Positions 1 to 64,000 of a DNA stretch of 64,000 nt are shown here, one piece after another. The stretch covers positions 287,007 to 351,006 of the forward strand of contig CAVSZZ010000001.1 of the NCBI GenBank assembly GCA_963732595.1, given 5' to 3'. Numbering within the stretch: the first letter of the stretch is position 1; each line of letters begins with the position of its first letter. The notes under the pieces were generated by a model. That model was not told where the DNA came from. It did not search any database and saw only the letters and a program-made list of their open reading frames with translations. Position numbers and translations under genes: made by a program. The stretch comes from an uncultured Chloroflexia bacterium. GTDB taxonomy: Bacteria > Chloroflexota > Anaerolineae > Anaerolineales > Anaerolineaceae.

Positions 1-84
1 ATCCGCATCGCTTCCATGGAGATACAGGAACCCAACCTCGAAGCGGTCTTCCTGCACCTGACCGGCCGGGCACTGCGCGATTAA
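1..84 (+). CDS. ABC transporter ATP-binding protein, C-terminal fragment (gene starts upstream of the window)
   Basis: Frame 1 reads IRIASMEIQEPNLEAVFLHLTGRALRD* with TAA at 82-84. This tail is typical of ABC-2/DrrA-type ATPases. An AAGGAG RBS overlaps the stop, and two ABC-2 permease genes follow. Confidence 0.6.
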   Translation: MRIASMEIQEPNLEAVFLHLTGRALRD

Positions 85-94
85 GGAGAGCATC

Positions 95-1351
95 ATGAAA
101 AAGATCTTCTTGATCGGCTGGAAAGACGTCAAATTGGTTTTCAGGGACAAGGCGGCGCTCATCTTCATGCTGGTGGCTCCCTTTGCGCTGACCCTGGGAA
201 TGGGATTGGTCACCGGCAACCTGGGATCCAACAACACCACGATCCTCAGCGATATCCCGGTCGTCATCGTAAACCAGGATCAATCCAGGCTCGGTAACAC
301 ACTGGTCGATATCTTTCAATCCGAAGACCTGGCAGAGCTCGTAGATGTGGAGCTTTCAGATGATGCAGCTTATGCGCGCACCCATGTCAACAACAATGAG
401 GCTGCCGCGGCTGTGATCATTCCAGCCGGGTTCACCGCATCGATCATCCCAGAGGCAGGCACCACCCTGGCTAGCGACCCGGTTAAGATCGAAGTCTATT
501 CAAACCCCACCCGCCCCACCAGTTCAGGATTCATCCAAACCATCGTGGCTGCATTCATCAACCAGGTTGAAGCCGGGCGCATCGGCGCCGAAGTCACCAT
601 TGCGCAATTGCTGAATAATGGCTTGATCCAACCTCAGGACGTGCCTGCCTTTGCCGGCCAGATCGGTGAAAGCCAGGCGAAGCTGGCAGCCAGCCAGAAA
701 GCCATCCTGGTCGAAGGCATTACACCCAGCGGCGAAACCGTTGAGTTCAATGCGATGGCATACCTGGCGCCGGGTTATGCCCTGCTGTTCCTGATGTACA
801 CGGCCACCAACGCCGGCCGCATGCTGCTCGTGGAAAAACGACAGGGCACCCTGCCGCGCCTGCTGGTATCACCCACCACCGCCGCGCAGGTCCTGACCGG
901 AAAAATGATCGGTTCTTATATGACCGGCATGCTGCAAATGCTGATCCTGATCGTGGCAAGCTCCATCCTCTTTCAATTGAAATGGGGTGATCCGTTCGCC
1001 GTGCTCATCCTGGTCCTGGCATCCGTTTTTGGGGCTGTCGGTTGGGGCATGCTGCTCTCCGCGCTCATTAAAACTCCCGGACAGGCTGCCTCGGTCGGGT
1101 CGGCCTTGATGCTGACCTTTGGCATCCTCGGCGGATCCTTCTTCGATCTTGGCGCGCTGCCGGAGTGGGTCCAGACGATCGCCAAGATCACCCCGAATTA
1201 CTGGGGTCAGGACGGCTTTATGACGCTGGCACTGGGTGCCGGGATGGGGCAAATTTGGAAACCCCTGCTGGCGCTGACGATCATGGGCCTGGTCCTGTTC
1301 ATCGTTTCCTCCCAGCTGTTCAAACGACGTGGATTGATGGAAGCCAAGTGA
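95..1351 (+). CDS. ABC-2 type transporter permease
   Basis: 418-aa ORF. It has an N-terminal TM helix, a large ~200-aa extracytoplasmic loop and a C-terminal bundle of 5 TM helices (ABC-2 membrane topology). It sits directly after the ATPase tail. Confidence 0.8.
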   Translation: MKKIFLIGWKDVKLVFRDKAALIFMLVAPFALTLGMGLVTGNLGSNNTTILSDIPVVIVNQDQSRLGNTLVDIFQSEDLAELVDVELSDDAAYARTHVNNNEAAAAVIIPAGFTASIIPEAGTTLASDPVKIEVYSNPTRPTSSGFIQTIVAAFINQVEAGRIGAEVTIAQLLNNGLIQPQDVPAFAGQIGESQAKLAASQKAILVEGITPSGETVEFNAMAYLAPGYALLFLMYTATNAGRMLLVEKRQGTLPRLLVSPTTAAQVLTGKMIGSYMTGMLQMLILIVASSILFQLKWGDPFAVLILVLASVFGAVGWGMLLSALIKTPGQAASVGSALMLTFGILGGSFFDLGALPEWVQTIAKITPNYWGQDGFMTLALGAGMGQIWKPLLALTIMGLVLFIVSSQLFKRRGLMEAK

Positions 1352-1358
1352 GGAAACC

Positions 1359-2555
1359 ATGAAAAAGATATTCGCCATCATCTGGAAAGACACGATCATC
1401 CGTTTTGCGTCCATCTATGAGTGGTTGTTCTTCCTGATCCTGCCCATCATTTTCACCATGGTGCTGGCAGGCGGTACGGGTGGATCTTCCGATCAACGCG
1501 TACAACTCCTGGTGGTCGACCAGGCGCAATCCCCCCTGTCTGAGCGCTTGATCGCCTCCCTCGAAGAATCTGACACGGTGCGGCCCGAATTGACCGATCT
1601 GGAAAAAGCGGAAGAACTTTTCGCGAATCGCCGCGCATCATCCATCCTGGTCATCCCACCGGCTTTTACACTTGAAAACATCATCCAGGCGCCCGTGACG
1701 CTTGAAGTAAGGGAACAGATCAATAACCTGAATGCCATGGTGGCTCAGCGCGAAGTTGAAGCCATTGTCGGGAGGACCAGCAGCTCGCTGCAGATCGCCT
1801 CTTCCAGCGTCGCCCAGGCTGAGAACATCCGTCCCTTTTCAACGGCTGCAGACAAACAAACTTATTACCAGGTTGCGCTGGATGATGCGGAGCGATTAAT
1901 GACCGAAGCGCCGGATCGCCTGGAAGTAGTCAAGGGAGACACACCCGATCTGATCGAATACGATCCCAAAACCAATTCCTCTGCCGGGCAGTTGATCACC
2001 TGGGTATTCATCCCCCTGATCGGCCTCTCCGGTATGCTGTGTTATGAAAGAGAAAAAGGCACCTTGAGGCGGCTCTTAACCACCCCGACCACCAAGGCCA
2101 CCTTCATGGTCGCAACGATCACCGGCCAGGTACTGATCGCCCTGGGCCAGATGGCCCTGCTGATCACCTTCGGCATCCTGGTGATGCATGTCAACTGGGG
2201 CAGGAACCTGCCTGCTTTAACGGTCATGCTGGTAGCGTCTGCCATTGCAGGTGCCGCCTTGGGAACCATGCTGGGTGCATTTGTCAAGAATGAGAACCAG
2301 GCTTCCGGGCTATCCATCCTGATCGGCATGCTGACAGCCCTGCTGGGAGGCTGCTGGTACCCGCTTGAACTCTTCCCGGCAGCGGTTCAGAATATCGTGA
2401 AAGTCCTGCCCACCACCTGGGCCATGCAGGGCATGCTGGATGTGGGCATGCGCGGAGCGGATGTGGCCGGCATCCTGCCGGAAGCCGGTGTTTTACTGGC
2501 TTTCGCGGTCGTTTTCTTCGTGGTCGGACTGCTGCGGTTCCGTTACGAGAACTGA
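1359..2555 (+). CDS. ABC-2 type transporter permease (paralogous second subunit)
   Basis: 398-aa ORF starting 8 nt after the previous stop. It has the same architecture as 95-1351 (MKKIF..IWKD N-terminus, large loop, C-terminal TM bundle). Confidence 0.8.
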   Translation: MKKIFAIIWKDTIIRFASIYEWLFFLILPIIFTMVLAGGTGGSSDQRVQLLVVDQAQSPLSERLIASLEESDTVRPELTDLEKAEELFANRRASSILVIPPAFTLENIIQAPVTLEVREQINNLNAMVAQREVEAIVGRTSSSLQIASSSVAQAENIRPFSTAADKQTYYQVALDDAERLMTEAPDRLEVVKGDTPDLIEYDPKTNSSAGQLITWVFIPLIGLSGMLCYEREKGTLRRLLTTPTTKATFMVATITGQVLIALGQMALLITFGILVMHVNWGRNLPALTVMLVASAIAGAALGTMLGAFVKNENQASGLSILIGMLTALLGGCWYPLELFPAAVQNIVKVLPTTWAMQGMLDVGMRGADVAGILPEAGVLLAFAVVFFVVGLLRFRYEN

Positions 2556-2584
2556 TCAGTATTCCAGGCGAAGTAAGCCAAAAT

Positions 2585-2610
2585 AAGAGCGATCCATGGA
2601 TCGCTCTTTT
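2585..2610. terminator. Bidirectional intrinsic terminator between convergent genes
   Basis: Perfect stem agagcgatc/gatcgctct around a catg loop. It is flanked by an A-run upstream and TTTT downstream, so a U-tract follows the hairpin on both strands. Confidence 0.6.
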
Positions 2611-2638
2611 CATTCCTATTATTACTCCTCATAATCAT

Positions 2639-4142
2639 TCATGGTCTAAACACCTGCGGCAGGTAGACAACCGGGGGCAGGAATTCACTTGCACCGATAT
2701 CGGCATGGCTGATACCGTTTTGATCGCCATCGACCATCTTGAACATGCGCTGGTCCAGGTACGATGGGTCTGTACCGGGATCAGCCTGGTCTATGGCGAT
2801 GCTGCCGTTCGCTGGCGGAGCGGTGAAGCTGAACCCTCCATAATCACCCAGGCTCCTGAGTATTGGGTTGGTTCCGGGGTGGTCAGTGATTTCGGTCAAA
2901 TGACAGGTTGCATCACTGGCAATATTGAATCCCTGGCTCGTGAGCGCTGCCTCCGGAGAGGAAAGCTCGCAAGCATCACTATCATTCGTAGCGGTGATGA
3001 TCGAGTTTTTTATGCTGATCGAACCGGAAGTTATCTTTACAACTGTGGTTTCCCCTCCACTCGTCGTGTTGCCTGTAATGGTCACGTGATCCAACAGGCC
3101 GACCAGTGGCGTCGTATAATTTATGGCAGTTATTCCGGGATAGGCGGTGGCTGTATTATTCGCGATCGTTACATTTCTGAGTGTGTAATTGCCGGAGTTA
3201 AAAGACAACGATCCACCAAAAATCGCTTCATTTCCACTCACTTCCGTTCCAGTAATCATTACAGACCCATAATAGTTCGTCAGGGCACTGCCTGAATTGG
3301 CGGTATTCCCCCGGATGACACTGTATTCCATACTCACTGTGGCACCGGTGTTAAATATCGCCGCCTCCCTGGCCTGCTGTGTTATCGACGAAGACAGCAT
3401 GGTACAGCTTGATCACTCCCGATGTTGAAGTGAAAAGACCGCCGCCAGAAGTCGTGGCAGTATTCGAGAAAAACTGGACTTCGTTGACATTCATGCTGGT
3501 GTCAAAGACATGCACCCCACCCCCCACCGTTGCACTGTTCCCATGGATGATGCTGGAATTGATCGTGACAGTTGCGTCGAGTGCCGCCAAGCCACCACCG
3601 GCATCTTCGGCAGTGTTCAAATCCAGGAGGACTCCAAACAGATTTACGCTGGTATTCATTCTCGCATTGACGCCACCACCTGTTTCATAAAGCCCACTTG
3701 CATTTCCATTTCTGATGGTCAGCAGATAGGGGGTGACAGTTCCATCATGAACATCAAGAACACGATCTGCAGCATCGCCGTCGATGATCGTGGTGAACAT
3801 GTCATCCCCGATGATATACAACCCGCCAGGATAAGTTATGTCAAGGTCCCCACTGGCATTCGCGTCTTCGTTGGAGCCATGTGACGTCAAAGTATAAGTA
3901 TACGGTCCAAGCATGATGTAGTAATCCGGAGAAGGATCACTTGTGTCTGCATTGACAAGTGAGATGGCTCCCCTGAGGCTGCAATCATGATCCGCCAGGG
4001 TGCAGGCGGTTTTTGTCGGATCATCGACTGTCGTATCGACATCGATCGTATAAAAGACAGCCCGGGCTGTGTTCACCCGGGAAAATGCCCAAGGTGTAGC
4101 AAGAAGCACGGCAATCATCATGATTTTGATCCATTTTTTCAT
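2639..4142 (-). pseudogene. Secreted right-handed beta-helix protein (CSLREA-type N-terminus, choice-of-anchor-Q-like C-terminus), interrupted by a frameshift
   Basis: ORFs 3351-4205 (N-terminal part) and 2639-3400 (C-terminal part) overlap in different frames and together equal the 510-aa paralogues. Start placed at 4142 (MKKWIKIMMIAVLL signal peptide, GGGAG RBS). Shows CSLRGAI motif, GGG/GGA beta-helix repeats and a DIGASEF C-terminal motif. The frame switch lies near 3355-3375. Confidence 0.65.
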
Positions 4143-4296
4143 AGGAAATCTCCCTGGGTAATGTAGTAATTCATATATAATGACTATTATCATCTTTTTT
4201 ATCATATTATCAAGGGGGATATTACTGACTATATTTCGACTAGTACCAGCCGATAAATATCGAGGTATAAAGGAAGAGCAAACTGAATGCTCTTCC

Positions 4297-4329
4297 AGCG
4301 AGAGCGAATATCAGCTATTCGCTCTCGCT
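4297..4329. other. Perfect 14-bp stem-loop between beta-helix paralogues
   Basis: agcgagagcgaata / tcagc loop / tattcgctctcgct. The T-rich tail lies on the + strand although both neighbouring genes are on the - strand, so its function (terminator or RNA stability element) is unclear. Confidence 0.4.
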
Positions 4330-4369
4330 TTATATTGACCCTCTGTAAATTAACCGTTTGGAAGGGTCC

Positions 4370-5902
4370 TTATGGGTTGATGATAACTGGCAAATACTGT
4401 TTGGTTGTCAGGAATTCGGCTGCGCCGATATCCGGCAAGATAGAACCATTCAGGTCTCCGTCCTCGCGTATCGCACCGCGCTGGTCAATGTCACCCGGCA
4501 GAAAAGTCGGATTGGCATTGTCGATGGTTATGCTGCCCCCCAGTGGAGCCGCGATCAACATACCACCGTAATATCCCGGCGTGGCCAGCTGTGGATCAGT
4601 GGAAGGATGGTCATGCGGCTGAGTTAGATTACAGGACTCATCGCCTGCAATGTTGTAGTCGGCGCTGATCACCTCGGAAATGGGAGAATTGAAACCACAG
4701 GCGTCGTTACCGTCGTTACCATCATTGTTATTAATGATTGAATTCATTAATACAACCGAGCCAGCGAATACAGTGATTGATGCAAATGAACCTGTAGACT
4801 GGTTTCCGACAATCGTGACATGATCAAGAGTCCCGGTATATCCGTCACCCGCGTAAAGAATAGCAGAAAATCCCGCCGATGTGTTATTTACGATCGTGAC
4901 ATCGGTCAAGCTGAAGTTGCTGTTGCCGAAGGTCATCGTTGCACCAAGCTGGGAAACGTTACCAGTAACAAAAGCCCGTTCCATGGAAAATGCTCCAGTC
5001 GTCTGAATTGCAGCACCATCTATTGCGCTATTGTTAATGAATCCGCTATCAAATATTTGAAGGTTTCCATCGGAATCGTTTTTGATACCCCCTCCGGAAG
5101 CTGAAGCAGAATTATCTTTATATAGTGATGCAGAAATGATGGCATTACTCCCTCCGACAATCGTTAATCCACCCCCGTCACCGATGTCGTTATGATTATT
5201 TTCAAACGTGACCCCGAGGATGATCAGAGCTGCAGAATCAACATATGCACCACCGCCATGATTATATGCCTGGTTGTCCCTTACACTGCAAATATAAAAT
5301 AACACTGAAGCGTGATCTGAATATATCCCCCCCCCATTGAAATAGGCGATGTTATCAGAAACATCCACCCCATACAATTCCAAGGCAGAGAACGGTTGTA
5401 AGAAGATGCCACCACCATTTTCTGAAGACCCACTGGCAGTACCTGACCTGACGGACAGCATGGATAACTTTAACGTGCCTGAATGAACCTCGATCACCCT
5501 GTCAGCATGCTCGCCATTAATGATCGAGATGAGACCTCCCGCTCCTTCTATAATTAAAACACCGGAATAATTAATATCCAGGTCACCGGTAACGTTCCCG
5601 TCTTCATTGGTGCCATGATTCGTTAAAGTGTAGGTCGCCCCCGCTAAAACGATGTGATATTCGGGTTTCGGAATGGTCGGGTCGGCGTTGACATGCATGA
5701 TCGCACCCCGCAGACTGCAATCATTCGCCAACACGGAAATACATGCGGTTTTTGTTGGATCATCACCCAGAAAATCCACCGTCAATGTGTAAGTAACTGC
5801 CTGGACCGGTTTCACCTTAATAAATAAACTGGACATGACCAGAACTGTAACGACGACCAGCGATAGTATTCGCTTCATCGTGATACGAATCGTTGGTGTC
5901 AT
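4370..5902 (-). CDS. Secreted beta-helix protein (CSLREA-type N-terminus, choice-of-anchor-Q-like C-terminus)
   Basis: 510 aa. AGGTGAGG RBS before the ATG at 5902. Signal peptide ...KVKPVQA, CSLRGAIMHVNA motif, TGDLDI motif, repeated GGGI/GGA beta-helix turns, and C-terminal DQRG...DIGAAEF. Confidence 0.8.
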   Translation of the reverse strand: MTPTIRITMKRILSLVVVTVLVMSSLFIKVKPVQAVTYTLTVDFLGDDPTKTACISVLANDCSLRGAIMHVNADPTIPKPEYHIVLAGATYTLTNHGTNEDGNVTGDLDINYSGVLIIEGAGGLISIINGEHADRVIEVHSGTLKLSMLSVRSGTASGSSENGGGIFLQPFSALELYGVDVSDNIAYFNGGGIYSDHASVLFYICSVRDNQAYNHGGGAYVDSAALIILGVTFENNHNDIGDGGGLTIVGGSNAIISASLYKDNSASASGGGIKNDSDGNLQIFDSGFINNSAIDGAAIQTTGAFSMERAFVTGNVSQLGATMTFGNSNFSLTDVTIVNNTSAGFSAILYAGDGYTGTLDHVTIVGNQSTGSFASITVFAGSVVLMNSIINNNDGNDGNDACGFNSPISEVISADYNIAGDESCNLTQPHDHPSTDPQLATPGYYGGMLIAAPLGGSITIDNANPTFLPGDIDQRGAIREDGDLNGSILPDIGAAEFLTTKQYLPVIINP

Positions 5903-6077
5903 ATAAGCCTCACCTGATCCACTATTGTTTCCTGTATTATCGTTTAATAAAGGTCGAATTTCGACCCTTTATGGAGCATTAATTAAATTCGCCATTGGAT
6001 ACCTGGAAATTCCAGACCTGTAAGATGATCTGTTTCCAGCAATCAGTTTCAATCGATTTCTATCCTTAATACTTTGT

Positions 6078-7610
6078 CTATGGCTTTCTAAGAACCGGTA
6101 AATACTGCTTGGCTGTCAGGAATTCAGCTGCGCCGATATCCGGCAAGATAGAACCATTCAGGTCCCCGTCCTGTCTTAATACCCCGCGCTGGTCGATGTC
6201 ACCCGGCAGAAAAGTCGGATTGGCATTGTCGATGGCGATGCTGCCCCCCAGTGGAGCCGCGATCAACATACCACCGTAATATCCCGGTATGGCCAGCTGT
6301 GGATCGGTGGATGGATGGTCATGCACCTGGGTTAAATTACACGATGCATCATTGGCGATGTTGTAATCAGAGCTGATCAGATAGGAATTTGGATTGGGAT
6401 ATGCACAGGCGCTGTTCCCATCTGTGGCATGAATGATCGAATTCATAACGCCAATAGTTCCCGATTGTACGAAAAGTGGGGCCCGGCCACCATAAGAAGT
6501 GTTCCCGGTTATCGTGACATGATCCAAAGTTCCGTTGGTTACACCGGTAATAGGATTCATGACATAGACACCGGAAAATCCATCTGATATGTTGTTGGCA
6601 ACCGTAACATCGGTCAAGCTGAAGGTGCCAGATCCTGTAAGACCTGCTCCTAGTGTCTCGGACACGTTACCACTGATATACGCACGCTCCAGGGTGAATA
6701 TTCCATCGGTGTAAATGCCCGCGCCACCATAAGCGTAATTATCAATAATCGCGCTATCGAAAATATTCAACGTATGACCAATGGCTAAATAGATACCCCC
6801 GCCAAACTCAGCATTATTGTCAATAAATACCGAATTATAGATATTGGTTGTCATGCTGCTGCCGTATGCGGCCAAACCCCCGCCTGAGGTGCCGGGCAGT
6901 GTTGTATTCCCGGAGAGTGTCACCCCGATAATGGTCGAGGTTGATTCCTGGAGATGTATTCCACCCCCGCCGCCACCTGCCTGGTTATTGCGGATGCTGC
7001 ATAAATACATGAAAAGTGTGGCTTGGTCTGTATATATTCCTCCTCCACTATGACTGGTTACATTGTCTGAGACGTCCACACCCAATAACGACAAGGAAGT
7101 TCCCGGGCGGGCAAAGATCCCGGCACCGGGTTCCACCAGCACACTGGAATTTCCATGCCGTACCGATAGATTGGTTAACGTCAAGGTCCCGTAATACAGA
7201 TGGATCACCCGGTCTGCCAGATCGCCGTCAATGATGGTGGTGGCTGCGCTGGCGCCTTCTATGAAAACCAAGCCCCCCGCATATTGAATATCCAGGTCGC
7301 CGGTGACATTCCCATTTTCGTTCGCGCCATGGTTCGTCAAGGTGTAAGTAAACTCCCCCAATTGAATGTGGTATTCAGGTTTCGGGAGGGTCGCGTCAGC
7401 GTTGACATGCATGATCGCACCCCGCAGGCTGCAATCATCAATCGCATTCGTACAGGCGGATTTGGTGGGATCATCGCCCAGGAAATCTGTGACCAGGATG
7501 ATGGAAGCTGCCTGGACAGGCTTGACTTGAAGTATTAATCCTGAACCAACCAGGACAGTGATGATTACAAGAGAGGTTAACCTTTTTACCCAGATACGAT
7601 TTTTAATCAT
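6078..7610 (-). CDS. Secreted beta-helix protein, tandem paralogue of 4370-5902
   Basis: 510 aa with the same motifs. It is the same length as 4370-5902 and lies exactly 1708 nt from it. The last ~250 nt are near-identical at DNA level. Confidence 0.8.
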   Translation of the reverse strand: MIKNRIWVKRLTSLVIITVLVGSGLILQVKPVQAASIILVTDFLGDDPTKSACTNAIDDCSLRGAIMHVNADATLPKPEYHIQLGEFTYTLTNHGANENGNVTGDLDIQYAGGLVFIEGASAATTIIDGDLADRVIHLYYGTLTLTNLSVRHGNSSVLVEPGAGIFARPGTSLSLLGVDVSDNVTSHSGGGIYTDQATLFMYLCSIRNNQAGGGGGGIHLQESTSTIIGVTLSGNTTLPGTSGGGLAAYGSSMTTNIYNSVFIDNNAEFGGGIYLAIGHTLNIFDSAIIDNYAYGGAGIYTDGIFTLERAYISGNVSETLGAGLTGSGTFSLTDVTVANNISDGFSGVYVMNPITGVTNGTLDHVTITGNTSYGGRAPLFVQSGTIGVMNSIIHATDGNSACAYPNPNSYLISSDYNIANDASCNLTQVHDHPSTDPQLAIPGYYGGMLIAAPLGGSIAIDNANPTFLPGDIDQRGVLRQDGDLNGSILPDIGAAEFLTAKQYLPVLRKP

Positions 7611-7772
7611 ATTCGTTACCTCATTTAGGAGTATTATAACCTTATATGTCTTATTAGCAAATTAATATCAATATTCTAATGTAACCATTGGTAGTTCATA
7701 TAGCTACCACCCCCCGCATTTCACGACCTTCCAATGATAAAATGGACCATCCATCCCGCTCAGAGGTGCTCA

Positions 7773-10316
7773 ATGCGTAAATGCCTGGTCATCCTGCTCG
7801 CCCTGGTCACCCTCCTCTCACTCGCCACCCCTGTTTCAGCAAACGACCCCCTGTTGGTTTTTTACGATGGTCCCGAAAGCGCATTCAGGACGGCCCTGGA
7901 CCTGGACGGTTCGGTTCAATTTGTCAGGGAACCCACCAGCGCGGACGTGATCGTCCTGGCCGGTCCCATCGCGGACCCCGGGAGCCTACGCAAGCTGGTC
8001 GAGGCCGGAAAAGGATTGATCCTGGTCGCCAACCCCGGATTCACCACTACAGACCTGTCGACCCTGCTGGGAGAACCCATCACCCTCGAAGCGAAATCGG
8101 ATGCGCTCAGCCTGGTTCCCGCAGCGTCCAGCGCCGATACCCTGCCGGATCAGATCATCTGGACCAGCTCCCCTCAGATCCGGGAACGGCTGGTGGTCAG
8201 TGGAGGCGGCTTCGATCCACTCGTGACCGGATTCGAAGACGGGAGCCTGGTACTGGGAACGCGCCAGCTTGGAGAAGGCACGGTCTACTTTTTCAGCGGG
8301 GAGCTGGATGATTCCAATCCGCAGTTCCAGGAATGGACCTATTTCAACTACCTGGTCCACCATCTGGCACAGAGCGCCGGTGGCCGTGCACCGATGAGTT
8401 TTGCCGAATACCCGGCCTCACCGGTGCCACACAAACCGGAGCAGGTCATCATGCTGATCATCCTGACCTTCATCCTGGTGTCAGCCATCCTGCTTTTCTG
8501 GCTGGTTCGCCGCTACAGTTTGAAACACCCCGAAGCCCTGGATAAGCTGGTCGATAATGCCATCGAATTCAAACAACGCGAGGCCGGAACGGACTGGGAA
8601 GTGATCGGATTCCACCGCCCGCTGGGTGGATTCTTCATGGCTCTTTTCCTGGGGCTGATCATGTTCGTCCCGATCATCATTTATCAAAACCTGATCCTGC
8701 CGGTCTACATCCTGCCCTCTGCCCAGGCTCTCGGCATCTGGGGACGCATCATTCAATTCTTCAGCCTGATCTGGACGTTCTTTGACATGGGCACCAGTGT
8801 GGCTTTCATCAAGTTCTTCTCACAACACCGCGTGCACGATCCGCGGGAAGGGGTCAAATACGGCCAGGTCTACATCTGGTGGCAGGTTTTATCCGGGGCG
8901 ATCCAGGTCGCCATGATGGTCATGCTGGCGAGTGTTGTACTGCCCGGTACAGCCTATGCCATCTACGCCTGGAGTGTGGTCATCCACACCCTCATCCAGA
9001 TCCCCGGTTTCTTCAATTTCTATCGCTACGCCTTCACCGGTCTGCAACGCTTCGACTATGCGCAAATCCTGGACCTGGGGGTTGAGCTGGTGTTCGCCAT
9101 GTTCACCCAGCCGGTCTTCGTCACCATCATGGTCGTGTGGGGGCGCAGCCACCCGATCTTCGGCCCTTCCCTCGGCGGCTTGTTCGGGATGGGCATTGCG
9201 GCTTATGCCACCCTGGTGATCGCCTTCCTGCTGGGAACCTGGTTCTTCAAACGGTTGGGCTACACCCTGAGACCTTACTTTCTGGCTCATTTCGATTGGA
9301 AGGTCGTGAAGAATGCCTTCAGGTTTGGTGTCTACGATATGCTCGGTTCGGCCGCCTGGGGAGCCGGTCAATCCATTGAAATCCTGATCACCCAGTCCAA
9401 ACTGGTCAACTACGCCGAGATCTGGGGCAACTGGGTCATCGCACAGAACTTCGTTTATGCCTATAACGTGCTGGCCACGTTGTTCAACAACCTGATGCCT
9501 TCGATCTCCGAGGCATACTCCAATGCCAGGAAAACACTCTGCCGGTATTACTCCGCCGTTGCCTATCAATGGGGCGGTATGATCAGCGCCATGCTGGCAG
9601 CCATCCTGCTGGCTGTCGGACCGCGTTTCATCTTGGGCGCCACCGGTCCCGAGTTCGTCCGGGCAGCCGGCTACCTGGTGCCGCTGGCCATCTGGGGAGC
9701 GGTGCAATATCCGTCGTGGGTCGGCGACAACGTCCAGCGCGGAGCCAACAAGCCCTGGCTGTTTGTGATCCTGGTCGCCATGGAGCAGATCGTCCGGATC
9801 AGCCTGGCGTTCCTGCTTCTCGCGCGTTTCCAGATCAATGCTTTGATCATCGCCTACCTGGTGGGGATCATCATCAAAGACCTGGTCGGGTATTTCGTCA
9901 ATAACAAGATCTGCTACCGCCAGAGTTTTTACCCCTGGCAATCGCTGGTGGCTCCCCTGCTGGCCGGCGGTGTCTTCTATGTTCTGCTGCGCCTGGTGGG
10001 TAACCTGCTCTGGAAGGGCGATCAAATGACCAGCATCCTGCTCTTGTTCCTGGCTATCCTGCCGGCCTATCCCATCTATGCATTCCTGTATGCATTCTTC
10101 GGCGGTTGGGAGGATGACACCCTGGAAGAGGTCCATCGCGCCGCCGAACTGAGCAGCTTCATGAAACCGCTGGCGCGCCTGTTCTGGGCCGCCTCCCGGC
10201 TGGGGGCGCGCGTCAGCCCGCTGCACGGCCGTTTCAAGATCCCGATCCGGACAGAAGCATTGGCCGAGGCAGCCTCACTGACACAGGAACGCGTCAGCCT
10301 GGTGGATCGACCCTAG
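7773..10316 (+). CDS. Large membrane protein: signal peptide, ~200-aa extracytoplasmic domain, then a MOP/polysaccharide-flippase-like multi-TM domain
   Basis: The ORF is open from 7734. The ATG at 7773 has an AGAGG RBS and gives MRKCLVILLALVTLLSLATPVSA. About 14 predicted TM helices follow, with a C-terminal ATGPEFVRAAGYL.. segment typical of polysaccharide-biosynthesis/Wzx-MurJ-like proteins. Confidence 0.5.
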   Translation: MRKCLVILLALVTLLSLATPVSANDPLLVFYDGPESAFRTALDLDGSVQFVREPTSADVIVLAGPIADPGSLRKLVEAGKGLILVANPGFTTTDLSTLLGEPITLEAKSDALSLVPAASSADTLPDQIIWTSSPQIRERLVVSGGGFDPLVTGFEDGSLVLGTRQLGEGTVYFFSGELDDSNPQFQEWTYFNYLVHHLAQSAGGRAPMSFAEYPASPVPHKPEQVIMLIILTFILVSAILLFWLVRRYSLKHPEALDKLVDNAIEFKQREAGTDWEVIGFHRPLGGFFMALFLGLIMFVPIIIYQNLILPVYILPSAQALGIWGRIIQFFSLIWTFFDMGTSVAFIKFFSQHRVHDPREGVKYGQVYIWWQVLSGAIQVAMMVMLASVVLPGTAYAIYAWSVVIHTLIQIPGFFNFYRYAFTGLQRFDYAQILDLGVELVFAMFTQPVFVTIMVVWGRSHPIFGPSLGGLFGMGIAAYATLVIAFLLGTWFFKRLGYTLRPYFLAHFDWKVVKNAFRFGVYDMLGSAAWGAGQSIEILITQSKLVNYAEIWGNWVIAQNFVYAYNVLATLFNNLMPSISEAYSNARKTLCRYYSAVAYQWGGMISAMLAAILLAVGPRFILGATGPEFVRAAGYLVPLAIWGAVQYPSWVGDNVQRGANKPWLFVILVAMEQIVRISLAFLLLARFQINALIIAYLVGIIIKDLVGYFVNNKICYRQSFYPWQSLVAPLLAGGVFYVLLRLVGNLLWKGDQMTSILLLFLAILPAYPIYAFLYAFFGGWEDDTLEEVHRAAELSSFMKPLARLFWAASRLGARVSPLHGRFKIPIRTEALAEAASLTQERVSLVDRP

Positions 10317-10323
10317 GATCAAT

Positions 10324-12171
10324 TTAGCTGGGCTTTTCAAGGGGAGCTGGTTTTACCGATCCGTCGGCTTCCGTGTAGATCTGTTCCAAAGACTCATCAA
10401 GCTGCTTGCGGAACTGGCGTGTATAGAGCTGGTAGTACTTCCCACCAGCCCGCAACAGCTCGGCGTGGCTGCCCATCTCCGCGATCCGACCATCCTCGAT
10501 CACCAGGATGCGGTCCGCCCGCTTGATGGTCGACAGTCTGTGCGCAATGATAAAACTGGTGCGCCCTTCCATCAGCGTCTCCATGCCCTTCTGGATCAAA
10601 GCTTCGGTCAGGGTGTCCACGGAACTGGTGGCTTCATCCATGATGAAGATCTCCGGCTCTGCCAGGACTGCCCGGGCCAGGCTGATGAGCTGCTTCTGGC
10701 CCACCGAGAGCATGTTGCCTCCCTCACCCACATTTTCCTCATAGCCCTTTTCGAAAGTGTGGATGAACTCATGCGCACCGACCAGGCGGGCAGCCTTTTC
10801 GACATCCTCATCGCTGGCATTCAATCGACCGTAGCGGATATTCTCACGGATCGAACCCGAGAACAGGTGCGGCGTCTGCAGGACCATGCCAATGCGCGAA
10901 TGGATGGCATGCAAGGTGAAGCGGGTGTAATCTTCGCCAATGATGTAAATCGCGCCCTTGCGCGGTTCATAGAAGCGGCACATTAAGTTGACGATGGTGG
11001 ATTTTCCACCGCCAGTGGGTCCCACCAGGGCGATGGTTTCGCCGCGTTTCACCAGCAGGTTGAAATCCTCCAGCACGGCATCATCCTCTTCATAACTGAA
11101 GGTGACGTGATCGAAGAGGATATCGCCATGGATGGAACCCGGATCGAACGCATCAGGGCGATCGGCCACTTCGGGTTTGGCATCCACCAACGAGAAGATG
11201 CGCTCCGCCGAGGCGATGGCATGCTGCAGCTCCGCAAAGACGCGGGCCACATCCTGGATCGGCCAAATCATGAACATCAGGTAACTGACAAATGCCTGGA
11301 TGCTGCCGACCGTCAGGATGCCCACCTGCGCCTGGTTACCTCCATATAAGACAATTCCGCCCAAGGCGAAAGCCGAGATCACCTGAACCGTCGGCAGGAA
11401 CAGGGCGCTTAACCAGGCAGCCCGAAAGCTGGATTGATACATGCGACCCGTCAGGTCACCAAATTCGCGCATGTTCTCCCCTTCCCGGCCAAGCGCCTTG
11501 ATGACCCGCACGCCCGTGATGCCCTCGTTATAACTGCCGACAATCTTCGAATTGGTCTTCCTGACTTCCCGGAATTCCTTCAGGATGAGCTTTCGAAACT
11601 TGACGGCGACAAAGATCAAAATGGGCACGATCACAAACACGATCAGAGCGAGCTGCCATTTGATGATGAACATGAAGACAAGCGAGGTCAGGATGTTCAC
11701 CACCGCCCAGGTCGTATCCAGAATACCCCAGGTGACCAGGTTGCCGACCCTGTCAGAATCGGAGGTGACGCGTGACATGATCCAACCGACCGGCGTCTTG
11801 CTGTAATATGAAAGGGACAGGTCCTGCAGGTGGTTGAACATGGTCTGGCGCAGATCGTAGCGCACCCGTTCACCCAGGATACCCACCAAAAATATGAATA
11901 CGAATACCGATGCAGCCTGCACCAGGATTAGGATTCCATACAGTGTCAGGTAGCTCGTGACAGCGCCAGGGTCAGACTTGAGGATGCCCTGGTCGATCAC
12001 CTGTTTGCTGATGAATGTGAAAATGGCATCGATGATCGAGGTGAACAACACCGCACCGACGAAACCAAAAAGATATTTCCGGTGGGGTTTGGTCAGCGAC
12101 AGGATGCGGCTGAAGATCTTCCCGGTGATCTGGGTCTGAAACTCTTCCTCTTCGAAATACTGATCAGACAC
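10324..12171 (-). CDS. ABC exporter, fused permease/ATPase (subunit with consensus Walker B but degenerate signature)
   Basis: 6-TM domain plus NBD: Walker A GPTGGGKST, signature LSVGQ (non-canonical), Walker B IFIMDEAT, H-loop IIAHR. The ORF is open to 12240. I prefer the GTG at 12171, which is preceded by GAAGGAG and overlaps the upstream stop (GTGTCTGA). Confidence 0.8.
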   Translation of the reverse strand: MSDQYFEEEEFQTQITGKIFSRILSLTKPHRKYLFGFVGAVLFTSIIDAIFTFISKQVIDQGILKSDPGAVTSYLTLYGILILVQAASVFVFIFLVGILGERVRYDLRQTMFNHLQDLSLSYYSKTPVGWIMSRVTSDSDRVGNLVTWGILDTTWAVVNILTSLVFMFIIKWQLALIVFVIVPILIFVAVKFRKLILKEFREVRKTNSKIVGSYNEGITGVRVIKALGREGENMREFGDLTGRMYQSSFRAAWLSALFLPTVQVISAFALGGIVLYGGNQAQVGILTVGSIQAFVSYLMFMIWPIQDVARVFAELQHAIASAERIFSLVDAKPEVADRPDAFDPGSIHGDILFDHVTFSYEEDDAVLEDFNLLVKRGETIALVGPTGGGKSTIVNLMCRFYEPRKGAIYIIGEDYTRFTLHAIHSRIGMVLQTPHLFSGSIRENIRYGRLNASDEDVEKAARLVGAHEFIHTFEKGYEENVGEGGNMLSVGQKQLISLARAVLAEPEIFIMDEATSSVDTLTEALIQKGMETLMEGRTSFIIAHRLSTIKRADRILVIEDGRIAEMGSHAELLRAGGKYYQLYTRQFRKQLDESLEQIYTEADGSVKPAPLEKPS

Positions 12172-13975
12172 CCGAAAGCTCCTTCTGTAATTCATCCTCG
12201 ATACGGGTCTGGATGTTGAAGATCTGGCGGTAGATCCCATCTACCTTCACCAGGGCAGCATGCTGCCCGCGTTGGACAATGCGTCCGCCATCCATGACCA
12301 GGATCAGATCCGCCTGCATGATGCTTTGAATGCGGTGCGCAATAATGAACGTGGTCCGGTCTCGCATCAGGTTCTCAAGGGCGGAGCGGATATCGGCTTC
12401 AGTTTCCGTGTCCACCGAGGAAGTTGAATCATCCAGGATCAGGATGCGGGGATTCTTGAGCAGCGTGCGCGCGATCGCCACGCGCTGTTTCTGACCACCG
12501 GAAAGGGTCACCCCGCGTTCGCCGATCCTGGTGCTGTACCCCTTTGGAAAATTCACGATCACCTCATGGATCGAAGCCGCCCTGGCGGCTTTCTCTACTT
12601 CCTCGTCCGTCACCTTCCGCCCGACACCGTAGGTGATGTTCTCACGGATGGAACGCGAGAACAGGAACGGTTCCTGCTCCACGATCCCGATCTGGGTGCG
12701 CAGGTAACGGCGGGTGTAACGGGTCAGATCGATCCCATCCACGGTGATACGCCCGTGCGTGGCATCATAAAAACGGGGTAACAGGTTGACCAGGGTGGTT
12801 TTCCCGGAGCCGGTCGATCCCAGCAAGGCGATCACCTGCCCGGGCTGGCAGTCAAAGGAGATATCCGATAAAACCTTATGCTCGCCGTCGTACTCAAACC
12901 CAACATCCTGGTATGAGATCGCACCGGTGACATCCCCGGTAGGTCGATAGTCCCCTTCATCGAGCGGTTCGCGATCCTTCTTGATGATCTCCATAACCCG
13001 GCTATATGAAACCAGGCCGCTGGACATATCCACGATCAGGCGCCCCAGATTACGGATGGGAAAGATTACCATGATCACCATACCGGCATACGCCATGTAG
13101 GTGCCGATTGTGATCTCCTGGTTGATCGTCAGCATCGCACCAAAGTACAGACCCGCCAGGACCTGGAAGGAACAGATCGAATCCGAGATCGGCCAGAAGA
13201 TGGAATGCAGGACATATAACTTCTTACCGCGCAGGTACTTCTCCCAGTTATCCTTGTTGAATTTGGAGATCTCATAGGTCTGGCGGGCGAAAGCTTTGAC
13301 CACCCGGACGCCGGAGAGATTCTCCTGCAAGGTGGTTGAGAGGGTTGCCTCCTGTTCCTGATAAGCCTCGTAGGCCTTGATCAGCTTCTTAAAGAAAAGG
13401 ATCGACACAGCCAGGATGACCGGAATGACGATGACCGACACACCCGCCAGCTTGGGGTTTAGGATGTATATGGCAGTGAAGTTGACGATGAACAGGATAA
13501 TGACACGCCCGGCATTGATGGCCTGATCAGAATAAAAGCGGCGCAGAGTATCCACATCCGACGTGCAGCGCTCGATCAGGTCACCCGTGGCGGTCTGGTC
13601 ATGATAGGCAAAAGGCAAATGCTGGATATGGTCGAAAAGAAAATTTCGCAGCCGGCGCGTGACACCTTCAGATGTCTGGGCAGCCAGCCGCCCGCTGATG
13701 AATGAAAAGCTGCCTTCGACCACTGCCAGCCCGATGAAACCGGCTGCGATCCAGGGGATTTGGGCAACTCCTTCCCGGGCGACAAAAACCGTATCGACAA
13801 AATAGCGCAGGAGCTGATAGGTCAGCATGCGGGCACAGGCGGAGACGGCCAAGCTCAGGGTTGCGCCGGTGTACTTCAGGCGGAATCCTGTCAGCAGGCG
13901 CCACAGACCCACCAACCTGTTGGGGGTCATGGCCTTGCGCAGATCATAGTTTTCTGTAACGTTGTCTGGGTTCAC
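12164..13975 (-). CDS. ABC exporter, fused permease/ATPase (subunit with Asp replacing the Walker B catalytic Glu)
   Basis: 603 aa. Walker A GSTGSGKTT, canonical LSGGQ, Walker B ILILDDST (D instead of E), H-loop IIAHR. It is translationally coupled to 10324-12171. Confidence 0.85.
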   Translation of the reverse strand: MNPDNVTENYDLRKAMTPNRLVGLWRLLTGFRLKYTGATLSLAVSACARMLTYQLLRYFVDTVFVAREGVAQIPWIAAGFIGLAVVEGSFSFISGRLAAQTSEGVTRRLRNFLFDHIQHLPFAYHDQTATGDLIERCTSDVDTLRRFYSDQAINAGRVIILFIVNFTAIYILNPKLAGVSVIVIPVILAVSILFFKKLIKAYEAYQEQEATLSTTLQENLSGVRVVKAFARQTYEISKFNKDNWEKYLRGKKLYVLHSIFWPISDSICSFQVLAGLYFGAMLTINQEITIGTYMAYAGMVIMVIFPIRNLGRLIVDMSSGLVSYSRVMEIIKKDREPLDEGDYRPTGDVTGAISYQDVGFEYDGEHKVLSDISFDCQPGQVIALLGSTGSGKTTLVNLLPRFYDATHGRITVDGIDLTRYTRRYLRTQIGIVEQEPFLFSRSIRENITYGVGRKVTDEEVEKAARAASIHEVIVNFPKGYSTRIGERGVTLSGGQKQRVAIARTLLKNPRILILDDSTSSVDTETEADIRSALENLMRDRTTFIIAHRIQSIMQADLILVMDGGRIVQRGQHAALVKVDGIYRQIFNIQTRIEDELQKELSGV

Positions 13976-14156
13976 GCCGTTCGTTCTCCTGCCCGGTCAG
14001 CAAGCGGTCTCAGGTCCTGTCGGCCGGACACAGGAGGTCAATTATACCCACATTTACATGGCAGGTTGATAATCCCCAGAACCGGATAACCCCGGTCCAG
14101 GTGAATTGTATATACAGGTAATAACACCCGTTCGTTTCGGAATTAACCCGATAGCG

Positions 14157-15443
14157 CTACCAGCCGGAAATCAAACCCAGGATGATGTATCCCAGACTGG
14201 CAACTGCGCAGCTGACCAGCATCACCGGCAATCCGCGTTTGTTCCAGTATTTTGGGGTAATGGGTGCATCGGTCTTTTCAGATAACGATGTGATCACGAT
14301 GTTCGTTGTCGCGCCGATGATGGTTCCACTACCTCCGAAGCCCGCGCCGAACACCAGTGCCCACCAGAGGGGTTGAATATCGATCCCGGTGGTTTGCAAT
14401 TCCATAACTATGGGGATCATGGCAATCGTGATGGGTATGTTGTCAATGATCGCCGACAGAATAGCCATCAGCCAGAGCAGGATCACACCCACGGCGATCA
14501 CGGGTAGCGCTTCCAGTCCATTCAGCAGCAAGGCCAATTCACTTAATGCGCCCGATGCTTCCAATCCGCCGATCAGGATGAATAATGAACCGAAGAAGAG
14601 CAGCACATCCCATTCAACCTGTTTCAAGGTGGTTTTGATATTCACACCCACCAGCAGGATGGCCAATGTAGAGCAGGCTACTGCGACGTATGCAGGCGAT
14701 ACATTAAGCTGGTCCTGAAAGAAGAAGCCTATGATCGTAAAAACCAAAACAGCCAACACTTTGATCAAGGCAGGTACGTCTTTGATGGCTTCCCTCGGTT
14801 TCACGCTGTTCAGGATATCCACATTCACCGGCTGAGCAAGTTCCTCTTTAAACAAGTGGAGCATGAGATAAAGGATGACAAACCATACAACCACCACAAT
14901 CGGTAAAGAGTGAACCAGAAAATCATTGAAGGAAAAACCGGCAGCGGATGCGATCAGGATATTCGGAGGGTCACCGACCAGAGTGGCTGCGCCACCGGTA
15001 TTCGAAAACAACGCCTCCGCCATCAGGAACGGACGCGCTTGAATGCCCAGGATCTCACAGATCAGGATGGTGATCGGGGCAATCAGTACGACGGTCGTAA
15101 TATTATCCAGGAACATCGAGACAATCGCGCTGATCACTCCCAGAAGGATCAGGAGACGGACAGGCTTACCCTTGGACAAACGACCGGCCATCAAGCCCAG
15201 GTATTGGAAAAAGCCGGTGGGCTCCAAAAGGACGACCAGGATCATCATACCCATCAAGAGCAGGATGGTGAAGAGGTCGATGTTGGCGAAGGCTTCTTTC
15301 TCGGAATAGAATCCCATCAACCGCCCGGCTGTGATGATCGCCAGCGCACCGAAGATGGCAACGATTGTCCGATTCACTTTTTCCCAAAAGAACAAGCCCA
15401 GGCAAACCAATACAATGGCGGAGGAAATCAGCATGGGAGCCAT
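14157..15443 (-). CDS. ArsB/NhaD (CitMHS-type) family anion/ion permease
   Basis: Polytopic membrane protein with ..FLDNITTVVLIAPI.. and ..GGAATLVGDPPNILIA.. motifs characteristic of the ArsB/NhaD permease superfamily. Start moved to MAPMLISS (AGAGGA RBS), 4 nt after the CBS gene stop. Confidence 0.7.
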   Translation of the reverse strand: MAPMLISSAIVLVCLGLFFWEKVNRTIVAIFGALAIITAGRLMGFYSEKEAFANIDLFTILLLMGMMILVVLLEPTGFFQYLGLMAGRLSKGKPVRLLILLGVISAIVSMFLDNITTVVLIAPITILICEILGIQARPFLMAEALFSNTGGAATLVGDPPNILIASAAGFSFNDFLVHSLPIVVVVWFVILYLMLHLFKEELAQPVNVDILNSVKPREAIKDVPALIKVLAVLVFTIIGFFFQDQLNVSPAYVAVACSTLAILLVGVNIKTTLKQVEWDVLLFFGSLFILIGGLEASGALSELALLLNGLEALPVIAVGVILLWLMAILSAIIDNIPITIAMIPIVMELQTTGIDIQPLWWALVFGAGFGGSGTIIGATTNIVITSLSEKTDAPITPKYWNKRGLPVMLVSCAVASLGYIILGLISGW

Positions 15444-15447
15444 TGGA

Positions 15448-15927
15448 TCAATCCTCTGGGTTCTTACCTGAAGCATGCAATTGCCATTTGGCGATTAAAC
15501 CTCGCCCGACATCCGCATGGGATACCAAACCGACCAATCTTCCGTCATGATCGACGACCGGCAGATCATGGATATTATGCTTGGTCATGATGGCTGCAGC
15601 ATGGAAAAGGGTGAAGTCGATCTCGGCACTGATCGGCGGACCCATCAGTTGTTTCATCGACATGTTCATCTCTTCCAAGCTGGGCTTAGCCTTTTCTGTA
15701 GCGCCCAGGTCATGGATGAAATCCAGATCCTCCAGCATATCCAGGGATGCCGGCATCACCAGGTGCAGGATATCGCGCAGGGTGACAATGCCAACCAATT
15801 TGGAATCACTGTCAACGACCGGCAGCATGCCGATAGGGTTTTCCATGAAAATATCGATCGCGTCAGAAACCAACTCATCAGCCTGAATGGATATGACCAT
15901 CTTTTTTAAATAAGGTTTAAGCTTCAT
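15448..15927 (-). CDS. CBS domain pair protein
   Basis: 159 aa with two CBS repeats (..GMLPVVDSDSKLVGIVTLRDIL.. and ..HDLPVVDHDGRLVGLVSHADV..). It lies directly upstream of the permease on the same strand. Confidence 0.8.
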   Translation of the reverse strand: MKLKPYLKKMVISIQADELVSDAIDIFMENPIGMLPVVDSDSKLVGIVTLRDILHLVMPASLDMLEDLDFIHDLGATEKAKPSLEEMNMSMKQLMGPPISAEIDFTLFHAAAIMTKHNIHDLPVVDHDGRLVGLVSHADVGRGLIAKWQLHASGKNPED

Positions 15928-16027
15928 GATTTCTCCTGAGTGGCTGGTGTTGCTTCAGCAAGGGATCCGGTAGGCGCAGGTCCGTCTGCAATCTATTCTA
16001 CCCGATTGATTTAGGAATTCGATGAGA

Positions 16028-18790
16028 TTAAAGTAACTTGCGTTTATTCAAGTCGATGAATACTTTAACGATGCTGGGGTCAAATTTTTTGCCGCTCTCT
16101 TCTTCGAGATAGGCGATCATGCGATCCGGATCCCACTTGTCACGATAGCTGCGGTTGCTGCCCAGGGCATCCCATACATCCACAACAGAGAAGATGCGTG
16201 CCGCCAGCGGGATTTCCTCACCCTTCAAGCCGCGCGGGTAGCCCTGACCATCCCACCGTTCGTGATGGGCGTAAGGGATATCCAGAGAGGGTCTTAAGTA
16301 TTGGATCGGCTGTAACAGATCATAGGCATACTGTGGGTGGCGCTGGATGATCAGCCGCTCTTCCTCGGTCAAAGGTCCGGCTTTGTTTAATATATAATCC
16401 GGTATGCCCATCTTCCCAATATCATGAAGCAAGGCACCGCGGCGAATATTCACCAGGTCGTCCCCTGAAACGCCCAATTCCAATGCGAACCTGACCACGA
16501 TCATCGCCACGCGCTGTGTATGACCGATGGTTTCCTTGTCCCGCAGGTCCAGCGCTTTGACCCAACCTTCCAATGTGCTGTCATACGCGGCTGTGAGGTC
16601 TGCCAGCGCACGCTCCAGACGCTGGAACATCTCATCATTCTCAGTTGCAATGGCGGCCTGTCCGGCAAGTGTTTCATAAAATTCCATCCAGCCCGGATCC
16701 GGCTCCAGTGGGCTGCGATTGTAAACCTCGACCACACCCTTGACCTGCCCCTTGATGGTCATGGGGGTTGCGTACCCAACGACGAATCCTTCCTGTTGAA
16801 AGAGCCAAGGCAGGGAAGTATCCCCTTTATTGGCATCTGGCAGAATGATTGTCTGGCGATTAAGCACTGCTGTAGTAGCATGACTTTCACTCAGGCTGAT
16901 TTCGAGCGGCTTCTTATCAGGATAATTGAAACCGCGATCAGCCACGATGACCAATTTTTTCTCGATGGGATCATAGGTCAGGATACAGACAGCATCGACA
17001 TTCATCATATTCATGATCTGGTCCACGATAACCGAAAAGACGATGCGGGCGTCGAAACTGGATGAAATCACCACATCGATCGCATGCAGCGCGCTTACCC
17101 GCTGGACCTGCAGCTGGACGCGTTCTTCATTCTTCCTGAAATCGGTGATATCCTCACCGATGCAGGCGATACCGGTCACATCGCCGGTGATGTCCTTCAA
17201 CAGCGAAGTACTCCAGGAGATCAGGCGGGATGTTCCCTTGTTGGTCTTGATAACCGCTTCCAAATGCTGTGGCGCGCTTGTTAACAACTCGCCGATTTTC
17301 TCGTAATCAAAATTACTGGACTCCGGGTCCATAAAGCGTTTGAAAAATGACTCACCGATGACTTCCTGGCGGGTGTGGCCCGTTAGCTTCAGGAGGTAAT
17401 CGTTAATAAATTCCACCCGCCCTTCAGTATCCAGGATCATGGCAGCCAGATTAACAGTTTCAAGGAAATCCCTGAAGGATCTTTCAGTCACTTTCACTTT
17501 CTCCTCGGCCTGCTTCCTGACCGAGATATCCTTGATGTTTACCACAAATGCCCCGATCTCCGGGTCATCCAGCTGGTTGGTAACGATTGCCTGGATCCAG
17601 ATCCAAAGACCGTCCCTGGATTTCATGCGAACCTGATAGGTGCCGGTTTGATCGGGTGTCTTGCGCAGCTCGTCGAACACCTTGCGGACCTGGTCTTCAT
17701 CATCCGGGTGTACCAGCCGCCGGAGATCCAATCCCAGCCAATCATCCGAAGAATAGCCCAGAATGTTGGTGATCGAAGGACTGCAATAGAGATGCTTGTA
17801 ATCTGTGCTTAATAGTGTTATCGCATCCTGCGAGCGCTCGATCATCTTTCTGAAGCGGCTTTCACTACGGGCCAATTCTTCACCGGCCAATTTTCTTTCC
17901 GTGATATCCGTGTAATTGATCACCAATCCGCGAATGGATGGCTCTTTGACCAGGTTGGTGATGGTCCCTTCAAGCCATTTATATTCACCATTGGCGTGCT
18001 TCGCCCGCAGCTGCACTTCTACCATCGAGCCGGGCTTGTTCCCGACTTTCTTGAACTCTTTTTGAAGCATGGGCAGATCATCCGGATGGATGATCTCAAA
18101 GATATTCAAGCCGACTGCTTCCCTGTCCGTTCGGCCCAGGATGGCATAATTCGAAGGAGCCCGGTAGGTCACCTCCCCCTCTGTATTGATGATGAGGATC
18201 ATATCCCTGCTATTGCGTAACAGGTATTCGAATCGCTGTGAGGTATCAACCGGGACGCCCATCCGACCCTGTTCGCTGATCTCCTCAGATAATCTCCGGC
18301 TGCGATGCTTCATTTGTTCGATGATACCCTGTGCGTCTGCAATTGGCCTCTGGTAGAAAGCGGCAAATACTCCCACAACCTCCTTTTTCCAATTGCTGAT
18401 GGGATATGCTATTAAACCACGAATACCCCAATTTTGGATATATGGGTCTTCCCTGCAATATACCTTTGCACTCTTTTTATATACTTTAACATGATCGCTC
18501 TTAAGTATTTTACAGGGCGATTTGGTCAAGGGGTAAACAATATTCGGAATCCGTTTACCATCTTCCAAAATCGACAAGGTCTTGATATGTGAGCCGTCTT
18601 CCGCAATCACGCCCACAAAGCAGTAATCCGGCCTGGATGCGCCGTAAAACGACGACAGGATCCTATCCATTCTGGATTTCCCCAGAAGGCCACCCAAACC
18701 CATCATCCTTCGAAGTGTGCTCTCCGCCATTTCTTTCTGCAGCTTTTTGAAGCTGATTACATTGAAATTACAGCGTACCAAAGGATCCAA
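16028..18790 (-). CDS. Cytoplasmic multi-sensor HD-GYP phosphodiesterase (PAS x3, GAF, HD-GYP)
   Basis: 920 aa with no TM segments. Repeated PAS-like blocks, a GAF block, and C-terminal HDIGKMGIPDYILNK ... HHERWDGQGYP motifs of HD-GYP c-di-GMP phosphodiesterases. Confidence 0.8.
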   Translation of the reverse strand: MDPLVRCNFNVISFKKLQKEMAESTLRRMMGLGGLLGKSRMDRILSSFYGASRPDYCFVGVIAEDGSHIKTLSILEDGKRIPNIVYPLTKSPCKILKSDHVKVYKKSAKVYCREDPYIQNWGIRGLIAYPISNWKKEVVGVFAAFYQRPIADAQGIIEQMKHRSRRLSEEISEQGRMGVPVDTSQRFEYLLRNSRDMILIINTEGEVTYRAPSNYAILGRTDREAVGLNIFEIIHPDDLPMLQKEFKKVGNKPGSMVEVQLRAKHANGEYKWLEGTITNLVKEPSIRGLVINYTDITERKLAGEELARSESRFRKMIERSQDAITLLSTDYKHLYCSPSITNILGYSSDDWLGLDLRRLVHPDDEDQVRKVFDELRKTPDQTGTYQVRMKSRDGLWIWIQAIVTNQLDDPEIGAFVVNIKDISVRKQAEEKVKVTERSFRDFLETVNLAAMILDTEGRVEFINDYLLKLTGHTRQEVIGESFFKRFMDPESSNFDYEKIGELLTSAPQHLEAVIKTNKGTSRLISWSTSLLKDITGDVTGIACIGEDITDFRKNEERVQLQVQRVSALHAIDVVISSSFDARIVFSVIVDQIMNMMNVDAVCILTYDPIEKKLVIVADRGFNYPDKKPLEISLSESHATTAVLNRQTIILPDANKGDTSLPWLFQQEGFVVGYATPMTIKGQVKGVVEVYNRSPLEPDPGWMEFYETLAGQAAIATENDEMFQRLERALADLTAAYDSTLEGWVKALDLRDKETIGHTQRVAMIVVRFALELGVSGDDLVNIRRGALLHDIGKMGIPDYILNKAGPLTEEERLIIQRHPQYAYDLLQPIQYLRPSLDIPYAHHERWDGQGYPRGLKGEEIPLAARIFSVVDVWDALGSNRSYRDKWDPDRMIAYLEEESGKKFDPSIVKVFIDLNKRKLL

Positions 18791-18888
18791 AACACCGTAA
18801 CGATTTCAAAGAAGAGGATACTTGTATGTAGTTAAGAAATAGTCCTTTTCCCTCTATTTTATACTATTAACGAATAATAATACATATT

Positions 18889-18916
18889 TGAGAGGGCAAT
18901 CTCGATTGCCCTCTCA
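18889..18916 (-). terminator. Stem-loop downstream of the 18929-19582 gene
   Basis: Perfect inverted repeat gagagggcaat(c)/(g)attgccctctc located 13 nt after the stop codon. It is followed on the - strand by an A/T-rich stretch (aaatatgtattattatt) that is not a clean U-tract. Confidence 0.45.
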
Positions 18917-18928
18917 ATAATTACTTTG

Positions 18929-19582
18929 TCAGTTGGTCTTTTTACTCAACATCGCTCCAAGTGCCTGCATCAATGTGGTGGCAACAAGTGTCCCGGAATC
19001 CTTCCGATAGGGTGCCGTTTTGGTCGGCTCTGCCATCAGGGCTTCCATCAAGGCTGTTAGCGTATCCTTGCCTTCCTGTTTGGACTTCATGTACTCCATG
19101 CCGGCAGCAGCGATGGTTTGCCAATCGATGGTGGATTGACCGGAGCTGCTGGAGGGTGTCGTCTCGCCCGCACCGGTCAGGCTGCCCAACAGGGTGCCGA
19201 GCATATCCGTGGTTGCACTGCCGGTTTTCGAACTGGATTGGCCCCCACCCAGCAGGGTCTGGAGGAGTGTGGCGGCATTGTCCGCGTTAACGCTCTTGGC
19301 AGTGCGAAGTTCCCTGGCAGCCTGGTTCAAGGATTTGGAATAATACTGGGCAGATCCACTCTGCTTGGTACGCAACTGGGAGGCTGCGGTCTTGAGTTGT
19401 ACGGCAGGGGTGGCTGTGCTGTTCTGCTGCATGACATTGGCGATGGTGTTAAAGATATCCACCATGTTGTCGCCATGATCGTGATTGTAGGTGTCCGCTT
19501 GATTTAGCTGTGTCTGATTCTGCTCCATCACCTTGCTGACTGTTTGAAATAATTTAGCTAGATCGACCTCATTTGTAGCCAT
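18929..19582 (-). CDS. Hypothetical protein, possibly a degenerate DhaL/DAK2-like domain
   Basis: 217-aa helical, Ser/Thr/Gln-rich ORF. The segment LNQADTYNHDHGDNMVDIF resembles the DhaL motif L..LD..xGDGDHG.NM. Only a weak by-eye similarity. Confidence 0.4.
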   Translation of the reverse strand: MATNEVDLAKLFQTVSKVMEQNQTQLNQADTYNHDHGDNMVDIFNTIANVMQQNSTATPAVQLKTAASQLRTKQSGSAQYYSKSLNQAARELRTAKSVNADNAATLLQTLLGGGQSSSKTGSATTDMLGTLLGSLTGAGETTPSSSSGQSTIDWQTIAAAGMEYMKSKQEGKDTLTALMEALMAEPTKTAPYRKDSGTLVATTLMQALGAMLSKKTN

Positions 19583-19835
19583 TAATTCCTCTTTTCTGAT
19601 TTACGAAGAAGACAAGCAAGCCATTTTCGCAATTGGTTGCCCAAAGTGAGCCTTCGTTGTGGGTGGCCTGGTCAATTAAATAGACCAATTTCATTCAATC
19701 GGGTTCATTCACCTGGTTTCTCTTGCCCCTCCTGAGGGATTAATCGGATAATAACATAGAATACCGATAAAGCAAGAGGTATGAATTTATCATAGATTTA
19801 TTAACAATGCTCAGGCACGATGATAGAATTAACCG

Positions 19836-20569
19836 GTGAGCAACCAGCCGGTCGACCTTTGGACCATCCACCTCGAATCCCAGTTGCCTTATCTCAATAC
19901 GAATCTGAACCTGCTGTCAGACCAGGAAAAAGCCCGCCTGGACCGTTTTCATTTTATTGAAGATAAGCAGCAATATGCTGCGGCACATGTCGGCTTGCGT
20001 CGCATTTTAGCCGGCTATTTGTCCATCGATCCGAAAACCATCCGATTCACACTCAATTCGCATGCAAAACCGGCCGTGGTGGATGACCAGAACCAGAAGA
20101 GGCTGCATTTCAACCTCTCACATTCCAGGGGGCTGGCACTGGTCGCTGTCAGCATGCTGCGCCCGGTCGGTGTCGATGTGGAGAGGATCAAGCCGTTGAC
20201 CGATCACCTTAAACTGGCTGAACGCCATTTTGCACCTGATGAGGTCGCTGCATTAAAAAGCCTTGACCCGACTGCTTCACCGGCGGCCTTCATTCAACTG
20301 TGGGCAGGCAAGGAGGCTTTCGTCAAAGCCAGGGGCAGTGGCATGAGTCTGCCCCTTAATTCTTTCAGCCTGGCGGCTTTAATCTGCCAGGTCCGGACAG
20401 ATCAGAGTTGTACCTCCAGGATCCCAAGCGATGGCCGTCCTGGTGGATCTCAACGCTTCATTTACCCGGCAGCTATCTGGGTGCGGTGGCCTGTGCAGGG
20501 AGACAGCGGGGTCAGTTCAATTATCTGATCCGGATACAGACGCGAAATAACATCTTGAAGCTTAATTGA
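19836..20569 (+). pseudogene. Sfp-type 4'-phosphopantetheinyl transferase with a cryptic C-terminal frameshift
   Basis: GTG start. Motifs FNLSHS, GVDVE, WAGKEAFVKARG. After ~20380 the annotated frame becomes non-homologous, while the +2 frame reads LPGPDRSELYLQDPKRWPSWWISTLHLPGSYLGAVACAG, a typical PPTase C-terminus, ending at TGA 20567-20569. Confidence 0.6.
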
Positions 20570-20643
20570 ATTATTAAAAACCTCCCAGCACTTAACGGTA
20601 TAATGCCTTCTCTGGGAGGCCTGCGAAGACCTTGCCAACAACC

Positions 20644-21860
20644 ATGAAAGATATCCTCTCACTGAGAAATGATTTTCCCCTGCTGGAGACAACCGCCGGA
20701 CAAAAACCGGTCGTGTATCTCGATACAGCCTGCCAGAGCTTGCGTCCAAAAGTCGTGATGGCGGCCATCACACGCTATTATATGGAAGAGCCAGCCTGTG
20801 CCGGGCGCAGCATGCATCATCTGGCAGCCGCCGTCACGCGAGACGTCGATTCGGCGCGCAGCCTGATCGCCCGGCATCTCCACGCAGCCCGCAGCGAAGA
20901 GATCATCTTCACCCGCAATACCACCGAAGCCATCAACCTGGTTGCCAATTCCCTGGGATTGAAACGGGGTGATGTTGTCCTGATCTCCGACAAGGAACAC
21001 AATTCGAACCTGATCCCCTGGCAGCGATTGGCCAGGCGGGATGGGGTGATCATAAAAGTCATCCCCGGTTTGCCGGATAACACTTTCGATATGGCCGCCT
21101 ATGAAGCCGCTCTAAATGAGACAAGTCAAACTGGTGTCGATGGGCATGACTTCCAACCTGGATGGCGTGACCCTACCCGTGCAGGAAGTCATCCGGAAAG
21201 CCCACAAGCAGGGTGCTCTCGTGCTGTTGGACGCAGCCCAATCTGCACCTCATCAAAATCTAAATGTTAAAGCCCTGGATGTGGACTTCCTGGCTTTTTC
21301 AGGCCATAAGATGCTCGGTCCATCGGGCACGGGTATTCTTTACGGCAAATACAAACTGCTCGAAAGGTTGGAACCCTTCCTGGTGGGCGGAGACACCGTC
21401 TCTTCCTCGACCTACGAAACCTGTGAATTCCTGCCGCCTCCGGCCAAGTTCGAGGCGGGCCTGCAGGATTACGCCGGCATCATCGGACTGGATGCTGCTG
21501 TACAATATCTGAACGGGATCGGTTTCGATGCGATCCAAAAGCATGAATTGATGCTCAACGAATTCCTAACCCGGGAAACCAAGGGACTCGAAGGGATGCA
21601 TCTCATCGGTCCGGCCGATGCCCGGCTGCAGAGGCGGCATCTTCTCTTTCTATATTGACGGGTTGGATCATCATCGCATCGCTCTAATGTTGGACCAGAT
21701 GGCCGGCATCGTTGTTCGCTCCGGACAACATTGCGTGCACTCCTGGTTCCATGCGCGCGGCCTGGCAGGCTCGGTACGGGCATCCCTGTATTTTTATAAC
21801 TCCCTTCAGGATGTGGAAAGCCTGGTAGCCAATCTTCATAAGATCAGAAAGGTTCTCTAA
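20644..21860 (+). pseudogene. Class V aminotransferase / cysteine desulfurase (SufS/Csd-like), two frameshifts
   Basis: Three consecutive ORF pieces (20632-21270, 21116-21658, 21618-21860) tile one desulfurase: RNDFPLL start, SGHKMLGPSGTGILYG (PLP lysine), RSGQHC (active-site Cys). Frame switches lie near 21105-21125 and 21626-21634. Confidence 0.75.
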
Positions 21861-21866
21861 CCGATC

Positions 21867-22808
21867 ATGTTCTGCGTCATCTCCGCCATTGTCCTGTCCA
21901 TTATGGGACTCTTCAGCGCATCCAATCGGGTCCTCGCGAAGGAAGCCCTGGATTGCGTCTTCCGGCGTGTCACCCTGCGCCCCTGCAACACGGGATTCGA
22001 TCAAAAAATGAAAGCGCGCCTCCTGGGCATGGTGATCACCCGTTCAGAAAAAGCCGCGCGTTTCCTAAACCGGAATTTCGAATACATCGCCTGGATCTTC
22101 TTCGTCCTGCTTCTTTCCAGCGGCATCTTCACCCTGCGCGGGGTTTACCTGTTTTACACGACCGGTAGCTGCAACGGATTAAATGACACCGGGTTGTGTG
22201 TGTTCGATCCGACCGGCAAGAATAATGAAACGTCGATTATTGATGAAGGTTGCCGCCCGGGCGACCTCGTAACCGGTTCGGAGTTGACCCTCGAGTACAT
22301 CGACCTGTCCGGTTTTCCCGTACTCAACCCTGAGAACCCGGATCAGATCGTCTTCGTCGGCTGCTTCGCCTGCGATTACACCCGCAAAGCCTACCCGCTG
22401 GTCAAGGAACTGGTGGAGAAGACAGGTGCCAGCTTCACATTCCTTGAATACCAGGTCAAGGAACTATCGGACCTGGATGCCCGTTATGCGACCTGCGTCT
22501 ACCAGCAGGATCCAGCGCTCTACTGGGATTATGCCGATCAGCTGTTTGCCGCAGATAAAACCGACCTGGATAGTGAAGAATTCCTGAGTGAAACGGCCCG
22601 CTCAACCGGCCTTGACACGATCCAACTGGCGGCATGCGCCAGCGATCCGGCCACCGAGACCCTGGTTCAGGACCAGTTCAAGCAGATAACCTATACGAAC
22701 TTCCGGGGTACACCCACCGTATTCATTAATGGTAAAGCCCTGGTGGGTCCCAAACCCTATCGTGTCTATGCCATCATGTTGGATGGCTTCTTCTTCTGGT
22801 TTAAGTAA
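21867..22808 (+). CDS. Membrane-anchored DsbA/thioredoxin-fold thiol:disulfide oxidoreductase
   Basis: 313 aa with two N-terminal hydrophobic helices, then a thioredoxin-like domain with the CFAC (CxxC) motif and a C-terminal GTPTVFINGK motif typical of the DsbA family. Confidence 0.6.
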   Translation: MFCVISAIVLSIMGLFSASNRVLAKEALDCVFRRVTLRPCNTGFDQKMKARLLGMVITRSEKAARFLNRNFEYIAWIFFVLLLSSGIFTLRGVYLFYTTGSCNGLNDTGLCVFDPTGKNNETSIIDEGCRPGDLVTGSELTLEYIDLSGFPVLNPENPDQIVFVGCFACDYTRKAYPLVKELVEKTGASFTFLEYQVKELSDLDARYATCVYQQDPALYWDYADQLFAADKTDLDSEEFLSETARSTGLDTIQLAACASDPATETLVQDQFKQITYTNFRGTPTVFINGKALVGPKPYRVYAIMLDGFFFWFK

Positions 22809-22840
22809 TCTGACATCGGTCAATTCAGGAGGGCAGAGCA

Positions 22841-23470
22841 ATGAGCAAGACATTCAGCATGTGGCGCCCCCACCCCTGGCACGGGCTTGAGATCGGGCCT
22901 GAACCACCACGCATCGTTAATGCTTTTATCGAATTAACCCCCTTCGACCTGGTTAAATATGAGATCGACAAGAATTCAGGTTATCTGAGGGCCGATCGCC
23001 CCCAGCGGACATCCTCCCAGCCGCCTGCCCTGTACGGGTTCATCCCCCAAACGCTGTGCGCCGAGAATTTCAGAAAGCTTTCACCGCACGCCAAGCGTGG
23101 CGATGGCGACCCGCTGGATATCTGTGTGCTCTGTGAACGCCCGATCACCAAGGCTGAGATCATCCTGCATGCCAAGGTCGTAGGTGGTATCCAGTTGATC
23201 GACGATGATGAAGCGGATGACAAGATCGTGGCTGTCCTGCAGACCGATTTTGTTTACGGTCACATGGAGAACCTTTCAGAGCTGCCGCCAGTCCTGGTCG
23301 AAAGGCTCGAGCATTACTTCAGCACCTACAAACTCGTACCCGATCACAAGCAGCGCATCTACATCCACGAACACTACAATCAAGCGTATGCGCTTAAAGT
23401 CATCCAGGCTGCCATCCAGGATTACCACGAAGTGTTCGGTTTACAGGATCCATCCATCCTCGCCAAATAA
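22841..23470 (+). CDS. ppa: Inorganic pyrophosphatase, family I
   Basis: 209 aa. AGGAGG RBS. Motifs ..VKYEIDK..G.L..DR.., [24 protein letters not shown] are diagnostic of soluble family I PPase. Confidence 0.85.
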
Positions 23471-23542
23471 CCGCCCAGTGCGGATTCCAATACAGGTATA
23501 ATGATTTCAAAAGGCTGATCGGAGGAACGTGGTGGCGCACGC

Positions 23543-24853
23543 ATGATGTCTGATCCCAATCCGACCCGTCAGCGCGCAATCGATGAGCTTAAAGCGCTGA
23601 CCAAAGTTGCAGCAGCATTGGTTTCACCCAAGGATTTACCCGAGCTGCTCCAGGGGGTGATGCAATCCATCATAGAAGCGCTCAAACAAGCCGATATCGG
23701 AACGATCATGCTGTGGGATGAGCCCGGCAGCTGTTTTCGCCCGATCTCAGCATACGGTCTCAATCCAGGGCTTCTCGATGAAATAAAATTACATGCAGGT
23801 GAGTCCATAACCGGTAAGGTGTTCAACTCCGGTCAGGCTTGCCTGTTTTCCACCAGCGGGGATGTGTCTGAAGCCATGTCCGACATGGATCCCCACACCC
23901 GCCAGGTCATGATACGGGCGGCCGGGACAGATGCCATCCCACAATGTGTCATTGCGGCCCCGATCTCCGTGGCTGGGCAAAAATACGGGGTTCTTATCCT
24001 CGAAAGCATTCAAACAGATAATCCTTTTACCGATCAGGATCTCCCTTTTATCCAGACGCTGGCTGATTTAATTGCCCTGGCCGTTGACCGTTCAAGGCTC
24101 GAGATCCGCAATGGGGCGGATCGTGAATCCCTGCGGGTGGATCACCTGAGGAGCGAAGTGCTCGGCACGCTTTCCCATGAGCTTCGCCTGCCACTAGCCA
24201 CCATCCGAGGTTATGCCACGGCCATGCTGCTGGAAGAGGTAACCTGGAGCGAGGATAAGAAATTGGAGTTTCTGCGCCAGATCGAAAGCGCATGTGATGA
24301 CATGGATGGCATGTTGAAAGCGATCCTGGATTCTTCCCTGATCGCTGCTGATCAACTGGAGCTGGAGCTGCAGCCCGTGCGTTTGCAGCATGTCGCCAAC
24401 GAGATTGCCGGAGAGATCGAATATCGCAGTCCCGCGCATCACCCGGTGGTGGATTTTCCGAGCGACTTTCCGCTCATCTCAGCTGATCTGCACTGGATCA
24501 GGCAGGTATTCCGTAACCTGATCGATAATGCCATAAAATACTCACCCAATGGAGGTCTGATCGTTATCCGGGGTGAAGCCCGCGCTGACGATGTGGTGGT
24601 TAACATCTCCGACCAGGGCGTTGGTATCTCTCCCGAGCATTTGATCCCATTATTTGAAAAATATTTCAGGGTCCGGAATGCTGCCACCCTGCATATCTCC
24701 GGAACCGGGTTGGGCCTTCCGATCGCGCGCGCGATCGTTGAGGCACACGCGGGTCATATCTGGGTCGACAGTCATCTCGATGAGGGCACGACCATCTCCT
24801 TTTCCCTGCCCATTGATCGTAAACAGACCTCTCCAAAGAGGAAGGCGTCATGA
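23543..24853 (+). CDS. Cytoplasmic GAF-domain sensor histidine kinase
   Basis: 436 aa. N-terminal GAF-like domain, H-box SHELRLPLATIRGY, N-box NLIDNAIKYSP, G-boxes DQGVGI and GTGLGLPIA. No TM segments. Confidence 0.85.
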   Translation: MMSDPNPTRQRAIDELKALTKVAAALVSPKDLPELLQGVMQSIIEALKQADIGTIMLWDEPGSCFRPISAYGLNPGLLDEIKLHAGESITGKVFNSGQACLFSTSGDVSEAMSDMDPHTRQVMIRAAGTDAIPQCVIAAPISVAGQKYGVLILESIQTDNPFTDQDLPFIQTLADLIALAVDRSRLEIRNGADRESLRVDHLRSEVLGTLSHELRLPLATIRGYATAMLLEEVTWSEDKKLEFLRQIESACDDMDGMLKAILDSSLIAADQLELELQPVRLQHVANEIAGEIEYRSPAHHPVVDFPSDFPLISADLHWIRQVFRNLIDNAIKYSPNGGLIVIRGEARADDVVVNISDQGVGISPEHLIPLFEKYFRVRNAATLHISGTGLGLPIARAIVEAHAGHIWVDSHLDEGTTISFSLPIDRKQTSPKRKAS

Positions 24854-25599
24854 CCAAAAAAGAGCGCGTCCTGGTAGTCGATGATGAACCCCGGCTGATC
24901 ACCCTGGTACGTGAAATACTCAACGCGACCGGTTATGAGGTTAGCGCCGCCTCAAGCGGCCTGCATGCCATCGAAGCCGTTGCCATCGAAAAGCCTTCCC
25001 TGGTACTCCTGGATATCATGCTGGTCGGCGGTATCGATGGGTATGAGGTCGCCCGCCGTATCCGTCAATTTTCGACAGTCCCGATCATCATGCTGACAGC
25101 CAAGGTCACCGAATCTGATCTGTTGAGAGGCTTCGAGTCAGGCGCCGATGACTATATTACAAAACCATTTTCATCCAAAGAACTGCTCGCACGTATCCGG
25201 GCGGTATTAAAACGATCCCAGGATGAAAAGGAAAACGCTTCGGATGCTGTGATCGTCTGTGGTTTGCTGAGAATCGAGCTGGCTCGCAGGAGGGTGACCC
25301 TGGAAGGGCACGAGATCAAGCTGACCTCAACCGAATACCGGTTATTACACGAGCTGGTCATCCACCGCAACCAGGTCATGCTGCACGAACAACTTTTAAC
25401 CAACATCTGGGGCGAGGAATATCGTGGGGATCTTGAATACCTCCGTACTTATATCCGTCATCTGCGTTCGAAACTCGAGGTAGACCCAACCCATCCAAAA
25501 TTAATCATTCGAAGCCGGGGTGTCGGGTATATGTTCGTTTGCCCTGAATCCGGCGATCTGAAAACACCTGGTCTGGATCAGCGTATTCCAATCTCCTGA
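24850..25599 (+). CDS. OmpR/PhoB-family response regulator (receiver + winged helix)
   Basis: ATGA start/stop overlap with the kinase gene. Receiver motifs VLVVDDE, LLDIML, MLTAK. C-terminal LTSTEYRLLHEL...RGVGYMF winged-helix domain. Confidence 0.9.
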   Translation: MTKKERVLVVDDEPRLITLVREILNATGYEVSAASSGLHAIEAVAIEKPSLVLLDIMLVGGIDGYEVARRIRQFSTVPIIMLTAKVTESDLLRGFESGADDYITKPFSSKELLARIRAVLKRSQDEKENASDAVIVCGLLRIELARRRVTLEGHEIKLTSTEYRLLHELVIHRNQVMLHEQLLTNIWGEEYRGDLEYLRTYIRHLRSKLEVDPTHPKLIIRSRGVGYMFVCPESGDLKTPGLDQRIPIS

Positions 25600-25629
25600 T
25601 TCCTCTCAGAGTATGTTGAAAGTCGGAAG

Positions 25630-25649
25630 TATTTTCACACTATTTTCAC
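25630..25649 (+). promoter_or_regulatory. Direct repeat TATTTTCAC-N2-TATTTTCAC (11-bp period), candidate OmpR-type regulator binding site
   Basis: Identical 9-mers at 25630-25638 and 25641-25649, 31 nt after the response-regulator stop and ~150 nt upstream of the redox operon start. Confidence 0.4.
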
Positions 25650-25801
25650 GTAACGGCATTCCTTTTTCATCCATTCATCACCTGATCGGTCTAAACTGAA
25701 TACTGGCACTCGTCGTCGCAAGACGATGCGATGATACACATCCGCAAGGTTACCGGGTACTACAGCGCAGCGTTTCACCTTGACCAGCAGGAGAGTGTTG
25801 A

Positions 25802-26278
25802 TTGCCAGTTAAAATAGATGAAATTAATGAAATCATCAACAAGGAGGCCGTGGGGGATGGCTCACTGATCGCCGCCCTGGAGGAAATTCAGGAACGATTT
25901 CGATACCTTCCTGCTGAAGCCTTGATCCTGGCCAGTGAACGTCTGGGGGTGCCGCTTTCCCAGGCATACAGCGTAGCCACCTTTTATAACGCATTCAGCC
26001 TGAAACCTAAGGGTAAACACTGCCTGCATGTCTGCATGGGCACGGCCTGCCATGTGCGGGGCAGCCCTCAGGTACTCGACCGGCTCGAAGCCAAACTGGG
26101 GATCAAGGCCGGGCAGACCACCCGTGATCACCTGTTCACACTGGAAACAGTCAACTGCCTGGGTGCCTGCGCGCTTGGACCGATTGTGGTCACGGATGGC
26201 GAATATTCCGGTCAGATGACCACTGTCAAGACCGACCGCTTGATCAAATCCCTGCTGCAGACTGAGGCCGAGGAATGA
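25802..26278 (+). CDS. NuoE/HoxE/HydC-like thioredoxin-fold [2Fe-2S] protein
   Basis: TTG start 7 nt after AGGAGAG. Cys motif CLHVCMGTAC ... CLGAC (C-x4-C-x35-C-x3-C), as in NuoE/HndA/HydC. Confidence 0.8.
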   Translation: MPVKIDEINEIINKEAVGDGSLIAALEEIQERFRYLPAEALILASERLGVPLSQAYSVATFYNAFSLKPKGKHCLHVCMGTACHVRGSPQVLDRLEAKLGIKAGQTTRDHLFTLETVNCLGACALGPIVVTDGEYSGQMTTVKTDRLIKSLLQTEAEE

Positions 26279-26279
26279 C

Positions 26280-28146
26280 ATGGTTGCTTTAACCTCGCCC
26301 ACTGAATTGGATAGTCTGCGTTCGAAACTGTCTGAAATTTACACACCGGATTTGCCTTGCATCACCGTCTGTGGTGGGACAGGCTGCCGGGTCTATGGAA
26401 GCGAAAAAGTCTGGGAGGCATTTCGCCAGGAGCTGGCCACCCGTAAAGTGGCCGCCGGGCTGACCATGGACGTGAAAGTCACCGGTTGTCATGGTTTCTG
26501 TGAAAAAGGGCCCCTGGTTGTCATCAGACCACAGGGGATTTTTTATTCGCACGTCAAGGTCGAAGATGTTCCTGAGATCATCACCGAAACCATCCTGGGC
26601 GGTAAATTAGTCGAGCGATTGCTTTACGTTGACCCCCAGAGTGGAGACAAAGTCGCACACGAGAAGGAGATCCCTTTTTACAAGAACCAGTACCGGCTCA
26701 TCCTGAACCTCAATGGCGATCTTGATCCCCTGCAGATCGATGAGTATATTGCGCGCGACGGATACAGTTCCCTGGCAAGGGCCCTGGTAAAAATGAGCCC
26801 GGATGAAGTGATCGCCACCATAAAAGCTTCCGGGCTGCGCGGGCGTGGCGGGGCAGGCTTTCCGACCGGGATAAAATGGGAGCTTTGCCGGAATAACGTT
26901 AAGAAGATTGGCACAGGCTTCATCATATGCAACGCAGACGAGGGAGACCCGGGTGCCTATATGGATCGCTCGATCATGGAGGGCAACCCGCACCGCGTAA
27001 TCGAAGGCATGTTGATCGGTGCTTATGCCATGGGGGTTCATCAGGGATACGTGTATATCCGGAATGAGTATCCTCTGGCCGTGAAGCATCTGAGACAGGC
27101 CATCTCACAGGCTCGCGAATATAACCTGCTGGGAAAGGACATCCTGGGGACAGGTTTCGAATTCGATCTGCATGTCAAACTGGGCAGCGGCGCCTTCGTG
27201 TGTGGTGAAGAAACAGCCCTGATTGCATCCATCGAGGGGCGGGTCGGAGAGCCACGCCCGCGTCCTCCCTACCCGGCAGAATCCGGCCTGTGGGGAAAAC
27301 CAACCAACATCAATAATGTAAAAAGCTGGTCATCCATTCCGATCATCATCGATCACGGGGCAGACTGGTATGCCGGGATCGGTACAGAAAACAGCAAGGG
27401 TACGATGATCTTTTCCATCGTGGGAAAAATCAATAATACCGGCCTGGTTGAAGTACCCATGGGCATCACCCTGAGAAAGCTGATCTTCGATATCGGCGGC
27501 GGCATTCCGAATGGGAAGCACATTAAAGCCGCCCAGCTTGGTGGTCCATCAGGAGGTTGTTTGCCAGCTGAGCACCTGGATGTGCCGATCGACTACGCAT
27601 CCCTGACCGAGTTGGGAGCCATCATGGGCTCCGGCGGGCTTGTCATTGCAGATGAAGATACCTGCATGGTGGATTTTGCCCGCTATTTCATGCATTTCAC
27701 CCAGGAAGAATCCTGTGGGAAATGCGTCCCCTGTCGCATTGGGACGAAAGCCATGCTGTCCACGCTCGAACGGATTTGCTGCCGGCGAAGGCCACCCGGG
27801 AGATATCGATTATCTGCTCGAGCTGGCCGAGACCATTAAAAGCAGCTCGCTCTGTGCCCTGGGGCAGACAGCTCCCAACCCGGTTTTAACTACCCTGCGC
27901 TATTTCCGGGATGAATATGAAGCTCATATCAATGAAAAACGCTGTCCCGCCAAAGTATGTAAAGGTTTGATCACCTATACGATCCAAGCGGAAAAATGCA
28001 CCGGCTGCATGGTCTGCCTGCGCAACTGCACCAGCGGCGCGATCAGCGGCGAGAAACAGAAGGCCCACACTATCGACCCTGACCTTTGTTCACGTTGCGG
28101 TGTGTGCATCAACCTGTGTAAATTCGAGGCGATCAGTGTTCAATAA
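26280..28146 (+). pseudogene. NuoF/HydB-like NAD(H)-binding FMN/FeS subunit with extra N-terminal [2Fe-2S] and C-terminal 2x[4Fe-4S] domains, one frameshift
   Basis: ORFs 26280-27839 and 27640-28146 tile one protein: [43 protein letters not shown], then (other frame) [24 protein letters not shown] and CTGCMVC...CSRCGVC. The frame switch is near 27774-27785. Confidence 0.8.
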
Positions 28147-28158
28147 TGGAGGTGTGAC

Positions 28159-28854
28159 TTGATCCACCTGACGATCGATGACAGGCAAATTGAAACTGCC
28201 GAAGACAGGAGCCTGCTGGAGGCCTGTCGTGAGAATGGCATTTACATACCCACGCTCTGTTATCACCCGGCGCTAGAGCCCTATGGCGCCTGCCGCCTGT
28301 GTGTGGTTGAGCTGACGGTTCCCAATCGGAAGCCGCGGCTGGTGGCATCCTGCGTTTACCCGTGTGAAGAGGGGGCGGTGGTTAAGACGAACACCGAACT
28401 CGTTCAGCGCAGCCGCCGTGTCACAGCTGAATTGATACTGGCCGGCTCATACGATACCGCTGAAGCTCTGGCGATTGGAAAAGAGTTGGGAGTCACGGAA
28501 ATACGTTACAAGCTGCCGGAAGAAAATGCCTGTGTCTTGTGCGGTTTGTGTGTTCGAGCCTGTCATGAGATCGTGGGCGTGAGTGCCATCAGCGTCATAC
28601 AACGCGGTATCTCCAAAAAAGTGGCCACCCCATTCCAGGTAAAATCCTCGCGCTGTATTGGGTGTGGAACCTGTGTCCTGGTCTGCCCAACCGGCGCCTT
28701 TAAGTTCGACTCTGTGACCGGGTTTCAATATGTTTCGCCTTCCCAGTCCTCCTACCGGCTCGGATACTACCGGATGGGGGGAGAACTGGACCTGCATCCA
28801 ACTTTCGAGCAAGATATCCCTTCCCTGTTGGCCAACCCAAAGGAGGCTGAATAA
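28159..28854 (+). CDS. NuoG/HydA N-terminal-like ferredoxin: [2Fe-2S] plus 2x[4Fe-4S], no catalytic domain
   Basis: TTG start 6 nt after GGAGG. CYHPALEPYGACRLCVVE..ASC (plant-type 2Fe-2S pattern), CVLCGLCVRAC and CIGCGTCVLVCP clusters. 231 aa, ending before any hydrogenase or molybdopterin domain. Confidence 0.75.
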   Translation: MIHLTIDDRQIETAEDRSLLEACRENGIYIPTLCYHPALEPYGACRLCVVELTVPNRKPRLVASCVYPCEEGAVVKTNTELVQRSRRVTAELILAGSYDTAEALAIGKELGVTEIRYKLPEENACVLCGLCVRACHEIVGVSAISVIQRGISKKVATPFQVKSSRCIGCGTCVLVCPTGAFKFDSVTGFQYVSPSQSSYRLGYYRMGGELDLHPTFEQDIPSLLANPKEAE

Positions 28855-28857
28855 TCC

Positions 28858-30938
28858 ATGGGTGAGATCAGCATGCAGGAAAAGAACCGGATCGGGGTTT
28901 TCATCTGTGAGTGTGGGGGCCGTATCGAGGGGAAGATCGATACCAGCGAACTGCAAAGGCAACTCAATCAGCTGGATGGCGTGGCATATATCTGCACACG
29001 AAGCATATCCCTGCAGTAAAGACGGGCAGGCGCGGATGCAAAAAGCCGTCGCTGACCATTCATTGGATCGCATCCTCCTGGCTGGCTGTACGCCCCGCCT
29101 GATCGAAAAGCTGTTCCAACGAACCGTCAGATCAGCTGGAGTCGATCCAGACCTCCTGCAAATCGTGGATATCCGCGAGCAAGTTGCCTACGTTCACAGC
29201 GATCCCGAAATTGCCTTGCAGAAGGCAACCAACCTGATCGAGATGGGTGTGGCGCGCCTGATGGCTTCATCCGGATCACAAGCTCACCAAAGTCCGATCA
29301 TTCAAAAAACACTTGTGATCGGCAGCGGTCTCGGTTCACTGACGGCCGCCCTGGTTCTGGCTGAACAGGGGGTCCAGCTCCTGATCGTTGAAGAAACGGG
29401 AGCATTGGCCAGTGGATCTCACAGTTTGGATGGGAATACGAACCAGGCGATCATTGAAAAGTGTGAGCAAGTCCTCAATCATCCCATGATCGAGGTCTTT
29501 TTCAATTCCAGGATACTTGAGGTCACAGGTCACCCTGGAGAATACAAGGTGACGATTCAACACGGTGATGGGGTAACTCAATTCGAGACCGGTTCGATCA
29601 TTGTCAACAATGGCACACAAATTAAAACCCCCGGCTCAGGCCGCTGGTATGACCGTTTGAGAGTTAAATCGCAGTTTGAGTTTGAAGCAGAACTCAAACT
29701 GGCAGCTGATACCGGGCAGAAACTTGCCGTGAAGGATGTCGTCATGATCTTCTGTGCGGATGAAGCTCAGATCGAGCATTGCTCGCGTGTTTGCTGCAAC
29801 GCCGGTATCCGCCAGGCACTCAGGGTGAAGGAACTAAATCCGCGATGCCAATGTCACCATCCTGTTCCGTGAAATCTATCTGGGCGGTATCGGTGAGGAT
29901 TACGAAGCCGAGTTGGTGCGCGCCCGCAGCCTGGGTGTGACATTCTTCCGTTACCGGCGTGAAGCGCCACCATCGATTGGGGAGACGATCGATGTGATCG
30001 ACACCCTGACCGGTGAACCTGTCAAATTAACCTGTGATCGGGTTGTATTGAGCATGCCGGTCATCCCCCAGGAGAATTCCAAAACACTTTCTGCCCTGCT
30101 CGGGCTCCCGCTCGATGAATCCGGTTTTATGGCCGAACCCAGGGTTCGTCTGAAACCGGATCGCTTTCTCGAATCCGGTATTTTCGTGTTGGGCAGCGCA
30201 CAACAACCGGCCGATTCAGAGGAAGCACTCTTCCAGGCTTACCTGATCGCCGCACGGGCCCAACGCTTCCTTAAACAAAAAAACATCACCCTGGAAACGC
30301 CGGTAGCCGCTATCGATCCGAAGATCTGCACGGGTTGCGGGAATTGCCCACAGGTGTGTCCAACCAATGCCATCAGGCTGGAAAAACAGGAGGGCATCCT
30401 CTCACTTTCTGAAGTCGATGAATTGAATTGCATCGGGTGTGGAAATTGTGTTGTGGTCTGCCCGGTGAAAGCCATCAGCCTGCCCGGTTGGGATAACGTG
30501 GAAATCCCGGCTCAGATCAGTGCCGCCTTGAAACCGAAACAGAACGACTCGCTTAAAGTGGTCGCCCTGACCTGTGAGTGGAGTGCGTATGGTGCTGCCG
30601 ATATGGCCGGCGCCCGCCATCTGCCCTACCCTTCTGATGTAATTATCATGCGCATGAACTGCTCAGCCCGCTTTGATCCATATCATATCCTGTGGGCATT
30701 TCTCAATGGGGCAGATGGCGTTTTCCTGGGTGCCTGCCCGGTGGGCGATTGCCATTACGGGATTGGCAATCTCTATGCCCGGGAACGGGTTGACAAACTT
30801 CAGACTGAACTTAAAGCGCATGGGATCGATCCGCGCAGACTGCGGTTGGAGTACATCACGGTCGATGATGGGGAGAAATTCTCGCGGGACATCACCGATT
30901 TTGTCAAACAATTGAAAACGGATATCAAGAAAAAATGA
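28858..30938 (+). pseudogene. HdrA-like FAD/FeS oxidoreductase fused to a C-terminal MvhD domain, two frameshifts
   Basis: Three frames tile one protein: IGVFICECGGRI...PCSKDGQ...LLAGCTPR (HdrA N-terminal cluster), VIGSGLGSLTAALVLAEQG (FAD), CSRVCC, CTGCGNCPQVCP/CIGCGNCVVVCP, then an MvhD-like LTCEWSAYGAADMAG...ACPVGDCHY. Switches lie near 28990-29002 and 29838-29848. Confidence 0.75.
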
Positions 30939-30973
30939 ATCTTAAACATCGTTTTTCAGATTAGGAGGAAGAA

Positions 30974-32140
30974 ATGGCGACACGCCTGGAACCCGAAGTC
31001 TGGTCGCTCGACAATTGTGCAGCCTGTGGGATGTGTGTGGCAGCCTGCTCCAAACAGGTGCTGGCCTGGGAGGGAGGCGATCACCCGGTCTTGCAGGATC
31101 GCATAAAAACGGTGGGGTATACCAAAAGCCACCTTGACAGCTGCACTTTCTGTCAACATCTCTGCGAGGAGGTCTGCCCCCGCCTGGAACACTGGTTACC
31201 ATTTGAACCCAGATTGACCCTGGCAGCCAGTGCCCGGGCTCCCCTGAAATCCGGGGCACCCGGCGATGTCATCCGTGCGATCCTCACCACTGCCCGCAGT
31301 GCCGGCCTGATCGATGGTGTGGTCATGCTGGATATCGATCCGTGGGAATTAAAACCAACAGCGCGGGTTGCTTCCTCTGTGGAAGATATCGTCAGGGCGG
31401 TCGGACCCCAGTATCTATGGGCGCCGGTCTTCGATGCCTTGAATGAGGCTGTCTTCGTTCACCACATGGAAAATATTGCGGTGGTCGGAACGCCCTGCGC
31501 AGCCCAGGCCGTTCGAAAGCTCAAGCTGTCACAGAATCCACGCCTGAAACCTTATCAATCCGCCATCCGCTTGACGGTGAGCATGTTCTGCACGGGGATG
31601 TACAAACCGGAAATGATCACGAACCTGCTGACCAAGCGTTTGAATATCGCTCCGGAACAGGTGAAGCGATTGGAAGTCTCACCGGATCGGGAATCATTGC
31701 GCGTCGTCCTCTGGGATGGGAGCCAGCAGACGATCAAGCGGGAGCAAGCCGAGAGTTTTTCCAAACCAGGCTGTGGCAGCTGCGATGACTACCTGGGCGA
31801 ATCAGCTGACATCGCAGTCGGGACCCTGGGCGCGCCGGAGAATTACTCCACCCTGATCGCACGCACCCGGACCGGCGAGATCTTCCTCCGGAATGCCACC
31901 CAGATGAACCTGCTCGAGACCACCCACCAGGTGGATGAAGACCTGCTGGCTGCAGCGTCTGCCGAGAAGGACCGGCGGACACGCGCCCAGGCTTTTAAGG
32001 ACCTTCAAATACTGATGCTGGATGGACTGGCCGACCCCCTGAAACGCAATGATGCCATCCAACTCTTTACCAAACTGTACCGGACCCCATCCCGGACCGG
32101 CGAAACCAGTTCCATTCGCAGCGGCTGCACGGGATGCTAA
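30974..32140 (+). CDS. FrhB/FdhB/FpoF-family flavo-FeS protein (coenzyme F420 hydrogenase/dehydrogenase beta-like)
   Basis: AGGAGG RBS. N-terminal CAACGMCVAAC and CTFCQHLCEEVCP clusters, then VVGTPCAAQAVRKL, FCTGMY, CGSCDDYLGESADIAVG blocks typical of the FrhB family. Confidence 0.7.
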   Translation: MATRLEPEVWSLDNCAACGMCVAACSKQVLAWEGGDHPVLQDRIKTVGYTKSHLDSCTFCQHLCEEVCPRLEHWLPFEPRLTLAASARAPLKSGAPGDVIRAILTTARSAGLIDGVVMLDIDPWELKPTARVASSVEDIVRAVGPQYLWAPVFDALNEAVFVHHMENIAVVGTPCAAQAVRKLKLSQNPRLKPYQSAIRLTVSMFCTGMYKPEMITNLLTKRLNIAPEQVKRLEVSPDRESLRVVLWDGSQQTIKREQAESFSKPGCGSCDDYLGESADIAVGTLGAPENYSTLIARTRTGEIFLRNATQMNLLETTHQVDEDLLAAASAEKDRRTRAQAFKDLQILMLDGLADPLKRNDAIQLFTKLYRTPSRTGETSSIRSGCTGC

Positions 32141-32151
32141 GGAGTTGAATC

Positions 32152-32802
32152 ATGGATATCCTGGATGCTCAATCAAAAGACTTGAAGACGATCAATCATC
32201 AAATCAAAACGTCTTTGAACGGGACGCCGCTCAAGGTCAAGAACATCTCGAAACTGCATGGGGTGGCTGCCGGTCTGAAGCATGGTGAACTGCAGGTGGA
32301 AGGTAATGCCGGTGATTACCTCGGCGTTTTGAATGCCGGGGCGACCATCCGGGTCAGCAAGAATGCAGCCAAATACCTGGCGGATAACATGACCAGCGGC
32401 ACGGTCATCATTGAAGGCAATGCCGACTACGGCGCCGGGGCATACTGTTATGGCGGCACGATCGTCATTCGCGGCTCGGCAGGCGATTTCACGGGAACCA
32501 TGAATAAAGGAGCCACCATCATCGTGGCCGGTGATGTCGGTGACGAAGCCGGGACCTACATGCTCAAGGGTGACCTGGTGGTGGTCGGAAATGCCGGTCA
32601 CAACTTCGCCAATTACCTGATTCGCGGGAATGTCTACCTGGGCGGTGAATGCAAGAGCTACGGTCACAACACAAAACTGGAACCCCTGACCGAGCATGAT
32701 ATCGCTGCATTGCGCGGTTATTTTGAGGTTTACCAGATCAAATCCGATCCATCCACGTTTAAAAAGATCGTGGCGGCTTCAGAGAAGCCGTTCTACCACT
32801 AG
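32152..32802 (+). CDS. GXGXG-motif protein (glutamate synthase alpha-subunit C-terminal domain / FwdC-like)
   Basis: 216 aa of repeated beta-helix turns: VEGNAGDYLG, IEGNADYGAG, IRGSAGDFTG, VAGDVGDEAG, VVGNAGHNFA. This matches the stand-alone domain 3 of archaeal-type GOGAT. Confidence 0.8.
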   Translation: MDILDAQSKDLKTINHQIKTSLNGTPLKVKNISKLHGVAAGLKHGELQVEGNAGDYLGVLNAGATIRVSKNAAKYLADNMTSGTVIIEGNADYGAGAYCYGGTIVIRGSAGDFTGTMNKGATIIVAGDVGDEAGTYMLKGDLVVVGNAGHNFANYLIRGNVYLGGECKSYGHNTKLEPLTEHDIAALRGYFEVYQIKSDPSTFKKIVAASEKPFYH

Positions 32803-32811
32803 GAGGTCACG

Positions 32812-34425
32812 ATGGCTATCACGGGTGCATATTGTGTCAGTGTCAACAAGGAACTCTGTATTAACGCTCGGATGCCGGGGAAGTGTGCAACCTGCGCGGA
32901 GGTTTGTCCACACGGTGTTTATGCGCTGGATGCGCAGAGTGGAGAAATGAGCGTCATCAATTTCAATGCCTGCGTCGGATGCCGCATTTGCGCTGAATTC
33001 TGCCCGGCGGATGCCATTCGTATCAACCCGGCGGAACCGGAACAGTTCACACGCTATCCCTGGACGCTGGCGGCCATCGAAGAGATCCATTACAAAGCTC
33101 AAACCGGTGACTACCTGATGCGCGGATTTGGGACACAGGGACAGAATCCGAATTTCGATATGATCACGATCGTACCCAGCCAAATCTCCAGCGCCGCGCC
33201 ACGTGATAAATACCGCGAGGAATGCGACCTTGAGGTGGCGATCGGCGAAAATACCTGCGACAAACCCATCGTATTGAAAGCCCCGTTCGTCTGGGCAGCC
33301 ATGTCCTTTGGCGCGTTGAGCAAGGAAGCCAAAATGGCCCTGGCGATTGGTGCCGCCCTGACCGGCACGGCGACCAATACCGGAGAAGGCGGTTTGCTGC
33401 CCGAGGAACAATGGCTGGCCCGTGGATATAACGACCGCCAGATGGCCAATAAAAAAAATGATCCGGGTGGATATCTGATCATCCAGTGGTCCACCGGGCG
33501 CTGGGGGGTGTCTGCTGAGTATCTGAACAGTGGTGATGCCGTTGAAGTGAAAATTGGCCAGGGTGCCAAACCCGGCATGGGGGGCCACCTACTGGGTGCC
33601 AAGGTCACGGAGGATGTATCCCGCATTCGCGGCGTTCCGGTCGGGTCAGATGCCTTGAGCCCCTGTCGTTATTACGACGTCCAGACGCTGGATGATATGA
33701 AACACATGGTGGCTTTCTTGAGGGATGTTACGGATTACCAGTTCCCCATCCTGTTCAAATTGGGACCGTCCCGCCCCTATGCGGATGTGTCTGCCTGTAT
33801 TGAAGCCGGGGCAGATGCCATCAGCATCGACGGCATGGTTGGCGGCACGGGCTGTTCTCCGGATGTTGTGACACAGGGCGTGGGCATTCCAACCATCGCC
33901 TGCATCCCACCGGCAGTCCAGGCATTGAAAGATCACGGTGTTCACCGCAAGGTCAAGTTGATCGCCCTGGGCGGGATTCGCAATGGACTGGATGCATTCA
34001 AGGCCATGGCACTTGGCGCGGATGCTGCCGGGTTCGGATCGGCTGCAGAAATTGCGATGGGCTGCCGGGTTTGCTACGCCTGTCAGAAGGGCAACTGCCC
34101 GTACGGGATCACCAGTGCACGGCCGGAACTGCGCGCCCGCCTGGACCCCGTCGTGGTCGGGCAGCGCCTGGCAAACTTCATCCACGCCTGTGCTGAAGAA
34201 GTCAAGATCCTGACCATGCTGTCAGGTCACTCGAGCATCAAGGAACTATCACCTGAAGATCTCAGGGCAATGGATCTAAATACCGCTGCCATAACCGGCC
34301 TCAAGTTGTGCGGTTATGAACGCCCCTTGCCCATATGGGAGGAAGCGCTCAAGAAACCATCCGGGAACGGCCATAAACGAACAGCCAGCTCACCTGAAAA
34401 GTCTCTTCGCCAACCTGCTGGATGA
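32812..34425 (+). CDS. Glutamate synthase FMN-binding domain (GltB domain 2-like) with N-terminal 2x[4Fe-4S] ferredoxin
   Basis: CATCAEVCP and CVGCRICAEFCP; then NTGEGG, EVKIGQGAKPGMGGHLLG, GADAISIDGMVGGTG, LGGIRNG, and CRVCYACQKGNCPYGI. No Ntn-amidotransferase domain. Confidence 0.8.
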   Translation: MAITGAYCVSVNKELCINARMPGKCATCAEVCPHGVYALDAQSGEMSVINFNACVGCRICAEFCPADAIRINPAEPEQFTRYPWTLAAIEEIHYKAQTGDYLMRGFGTQGQNPNFDMITIVPSQISSAAPRDKYREECDLEVAIGENTCDKPIVLKAPFVWAAMSFGALSKEAKMALAIGAALTGTATNTGEGGLLPEEQWLARGYNDRQMANKKNDPGGYLIIQWSTGRWGVSAEYLNSGDAVEVKIGQGAKPGMGGHLLGAKVTEDVSRIRGVPVGSDALSPCRYYDVQTLDDMKHMVAFLRDVTDYQFPILFKLGPSRPYADVSACIEAGADAISIDGMVGGTGCSPDVVTQGVGIPTIACIPPAVQALKDHGVHRKVKLIALGGIRNGLDAFKAMALGADAAGFGSAAEIAMGCRVCYACQKGNCPYGITSARPELRARLDPVVVGQRLANFIHACAEEVKILTMLSGHSSIKELSPEDLRAMDLNTAAITGLKLCGYERPLPIWEEALKKPSGNGHKRTASSPEKSLRQPAG

Positions 34426-34460
34426 TTTCTCATTCTCATTGATGAGAAGAGGAGGTTGAG

Positions 34461-36995
34461 ATGCCTGACCTGCAAACCGACCAACATCTGGCAAACCAGA
34501 TGATCGAAAATGCGGTGGAAAATTGTGCCCGCAGGCTTTTCGATGGTGACACACAGGAGGTTTACCACAGCCTGCAACAGGGTCGATGCGATGTTTGCGG
34601 ACAACTCTCCTTGCAGCTCGTCAGCCAGGTTGGAAGATACCTGGGCGAACTCGACCATACGGTTAAAGCGGTCTACCAACTGGCACCCGAATCACAGGTT
34701 GGCGTTCAACCGCACGGTGACCAGGTTGATGAAAACTATCATCCCGGTTTGAACCTGGTCGTGTGGGTGGAACGCAAGAATCCGGCTCTCATTGCCCTGG
34801 GAGGGACCCTTGAAAAGGTATTAACCGACAGCCGCCGAAAAGTTGGCTGCAGCCATGCCCTGCCAGCCTGCTTCACCTTCAACCTTCAAACAGTGGATGA
34901 TCGTGACATCCTGGAAGGGCGCGGCATGGGCCTGGTGGTTAATGCCGGTTATATCAAAAGCATGCGGGTCTGGTCACGAGATGACGCATCACCCGGCCTG
35001 CCGGATGGATTTGAACAGCTCCCCCTCAACCTCGATATTGTCCCTGAGGAGCGCCTGTTCCAGATGGCCAGGGAAATCGAAGGTTTGTCCGAACCCGAAC
35101 GCTCGAACCGTCAGCATCATCTCAGAGAGCTTAAAGTAACCCTGATCCGCAAGATCATCAGCGATCACCTGGCATATATCAACCTTGCACGGGAGTGGCT
35201 CACATTCGATGACCTGGAGACGATCCACTCACGCAAGCTGGGAGCCGGCCGAATCGGCGGTAAATCAGCCGGCATGCTGCTGGCTTACCGCATCCTGAGC
35301 GATACCGCCGAAGAGCCCATTCGGAAACAACTGCAAATTCCTGAATCCTACTACCTGGGTTCAGATCTGATGTACACCTTCATGGCCATGAACGGCCTGA
35401 TCCACTGGCACGATCAAAAATACAAACCGGAGTCGAAAATACGCGGTGAGTATCAGCAACTCGAGCTCGAGTTCCTGAAAGGCCACTTCCCCCCGGAAGT
35501 CCTGGCGGAGCTGCGAACGATCCTTAACCTCATCGGGAAAAGGCCTGTCATTATCCGCTCGTCCAGTCAATTGGAGGATAATTTTGGGACCTCCTTTGCC
35601 GGCAAATACACCAGCGTTTTTTGCCCTAACCAGGGTAACCTGGAGGAAAACCTGATAGCCCTGACCAGGGCAATCGCCCGGGCGTATGCCAGTACTTTTC
35701 GACCGGAAGCGCTTTTATACCGGCGGGATCGAAAACTGCTGGATTACGATGAACGCATGGCCATCCTGATCCAGGTCGTGCATGGTGAACGCTGGGGCAG
35801 GTATTACCTGCCGTTTGCAGCCGGGGTTGCCTTCAGTCATAATATCTATCGCTGGGCACCGGAGATCCGGCGTGAGGATGGATTCTCCCGCCTGGTATGG
35901 GGTCTGGGAACCCGGGCGGTCGAGCGGGTGGGCAACGATTATCCCCGCCTGGTCGCCCTCAGCCATCCCGCCATCCAACCGGATGATTCGGCAGAGGCCA
36001 TTCGCCGCTACTCCCAACGATTTGTGGATGTGATCGACCTTGAAGATAATACGCTGAAAACCCTTCCCATCCTGGATGTTTTGAACAGCAATTATCCGGC
36101 AATACGCCTGGTGACCCAGTTGGAACAGGATGGATACTTCACCACGCCCGTCAGTCGTGTCATGGCATCCGATCTGCCCAACCTTGCGATCACCTACGAT
36201 GGTTTACTCAGGCATACCGGGTTTCCGGGTTTGCTCTCCCGCGTTCTGCATATTCTTGAAGAGGAATATCACACGCCGGTGGACATCGAATACACCGTCA
36301 GCCTGCCGGACCCTGATTCGAACCAACAGGATGTGATGTTGACGCTCTTACAATGCCGCCCGCAAAGCAGCCTGAAACAGGGGAAACAAGTCAGCTTGCC
36401 GCGCAATTTACCGAAAGAGGATATCCTCTTCACCTCGGACTTTATCGTTCCCAGGGGTTACCTGCCCCGCATCACCCACGTGGTCTTCGTCGTGCCGGAT
36501 GCATATTTCAAGCTTGGGGATGAGACTGCCCGGAATGAGATCGGCCGGCTGGTCAGCCAGCTGAATTCCAAACTGGACAAGAAATCATTCATCTGCATCG
36601 GTCCCGGCAGGTGGGGATCTGCCAATCTTGACCTGGGGGTGTACGTGGCTTATGCCGATATCTGCAATGCGGGCGCATTAGTGGAATTATCCGGCAAAGG
36701 GGAAGGTCAGGTTTCAGAAGCCTCTCTGGGAACGCATTTCTTCCAGGACCTGATGGAAGCCCAGATCTACCCCATCGTGATCTCACTGGACCGACCGGGG
36801 ACCACTTTCAACCAGGATTTCTTCCTCAAGACGCCCAACGTCCTGAAGGATTACATCGAAGTAAAGGGAAAAGCTGGAAATAGCCTGCGTCTGATCGATG
36901 TGGCTGCCTACCGGCCGGGACATCATATCGAGGTGGTCATGGACGATGAAAAGGGGCAGAGCATCGCGTATTTGAAAGCGGATAAGCCCGAATAA
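34461..36995 (+). CDS. PEP/pyruvate-binding (PPDK_N ATP-grasp) domain protein with unknown N- and C-terminal regions
   Basis: 844 aa. GAGGAGG RBS 35 nt after the gltB-like gene. The central block GGKSAGMLLAY...VIIRSSSQLEDNFGTSFAGKYTSV resembles the nucleotide-binding domain of PEP synthase/PPDK. I did not see the GGxTSH swivel-histidine motif. Confidence 0.6.
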   Translation: MPDLQTDQHLANQMIENAVENCARRLFDGDTQEVYHSLQQGRCDVCGQLSLQLVSQVGRYLGELDHTVKAVYQLAPESQVGVQPHGDQVDENYHPGLNLVVWVERKNPALIALGGTLEKVLTDSRRKVGCSHALPACFTFNLQTVDDRDILEGRGMGLVVNAGYIKSMRVWSRDDASPGLPDGFEQLPLNLDIVPEERLFQMAREIEGLSEPERSNRQHHLRELKVTLIRKIISDHLAYINLAREWLTFDDLETIHSRKLGAGRIGGKSAGMLLAYRILSDTAEEPIRKQLQIPESYYLGSDLMYTFMAMNGLIHWHDQKYKPESKIRGEYQQLELEFLKGHFPPEVLAELRTILNLIGKRPVIIRSSSQLEDNFGTSFAGKYTSVFCPNQGNLEENLIALTRAIARAYASTFRPEALLYRRDRKLLDYDERMAILIQVVHGERWGRYYLPFAAGVAFSHNIYRWAPEIRREDGFSRLVWGLGTRAVERVGNDYPRLVALSHPAIQPDDSAEAIRRYSQRFVDVIDLEDNTLKTLPILDVLNSNYPAIRLVTQLEQDGYFTTPVSRVMASDLPNLAITYDGLLRHTGFPGLLSRVLHILEEEYHTPVDIEYTVSLPDPDSNQQDVMLTLLQCRPQSSLKQGKQVSLPRNLPKEDILFTSDFIVPRGYLPRITHVVFVVPDAYFKLGDETARNEIGRLVSQLNSKLDKKSFICIGPGRWGSANLDLGVYVAYADICNAGALVELSGKGEGQVSEASLGTHFFQDLMEAQIYPIVISLDRPGTTFNQDFFLKTPNVLKDYIEVKGKAGNSLRLIDVAAYRPGHHIEVVMDDEKGQSIAYLKADKPE

Positions 36996-37069
36996 GGTGG
37001 CGTTTCCAAAATCAAGTATAAGGACTGTTTATCCAGCGTGTGAATTGTCATTGCGAGCCGCGGTCTTTG

Positions 37070-37132
37070 CTTTTTGCGGCGTGGCAATCCATTAATCAAA
37101 AGTCCTTTAGCGTTTAATCCTAGTGGTTAATG
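37070..37132. repeat. 16-bp inverted repeat (1 mismatch) forming the core of a nested palindromic element
   Basis: cgtggcaatccattaa (37070-37085) pairs with ttaatggattgccgcg (37117-37132). Outer arms are tgtcattgc (37036-37044) and gcaataaca (37155-37163). An extra hairpin ggatgc-tcc-gcatcc lies at 37135-37149. Confidence 0.6.
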
Positions 37133-37343
37133 GATTGCCGCGTTGGATGCTCCGCATCCCGTAGGCAATAACAGCCACTGGCTATGTTAGGCAAGTTCCA
37201 TGGTCGCTTATCGTTTATTACTTGCATTCAAAGAACGGGTGGCTGGCATGCTTAGAATTTGTATTAATTAGATTCACCGCCTTTATAATTAGCCGGTTGG
37301 GCAATATATTTAATAAATTATGAACAAATATATTTCATAAAAA

Positions 37344-37643
37344 TTGGATCTGATTATATGGATAAGTGGATTAGGTCTAGAGCTGTTTCCAGTATTAGAC
37401 CTCCCAAAGGTGAGCGGATTCAAACCATTTACTGAAAATGTTGACGTGTTATTACCTAATGGGAAAAAGGTAAAATACTCTGCTCAGTTTTTGTTAAAAC
37501 ATATCAACGTCGGCAATAGAATGGGGCAATGGAAAATAGTAATTTTGTTACCTAGAGTAAATAAAAAGGACATTCCAGCTGGAAGTGAGATAATTGTGAC
37601 TGAAACTATTGCCTCTCGTCTAACGCTTATCAGAGAAGAATAA
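37344..37643 (+). CDS. Hypothetical small protein (weakly supported ORF in the AT-rich island)
   Basis: 99-codon ORF with a TTG start only, no clear RBS and no recognisable motif. It is the only sizeable + strand ORF in the 1.35-kb gap. A weak hairpin with a T7 run follows at ~37650-37677. Confidence 0.2.
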   Translation: MDLIIWISGLGLELFPVLDLPKVSGFKPFTENVDVLLPNGKKVKYSAQFLLKHINVGNRMGQWKIVILLPRVNKKDIPAGSEIIVTETIASRLTLIREE

Positions 37644-37767
37644 TCCAGAAACGAGATATACCCATACTCCGTTTTTTTGCGAATAATCCAATAATAAACA
37701 TCAGCCGATATATATGAATAATTAAGCGGCATAGCCCCCAAAGAACGGCTGTCTGGTTTTTCTTCAT

Positions 37768-37792
37768 CCTCTCCCCCGAAACGGGGGAGAGG
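37768..37792. repeat. GC-rich perfect hairpin cctctccccc-gaaac-gggggagagg
   Basis: 10-bp perfect stem embedded in AT-rich sequence. It shares the arm cctctccc with the hairpin at 38060-38093. Confidence 0.6.
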
Positions 37793-38059
37793 CAACTTAT
37801 TGGTGAAAGTGCCATTTCCAGATGAAAAGGAATAATCCAAATTTAGATATTTAATAGATGCCGGGGGTGAGGGGGTTTGGTCAGATCTCACATCCACCAT
37901 CGGCGTTCCAATTCTTCAATGGTATCGTCCGATCCACATTTGCATTTTGATATAACGCATTCTGCCAGGCATGACCCCTCCCTCACCAATCGAATGTTTT
38001 TACCTGCCATCAATTATTTATTATCAAACAACGGAATACTCTAATTAATTACAGGTTTG

Positions 38060-38093
38060 CCTCTCCCTCCCAAGCAATCTTGGGAGGGAGAGG
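38060..38093. repeat. GC-rich perfect hairpin cctctccctcccaag-caat-cttgggagggagagg
   Basis: 15-bp perfect stem with a 4-nt loop in AT-rich sequence. It is related to the 37768-37792 hairpin. Confidence 0.6.
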
Positions 38094-38344
38094 TGTTTAA
38101 GATATCTTTGAGTTTAAAGGCGGCATAGAATGCTGTCCTACAGTTATTATTTCAAATAATACGGAACGTCAATGATCACACTCTGGTAACCACGCCGGCG
38201 TCTGCGATAGAGCAAGGCAGCCTTTAATAATCAGGCGGCATATACTGTCCGCATGATAATTTTCTTATTCTCGCCAGCATTTTATGCCTGTAAACCTCAA
38301 CTTCTTATGTTTATTACCAGAAATCCAAACTGGATCTGAAGCTT

Positions 38345-39673
38345 TTAGCTACGGATAGACTTAAACTGTGGCAGGTAATCCCGATTCCATTCGAACATCT
38401 CCTGCACCATTTGCTTGATCTCAGCCAGTGACAACACGGAAGCGGTCAACGGATCATGCGCGATGGCGCGGTAGATCATGGTCGGGTCGCCGGCCAGGGT
38501 CCCGGTGATGGCCATCTCCTCGATCCCGGAACTGAGCTGGGTCAGCAGGGCACACTGCGGCGGCAGCGCCCCAACATGCAGCGGGTGAACGCCAGCTTTA
38601 TCCACCACCACCGGCACCTCGACACAGGCGCCATGCGGCAGGTTCGTGATCAGATCGGTGTTGAGGACATTGCCATTGAACTGGAACATATCACCACCCA
38701 TCAGGGCATTAATGATACAGGCGGCATATTCCAATCCCCGCGTGAGCATAATGGGGGTCTCCGCGGCGAACCACTCGCGAGCCTGGTCCTTCCAGGTGGC
38801 TTCGTTATTCTGATACTCTTTCAAAATATAGGCGTACTCACCAGGGTTCCAACCCGTCCCGGACAGGCAGTACTTCTCGATCAACTCGGGCCGCTTGCGG
38901 AACCACCAGTTGTATTCCGAGTTGTGCCCGCTGGATTCGGTGACATATTTCCCCAGGGCCAGGTACATCTCGTTCCGCACGATCTCCATGTCGTAAATGT
39001 CCTTGTTTTCGGTGATGGCCTTGTGGATGCGCGGGTAAGCATCCTCCCCGTCCACTTGATAATCCAGGTACCAGGCCATGTGGTTGATGCCGGCGCAGGT
39101 GTAGGTGACCTTATCGAAATCCGCGTCGATCCAGCTCGACAGCATGAAGGCTGTTCCCTGAACGGAGTGGCACAGTCCGGTGGTTGGGATGAAGCTCTGG
39201 CGCTGGATGGCGCCGCACAGCATGGCCATCGGGTTGGTGTAGTTCAACAGGGTGGCTTTCGGGCAGTACTTCTCCATGTCGTGCACGATATCCATCAGGA
39301 CTGGAAGCGTGCGCATGAAACGGAAGATGCCGCTCGGACCGCGGGTATCCCCCACGTTGATGTCGACGCCATATTTCTTCGGGATCTCGATATCATGGCG
39401 CCAGACCTCTGTGCCACCGGCCAGAATGGTAGTCAGGACGACATCCGCATCCTTCAAAGCCTCCCCCCGGTCCAGAGTCGCCAACACGGTTGCCGGGTAT
39501 TTTCCCAGGGTGATGATCTTCTCCACCGACTTCCTGGCGAATTCCAGCCGCTCAGGGTCGATGTCCATCAAAGCCAGCGTGGCATCCTCCAATAGGGGAA
39601 AGGTCAGGATGTCGCGCACCAGTTCGCGGGTGAAACCCAGGCTGCCGGCTCCGATGAAAGCAATTTTGGTCAT
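38345..39673 (-). CDS. Glycoside hydrolase family 4 (NAD+/Mn2+-dependent alpha-glucosidase/alpha-galactosidase type)
   Basis: 442 aa. N-terminal [12 protein letters not shown] Rossmann motif, [17 protein letters not shown]. All are GH4 hallmarks. Confidence 0.8.
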
Positions 39674-39769
39674 GATTCTATTCTCCTGGACTGATTTGAT
39701 TGATGGTTGTTTGGGTGAATACTGGATCCGCCCTTTTGTATTTTACTAAGGAACAGCCTGAATTCGGAA

Positions 39770-40822
39770 TCAATGACAGAAGTCACTGCCATAATCACTA
39801 AAGGTATCACCCCGAATTGGGATGAACTCCCAGGTGTAGCCTTCCGCATAAAGTTGGAACTTTAATACGCCAAAGGATGAGTTATCCCTCACTTCGCTGT
39901 TGGCCCTGATCTCGCCGAACTGGTGGTGGGTTGCTCCGCCAGTTCCAACAATGAATTCCCGGATGCCCCTTTCCAGGTCCAGCTGGCCGGCGGGGTTCTG
40001 GGGTGCGAAGCGCTCATAAATGTGATCGTGCGCACTCAGCACGACATCGGCACCGTAATCATACAGCACCTGGATGACCGGCGCCATTTCGTCCATATTA
40101 CCCACGTAACCGGATGACCAGCGCGGGTAATGCCAGTAAGCCAACGTGCACTGGGTGGGATGGCTGGCCAGGTCTGCCTGCAACCACTGTAACTGCTCGG
40201 ACCCCTCCCCTTCATTGATCACGCTGTTGATGGCGATAATATGCCAGTCACCCACTTCATAACTATAGTAACCTTTGCCATATTCACCGGCTCTTGACCC
40301 GAAATAATCAAAGTAACTGGCACCCCCATCATAGGCATAATCGTGGTTACCAGGTACCGGGAACAAGCGGTCCATATAACGTCCCCAGGAATAACCGAAA
40401 CAATCGGTAAACTGCTGTGGTTCTCCCCGATCGTTCGAATTATCCCCGATGGTGAAGATCGATCCCGGGATGGATGCCAGCAGCTCAGAGGTGTGGTTGT
40501 CACCATCCTGGTGGCACATGCTGATATCCCCGGCGCCCACCAGGACATCCGGCAGAGGTTCCGGGGTGTAGGTCACGGTGGGTGTCAGGGTGGCCGTTGC
40601 AGTCGGGGTCTGGGTCGGGGTGGACGTAGGGGTGATGGTGGGGGTGTTGGCCACCGGTTGGAAAGGGGTAAGGGTGGGTGAGGCATTGGGTGCGACCGTG
40701 ATCAGGTCCACCAATGGAACCACTTCTGGTTCCACTGCACTGTTCAAACTGGTTGGAAGCTGGCAGGCCAGCAGGATCAGCACCAGGGCAGAGATCGGCA
40801 GGGTCCAGCGCTTCAACCTCAT
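39770..40822 (-). CDS. Secreted calcineurin-like metallophosphoesterase with Pro/Thr-rich linker
   Basis: Signal peptide with LLACQ, a TPTxTPT linker, then GAGDIS, GDNSN, GNHDY, SAHDHIYER metallophosphoesterase motifs. Confidence 0.75.
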   Translation of the reverse strand: MRLKRWTLPISALVLILLACQLPTSLNSAVEPEVVPLVDLITVAPNASPTLTPFQPVANTPTITPTSTPTQTPTATATLTPTVTYTPEPLPDVLVGAGDISMCHQDGDNHTSELLASIPGSIFTIGDNSNDRGEPQQFTDCFGYSWGRYMDRLFPVPGNHDYAYDGGASYFDYFGSRAGEYGKGYYSYEVGDWHIIAINSVINEGEGSEQLQWLQADLASHPTQCTLAYWHYPRWSSGYVGNMDEMAPVIQVLYDYGADVVLSAHDHIYERFAPQNPAGQLDLERGIREFIVGTGGATHHQFGEIRANSEVRDNSSFGVLKFQLYAEGYTWEFIPIRGDTFSDYGSDFCH

Positions 40823-40886
40823 AAGGAAAAATTATACCCTGCTGAAGGGTATGGCAGCCGCATGGGGACGGTTTTCAATCCGCAAC

Positions 40887-41867
40887 TCAGTGACAGACAT
40901 CACTGCCGGTATCGGTAAAAGTCATCCCCTCCGCCGGGATGAACTCCCAGGTATAACCATCAGGAAATAAAAAGAATGCAATGACGCCGAAGGAGGTGTT
41001 ATCACGCACCTGGCTGTTGGCATGGATCATCCCGTAGCGATAATGGGATGCGCCACCCGTACCAACCACGAATTCGCGCATGCCAGCGGCAAGGTCCTGA
41101 CCACCGTTCGGATCCATTGGGGCAAAACGTTCATACATATGTTCGTTGCCATTGATAACCACATCCACCCCGTTTTCGTACAGGATCTGCCAAACAGCTG
41201 CCACGCGGCCGTTGTCCCCGGATTCGCCGGAAGTCCAGCGCGGATGGTGCCAGTACGCCAGGGTGCAGCGGGATGGGTGCGACGCGAGATCGTCCTTAAG
41301 CCACCGCATCTGGGGCGAATCCTCGTGGATGTCGATGACGCTGTTCAACGCAAGGATATGCCAGCCACCGAGATCATAGCTGTAGTATCCCCTGCCGCGG
41401 GTCACCAGGCCACCCGAAAAATAGTCGTAATACGCGCTGGCATTATCGGTCACGTAATCATGATTTCCGGGCACGGGGTTCAGTCTTTCCAGGAACTGTC
41501 CCCACGATGGACCAAAACAGTTCAAATATTCGAAAGCGGTACCATTCTCATTGGAATTATCTCCCACCGTAAAGACCATCCCCGGAATTCCAGCCAGCAG
41601 GTCTGCAGTTTGATCATCCCCTTTTTGCCCGCAAATGCTGATATCGCCCGCGCCGACCAGGACAGACGGCAGGGGTGTAGGTGTGTGTGTGGCAGTTGGC
41701 AAATTTGTCGGGGTGACGGTCGGCGAAGGCGAGGGAAAAGCCGTCGGTCTGTTTGGGACAGGCTGAACCCCTGCCGGGACCTGGCAGCCTGCCATAAGGA
41801 GTATTCCCCACCCGCTCAGGAGTATTCCACGCAGCCCATTCCTATGAGTAATTGGTTTCACGGTCAA
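40887..41867 (-). CDS. Secreted calcineurin-like metallophosphoesterase (tandem paralogue)
   Basis: Same motif set (GAGDIS, GDNSN, GNHDY, GNEHMYER) and the same ...GSD.CH C-terminus as 39770-40822. N-terminal LMAGCQ lipobox-like signal. Confidence 0.75.
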   Translation of the reverse strand: MTVKPITHRNGLRGILLSGWGILLMAGCQVPAGVQPVPNRPTAFPSPSPTVTPTNLPTATHTPTPLPSVLVGAGDISICGQKGDDQTADLLAGIPGMVFTVGDNSNENGTAFEYLNCFGPSWGQFLERLNPVPGNHDYVTDNASAYYDYFSGGLVTRGRGYYSYDLGGWHILALNSVIDIHEDSPQMRWLKDDLASHPSRCTLAYWHHPRWTSGESGDNGRVAAVWQILYENGVDVVINGNEHMYERFAPMDPNGGQDLAAGMREFVVGTGGASHYRYGMIHANSQVRDNTSFGVIAFFLFPDGYTWEFIPAEGMTFTDTGSDVCH

Positions 41868-41886
41868 TGCAGCACATAGAGAGGGT

Positions 41887-42765
41887 CTAGAATTTTAACA
41901 AATCCGGGTAGAGCCACTTCTTTCCTCTGGTTTCTTTTACTTTATCCCATTCACTGAGAAGGCGGATCGCTTCCACAGCAGTCTGGATGGTGGATCTCCA
42001 ACCCTGGCCGGTGAATTCAAGCTGGCCATCCACACGGTTGGCCAGCGCATAACACACCGCGCCGCCGCGAATCCCGAACAGATTACAGAGCGTTAAAAGG
42101 CTGGAGGCTTCCATTTCAAAGTTGAGAACCCCGGCCTTTTGCCAGTATTGAACGATGCCCTCTGACTGGGGTTGCATATACCCCTTGGCCCCCGGCCGAG
42201 CCTGTCCCGGATAGAAAGAATCAGCCGAGCGGGTGATGCCGACATGATAGGGATACCCTGCCTGCTCGGCAGCCTGGATCAGCGCCATCAGCACCTCGTG
42301 ATCGGCAAAGGCCGGGTACTCCAGGGCTACGTAGTCGCTGGAGGCGTGCTCGCTGCGCACGGCACCGGATGTGATGATCAGATCATCGATGTGGATTCCC
42401 GGCTGGATGGCCCCTGAGCAGCCCACCCGGATGATGGTGTCCGCGCCGCACTCCACCAGTTCGTCGACCACATTGACGCCGGCCGCGGAACCAACCCCCA
42501 CTGAAGTGACCGTCAGCGGGACGCCTTTGTAAGTTCCGGTGAAGGTCACATTCTCACCGTTGTCTGTCACCTTGCGGGCCTCATCGAACAGGTCCGCGAT
42601 GGCGTCCGAACTGTAATCCCACAGGACGGTCAGGATGGCGTAGCGGGCGACATCGCCCCTGCCCAACTGGGTGACAAGCTGTTTACCATTAAAGGTTGGC
42701 CGCTCACTGCTCATCGCATCCGGCGGCAGTTTAGAGGTATGATCCTGGTTCATAAGTTTCTCCAA
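41887..42765 (-). CDS. PNP/UDP-family nucleoside phosphorylase (uridine phosphorylase-like)
   Basis: 292 aa. GVGSAAG, IRVGCSGA and FEMEAS blocks are typical of the PNP_UDP_1 family. Confidence 0.7.
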   Translation of the reverse strand: MEKLMNQDHTSKLPPDAMSSERPTFNGKQLVTQLGRGDVARYAILTVLWDYSSDAIADLFDEARKVTDNGENVTFTGTYKGVPLTVTSVGVGSAAGVNVVDELVECGADTIIRVGCSGAIQPGIHIDDLIITSGAVRSEHASSDYVALEYPAFADHEVLMALIQAAEQAGYPYHVGITRSADSFYPGQARPGAKGYMQPQSEGIVQYWQKAGVLNFEMEASSLLTLCNLFGIRGGAVCYALANRVDGQLEFTGQGWRSTIQTAVEAIRLLSEWDKVKETRGKKWLYPDLLKF

Positions 42766-42917
42766 AATTGTTATACCCGCATGATAACCGATTTTTGTTG
42801 CCAGTTGGTTGACCGGAATGCCTTTTCATATCACCATGAATTTATCCTCCCACCAAAACAACCTCAATAAATGGTAAGATTTCTGTGAATTCATTATCTC
42901 AGGATAAGGAATACTTT

Positions 42918-44237
42918 ATGAAAATCACACCCGCTGTCCGCAACCTCGTCCTGGTCTGGCTCGGATGGGCTATCCTGTTGTCAGCTTTCCAGTTTTGGGT
43001 CATACGGCGTGTCGAACTCACCCAAACTGATAACGTGCTGCGCTGGACGGCGGGTGAATCCAACCAGGAAGTGCAGGTCGGGAAAAAATACCTGCTGGAT
43101 CCCTTCTTGAACGAACACATAGCGTGGGATTCGGAATACTACCTGTCGATCGCAATGCATGGATATGATGATCCGGAGATCCGGGGAGTTCCACAAACCG
43201 GGGACAAAGGTTATTACACGTCTTTTTGCATTGTGGGACAGTCGCCCCGCTGCGTGTCTCTATCGTATGCCTTCTTCCCTCTCTATCCCCTGCTCATACG
43301 ATTCCTGGCACCCGTCTTGTTCTTCTTCCCGATCAGTGAGATCGCCCGCTTCACATTGGCCGGTCTTCTCATCAGCCTGCTGGGAACGCTGGGTGCGATG
43401 TTCTCGCTGCGACACCTGATGGGTTCCGATGCAGATGAAGCGGATGGGTTGCGTACAGCGTTTTACCTGCTGATCTTCCCGGCCGGCATCTTCCTGGCTC
43501 AGGTTTACAGCGAAGGCTTGTTCCTGGGTTTGACATTCGCCGCCCTGGCCTGTCTGAAAGATCGCAAATGGCTGCCGACCGCGATCCTGGCCGCACTGGC
43601 CTTCTGGGTGCGACCGGGTGGCGCATTGCTGCTGATGCCGATGGTGACCGTCTGGCTTATTGATAGATCCTGGAAGATGGACTGGAGGCGCGCCCTGAAA
43701 TCCGGGTTGGCAGCGCTTACACCCTTGTTATCCTACCTGGTATGGTCAATGACCACCCTGGCGGATAAATTCCATGTCATCGAAGTTCGCTTCTTCGGGT
43801 CAGGTCGGACGGATGTCCCCTGCGGCACCCAATGGGCTTCGCTGGGGCTCCCGCACGAACACTTCTGGATGTATGATCTGCAAGGCAGCCTGATCGGGTG
43901 GACCAGCGCGCTGCAATCCCTGAGCATGATCACACCCCAACGGGTCTTTTACTACGGAATTGAGCTCGCAGCCATTCTGTTGACCTTGATCACAAGCGCC
44001 CTGCTGATCCGAAAACGCCCGGAAATCGCTCTGTATGGTCTGGCAGTGGTCACGGTAACGATCTTGAGCGGAGCCCCACAGAGTATGGTGCGTTATGTGA
44101 TCGCGGTGCCTGCCTTGTTCATGGTCCTGGCCAGCTGGGGTCGCAATCCAATCTTCGATCGTCTTTGGACGCTGGCGAGTTGTCTTTTGCTGGCCTTGCT
44201 GGCCTTGCTGTTCAGCTTCAACCATTGGGTGGGATAA
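42918..44237 (+). CDS. Integral membrane GT-C type glycosyltransferase (PIG-V/mannosyltransferase-like)
   Basis: Multi-TM protein. The first loop carries WDSEYYLSIAMHGY, resembling the WD..~Y..IA..GY motif of PIG-V-like mannosyltransferases. ATG at 42918 preceded by AAGGAA (the ORF is open from GTG 42885). Confidence 0.5.
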   Translation: MKITPAVRNLVLVWLGWAILLSAFQFWVIRRVELTQTDNVLRWTAGESNQEVQVGKKYLLDPFLNEHIAWDSEYYLSIAMHGYDDPEIRGVPQTGDKGYYTSFCIVGQSPRCVSLSYAFFPLYPLLIRFLAPVLFFFPISEIARFTLAGLLISLLGTLGAMFSLRHLMGSDADEADGLRTAFYLLIFPAGIFLAQVYSEGLFLGLTFAALACLKDRKWLPTAILAALAFWVRPGGALLLMPMVTVWLIDRSWKMDWRRALKSGLAALTPLLSYLVWSMTTLADKFHVIEVRFFGSGRTDVPCGTQWASLGLPHEHFWMYDLQGSLIGWTSALQSLSMITPQRVFYYGIELAAILLTLITSALLIRKRPEIALYGLAVVTVTILSGAPQSMVRYVIAVPALFMVLASWGRNPIFDRLWTLASCLLLALLALLFSFNHWVG

Positions 44238-44297
44238 CACACAGGGTTTTCAGGATCTTTAACAACCGACTAGTCGTCTAAACCACAGGCAATCTTA

Positions 44298-44326
44298 TTG
44301 ACAGCGCCTACAATACTATGTATAAT
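44298..44326 (+). promoter_or_regulatory. Consensus sigma-70 promoter TTGACA-17 nt-TATAAT upstream of the LacI-family gene
   Basis: TTGACA at 44298-44303, a 17-nt spacer, and TATAAT at 44321-44326. Both hexamers match the consensus perfectly, 65 nt upstream of the ATG at 44392. Confidence 0.6.
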
Positions 44327-44338
44327 GGACAAAGCTAA

Positions 44339-44350
44339 GAGAGCGCTCTC
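44339..44350. promoter_or_regulatory. Perfect palindrome GAGAGCGCTCTC, candidate LacI-family (CebR-like) operator
   Basis: 12-bp perfect palindrome centred on CG, 13 nt downstream of the -10 box. It resembles the Streptomyces CebR box TGGGAGCGCTCCCA. Confidence 0.5.
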
Positions 44351-44391
44351 ACGATATTGCACGATCCTTCGCAGTCATATGGAGACTTTGG

Positions 44392-45419
44392 ATGCCGGAA
44401 TTGACGCTCGAAGATATCGCAAAAAAAGTCGGTGTTTCACGCTCAACCGTTTCGAGAGTCGTTAATGGTTTCCCAAATGTTAATCCAGAAGTTCGCTCAA
44501 AAGTGGTTGAGGCCATCCAGGAGACCGGATACCACCCCAATGCGGCAGCCCGCTCCCTGGCTTCCCAGCGTTCGGGTGTCATAGGCCTGATGCTCCCCCG
44601 CAGTGTTTCTTCCTTTTTCGTCGATCCCTTCTTTCCCCAACTAACCCAGGGTGTCGCCACCGCCTGCAACAAGAATGACCTGACCCTGTCCCTGTACCTG
44701 GTCAGCAATAAAGAAGATGAAGAAAAAATATACCCGCGTATTTCCAGACGCGGGTTATTAGACGGGATCCTGGTTCAATCCGGCCAGCCGGATGATCGCA
44801 TGATGGAATATCTGGCCACTTCCCGGGTCCCCAATGTCATCCTGGGCCGCCCCTTTGTTCCCGAAGGTGCAAACTATATAGATGTAGATAACGTAAGCGC
44901 AGCTGCAAATGCGACCCGCCACCTGATCAAACTCGGCTACCAGCGGATCGCCACCATCACCGGGGAACGAGGCAGCGCGGCCACCATCGACCGTCTGGAC
45001 GGGTATAAACATGCGCTTAAGAGCGCAGGCCGGGCGATCGATGAATCCCTGATCGTGCAAGGCAATTTCACCGAGGCGGGCGGCTATGCAGCCATGCAGA
45101 AGTTGCTGCCTTTAAACCGGATGCCGTTTTCGCTGCCTCTGATATCACCGCCGTGGGCGCCATGAATGCCGTCGTGGAAGCTGGTTTGAGTATCCCGGAG
45201 GATATCGCCTTCGTGGGTTTCGATGATGTGGCAATCGCCACCATGGGAAAGATCAAGCTGACCACCGTCCGCCAACCCATCGTGCAGTTCGGCATGAAGG
45301 CCGTGGACTTATTGATCGATGTCATCAATAACGGCAAGAAACCCGCGCGGCGGATCACGATCGAGACAGAGTTGATCATCCGCGAATCGTGCGGTGCCCA
45401 AAAGAAAGTGAAAGTCTGA
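44392..45419 (+). pseudogene. LacI-family transcriptional regulator, one frameshift
   Basis: HTH LEDIAKKVGVSRSTVSRVVNG. ORFs 44392-45165 and 45153-45419 join if one A is added to the run in cctttaaaccgg (45111-45117), which restores ..LLPLKPDAVFAASDITAVGAMNAV.. Confidence 0.8.
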
Positions 45420-45443
45420 CGGTCCATCATGATTGATAACCGC

Positions 45444-45455
45444 GAGAGCGCTTTC
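45444..45455. promoter_or_regulatory. Second copy of the operator-like palindrome (GAGAGCGCTTTC, 1 mismatch)
   Basis: Located 25 nt after the LacI stop and upstream of the ROK regulator / ABC transporter genes. Confidence 0.4.
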
Positions 45456-45524
45456 TTAAGGAATAATTATTGGATACCTGGTATCAGGACGTTTATCATA
45501 GACGAGGGATGACATTTGTCACAA

Positions 45525-45553
45525 TTGCAATTCACCTCAGAATCGCTGATACT
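45525..45553 (+). promoter_or_regulatory. Candidate promoter TTGCAA-17 nt-GATACT for the ROK regulator gene
   Basis: -35 box at 45525-45530 (5/6 match), 17-nt spacer, -10 box at 45548-45553 (4/6, with A2 and T6 conserved). It abuts the inverted repeat at 45553-45580. Confidence 0.35.
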
Positions 45554-45580
45554 ATGTTTGTTTATCCATGCAACAAACTA
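45553..45580. promoter_or_regulatory. Inverted repeat tatGTTTGTTT-N8-AACAAACta, XylR(ROK)-type operator candidate
   Basis: GTTTGTT (45556-45562) and AACAAAC (45572-45578) form inverted half-sites just upstream of the ROK gene ATG at 45600. The half-sites resemble Bacillus-type xylO as I recall it. Confidence 0.45.
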
Positions 45581-45599
45581 TCGTTTTGTCGTTAACCGA

Positions 45600-46820
45600 A
45601 TGCAAAACAACCAGACCGCCGACCAGGACTCCGTTCGCAAGGTAAACACCTCCCTTGTTTTGAATGCCTTGCGGCTGCATGCACCCATCTCGCGAGCCGA
45701 CCTGGCCAATTTAACGAACCTGAATCGCAGCACCATCTCCAATATTGTGAGCGTCCTGATCGACGACGGCCTGGTCCTCGAGTTAAATGCGATGGAATCC
45801 AAGATCGGCCGGCCCGGGATAGCCCTCACCTTGCGGCCGGAGGGCGGCGCAGTCATCGGTATCGAGATCGGTGTGGGATTCATCTCAGTCATCCTGACTG
45901 ATTTCGTCGCCACGATCCTCTGGCGGGGCCGGTATGAATTTCAGGTGGAAACCCCGCAAATCGCAGTCATTTCAAAAGTTGAAGAGCTGGTCAGCCAGGC
46001 AATTGCCTTTGCCGATTCCAGGCAGCTGCGGCTGCTCGGTATCGGCTTGGGCGTGCCAGGTCTGGTCAATGTCCAGAATGGAGAATTGCTCTTTGCTCCC
46101 AACCTGGGTTGGCGGAACGTGCCTTTGCGCTTGATGTTGAGCCAGAAATTCCACACCCCGATTTATGTGGAGAACGAAGCCAACCTGGGTGCACTGGGCG
46201 AGTATTACTTTGGTGTCGGTCGCAATGTGGATAATTTCGTTTACCTCAGTTCAGGTGTAGGCCTGGGCGGAGGTATCATCATCAATGGCAAGTTGCTTAA
46301 AGGGGGCAGTGGTTTTGCCGGCGAGATCGGCCACATCCAGCGTGATCCCCAGGGAGAATTGTGTGGTTGCGGCAGGCGCGGTTGTTGGGAGACCCAGGTG
46401 GGTCCACGAGCCATCCTGCAGCGGGTCAAACGTTCGATCGAGGCTGACCCTCAGCAGCCACTTTCCAAAATTGTGGGTGGCGACCTGGAGAAATTAACCT
46501 TCAACCAGGTGGTGGATTGCGCTCTGCAAGGCGATGAATTATGCCGGGCCGCCCTTGTAAATGTCGGTGAAAACCTGGGGACAGGGATCGCCGATCTTGT
46601 TAACATCTTCAATCCCCAGATGGTGATCATCGGTGGCGCATTCAATTATGGTCGCGAGATCATCCTGCCCGTCCTCGAAAAAACGATCGCGGACGAGACC
46701 CTGCCCTCAATCAGGCAGGATCTGGAGGTTATCATTTCTGATCAGGGTGCGGATGCCACGGTCCTGGGCGCGATTGCTGTCGTCCTGGATGACATCTTGA
46801 GAAGCATCGCACTGGTATGA
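45600..46820 (+). CDS. ROK-family transcriptional regulator (XylR/NagC-like: wHTH + sugar-kinase fold)
   Basis: N-terminal wHTH (NTSLVLNALRLHAPISRADLANLTNLNRSTISNIV), then a ROK domain with the GHI..D..G..CGCG..GCWE zinc motif. The ORF is open from TTG 45516, but that start lies upstream of the predicted promoter. Confidence 0.8.
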   Translation: MQNNQTADQDSVRKVNTSLVLNALRLHAPISRADLANLTNLNRSTISNIVSVLIDDGLVLELNAMESKIGRPGIALTLRPEGGAVIGIEIGVGFISVILTDFVATILWRGRYEFQVETPQIAVISKVEELVSQAIAFADSRQLRLLGIGLGVPGLVNVQNGELLFAPNLGWRNVPLRLMLSQKFHTPIYVENEANLGALGEYYFGVGRNVDNFVYLSSGVGLGGGIIINGKLLKGGSGFAGEIGHIQRDPQGELCGCGRRGCWETQVGPRAILQRVKRSIEADPQQPLSKIVGGDLEKLTFNQVVDCALQGDELCRAALVNVGENLGTGIADLVNIFNPQMVIIGGAFNYGREIILPVLEKTIADETLPSIRQDLEVIISDQGADATVLGAIAVVLDDILRSIALV

Positions 46821-46957
46821 GTACTTGGAGGACGCTTGAACAGCCTGATGGATGTCCTCTCGAAATGAGTTCATTCTTGAAAGGAGGTGGTGGCAAAAAC
46901 CATCGAAATGAAAGGTAATTGTTCGTGCAACCAAAAATTTTCAAGGAGAAAAAGAAA

Positions 46958-48388
46958 ATGAAACGTTTGTCAATTGTTTTATCGGTTCTGATCGCAGTTT
47001 CCATGCTGCTTACCGCATGCGGCACGCCTGCGACTGAAGCGACCAAAGCCCCCGCTGTCGAAGCACCTGCAGCGACCGCAGCTCCTGCCGAAGGCAAGAC
47101 GGTCCTCAATGTCTGGTCCTTCACCAATGAGATCCTGACCATGGCCGTTGCCTATGAGAAGGATCATCCGGATGTGGACGTGGTCTACACCATGATCCCC
47201 ATGACCAATGGTGAATACCAGACCAAACTCATGGCCACCCTCGGCACCCCGGACGTTCCGGATGTGGTTGCCCTCGAAGCCGCCTTCGTCAAGCAATATG
47301 TCGAGAGCGATTTCCTGGCTGACCTGAGCGACCTCATGCCCTACGCTGAAGAATTGAAAATGTACCCCTTCGTGTATGAGACCGCCACTGCTGATGGCGT
47401 CGTCAAGGGCTTTTCCTATCAGGCGACCCCCGGCGCCCTGTTCTATCGCCGCAGCCTGGCCAAGGAATATTTTGGCACCGACGATCCCACCGAAATGCAG
47501 GCGATCTTGAGCGACATGGACAAGTACATCGCAGCAGCTGAAGTCGTCAAGACCAAATCCAGTGGCAACACCTTCATGGTCGCCTCGAATGGTGACTTCA
47601 TGAACCTGTTCTATGCCAACCGTGCCGAACCCTGGGTTGTCGATGGCAAATTGACCGTCGATCCGATGGTTAACAAGCTGATCGAAACAGCCAAACTGTT
47701 CCGCGATAACGCCTACGAAGCCCGCGCCACCCAGTGGCAAGAAGGCTGGTTCGCCGGCATGAATGACACCCTCAAGGATGCCTCCGGCAATCCCAAGAAG
47801 ATCTTCTCCTACTTCCTCCCGACCTGGGGCCTGCCCTACGTTCTGGCCCCCAATGCCAAATCGGCTGACGGCGCCTCAGACACCTCCGGTGACTGGGCAG
47901 CCATCCCCGGCCCGCTCTCCTATCAGTGGGGCGGTACCTGGTTGGGTGTGATGAATGACACCACCAAGATGGACCTGGCCAAGGACTTCGTCCGCTTCTG
48001 CACGCTGGATGAAGGGAACCTGACCAACTGGGCCACCGGTGTGTACACCAATGAATACCTCAAAGCCATTGACCCGACCGTTCCGGAAGGTCAATCGCAG
48101 GCTGCTGGTGACTTCATCGGCTCGCAGGTTGTTGCCGAAAAACTCACCCCGCTGTTCAGCGATTCCGCGATGAGCGCATTCATGGGTGGACAGAACTTCT
48201 ACGAAATGTGGAATGCCGCTGCCCCCAAGGTCAATGCCCGCCTGTTCCAGGGATCTGACGACGCCATTCAGCGCGCCCTCAATGATCCTTTGAATTCCTA
48301 TCTCGAAGGTACAGTCACGTTGGACGAAATGTGGCAGCTCTGGAAAGACGCTGTCCGCAATGAGTTCCCGGATTTGATCATCGAGTAA
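46958..48388 (+). CDS. ABC transporter sugar-binding lipoprotein (family 1 solute-binding protein)
   Basis: MKRLSIVLSVLIAVSMLLTAC lipobox, an Ala/Pro/Thr linker, then a ~440-aa SBP. AAGGAG RBS. Two sugar permease genes follow. Confidence 0.8.
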   Translation: MKRLSIVLSVLIAVSMLLTACGTPATEATKAPAVEAPAATAAPAEGKTVLNVWSFTNEILTMAVAYEKDHPDVDVVYTMIPMTNGEYQTKLMATLGTPDVPDVVALEAAFVKQYVESDFLADLSDLMPYAEELKMYPFVYETATADGVVKGFSYQATPGALFYRRSLAKEYFGTDDPTEMQAILSDMDKYIAAAEVVKTKSSGNTFMVASNGDFMNLFYANRAEPWVVDGKLTVDPMVNKLIETAKLFRDNAYEARATQWQEGWFAGMNDTLKDASGNPKKIFSYFLPTWGLPYVLAPNAKSADGASDTSGDWAAIPGPLSYQWGGTWLGVMNDTTKMDLAKDFVRFCTLDEGNLTNWATGVYTNEYLKAIDPTVPEGQSQAAGDFIGSQVVAEKLTPLFSDSAMSAFMGGQNFYEMWNAAAPKVNARLFQGSDDAIQRALNDPLNSYLEGTVTLDEMWQLWKDAVRNEFPDLIIE

Positions 48389-48405
48389 TCTAGACTGGTA
48401 AAAAC

Positions 48406-48446
48406 GAATGAGTCAGTGTATAGTAACAACATACACTGACTCATTC
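48406..48446 (+). other. Perfect 16-bp intercistronic stem-loop after the binding-protein gene
   Basis: gaatgagtcagtgtat - agtaacaac - atacactgactcattc. No U-tract follows. It sits between the SBP stop (48388) and the permease start (48461). Confidence 0.6.
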
Positions 48447-48460
48447 AAGAGGGATGGCAC

Positions 48461-49378
48461 ATGCTACGAAAAAAGACTTTCAAACTTAATTACGGTTACG
48501 TCTTCATCGCCCCATTTGTGATCGGTTTCCTGTTATTTGGACTTTATCCGGTCTACAACACGCTGGCATTGAGTTTTACCAATACCACCATGTTGACCCA
48601 CAAGGATGATTTTGTGGGATTGCAGAATTTCATCCGATTATTCCAGGACAATACCTTCTTAACTGCTGTTAAGAACACCTGGCAGTTGTGGCTGATGAAC
48701 TTCATCCCGCAACTGGGAATCGCCATTCTCCTGGCTGTCTGGTTCACCAATGTGCGCCTTAAGATCAAAGGGGTCGGTGTCTGGCGCATGTTATTCTACA
48801 TGCCTAATCTGCTGATGCCCGCAGCGGTAGCTGCGTTGTACTTCAGTTTGTTTTCATATTATGGTCCCGTCAATCAACTCCTGGTTCCCGCCGGGCTCCT
48901 CCCGGAAGCCATCGATTTCATCCGTAATACGGATGTGATGCGAGGCCTGGTGGTCTTCATCCAATGGTGGATGTGGTTCGGTCAGACCACCATCATCCTG
49001 ATGGCGGCCATGAGCTCCATCTCCCTATCCCTTTACGAAGCAGCTGTCATCGACGGCGCCCATGACTGGCAGATCTTCCGCTATGTGACCCTGCCTTTGA
49101 TCAAACCGGTCATGATCTTCATCCTGGTTACCTCGCTGGTCGGTGGTATGCAGATGTTCGATATTCCTTACCTGTTGACGGACGGCCGCGGAAGCCCCGC
49201 AAACTCCATCCTGACCAATACCATCATGATGTACATGCGTTTCCGCAGCAATGAAGGTCACATCGGAGCAGCCTCGGCCATCGGTGTGATGATCTTCATC
49301 ATGACATCCATTGTCGCGCTGATGATCTTCTACCTACTGCGTGAAAAAGATGGTGACCAATCTTCGAAAGTGAAATAA
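48461..49378 (+). CDS. Carbohydrate ABC transporter permease (MalF/BPD type)
   Basis: 305 aa, 6 TM helices. EAA-like loop ..YEAAVIDGAHDWQIFRYVTLPLIKP.. Confidence 0.85.
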   Translation: MLRKKTFKLNYGYVFIAPFVIGFLLFGLYPVYNTLALSFTNTTMLTHKDDFVGLQNFIRLFQDNTFLTAVKNTWQLWLMNFIPQLGIAILLAVWFTNVRLKIKGVGVWRMLFYMPNLLMPAAVAALYFSLFSYYGPVNQLLVPAGLLPEAIDFIRNTDVMRGLVVFIQWWMWFGQTTIILMAAMSSISLSLYEAAVIDGAHDWQIFRYVTLPLIKPVMIFILVTSLVGGMQMFDIPYLLTDGRGSPANSILTNTIMMYMRFRSNEGHIGAASAIGVMIFIMTSIVALMIFYLLREKDGDQSSKVK

Positions 49379-49390
49379 GGAGATCAGACA

Positions 49391-50230
49391 ATGAACCCAA
49401 AAACTCTACTGAATATACAGCGCGGTCTGGTCTACCTCTTCCTGGCCATCCTGCTGGTTATCACCCTGATTCCGATCTGGATGCTGCTGGTCAATGCCAC
49501 CCGTTCGACAACCCAGATCCAGCAGGGAGTCGGTTTTTTGCCCAGCGTTTACCTGGTCTCGAACTACAAGATCCTGCTATCCAAAGGTCTTGACCTGCCC
49601 CTCGGCTTTCTCAACAGCTTCACCATCGCCATCGCGGTCACCGCTGTGTCAGTCTATTTTGCATTTCTGACAGCTTACGGTATCGTGGCATATGACTTCA
49701 AGGGCAAGAAATATCTCTATAACTCGATCCTGATCCTGGTCATGATCCCGATGCAGTTGTCGATCATCGGTTATTACCACTATATGTCCAAGCTGGGATT
49801 GACCGATAATTACCTGTCCCTCATCCTGCCCAGCATCGCCTCGGCAGGGGCGGTGTATTTTGCCAAGTCCTATCTTGACGGGGTCGTCATCCAGGATCTG
49901 ATCGATGCAGGCCGGGTCGACGGTGCCAGCGAATTGGGCATCTTCCACAGCATCATGATGCCGATCGCAGCTCCCGGTGCGTTTACCCTGGGTATCTTCT
50001 CCTTTGTCGGCGCCTGGAACAACTTCTTCAACGCTTATATCCTGATCACGACCCGGGATAAGTACACCCTCCCCATGCTCGTGCAAACCCTGCGTGGTGA
50101 TGTGTACCGCCATGAGTACGGTGCCATTTACCTTGGCCTGGCAGCCTCGATCATTCCGATCATCATCATCTACTTCCTGTTCTCACGCTTCATCGTGAGC
50201 GGTATCTCCATGGGTGCTGTGAAGGAATGA
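49391..50230 (+). CDS. Carbohydrate ABC transporter permease (MalG type)
   Basis: 279 aa, 6 TM helices. EAA-like loop ..DAGRVDGASELGIFHSIMMPIAAP.. Confidence 0.85.
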   Translation: MNPKTLLNIQRGLVYLFLAILLVITLIPIWMLLVNATRSTTQIQQGVGFLPSVYLVSNYKILLSKGLDLPLGFLNSFTIAIAVTAVSVYFAFLTAYGIVAYDFKGKKYLYNSILILVMIPMQLSIIGYYHYMSKLGLTDNYLSLILPSIASAGAVYFAKSYLDGVVIQDLIDAGRVDGASELGIFHSIMMPIAAPGAFTLGIFSFVGAWNNFFNAYILITTRDKYTLPMLVQTLRGDVYRHEYGAIYLGLAASIIPIIIIYFLFSRFIVSGISMGAVKE

Positions 50231-50360
50231 TCTGACAGAGACGTGATCGATCGTTCTCAAAACCAGCTCGATCAGATCCGCAGTGTGAGTCCTCGCATGT
50301 GCGCGTGGTCTGGTTGAGTGCGTCTACAGCAGGAAAAATCTACGAAATTCAGGTAGTCTT

Positions 50361-52811
50361 ATGCGCTTCGGACGTTTTGACGATGAACACCTCGAATATG
50401 TGATCACCACCCCGGAAACTCCCCTGCCCTGGATCAATTACCTCGGCAGTGAGGCGTATTTCGGGATCATTTCCAACACGGCGGGAGGTTATTCCTTTTA
50501 CAGGGATGCCCGCTTGCGTCGTATCACCCGCTATCGCTACAATAATGCCCCCCTGGATGTTGGCGGTCGCTACATCTACATCCGGGATGATCAGGCTGCG
50601 GAGCCGGATTTCTGGTCCCCCTCCTGGCAGCCAACCCGAAAATCATTGGATGCCTATGAATGCCGGCATGGCCTCGGGTACACCCGGATCATATCGAAGC
50701 GCAAGGATATCGAAGCTGAGACACGTTACTTTGTTCCGCTGGGCGAGAACCTCGAGATATGGGAGTTGACCGTCACAAACCACCGGCCAGAGGTCGCGGC
50801 GCTTTCCATTTTCTCAGCGGTGGAATTCTGTCTTTGGGATGCACAGGACGACACCTTCAACTTCCAGCGCAATTATTCCATCGGTGAAGCTGAAGTCGTG
50901 GATGGCGTCATCTACCATAAATCAGAATATCGCGAGCGCCGCAATCACTTCGCCTATTTTGCCTGCTCAGAACCACTGGCCGGATTCGACACCCAACGGG
51001 AGGATTTCCTCGGCCCCTATAGGGGTTGGGATGCTCCCCTGGCGGTCGAACAGGGTAAAACCCACGGATCCATCGCCTTGGGCTGGCAACCGATCGGCGC
51101 ACATCACATCAATTTGAAGTTGAATCCCGGGGAAACCCGGAAGGTCATTTTCCTGCTCGGTTACCAGGAAAATCCCGTGAACGATAAGTTCGATCCGCCG
51201 GATTCACAGGTCATCAATAAGAAGACCGTCAAACCGGTCATCGAACGCTATTTGCAGCAGGCTGCCGTCGACCAGGCTTTTGAAGACCTGCATACCTACT
51301 GGGAAAAACTGCTCGACAAGCTGCACGTTGCCACACCGGATATCCATACCAATCGCATGGTGAACATCTGGAATGCTTACCAGATGATGGTCACCTTCAA
51401 CTTCTCCCGTTCGACCTCCTACTTCGAGTCCGGGGTCGGCCGCGGCATGGGTTTCCGGGATTCGACCCAGGACCTGTTGGGGTTCACCCACCTGATCCCG
51501 GAGCGGGCGCGTGAACGGCTCCTCGATCTGGCGGCTACCCAGCTCCCCAATGGCGGCGCGTATCACCAGTACCAACCGCTCACCAAACTCGGAAATAATG
51601 ACATCGGCAGCGGATTCAACGACGATCCGCTCTGGCTGGTGCTCGCGGTCTCAACCTATCTCAAGGAAACCGGAGATTGGTCCATTCTGGATGAGCGTGT
51701 GCCATTTGATAACAAACCGGGCAGCGAAGAGCCGCTTTATGTCCATATCAAGCGTTCGATGAGCTATACGATCGAGCATCTGGGTCCGCACGATCTGCCC
51801 TTGATCGGTCAGGCGGACTGGAATGACTGTCTTAATCTGAACTGCTTTTCCGACACGCCCGGTCAATCCTTCCAGACTACGAAAGGTCGGGATGGCACGG
51901 TGGCGGAAAGCATATTCATTGCAGGTTTATATGTTCTGGCTTCCGGGGAGATGGAAGCCATTGCGCAACATCTGGGCAATACAACGGAAATGGAGAACTA
52001 CAAGGTCCTCAGGATCAGGATGGAAAAGACCATCGAAAACGCCGGGTGGGACGGCGACTGGTTCCGGCGGGCATATGACAACAGCAGTCAGGCTGTCGGA
52101 TCCAGGGAATGCGATGAAGGCAAGATCTTCATCGAACCACAGGGAATGTGCGTGATGGCCGGTGTCGGTATTGACAATGGAAAAGCGCAGAAAGCGCTGG
52201 ACTCCGTCAAAACTCACCTGGCAGGAGAACATGGCATCGTCCTGCTTTACCCGGCCTACACCAAATATTACCTGCACCTGGGCGAGATATCGTCCTACCC
52301 GCCCGGGTACAAGGAGAATGGCAGCGTTTTCTGCCATACCAATCCATGGATCATGATCGCCGAGACCCGCCTCGACCACGGGGATGCAGCCATGGATTAT
52401 TACCATCGCATTAATCCCTCCATCCGCGAGGCCATCAGTGAAGTGCATCGCTGTGAGCCCTACGTGTATGCGCAGATGATCAGCGGCAATGAAGCCGTGA
52501 AAAAAGGCGAGGCCAAGAATTCATGGCTGACCGGGACGGCTTCTTGGAATTACGTGGCCATTACCCAGCATATCCTCGGCATCCGCCCGACCCTCGACGG
52601 ACTTGCGATCAGACCGGTCATCCCAACCGCCTGGAAAGGTTTCAAGGCAGTCCGGGTCTATCGTGGCGTGCGTTACGAGATCGATGTCATACGAGCAGGA
52701 AAAGGGAACAACGTTCATATGGCTGTCGATGGTAAAAGCGTGGCAGGCGATCGGGTTCCGCTGCCGGTGTCAGGCACCCAGAGTGTCAGTGTCCAGGTGA
52801 CCCTGGACTAA
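50361..52811 (+). CDS. GH94 glycoside phosphorylase (cellobiose phosphorylase-like)
   Basis: 816 aa. N-terminus MRFGRFDDEHLEYVITTPETPLPWINYLG, plus RGMGFRDSTQD and GQADWNDCLN blocks characteristic of cellobiose/cellodextrin/chitobiose phosphorylases. Confidence 0.85.
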   Translation: MRFGRFDDEHLEYVITTPETPLPWINYLGSEAYFGIISNTAGGYSFYRDARLRRITRYRYNNAPLDVGGRYIYIRDDQAAEPDFWSPSWQPTRKSLDAYECRHGLGYTRIISKRKDIEAETRYFVPLGENLEIWELTVTNHRPEVAALSIFSAVEFCLWDAQDDTFNFQRNYSIGEAEVVDGVIYHKSEYRERRNHFAYFACSEPLAGFDTQREDFLGPYRGWDAPLAVEQGKTHGSIALGWQPIGAHHINLKLNPGETRKVIFLLGYQENPVNDKFDPPDSQVINKKTVKPVIERYLQQAAVDQAFEDLHTYWEKLLDKLHVATPDIHTNRMVNIWNAYQMMVTFNFSRSTSYFESGVGRGMGFRDSTQDLLGFTHLIPERARERLLDLAATQLPNGGAYHQYQPLTKLGNNDIGSGFNDDPLWLVLAVSTYLKETGDWSILDERVPFDNKPGSEEPLYVHIKRSMSYTIEHLGPHDLPLIGQADWNDCLNLNCFSDTPGQSFQTTKGRDGTVAESIFIAGLYVLASGEMEAIAQHLGNTTEMENYKVLRIRMEKTIENAGWDGDWFRRAYDNSSQAVGSRECDEGKIFIEPQGMCVMAGVGIDNGKAQKALDSVKTHLAGEHGIVLLYPAYTKYYLHLGEISSYPPGYKENGSVFCHTNPWIMIAETRLDHGDAAMDYYHRINPSIREAISEVHRCEPYVYAQMISGNEAVKKGEAKNSWLTGTASWNYVAITQHILGIRPTLDGLAIRPVIPTAWKGFKAVRVYRGVRYEIDVIRAGKGNNVHMAVDGKSVAGDRVPLPVSGTQSVSVQVTLD

Positions 52812-52842
52812 AAAGAGATATGGATAAGTGAGGATTGTCAGC

Positions 52843-54784
52843 ATGATCCACAGGCGGCTGATCACAGGTTTGATAATCTGCTTGATGTTGGCCGCCTGTT
52901 CCAATTTTACAGCTTCCAAAAACCCCAGGTATACACCGGCTCCAACCCGCGATAATGCATCCATCAACGCCTCGGTTCAAGACAGGACCAATGAGCTGCT
53001 GGCTCAGATGACCCTGGATGAAAAGATCGGGCAGATGACCCAGATCGTCAAGGACAGCATAGGAGCGGATAGTATCCAGGACTATTTCCTGGGTTCAGTG
53101 CTCAGCGGAGGGGGCGGGCATCCCTATATCAATACGATCGAGAATTGGGCGAAAATGACGGATGGCTTTCAAAGCGAGGCTTTATCCACCCGCCTGGCCA
53201 TTCCGGTCATTTACGGTGTCGATGCGATCCACGGCCACGCGGAGCTTTATGGTGCCACGGTCTTCCCCCAGCCGATCGGTCTGGGCGCCACCCGCAATGA
53301 AGACCTGGTGCGCCGCATCGGCCAGGCCACGGCCCAGGAGATGCTGGCCAGCGGGGTCCAGTGGACTTTTTCACCGATCATCGCCGTACCGCAGGACATT
53401 CGCTGGGGCAGAACTTATGAGTCTTATAGTGAGGATCCCGACCTGGTAAGTAAACTGGGTGTCGCCTACCTGCAGGGATTGCAGAATCTACCGGATGGCT
53501 ACACAGCAGCCGAAGGACAAGACCTCTTTACACTGGCCACCCCCAAGCACTACCTGGGTGATGGCGGTACAACTTTCGGAACAGCCGAGTTTGCCCTCTC
53601 AGACGGTTACCTGTTGGATCAAGGGGATATGCGTTACGACGAGGAAGCTGTGCGCGAGTTATTCCTACCGCCCTATCAGGCAGTCGTCGAAAGCGGCGCA
53701 CAGGCGATCATGGTTTCCTACAGCAGTTGGAACGGCATCAAGATGCATACATCGAAATACTGGATCACGGATGTGCTCAAAGGCGAGCTTGGTTTTGACG
53801 GATTCGTCATCTCCGACTGGAGCGGCATCAACCAGGTTGATGACAGCAGCTATTACCAGGCGGTGGTGACCTGCATCAATGCCGGCATCGATATGAACAT
53901 GGTCCCGTATGATTATCTCTCTTTCACACGGGTCATGAAACAAGCAGTTGAGAATGGCGATATCCCGATCGAACGCGTCGATGATGCTGTCAGCCGTATC
54001 TTACGTGTCAAGATCAGGCTCGGTTTGTTCGACCACCCTTACAGTGATCCCAGCCTGATCGACTCAGTCGGATCCGGTGAACATCGCACGCTGGCCCGCC
54101 AGGCGGTACGGGAATCGCTGGTGCTGCTTAAGAATCAGGACAATGCCCTGCCCATCTCCCGGGAGATCGGTTTGATCTACATTGCCGGGGTGGCGGCAGA
54201 TGACATCGGGGTCCAATGCGGCGGGTGGACGACGGAATGGCAGGGTGCCAGTGGTGACATTCAGCCCGGCACGACCATCCTGGAGGGCTTTAAAGAACAA
54301 TTGTCGCCCGGAACCAAAATTGAGTTCAATGCCACCGGGAACTTCTCCGGCATGGCAGATGTCGGTATCGCCGTGGTGGGCGAATTCCCGTATGCCGAAG
54401 GCATGGGGGATCGGGAGGACTCTGTCTTTATCATCCTTTGACCAGCAACTGATCAAGACTCTACGCGGGCACAGCCAGAAATTGATCGTCATCATCATCT
54501 CGGGCCGCCCGCTGATCATCACGGATGTCTATCAAGACGCGGATGCCTGGGTGGCTGCCTGGCTGCCCGGGACTGAGGGAAACGGGATCACGGATGTGCT
54601 CTTCGGTGATTATCCGTTCACCGGCAAACTGCCTTACACCTGGCCACGGACAAATGAGCAATTGCCGGTCAATATTCACAATATCGAACACACAACAAGC
54701 TGCGATTCACCCTTGTTCACCTTTGGGTATGGTTTGGGCGAAGCCGGCAGTAAACCTGTGAAATGGATCGATTGTGAGGAATGA
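52843..54784 (+). pseudogene. GH3 beta-glucosidase lipoprotein (BglX-like), one frameshift
   Basis: Lipobox LMLAAC. KIGQMTQ, GVDAIHGH and VISDWSG (nucleophile Asp) motifs. ORFs 52828-54441 and 54182-54784 join near 54424-54436 to give ..GEFPYAEGMGDREDLSLSSFDQQLI.. Confidence 0.8.
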
Positions 54785-54850
54785 ATCGGAATTATTTCAG
54801 ACCAATGATCGAAATTATATTAATCAAAATGCTCACCAAGGAGAAACCCA

Positions 54851-56017
54851 ATGACTGACTTTACTCCCAAACCGGAACACAAATTTACCTTTGGATTGTG
54901 GACCGTTGGCAACACCGGTCGCGACCCGTTTGGTGACCCAACACGTGATAAGAAATCACCTGCCGAGCTGGTTCGCTTGCTGGGGGAAGTGGGCGCCTAC
55001 GGAGTCAATTTCCATGATAATGACCTGATCCCGATCGATGCCACCCCGGCGGAAGCCGAGGCGATCAAGAAGGAATTTCGCAAAGCCCTGGATGAGACCG
55101 GCCTCAAAGTCCCCATGGCCACCACCAATCTGTTCGGTGACCCCATCTTCAAGGATGGTGCCTTCACCTCGAATGATCCCAAGGTGCGCGCATACGCCCG
55201 GCAGAAGACCCTCAAGGCCATCGACCTGGGTGTTGAGTTCGGTGCCAAGATTTACGTCTTCTGGGGTGGCCGCGAAGGCACTGAATCCGACTCGACCAAG
55301 AGCGCCGTGGATGCCATCAAGTGGAACCGCGAAGCGATGAACTTCTTCTGCGAATATGCGCTGGACAGGAAATATGACCTCAAGTTCGCCCTGGAAGCCA
55401 AACCCAACGAACCACGCGGCGACATCTACAATCCGACCACCGGGCATATGCTGGGCTTCATCGCCACACTCGACCACCCCGAAATGGTGGGAGTCAATCC
55501 CGAAGTTGCACACGAACATATGGCCGGTCTGGACTTCATGCACGGCGTCGCCCAGGCCTGGGAAGCCGGCAAGCTCTTCCACATCGACCTGAACGACCAG
55601 TATGCCGGTCGTTACGACCAGGACCTGCGCTTTGGCTCGCGTGATATCAAAGCCGCCTTCTACCTGGTCAAATTCCTCGAGGATGTCGGTTATGACGGCT
55701 CACGCCATTTCGATGCGCATGCCTACCGCACCGAGGATTACGAGGGCGTCAAGGACTTCGCTCGCGGCTGCATACGCACTTACCTGATGCTGAAGGATAA
55801 GGCTGCCCAATTCAATGCGGACAAGGAAATCCAGGCATTGCTGGCCGAGGTCAAGACCGACGATCCCGCCATGGAAAAGTTCCTCGGAAAATACGCCAGT
55901 GAAAAAGCCGAAGCGTTGAAGGCGCATTCCTTCGACCGGAAGGCGATCGCCAGCCGTGGTTTGAAATACGAACGCCTTGACCAGCTGACCATCAACTTGC
56001 TGCTCGGCAACCGCTAG
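54851..56017 (+). CDS. xylA: Xylose isomerase, class I
   Basis: 388 aa. [19 protein letters not shown]-terminus, FHDNDL, and [13 protein letters not shown] metal-binding region typical of short (Actinobacteria/Thermus-type) XylA. Confidence 0.9.
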
Positions 56018-56033
56018 CCCTGTCAGGAGAGCT

Positions 56034-58383
56034 ATGACACCAAAAGACAGTCCGGAGAACATCCATGGGAAGATCAGCGAGCTGCTGGCTCGCATGACCC
56101 TGGAAGAAAAGGCTGCCCAACTGCAGGGCTGTTGGATGTATGACCTGCAAACCAAGGGCCTGATCGATGAAACCAAGATCGCTGCCCGTCTGAAAAATGG
56201 CATCGGTCAGCTCACGCGCGTCGGTGGAGCATCCACCTATCCCCCGCGGGAAGCTGCGCAGATCTACAATCGACTGCAGCGCTTCCTGAAAGAGAACACC
56301 CGCCTGGGCATCCCGGCCATCGACCACGAGGAATGCTGCGTGGGCGCCATGATCCCCGGCGCCTCCATCTTCCCCCAGATCATCGGCCTGGCCAGCACCT
56401 TCCAGCCGGAACTCGCTAAACAGATGACGACTGCCATTCGCAGCCAGATGCTGGCGATCGGAGCCCGTCAGGGCCTGGGTCCCGTTCTGGATGTAGCCCG
56501 CGATCCACGCTGGGGGCGGGTTGAAGAAACCTTCGGTGAGGACCCCACCCTGGTCAGCCAGTTCGGCATGGCTTACATCCAGGGCTTGCAGGGTGATGAC
56601 CTCAGCCGGGGAGTGATGGCTACCGGCAAGCATTTCGTCGGACATTCATTCTCGCAAGGCGGTTTGAACTGTGGCCCGGTGCATCTGGGCTGGCGCGATC
56701 TGTGGGATGTCTACCTGGCGCCCTTTCAGGCTGCCATCCGGGATGCCGGGCTGGCAACTATGATGAATGCCTACCCGGAGCTGGATGGAGAGGTGGTCGC
56801 CGCCTCCCGCAGGATCCTGACGGACCTGCTGAGAGATAAGCTTGGATTTGACGGCCCGGTCGTTTCCGATTACGAAGCCGTGCTTATGATCCATACCTTT
56901 CATAAATTGGCCAGCTCCCGCAAGGAGGCAGCCATCAAGGCGCTTAATGCCGGCATCGATGTTGAGCTTCCGACCGCCGCCTGCTACGGCGAGGACCTCC
57001 TGGATGCGGTCAAATCAGGGGAACTTAAACTGGGCACCGTCGATCTGGCTGTCAGGCGCCACTTGCAGAAGAAGTTCGAGTTGGGATTGTTCGACAACCC
57101 TTATGTTAATGAAGACACTGTGCTGGAGGTTTTCGACACAAGCGGGAACCGGCAGCTGGCTTACGAAATAGCCTGCAAGAGCCTTGTTTTATTGAAGAAT
57201 GATGGGCTGCTGCCCTTGAAATCCAGCGGTGTGAAACTGGCGGTGATCGGACCGAACGCGAACTCGAGCCGCTGCATGATGGGCGATTATTCCTACGCAG
57301 CTGTGTGCTGAGCTTTTAAAAGCTGTTCCGGATGAGAATGCATCCTTCGGCGCGCTCACGGCTGAAGGCCTGCAGGCACTCACGGTTAAAGTACCCACTT
57401 TCCTGGAAGAGATGAAGACCCGGGTTGGCTCTGAAGCGCTGAGCTATGCATCCGGCTGCGCGATCAACTCGCCGGATGAATCCGGTTTCGATGCAGCCCT
57501 GGCGGTAGTAAAGGCTGCCGATGTTGCCATCCTGGTGATGGGTGGTCTTTCCGGGCTTTCATACGAAAGCACCACCGGTGAATTCCGCGACGCGACCCAA
57601 CTCGGCCTGCCGGGCGTGCAGGAAAAACTGGTGAAAGCCATCCTGGCCACCGGCAAGCCGGTTGTCCTGGTGCTCATCGATGGGCGTCCGGTTTCCATGC
57701 CTGACCTGGTGGAGCCGGCTGGCGCCATCCTGGAAGCCTGGGTGCCCGGCGAGGAAGGTGCCCGTGCTATCGTGGATGCCCTCTTCGGCAAGGTCAATCC
57801 CGGCGGGAAGCTGCCGATCACGATCCCACGCTCGGCCGGGCAAGTCCCCGTATTCTACAACCACAAGCCTTCGGGCATGCATTCCAACATCTACGGAGAT
57901 TACATGGATGACAAGGTCACACCTCTCTTCCCGTTCGGCCATGGGTTGAGTTACACGGAATTCGAATACAGCAATCTAAAGATCGATCACCCGGAAGTCA
58001 GCACCGGCGGGACGGTGGATATCTCCTTGTCCGTGAAAAACACCGGGCAACTGGCAGGGGATGAAGTCGTTCAATTCTATGTCTGCGATGAATATGCCAG
58101 CATGCCCCGCCCGGTGAAGGAATTGAAGGGGTACACGCGACTGACGCTTGAACCGGGAAGCACGAAGCAGGTGACCTTCCATTTCCCGGTGAACCAGATG
58201 GCTTTTTACGATGCCGACCTCAAACTGATCCTCGAACCCGGAACTTTTAAGGTGATGGTCGGCAGTTCCTCGGAAACCATCCATCTGGAAGGTCAATTCG
58301 AGGTTACCGGCAAAGATCCGGTAGAGATCAAGGAACGGGTCTTCGTCTGCCCGGTTGCCGTCCAGGCAGGTAATGCTGGTTAA
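56034..58383 (+). pseudogene. Intracellular GH3 beta-glucosidase/beta-xylosidase with C-terminal Fn3-like domain, one frameshift
   Basis: ORFs 56034-57311 and 57412-58383 tile one GH3 protein (LTLEEKAAQL, RDPRWGRVEETFGEDP, VVSDYEA, PFGHGLSYTEFEY). The frame switch is at ~57295-57310; frame 1 continues ..AELLKAVPDENASFG.. Confidence 0.8.
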
Positions 58384-58411
58384 TTATTAGGATCATGGGA
58401 TCGGAGGCAAG

Positions 58412-59395
58412 ATGACATTCTTTCGACTTTTGGGAAGGTCGGGGATCAAAGTCAGCGCTCTCGGAATGGGCTGCTGGGCAATTGGCGGGCCTTTCTGGAG
58501 CGGGGATGAGCCACATGGCTGGGGCGAGGTTGATGACGAAGAATCCACCCGCGCCATCCATTGCGCGCTGGATCATGGGGTCACCTTCTTTGACACTGCC
58601 AATGTGTACGGCGCCGGACACAGTGAACGAGTCCTGGGAAAAGCGCTTGCCGGCCGCCGGTCATCGGTGGTCATCGCCACCAAGTTCAACGCCATATTTG
58701 ATGAAGCGACCCGACAGGTCACCGGTCAGAGTGCTGAACCGGAAAGCATCCGTGCCGCCTGCGAGGAATCCCTGTGCCGCTTGAACACCGATGTGATCGA
58801 CCTCTACCAATTCCACGATAATGGCTACCCGGCTGAGAAAGCCGCTCCCGTGCGCGATACGCTGGAGGAATTAGTCCATGCAGGCAAGATCCGCGCTTAC
58901 GGGTGGAGCACGGATTTTCCCGACCGGGCTGAGGTGTTTGCGCAGGGTTCGAATTGCACGGCAATTCAACTGCAATTGAACGTCCTGGAGGATAACGCGC
59001 CAGTCCTGGCGTTGTGTGAAAGACACGATCTGGCCGCCATCAACCGCGGTCCGCTGGCGATGGGCCTGCTCACCGGCAAGTACCATGCCGCCACAAAGCC
59101 CGGGATCGACGATGTGCGGGGTGAAAAATCACCCGCCTGGATGAAGTACTTTAAAGACGGCAAACCGAACCCGGAATGGCTGGCAAAGGTCCAATCCATC
59201 CGTGAGATCCTGACCCAGGGCGGGCGGACGTTATCGCAGGGTGCGCTGGGCTGGCTGTGGGCGCGCAGTGAGAAGACCATCCCCATCCCGGGCTTTCGTA
59301 CGGTCGCCCAGGTCGAAGAGAACAGCCGCGCACTGGAGCTCGGACCAATTACTGCGGATCAATTTGCTGAAGTGGAAAGGATCATGGAAAGATAA
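58412..59395 (+). CDS. Aldo/keto reductase
   Basis: 327 aa. GMGCWAIGG, FFDTANVYG, DLYQFH and IPGFRT blocks of the AKR superfamily. Confidence 0.8.
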   Translation: MTFFRLLGRSGIKVSALGMGCWAIGGPFWSGDEPHGWGEVDDEESTRAIHCALDHGVTFFDTANVYGAGHSERVLGKALAGRRSSVVIATKFNAIFDEATRQVTGQSAEPESIRAACEESLCRLNTDVIDLYQFHDNGYPAEKAAPVRDTLEELVHAGKIRAYGWSTDFPDRAEVFAQGSNCTAIQLQLNVLEDNAPVLALCERHDLAAINRGPLAMGLLTGKYHAATKPGIDDVRGEKSPAWMKYFKDGKPNPEWLAKVQSIREILTQGGRTLSQGALGWLWARSEKTIPIPGFRTVAQVEENSRALELGPITADQFAEVERIMER

Positions 59396-59396
59396 T

Positions 59397-60893
59397 ATGG
59401 CAGGAGAGTATTTCCTCGGGATCGATGTCTCCACGACAGCAACCAAGGCACTTCTGATCGATCAGAGCGGCCAGGTGGTTGCGGTCGCATCGACCGAATA
59501 CCCTTTCGAAACACCCCGGCCCTTATGGAGTGAACAACACCCGGACCTGTGGTGGGATGGCGCACAAAAATCGATTCGCGCTGTCATCCAGAAATCCGGC
59601 GTGGTGCCGGAGAGCATCCGGGCGGTGGGCTTGACCGGCCAGATGCACGGGCTGGTGCTGCTGGATGAAGCCGGGCAGGTGCTGCGCCCGGCGATCCTGT
59701 GGAACGACCAGCGCACCCAGGCACAGTGCGACCAGATCCATGAGCGCCTTGGCCGTGAGAAATTCATCGCCATCAGTGGGAATGTCGCACTGACCGGATT
59801 CACCGCCCCCAAGATCCTGTGGGTAGCCCAAAATGAACCGGAAGTGTATGCGAAGGTGCGTCACATCCTCCTGCCCAAGGACTTCGTACGTTTCCATCTG
59901 ACCGGCGATTACGGCATGGACAAGGCTGATGGTTCGGGAACCGTCCTGTTCGATCTGAAGGAACGCAACTGGTCGAACGAGATCCTGGTAGCCCTGCAGA
60001 TCAAGCCCGAGTGGCTGCCGCCCACATTCGAGGGTCCAGTCTTCACCGGTGTTATCTCCAAATCAGCTGCGGAGGCCACCGGCCTGCAGGCCGGGACGCC
60101 GGTTGCAGCCGGTGGCGGCGACCAGGCCGCCCAGGCTGTGGGTGTGGGCGCGGTCGAACCCGGTATCATCGGGTTGACAGTCGGTACCAGCGGGGTTGTC
60201 TTTGCCACCACCCCCAGCGCATTGATCGAACCTGATGGCCGCCTGCACGCCTTCTGCCACGCCGTCCCGGGCGCCTGGCATTTCATGGGCGTGATGCTTT
60301 CGGCCGCCGGCAGCCTGCAGTGGTACCGCGATACGCTGGCACCTGGATTGGGGTTCGATGAATTATTAAATGAAGCCGTGGATATCCCCGCCGGGAGTGA
60401 GGGTTTGCAGTTCCTGCCTTATCTGAGCGGCGAACGCACGCCCTACCCTGACCCACAGGCGCGGGGAGCATTCATCGGCTTGACCATCCGTCATAACCGC
60501 GCACATATGACCCGCGCGGTGTTGGAAGGTGTCTCATTCGGTTTGAAGGACATCTTCACCCTTATCCGGAATTCCGGACTCAAGGAGATTCAACAGGTGC
60601 GTGCGTCGGGCGGCGGAACCAAGAGCCCGCTCTGGCGGCAGATCCTGGCCTCCGTGCTCGACAGTGAGCTGGTGACGGTCAACACGACCGAGGGTGCTGC
60701 CTTCGGCGCAGCGCTGCTCGCCGGTGTCGGAGCCGGTGCCTGGCCGGATGTGCGCACGGCTTGCCGGCAAACCATCCAGATCACCGGCCAGACGACTCCA
60801 CTGCAATCCGATGTGGATGTCTACCGTAAGTCGTACAGCGTTTATCAGGAGCTCTATCCGGCTCTGAAGATGTCCTTCCCGAAAATGTCCTGA
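59397..60893 (+). CDS. xylB: Xylulokinase (FGGY family)
   Basis: The ATG at 59397 gives MAGEYFLGIDVSTTATKALL, the FGGY N-terminus. It sits 1 nt after the AKR stop, so the longer ORF from 59241 overlaps the AKR gene and is rejected. GLTGQMHG, GGGDQAAQAVG and RASGGGTKSPLW motifs. Confidence 0.85.
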   Translation: MAGEYFLGIDVSTTATKALLIDQSGQVVAVASTEYPFETPRPLWSEQHPDLWWDGAQKSIRAVIQKSGVVPESIRAVGLTGQMHGLVLLDEAGQVLRPAILWNDQRTQAQCDQIHERLGREKFIAISGNVALTGFTAPKILWVAQNEPEVYAKVRHILLPKDFVRFHLTGDYGMDKADGSGTVLFDLKERNWSNEILVALQIKPEWLPPTFEGPVFTGVISKSAAEATGLQAGTPVAAGGGDQAAQAVGVGAVEPGIIGLTVGTSGVVFATTPSALIEPDGRLHAFCHAVPGAWHFMGVMLSAAGSLQWYRDTLAPGLGFDELLNEAVDIPAGSEGLQFLPYLSGERTPYPDPQARGAFIGLTIRHNRAHMTRAVLEGVSFGLKDIFTLIRNSGLKEIQQVRASGGGTKSPLWRQILASVLDSELVTVNTTEGAAFGAALLAGVGAGAWPDVRTACRQTIQITGQTTPLQSDVDVYRKSYSVYQELYPALKMSFPKMS

Positions 60894-60919
60894 CTCATAA
60901 GAATAAACAATGAGGTTTC

Positions 60920-62305
60920 ATGACTGAATTCATGCAATTTCCGCAAAGTTTCACCTGGGGGACCGCCACCGCGGCTTATCAGATCGAAGGCGGTTCCCGC
61001 GAGGATGGCCGCAAGGATTCCATCTGGGATGTCTTCGCCCACACCCCGGGGAAGGTGGCCAACGGTGAGAACGGGGACATTGCAGACGATCATTACCATC
61101 GCTGGAAGGAAGATGTAGCCCTGATGAAATCGCTGGGTTACAAAGGCTACCGCTTTTCGCTGGCCTGGCCGCGCATCCTGCCCGATGGACGTGGAGCAAT
61201 CAACCAGGCCGGGATCGACTTCTATAACCGGCTGATCGATGAGTTGCTGAAATCGGAAATCAAACCGCTGGTCACCCTGTATCATTGGGACCTGCCCGCA
61301 GTCCTCCCGGAGGGCTGGCTGAATCGCGAGACAGCTTTTGCCTTCGAGGAATTTACCACGCTGGCGGTCAAGTCTTTTGGAGACCGAATCAAGGACTGGA
61401 TCACGATCAACGAACCATTCTGCCCCAGTTTCCTCGGCTATGCTTATGGCAGGCATGCCCCGGGACGGCGGGACCTCGGCCAGGCATTACTGGCAGCTCA
61501 TCATCTCCTGTTGGCCCACGGGCTGGCCGTACCGGTCATCCACGCAGGCTGCCCGGGCGGACGGGTTGGCATCACCCTGAATGAAGGCCCATTTTATCCG
61601 GCCAACCGGTCGCCCGAGAACCTGTCCGCCGCCCGCCATGGGGATGGTGAATTGAACCGCTGGTTCCTGGACCCGGTTTTCGGTCGCGATTACCCACTCG
61701 ACATGCTGCAGGATTATGTCAATGCCGGCGCGCTTGAATCCATCGAGCCGGATTTCATTCACGCGGGTGACATGCAAAAGATCGCCGTTCCCACCGATTT
61801 CCTGGCATTAAATTATTACACCCGCAGCCTGGTCGACACCGACCACCCCGCCGGGAACTTCCCCAACCATATCACCACCCTGACCAACCCATCTGAAACG
61901 CATACCGAGATGGGCTGGGAGATCTTCCCCCACGGCCTTTATGAGACCCTCTGCCGTGCATACTTCACCTACAAACCACCCGAGATACTCGTCACAGAGA
62001 ACGGCGCGAGCTATTCCGATGGACCGGATGCCAATGGCAGAGTTAACGACCAGCGTCGCATCACCTACCTGCAATCACACATCGAAGCGGTTGGCAATGC
62101 CATTCGTGCCGGTGTGCCCGTGACCGGCTACTTCGTCTGGTCGCTGATGGATAACTTTGAATGGGCATACGGCTATGCGCAGCGTTTCGGTCTCGTATAT
62201 GTCGACTATGAATCCCAGAAGCGTTATCCCAAAGACAGCGCCTACTGGTACGGACAGGTCGCACATAAGAACGGTCTGGAAGTCCAAAAGATATCAATTA
62301 AATAA
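60920..62305 (+). CDS. GH1 beta-glucosidase
   Basis: 461 aa. FTWGTATAAYQIEG, TLYHWDLP, ITINEP (acid/base Glu) and VTENGAS (nucleophile Glu). Confidence 0.9.
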   Translation: MTEFMQFPQSFTWGTATAAYQIEGGSREDGRKDSIWDVFAHTPGKVANGENGDIADDHYHRWKEDVALMKSLGYKGYRFSLAWPRILPDGRGAINQAGIDFYNRLIDELLKSEIKPLVTLYHWDLPAVLPEGWLNRETAFAFEEFTTLAVKSFGDRIKDWITINEPFCPSFLGYAYGRHAPGRRDLGQALLAAHHLLLAHGLAVPVIHAGCPGGRVGITLNEGPFYPANRSPENLSAARHGDGELNRWFLDPVFGRDYPLDMLQDYVNAGALESIEPDFIHAGDMQKIAVPTDFLALNYYTRSLVDTDHPAGNFPNHITTLTNPSETHTEMGWEIFPHGLYETLCRAYFTYKPPEILVTENGASYSDGPDANGRVNDQRRITYLQSHIEAVGNAIRAGVPVTGYFVWSLMDNFEWAYGYAQRFGLVYVDYESQKRYPKDSAYWYGQVAHKNGLEVQKISIK

Positions 62306-62314
62306 GGCGGCTTA

Positions 62315-64000
62315 ATGCAATTCGGTCATTTCGACGACGAACAAAAAGAATATGTGATCACCCGCCCGGATACTCCCCAATCCTGGAGCAACTACCTTGG
62401 GTCGACCGAATACGGCGCCATCATCACGAACAACGCCGGGGGGTATGGCTTCTACCGCAGCGGTGCGAAAGGCCGCTTCCTGCGCCTGCGCTTCAACAGC
62501 GTGCCGATGGACCAACCGGGACGATACTTCTACCTGCGCGACCATGATAGCGGCGATTACTGGTCGGCATCCTGGCAGCCAGTCGGCAAGCCGCTTGAGC
62601 AATACAGCAGCACCTGCCGCCACGGCACCGCCTACACCATCCTGACCTCACAATACAGCGATATCACCAGCGAGACCACCTATTTCGTGCCGCTCGGCCA
62701 GGCGTTCGAATACTGGCGCTTGAAGTTGACCAATACCGGCAAGACATCCCGCCAGATCTCGGTCTTCAGTTTCTGCGAGTTCACCAACCAGTGGGACACC
62801 CAGCAGGACCAGGTGAATTTACAATATTCACTTTTCATCGTGCGGGGTGAATTGACGGATGACAAGCTCTTGCGAATCGCCATCCAGGACAATCTCACCA
62901 GAGCTGATAGCGACGACTTCGTCTCGGATATCGCCCGCCACACCTGGATGGGTCTGGCCGGCGCTGAGATTGCCGGATACGACACCAGTCGCGAAGCTTT
63001 TCTGGGCACCTACCGCGGCTACCACAACCCGCTGGCGGTCGAACAGGGCAGGACTTCCAACAGCCAGGCTTACGGCGACAATGCCTGCGGAGCTCTGCAA
63101 TCCGACCTGGTCATCCCACCCGGTGAAAGCTGCGAGATGGTCCTGTTGCTGGGTATCGGGGATGCCCGGACGATTGGATTGAAAACATTCAAGGAATTCG
63201 GTTCACTTGAGCGCTGCCAACACGAGTTGGAGCAACTCAAGTCCCACTGGCATGAAAAACTGGAATGCCTTTCAGTTCAGACACCGGATGAGGAATTCAA
63301 CCACACCATCAATGTCTGGGGGCTTTACAACAGCCTGATCTCCTTTGCCTGGTCGCGTTCCGCCAGCCTGGTCTACAACGGTGAGCGGGACGGCTTGGGT
63401 TTCCGGGATTCCGTACAAGACGTGCTGGGAGTGGCGGCTGCCATGCCGGTTGAGGCCGGGTTACGCCTGGAACTGATGCTGACCGGCCAGCTGGCCAACG
63501 GTGGCGCACTACCGATCGTCAAACCCTTCGGTCATCACCCGGGCCAGACCCCCCCGCCCCCTGACGAGGAATACCGATCGGATGATTGCCTGTGGTTCTT
63601 TAACGCCATCCCGGCTTATGTGGCCGAAACCGGCGACCTGGCCTTCTACCAGAAGGTCCTGCCCTATGCCGACCGGGGTGAAGCCAGTGTCTTGGGGCAC
63701 CTGCGGCGCGCATTGGAATTCAACCTTGAGCGCAAGGGAAAGAACGGCCTGCCCTGCGGACTTGCGGCGGACTGGAATGACTGCCTCCGGCTCGGTTATC
63801 ACGGCGAAAGCGTTTTTGTCGCTTTCCAGGTGCGCATGGGTCTGGGTATCTATGCAGAGATCGCCGCTTTGCAGGAACAGCCGGAAGAGGAAGAGTGGGC
63901 ATACGAACAACGTCAAATCCTGGATCAAGCCATCCTGAAATGCACCTGGGATGGCGCCTGGTTCATCTGGGCCATCGGGGAGGATGGCACAGTTTACGGC
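62315..64000 (+). CDS. Second GH94 glycoside phosphorylase (cellodextrin/cellobiose phosphorylase-like), 3'-truncated by the window end
   Basis: Not in the ORF track because it has no stop in the window. The frame from the ATG at 62315 is open to 64000 and reads MQFGHFDDEQKEYVITRPDTPQSWSNYLG ... GLGFRDSVQD ... GLAADWNDCL. It is a paralogue of 50361-52811. Confidence 0.85.
   Translation, partial: MQFGHFDDEQKEYVITRPDTPQSWSNYLGSTEYGAIITNNAGGYGFYRSGAKGRFLRLRFNSVPMDQPGRYFYLRDHDSGDYWSASWQPVGKPLEQYSSTCRHGTAYTILTSQYSDITSETTYFVPLGQAFEYWRLKLTNTGKTSRQISVFSFCEFTNQWDTQQDQVNLQYSLFIVRGELTDDKLLRIAIQDNLTRADSDDFVSDIARHTWMGLAGAEIAGYDTSREAFLGTYRGYHNPLAVEQGRTSNSQAYGDNACGALQSDLVIPPGESCEMVLLLGIGDARTIGLKTFKEFGSLERCQHELEQLKSHWHEKLECLSVQTPDEEFNHTINVWGLYNSLISFAWSRSASLVYNGERDGLGFRDSVQDVLGVAAAMPVEAGLRLELMLTGQLANGGALPIVKPFGHHPGQTPPPPDEEYRSDDCLWFFNAIPAYVAETGDLAFYQKVLPYADRGEASVLGHLRRALEFNLERKGKNGLPCGLAADWNDCLRLGYHGESVFVAFQVRMGLGIYAEIAALQEQPEEEEWAYEQRQILDQAILKCTWDGAWFIWAIGEDGTVYG

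Follow-up and report, generated by a model that had tools for sequence, protein, structure and literature searches.

In a 64,000-nucleotide stretch of DNA from an uncultured Chloroflexia bacterium (contig CAVSZZ010000001.1, positions 287,007 to 351,006; hereafter the window), genes for a NuoE/NuoF pair and an HdrA-MvhD fusion stand next to genes for an FrhB-family protein and a split glutamate-synthase-like module. Do these proteins form one enzyme, and which reaction might it catalyse? A model-generated interpretation of the nucleotides (the sequence-only reading) had proposed an electron-bifurcating oxidoreductase, and we followed this up by domain and structure matching and by comparison with related loci.

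The operon, its regulators and its neighbours

Eight genes, all on the + strand, are separated by gaps of 1, 12, 3, 35, 11, 9 and 35 nt, and a GGAG/GAGG core lies 5-12 nt 5' of the start codon in 8/8 of them, which bears out the layout of same-strand genes with 1-35 nt gaps and GGAG-type ribosome-binding sites described beforehand. In relatives, stop and start codons overlap between operon genes. The seven redox genes occur in identical order in 29/29 bacterial loci long enough to show order, including that of the isolate Longilinea arvoryzae KOME-1, with FrhB identities of 46-93% across the 29. The operon is conserved across Anaerolineae bacteria, as the idea of a single conserved operon had it, and its genes are not scattered or without co-occurrence in relatives, an outcome that the sequence-only reading had named as refuting it. 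All ten genes are under purifying selection (omega 0.03-0.09, dN/dS against the nearest relative), and this, together with the retained order, argues that the arrangement is not due to chance.

The reading frame of nuoF is broken by one extra base at ~27779/27780 and that of hdrA by one extra base each at 28996 and 29843, as judged against two intact relatives. The sequence-only reading had listed such frameshifts as a possible refutation; they are present in the sequence, but decay does not follow from them. Three frameshifts in two genes could mean that the operon is decaying in the source organism, with nuoF and hdrA as pseudogenes, yet we consider this highly improbable. Elsewhere in the window, at least five more genes or gene parts unrelated to the operon are interrupted by single frameshifts (two in Aminotran_5, one in LacI and one in each of two GH3 genes), and genes are split in the same way on L046, a related ENA contig. 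The nuoF and hdrA orthologues are intact in L001, L003 and L014, those of L001 having exactly the predicted corrected lengths (621 and 692 aa), and omega after frame correction is as low as 0.037 for nuoF and 0.091 for hdrA. Thus, given window-wide frameshifts, intact relatives and dN/dS of 0.03-0.09, the three look like assembly errors rather than decay. Decay, if true, would concern the source strain only and leave the conserved system unaffected.

Upstream lie genes for a GAF-HisKA-HATPase sensor histidine kinase (23543..24853, +) and an OmpR-family response regulator with receiver and Trans_reg_C domains (24850..25599, +), both assigned by Pfam. In about 20 related loci a kinase gene likewise lies directly upstream and points the same way, and the synteny of the response regulator with kinase and operon is kept in relatives. 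A direct repeat, TATTTTCAC-N2-TATTTTCAC (25630..25649, +), has an 11-bp period and lies ~160 nt upstream of nuoE. A TTTTCAC(G) pair at 11-bp spacing recurs in L001, L003, L006 and L016, all with the upstream regulator, and is absent from the compared loci without the kinase/regulator pair. We regard the repeat as a candidate response-regulator box at which binding is predicted from sequence, and the operon is probably regulated by this kinase-regulator pair.

The operon had been put forward as an eight-gene redox system; its eight genes stand, but the eighth (34461-36995, +) encodes no redox protein. Its 844-aa product has a Cys-rich N-terminal domain (~170 aa, CxxC...Cx6C), a PPDK_N ATP-grasp domain (2e-49) and then a C-terminal 200 aa, and neither end has a Pfam match. 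The full-length PPDK_N protein is encoded 3' of GltB2 in about 20 loci, and in a divergent clade this position is taken by a separate gene for the Cys-rich domain alone. We propose that it is an accessory or regulatory partner of the complex.

When essentially every ORF of 120 aa or more in the window was scanned against Pfam, no hydrogenase catalytic subunit, CCG-domain (HdrB/C) protein or molybdopterin enzyme was found, in agreement with the earlier reading, and no GATase_2. The window ORFs likewise include no F420 biosynthesis gene and no tungsten enzyme. Nor does a glutaminase (GATase_2) gene occur within 10 kb in the four loci that were fully annotated. In 13 loci glutamate dehydrogenase genes are found no more than 10 kb away, at five or more different positions and in both Bacteria and Asgard archaea. 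Prolyl-oligopeptidase genes are among the cluster neighbours, and in L001 an amino-acid permease gene adjoins the operon. Asgard archaeal loci carry HdrA/MvhD-FrhB-GXGXG-GltB2 without NuoEF, so that HdrA/MvhD remains beside FrhB-GltB even where NuoEF is absent.

Cofactor modules of the redox proteins

Pfam and PDB matches agree with the domain identities first assigned to these proteins. The BfuC/NuoE-type [2Fe-2S] subunit (25802-26278, TTG start) matches 2Fe-2S_thioredx (PF01257, 3e-46) and has Cys78/83/119/123. The HydB-type NuoF (BfuB; 26280-28146, 621 aa when frame-corrected) matches Complex1_51K (1e-45) and NADH_4Fe-4S (1e-35) with N-terminal 2Fe-2S and C-terminal Fer4 domains, and carries sites for the N-terminal 2Fe-2S cluster, FMN/NADH, an N3-type 4Fe-4S cluster, a Cys/His B2 cluster and C-terminal 2x[4Fe-4S]; it aligns over its full length with subunit B of Acetomicrobium mobile NiFe-HydABCSL (7T2R, E 2e-252), all cluster cysteines included. 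The third protein (28159-28854) is a short BfuA-type ferredoxin with Fer2_4 (4e-18) and Fer4 domains, carrying a 2Fe-2S (A1) and two 4Fe-4S clusters (A2, A4), and its sequence is without the His-ligated A3 cluster and the A5 cluster; its best solved relative is WorA of WorABCSL (9MQX_A, E 9e-38). By sequence and cofactor content the trio fits the Bfu domain definition of Schut et al. 2022 (PMC9304861) and would constitute a Type-2 BfuABC module. Two bifurcation-capable modules had been suggested to converge on a glutamate-synthase-like end; the terminal module stands, but to judge from the sequences only NuoE/NuoF/ferredoxin passes every test for a bifurcating module, and HdrA is doubtful.

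The HdrA part of the fusion (28858-30938, 692 aa when frame-corrected) has an N-terminal 4-Cys cluster, a TrxR-type FAD domain with CSRVCC and a C-terminal 2x[4Fe-4S] ferredoxin domain, and matches methanogen structures (8RVU, E 6e-70; 5ODC, 3e-69); the MvhD part matches FlpD/MvhD in Pfam (1e-38) and MvhD chains (8e-29). HdrA2 is the best NCBIfam match (478 bits, below the cut-off of 1100). The ferredoxin insert previously ascribed to this HdrA proved to be the C-terminal ferredoxin domain, since alignment to HdrA structures showed that the inserted domain, which in methanogen HdrA passes electrons to ferredoxin, is absent. Moreover, no HdrBC partner is present in the bacterial loci, Arg occupies the K409 position, and the cysteines of the FAD-domain cluster are lost in about one third of HdrA orthologues. 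HdrA may thus relay electrons and not act as a second site of bifurcation. In each of the solved complexes that it matched, MvhD carries electrons from one protein to another.

The FrhB-type subunit (30974-32140) belongs to a FAD/[4Fe-4S] family whose members serve other enzymes as electron-input modules. It has an N-terminal 2x[4Fe-4S] domain, an FrhB_FdhB_C match (1e-32) and an invariant C-terminal CxxC; 14/14 cysteines are conserved in orthologues. Among solved structures it is matched best by FrhB-like, F420-reducing subunits from the Fwd and CODH of Ethanoperedens (8RJA_E, 4e-32; 8RIU_B). The GXGXG subunit (32152-32802; PF01493, 3e-17) is a beta-helix like GltB domain 3 and FwdC, its PDB matches being FwdC and the GltS C-terminal domain. 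GltB2 (32812-34425) joins a 2x[4Fe-4S] ferredoxin (Fer4) to a Glu_synthase FMN/2-oxoglutarate domain (PF01645, 5e-104) with a 4-Cys cluster motif, and matches Synechocystis Fd-GltS (1LLW, 2e-44). These matches sustain the glutamate-synthase-like end. The 2-oxoglutarate-binding residues of Fd-GltS (E903, Q969, K972, R992) are conserved here and invariant in 37 GltB2 orthologues. The departures from canonical GltS (E975M, Q978H, HH1006/7YY and a fourth cluster cysteine), which imply that the substrate could differ, are subfamily-specific and invariant (M256, H259, Y287, Y288 and the 4-Cys cluster). Modules related to this one occur in fusions with many electron-input modules of unrelated kinds, CCG plus rubredoxin and polyferredoxins among them, and we know of no glutaminase-less 'FMN-binding glutamate synthase family' module that has been biochemically characterised.

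Relation to known complexes

The combination was without counterpart among characterised enzymes, in that no paper on it was found in the literature searched. To this extent the earlier statement that it matches no characterised complex holds, but its wiring has a precedent: by analogy it most resembles the class II benzoyl-CoA reductase BamBCDEFGHI of Geobacter/Desulfosarcina, the 'Bam-Bfu' of Schut et al. 2022 (PMC9304861). Both combine, in one cluster, BfuABC homologues (BamGHI in the reductase) with a flavoprotein of HdrA type and a protein of MvhD type, and both have a short BfuA with A1, A2 and A4 clusters only; two possible bifurcation sites in series were proposed for Bam-Bfu (PMC9304861). 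The catalytic ends differ, Bam-Bfu having a tungsten AOR-type BamBC acting on benzoyl-CoA (-622 mV) and an HdrBC/D-like BamD, whereas the operon ends in FrhB, GltB3 and GltB2 with a proposed high-potential couple and no CCG protein in the window.

In the solved WorABCSL and NiFe-HydABCSL of A. mobile, which supply the best matches for BfuA and BfuB (7T2R_B), a BfuABC 'plug' likewise sits on extra catalytic subunits. The third substrate of these enzymes (H2 or aldehydes) donates electrons at low or mid potential straight to BfuA; here HdrA-MvhD and FrhB would be interposed and the terminal couple would be far more positive. Methanogen Mvh-Hdr and Fdh-Hdr-Fmd complexes (5ODC, 7BKB, 8RVU) share the HdrA N-terminal cluster domain, the TrxR-type FAD domain with CSxxCC and the C-terminal 2x[4Fe-4S], and their MvhD connector adjoins an FrhB/FdhB-family partner, as proposed here. 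They differ in having the inserted ferredoxin domain, HdrBC and K409, and in that our MvhD is fused to HdrA, as in HdrA2. The archaeal-type split glutamate synthase and putative FGltS also have separate GltB2 (ferredoxin and FMN) and GltB3 (GXGXG), and in FGltS an FrhB-family module feeds electrons instead of GltD. In contrast to these, the operon has no GltB1 glutaminase, shows the subfamily-specific motif changes and would draw electrons through Bfu and HdrA, not from diffusible F420H2 alone. A further bacterial HdrA/MvhD complex, Moorella thermoacetica MetFV-HdrABC-MvhD, reduces a substrate of fairly high potential with NADH, and a second bifurcation acceptor is suspected; HdrBC and MetFV set it apart from the operon, as does its lack of a Bfu module, FrhB and GltB.

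Proposed reaction and alternatives

We infer from sequence a single complex, together with its substrate, direction, function and bifurcation. The seven redox proteins would form one soluble flavin/iron-sulfur complex in which the first three provide a NAD(H)- and ferredoxin-reactive core, wired by the A4 cluster of BfuA to HdrA-MvhD. The FrhB-type subunit would attach at the MvhD [2Fe-2S], in the manner of FdhB on MvhD in methanogen Fdh-Hdr-Fmd, and electrons would pass from FrhB through the ferredoxin domain and 4-Cys cluster to the FMN of a glutaminase-less glutamate synthase (GltB2 and GltB3). Since there is no glutaminase subunit, any glutamate synthesis would have to use free ammonia or a partner protein whose gene lies elsewhere. 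One complex is supported by natural fusions, GXGXG-Fer4-GltB2 in the same order as the operon genes (P0128), GXGXG-GltB2-GltD (P0150) and NuoF-GltD inside the same cluster (L025 and L028), and by the Bam-Bfu precedent for BfuABC with HdrA and MvhD; the link to glutamate is supported by the nearby glutamate dehydrogenase genes and the invariant 2-oxoglutarate-binding residues. Against the proposal count the missing glutaminase, the departures of GltB2 from canonical GltS, the features that make bifurcation by HdrA doubtful, the F420H2-dependent reductase family gene of L035 (see below) and the Asgard versions without NuoEF. The third couple of known Bfu enzymes lies between the NAD and ferredoxin potentials, and glutamate/2-oxoglutarate, lying outside, also counts against it.

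The same genes could encode two enzymes, FrhB-GltB3-GltB2 being a cofactor-dependent glutamate synthase whose cofactor is regenerated by a separate NADH/ferredoxin-dependent BfuABC-HdrA/MvhD reductase. An F420-dependent FGltS proposed in methanogens and ANME archaea would be the model; FrhB proteins are classic F420H2 oxidase modules, archaeal paralogues cluster with glutamate synthase subunits, and an F420-Bfu type has already been proposed. An F420H2_quin_red family (F420H2-dependent reductase) gene between hdrA and frhB in L035 raises the possibility of a diffusible cofactor for FrhB, and the FrhB-GltB part occurs without NuoEF in Asgard loci. Such a division is nonetheless unlikely, given the invariant order of genes coupled without gaps, the retention of HdrA/MvhD with FrhB-GltB where NuoEF is missing, the connector role of MvhD and the absence of F420 biosynthesis genes from the window ORFs. 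We are similarly doubtful that a complex of the same architecture acts on a different 2-oxo/imino acid or other substrate: the missing glutaminase, the invariant subfamily-specific residues and the varied electron-input fusions of related modules would suit this, but E903, Q969, K972 and R992 are invariant, glutamate dehydrogenase recurs beside 13 loci in two domains of life, and NuoF-GltD and GltB-GltD fusions exist.

The calculated reaction is near equilibrium and could therefore run in reverse, from glutamate to 2-oxoglutarate and NH4+, with reduced ferredoxin aiding NAD+ reduction (confurcation) during peptide or amino-acid fermentation. The neighbouring glutamate dehydrogenase, prolyl-oligopeptidase and (in L001) permease genes would fit, and cultured Asgard archaea are amino-acid fermenters. 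This catabolic direction is quite improbable, however, as a fermenter would gain little by giving up low-potential ferredoxin for NADH, and an ordinary glutamate dehydrogenase, encoded next door, already does the job.

We therefore return to the biosynthetic complex. The E0' of 2-oxoglutarate/glutamate, calculated from the textbook glutamate dehydrogenase equilibrium, is ~-0.13 V and that of NADH -0.32 V. With NADH as the electron donor, 2-oxoglutarate would be reductively aminated with free NH3, and the surplus of ~190 mV would be spent on co-reducing ferredoxin: ~2 NADH + Fd(ox) + 2-OG + NH4+ -> 2 NAD+ + Fd(red) + Glu. At a probability of roughly 45%, the seven redox genes would thus encode an NADH- and ferredoxin-linked 2-oxoglutarate/glutamate oxidoreductase complex, a Type 2 member of the Bfu family.

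Gene content, order and integrity of the operon

Eight open reading frames (ORFs) lie on the + strand between 25802 and 36995, separated by 1, 12, 3, 35, 11, 9 and 35 nt, and a GGAG or GAGG core stands upstream of the start codon in all eight. Pfam searches assigned them, in order, to a NuoE-type 2Fe-2S protein (BfuC; PF01257, 3e-46), NuoF (Complex1_51K, PF01512, 1e-45; NADH_4Fe-4S, PF10589, 1e-35) with an additional thioredoxin-like 2Fe-2S domain at the N-terminus and a 2x[4Fe-4S] domain at the C-terminus (Fer4 at residues 568-619), a 231-aa ferredoxin (Fer2_4 plus 2x[4Fe-4S]), an HdrA-like flavoprotein with a C-terminal MvhD/FlpD domain (1e-38), an FrhB-family protein that begins with a dicluster ferredoxin domain (PF04432, 1e-32; PF04422, 9e-8), a GXGXG protein (PF01493, 3e-17), GltB2, which carries a ferredoxin and a Glu_synthase FMN domain (PF01645, 5e-104), and an 844-aa PPDK_N protein (2e-49). 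ORF spacing and Pfam thus bear out the operon and domain calls of an earlier, sequence-only reading with two amendments, one discussed with HdrA below, the other being that gene 8, counted there in the redox operon, encodes a PPDK_N protein and not a redox subunit. No hydrogenase, CCG protein, molybdopterin enzyme or class II glutaminase was detected by Pfam in essentially all window ORFs of at least 120 aa, in agreement with the same reading, which had reported no hydrogenase, HdrB/C or molybdopterin protein in the window. Tungsten AOR-type BamB/BamC were likewise missing, as no window ORF matched an AOR or molybdopterin family in Pfam. Among the operon proteins no NCBIfam equivalog cut-off was passed except that of the generic NuoF model, and thus no named orthologue is applicable.

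About 790 homologues of the FrhB-type protein were found; almost all of those listed are 388 aa long, with 66-95% identity to it. Species-representative genomes were scanned and contigs looked up, which yielded 47 loci (L001 to L047). This gene-neighbourhood search, proposed in the sequence-only reading as a check on the operon, found the seven-gene order NuoE-NuoF-ferredoxin-HdrA/MvhD-FrhB-GXGXG-GltB2 to be identical in all 29 bacterial loci long enough to tell, while shorter contigs kept the same order as far as their sequence extends. The carriers are mostly metagenome-assembled genomes (MAGs) of Anaerolineae or Anaerolineales; one contig was binned as Zixibacteria, and an isolate, Longilinea arvoryzae KOME-1, has the cluster as well (NZ_DF967972.1, about 1.639-1.660 Mb). 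FrhB identity across the bacterial loci ranges from 46 to 93%. One locus, L044, gave a weak FrhB match (27%) within a different cluster (FrhB, AsrA/B-like, BfuABC, HdrA) and was left out of the orthologues. The GAF kinase and OmpR-type regulator genes are found upstream, and the PPDK_N protein downstream, in about 20 loci each.

The N-terminal domain of gene 8 (34461-34980) has the pattern CxxC...Cx6C and no Pfam match. In a divergent Anaerolineae clade this Cys-rich domain of about 170 aa occurs as a stand-alone gene after GltB2 (13467-13985 in L023), a position which suggests that this domain, and not the ATP-grasp part, may be the true partner of the cluster. When the first 260 aa of gene 8 were searched for homologues, only four fragments came back. 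Beyond gene 8, a low-GC stretch (about 47%; roughly 1.15 kb within 36996-38238) occupies the place where L001, a close relative with intact genes, has a gene for a 612-aa amino-acid permease; all that is left of such a gene in the window is its final 31 or so codons (38146-38238, - strand). Several ORFs within 2639-10316 have no Pfam match either, namely 2639-3400, 3351-4205, 4370-5902 and 6078-7610 on the - strand and 7734-10316 on the + strand; those at 4370-5902 and 6078-7610 are adjacent and each encode 510 aa.

The leader upstream of nuoE contains a direct repeat, TATTTTCAC-N2-TATTTTCAC, at 25630-25649 with an 11-bp period. This spacing is kept in four loci that bear the regulator, and the repeat is absent where the regulator is absent; it is therefore a candidate binding box for the OmpR-type regulator. 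Promoter and terminator scans of 25400-37500 gave sites no more frequent than in shuffled sequence. At gathering thresholds no Rfam family was found in the window, nor were any tRNAs, and a miRNA match in the leader from a permissive Rfam scan was dismissed as chance.

As assembled, nuoF contains one frame change and hdrA two, and the sequence-only reading held that such shifts, if real, would make the operon decayed. Decay in the host organism is the explanation to be weighed here, as two genes of the operon are indeed interrupted, at three sites in all. Each interruption is one inserted base by alignment to the intact relatives L001 and L003 (at about 27779/27780 in nuoF, and at 28996 and 29843 in hdrA), and removal of the inserted bases gives proteins of 621 aa (NuoF) and 692 aa (HdrA), the exact lengths of the L001 genes. 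Unrelated genes are broken alike: a class V aminotransferase twice (20632-21900), and a LacI-family regulator (44392-45500) and two GH3 glycosidases (52828-54784 and 56034-58383) once each. The 64-kb window thus holds at least eight frame breaks in operon and unrelated genes, and most of those outside the operon need a +1 frame change, as do the three within it. In L046, a related ENA contig, the ferredoxin, hdrA and gltB2 genes are similarly split. After correction, dN/dS against L001 was 0.037 for nuoF and 0.091 for hdrA, compared with 0.027-0.071 for eight other genes. Since unrelated genes are split in the same way, the relatives are intact and dN/dS falls in the range of other genes, the frameshifts are best read as assembly consensus errors, or very recent events at most, and they say nothing against a conserved system. 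Programmed or operon-specific frameshifting was rejected, the changes being single inserted bases at non-repetitive sites and unrelated genes also being hit. By these comparisons, selection on the operon is strong and its conservation strict.

The Bfu and HdrA-MvhD modules

In the bifurcating BfuABC/HydABC (Bfu) family, BfuB is defined by a Nuo51 FMN domain, an SLBB domain, a NuoF 4Fe-4S domain and a 4Fe-4S ferredoxin-type domain, BfuC by a NuoE-type 2Fe-2S domain and BfuA by at least 2Fe-2S and 4Fe-4S domains, Type 2 BfuA being without A3 and A5 (Schut et al. 2022, PMC9304861). Clusters B2-B5 (N-terminal 2Fe-2S, Cys/His B2 and C-terminal 2x[4Fe-4S]) are absent from non-bifurcating NuoF homologues. 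The NuoF protein carries all BfuB domains, with SLBB at 26.9 bits against a Pfam cut-off of 27. It matches the B subunit of the Acetomicrobium mobile NiFe-HydABCSL, a bifurcating enzyme (7T2R_B), over its full length (residues 28-618, E 2e-252), every B2-B5 cluster cysteine and the His/Cys B2 site being aligned. The small ferredoxin has Fer2_4 and two CxxCxxCxxxC motifs without an HxxxCxxC motif, as in Type 2 BfuA, and its best structure match is WorA (9MQX_A, 9e-38); in the tungsten aldehyde oxidoreductase WorABCSL this subunit is a short BfuA with clusters A1, A2 and A4 only. On alignment evidence, NuoE, NuoF and the ferredoxin thus match the Type 2 Bfu definition in domains and cofactors, and bifurcating activity is predicted. 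In two loci NuoF is about 1060 aa long (L025 3920-7108; L028 3899-7081) and carries, inside the cluster, a GltD/NfnB-like module (Fer4_20 plus Pyr_redox_2) in place of the C-terminal 2x[4Fe-4S] domain.

The HdrA part aligned in two blocks with methanogen HdrA structures (8RVU, E 6e-70; 5ODC, 3e-69) and the MvhD part with MvhD chains (8e-29). A TrxR-type FAD domain, an N-terminal 4-Cys cluster, a CSxxCC cluster and a C-terminal 2x[4Fe-4S] domain are all present; the N-terminal four Cys, the C-terminal dicluster and the MvhD Cys are invariant in 35 orthologues, and roughly one bacterial orthologue in three has lost the Cys of the CSxxCC cluster in the FAD domain. The inserted ferredoxin domain, which in methanogen HdrA is the route to ferredoxin, is missing: residues 235-291 lie opposite HdrA 236-386 and contain no cluster motif. 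The insert described in the sequence-only reading is in fact the C-terminal 2x[4Fe-4S] domain. At the FAD N5 position, K409 (with E356) has been proposed as the mark of a bifurcating HdrA. The equivalent residue is R318 in the window protein, and 32 of 35 sequences have R or K there (18 bacterial orthologues carry R and 10 carry K, and the Asgard sequences carry K); an xEFE motif at 273-276 is the probable counterpart of E356, in a region where the alignment is unanchored. HdrB or HdrC (CCG domain) was found neither in the window nor in the annotated bacterial loci. The claim of two bifurcation-capable flavoprotein modules is thus supported for Bfu, for which all sequence tests were passed, and doubtful for HdrA, which has no inserted ferredoxin domain and no HdrB/C; with the ferredoxin exit missing, HdrA may be only a two-electron/one-electron adaptor.

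Four Asgard archaeal loci contain HdrA/MvhD-FrhB-GXGXG-GltB2 without NuoEF. Their HdrA-MvhD proteins are about 1174-1201 aa long with two FAD domains (6469-9993 in L037; 6466-9990 in L040), and in L040 HdrC- and HdrB-like genes follow GltB2 (13751-15148). A second FrhB is encoded in L045 (8884-10005).

The FrhB and glutamate synthase-like end

FrhB has the N- and C-terminal domains of its family, with the [4Fe-4S] ligands Cys175, Cys206, Cys267 and Cys270 invariant. Its closest relatives are F420-reducing FrhB-like subunits on the Ethanoperedens formylmethanofuran dehydrogenase and CO dehydrogenase (8RJA, 8RIU), where they serve as plug-in electron modules. No F420 biosynthesis gene was found in the window, and the sole hint of F420 is a gene of the F420H2-dependent quinone reductase family (PF04075) in L035, from a groundwater Chloroflexi MAG, located at 8698-9213 between hdrA and frhB; a 250-aa hydrophobic ORF is inserted at the same place. 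FrhB ends in an invariant CxxC (Cys385/Cys388; 32125-32140), and the (near-)invariant Cys99 of GXGXG (32446-32448) and Cys138 of GltB2 (33223-33225) are surplus to the standard clusters. These four residues could form an inter-subunit cluster.

GltB2 matched the FMN domain of ferredoxin-glutamate synthase (1LLW) at 2e-44, and E903, Q969, K972 and R992 (Synechocystis numbering) are invariant in 37 bacterial and Asgard orthologues, as in the FMN domain of glutamate synthase (GOGAT). The departures from canonical GltS are E975M, Q978H, HH to YY, and four rather than three cluster Cys. In a search of 1.8 billion representative proteins, the 4-Cys 'EQK[MLI]HR' form proved common in small GltB2-type proteins and YY peculiar to this clade. 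The GXGXG domain (PF01493) of GOGAT is supplied by the preceding gene (GltB3), and in one relative, P0128, it forms a single protein with GltB2; other relatives are fused to GXGXG plus GltD (P0150) or to a CCG and rubredoxin module (P0184). In another, P0135, the conserved QGAKPG active-site motif is split by about 340 aa of intein-like, LAGLIDADG-type sequence. GATase_2 was found neither in the window ORFs nor, in the full precomputed annotation, within 10 kb of the cluster in L001, L002, L046 and L047.

In 13 loci, genes for Glu/Leu/Phe/Val-family dehydrogenases are found no more than 10 kb from the cluster, at differing positions: directly downstream of GltB2 (L011 and L012, in both at about 13776-15050, and L027), directly upstream of nuoE (L017, 3338-4552), between kinase and regulator (L033, L038), or after gene 8 on the opposite strand (L004, L020, L043). 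The Asgard clusters are flanked on both sides in L037 (4731-5993 and 14606-15868) and L045, and upstream only in L040. By our estimate chance alone would place a single-copy gene this near in fewer than 1% of genomes, the loci not being phylogenetically independent. Of the contextual evidence, these neighbours argue most strongly for a terminal module that handles glutamate, 2-oxoglutarate and ammonium.

Proposed electron route and its significance

Beyond the architecture and its conservation, we infer the following scheme. The proteins would form one complex, in which the Bfu core binds NADH and ferredoxin, BfuA acts as a wire to HdrA, and the [2Fe-2S] of the fused MvhD docks FrhB, as modelled on the docking of MvhD to FdhB in the Fdh-Hdr-Fmd complex. 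Electrons would then pass from FrhB through the ferredoxin domain and 4-Cys cluster of GltB2 to FMN, where 2-iminoglutarate made from 2-oxoglutarate and free NH3 would be reduced. From the textbook glutamate dehydrogenase equilibrium we calculate E0' of about -0.13 V for the 2-oxoglutarate/glutamate couple, near the value for the heterodisulfide that drives Mvh-Hdr bifurcation; NADH could therefore co-reduce 2-oxoglutarate/NH3 and ferredoxin, near equilibrium. We give this scheme, all parts taken jointly, a probability of about 0.45.

Its parts differ in strength. That the genes encode one conserved Bfu-type complex ending in a GltB-like module is probable, given the invariant gene order; the less likely rival is a pair of co-transcribed enzymes joined by a diffusible cofactor, for which FrhB kinship with F420-reducing subunits may be set beside the window's lack of F420 biosynthesis genes. 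That the substrate is 2-oxoglutarate/glutamate is only somewhat favoured. The GOGAT residues and dehydrogenase neighbours point to it, and the departures of GltB2 from canonical GltS leave room for a terminal module acting on a different substrate. The potential also counts against a simple Bfu mechanism: in known Bfu enzymes the third couple lies between NAD and ferredoxin, whereas the 2-oxoglutarate/glutamate couple lies outside. The complex might, with lower probability, be used catabolically.

The sequence-only reading recognised no characterised complex in this combination. For the wiring there is in fact a precedent in the class II benzoyl-CoA reductase Bam-Bfu, the closest known system, which also unites BfuABC homologues, an HdrA-type protein and MvhD and differs in its catalytic end. 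The GltB2/GltB3 end does appear new, as no Bfu, HdrA or FrhB complex ending in these proteins was found described in the literature searched. The Bfu survey lists Por, Codh, F420, Wor, Bam, Rub, Fdh, Mbh, Nuo, Nfn and hydrogenase functions and leaves 17 clades without one (PMC9304861), and the accessible portion of its supplement text has no Anaerolinea, Longilinea, Glt or Hdr entry. Bam-Bfu is the only Bfu-plus-HdrA system named there, and the window operon would thus be a second, simpler natural one.

The operon would bring the Bfu family a novel module for the third substrate and offer a testable function for the widespread glutaminase-less 'glutamate synthase family' proteins, directly so in the cultured carrier Longilinea arvoryzae KOME-1. 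The Asgard sub-cluster, flanked by glutamate dehydrogenases, would tie it to the amino-acid metabolism of these archaea. Little is understood of the energy metabolism of Anaerolineae, which rank with the most abundant bacteria in sediments and anaerobic digesters. More speculatively, and on balance doubtfully, the complex would be a glutamate synthase that bifurcates electrons, the first of its kind, with Bfu and HdrA flavin coupling sites in series and an HdrA/MvhD-FrhB-GltB core common to Anaerolineae and Asgard archaea. If so, the large potential drop from NADH to 2-oxoglutarate/NH3 would make reduced ferredoxin, and nitrogen assimilation itself would conserve energy.
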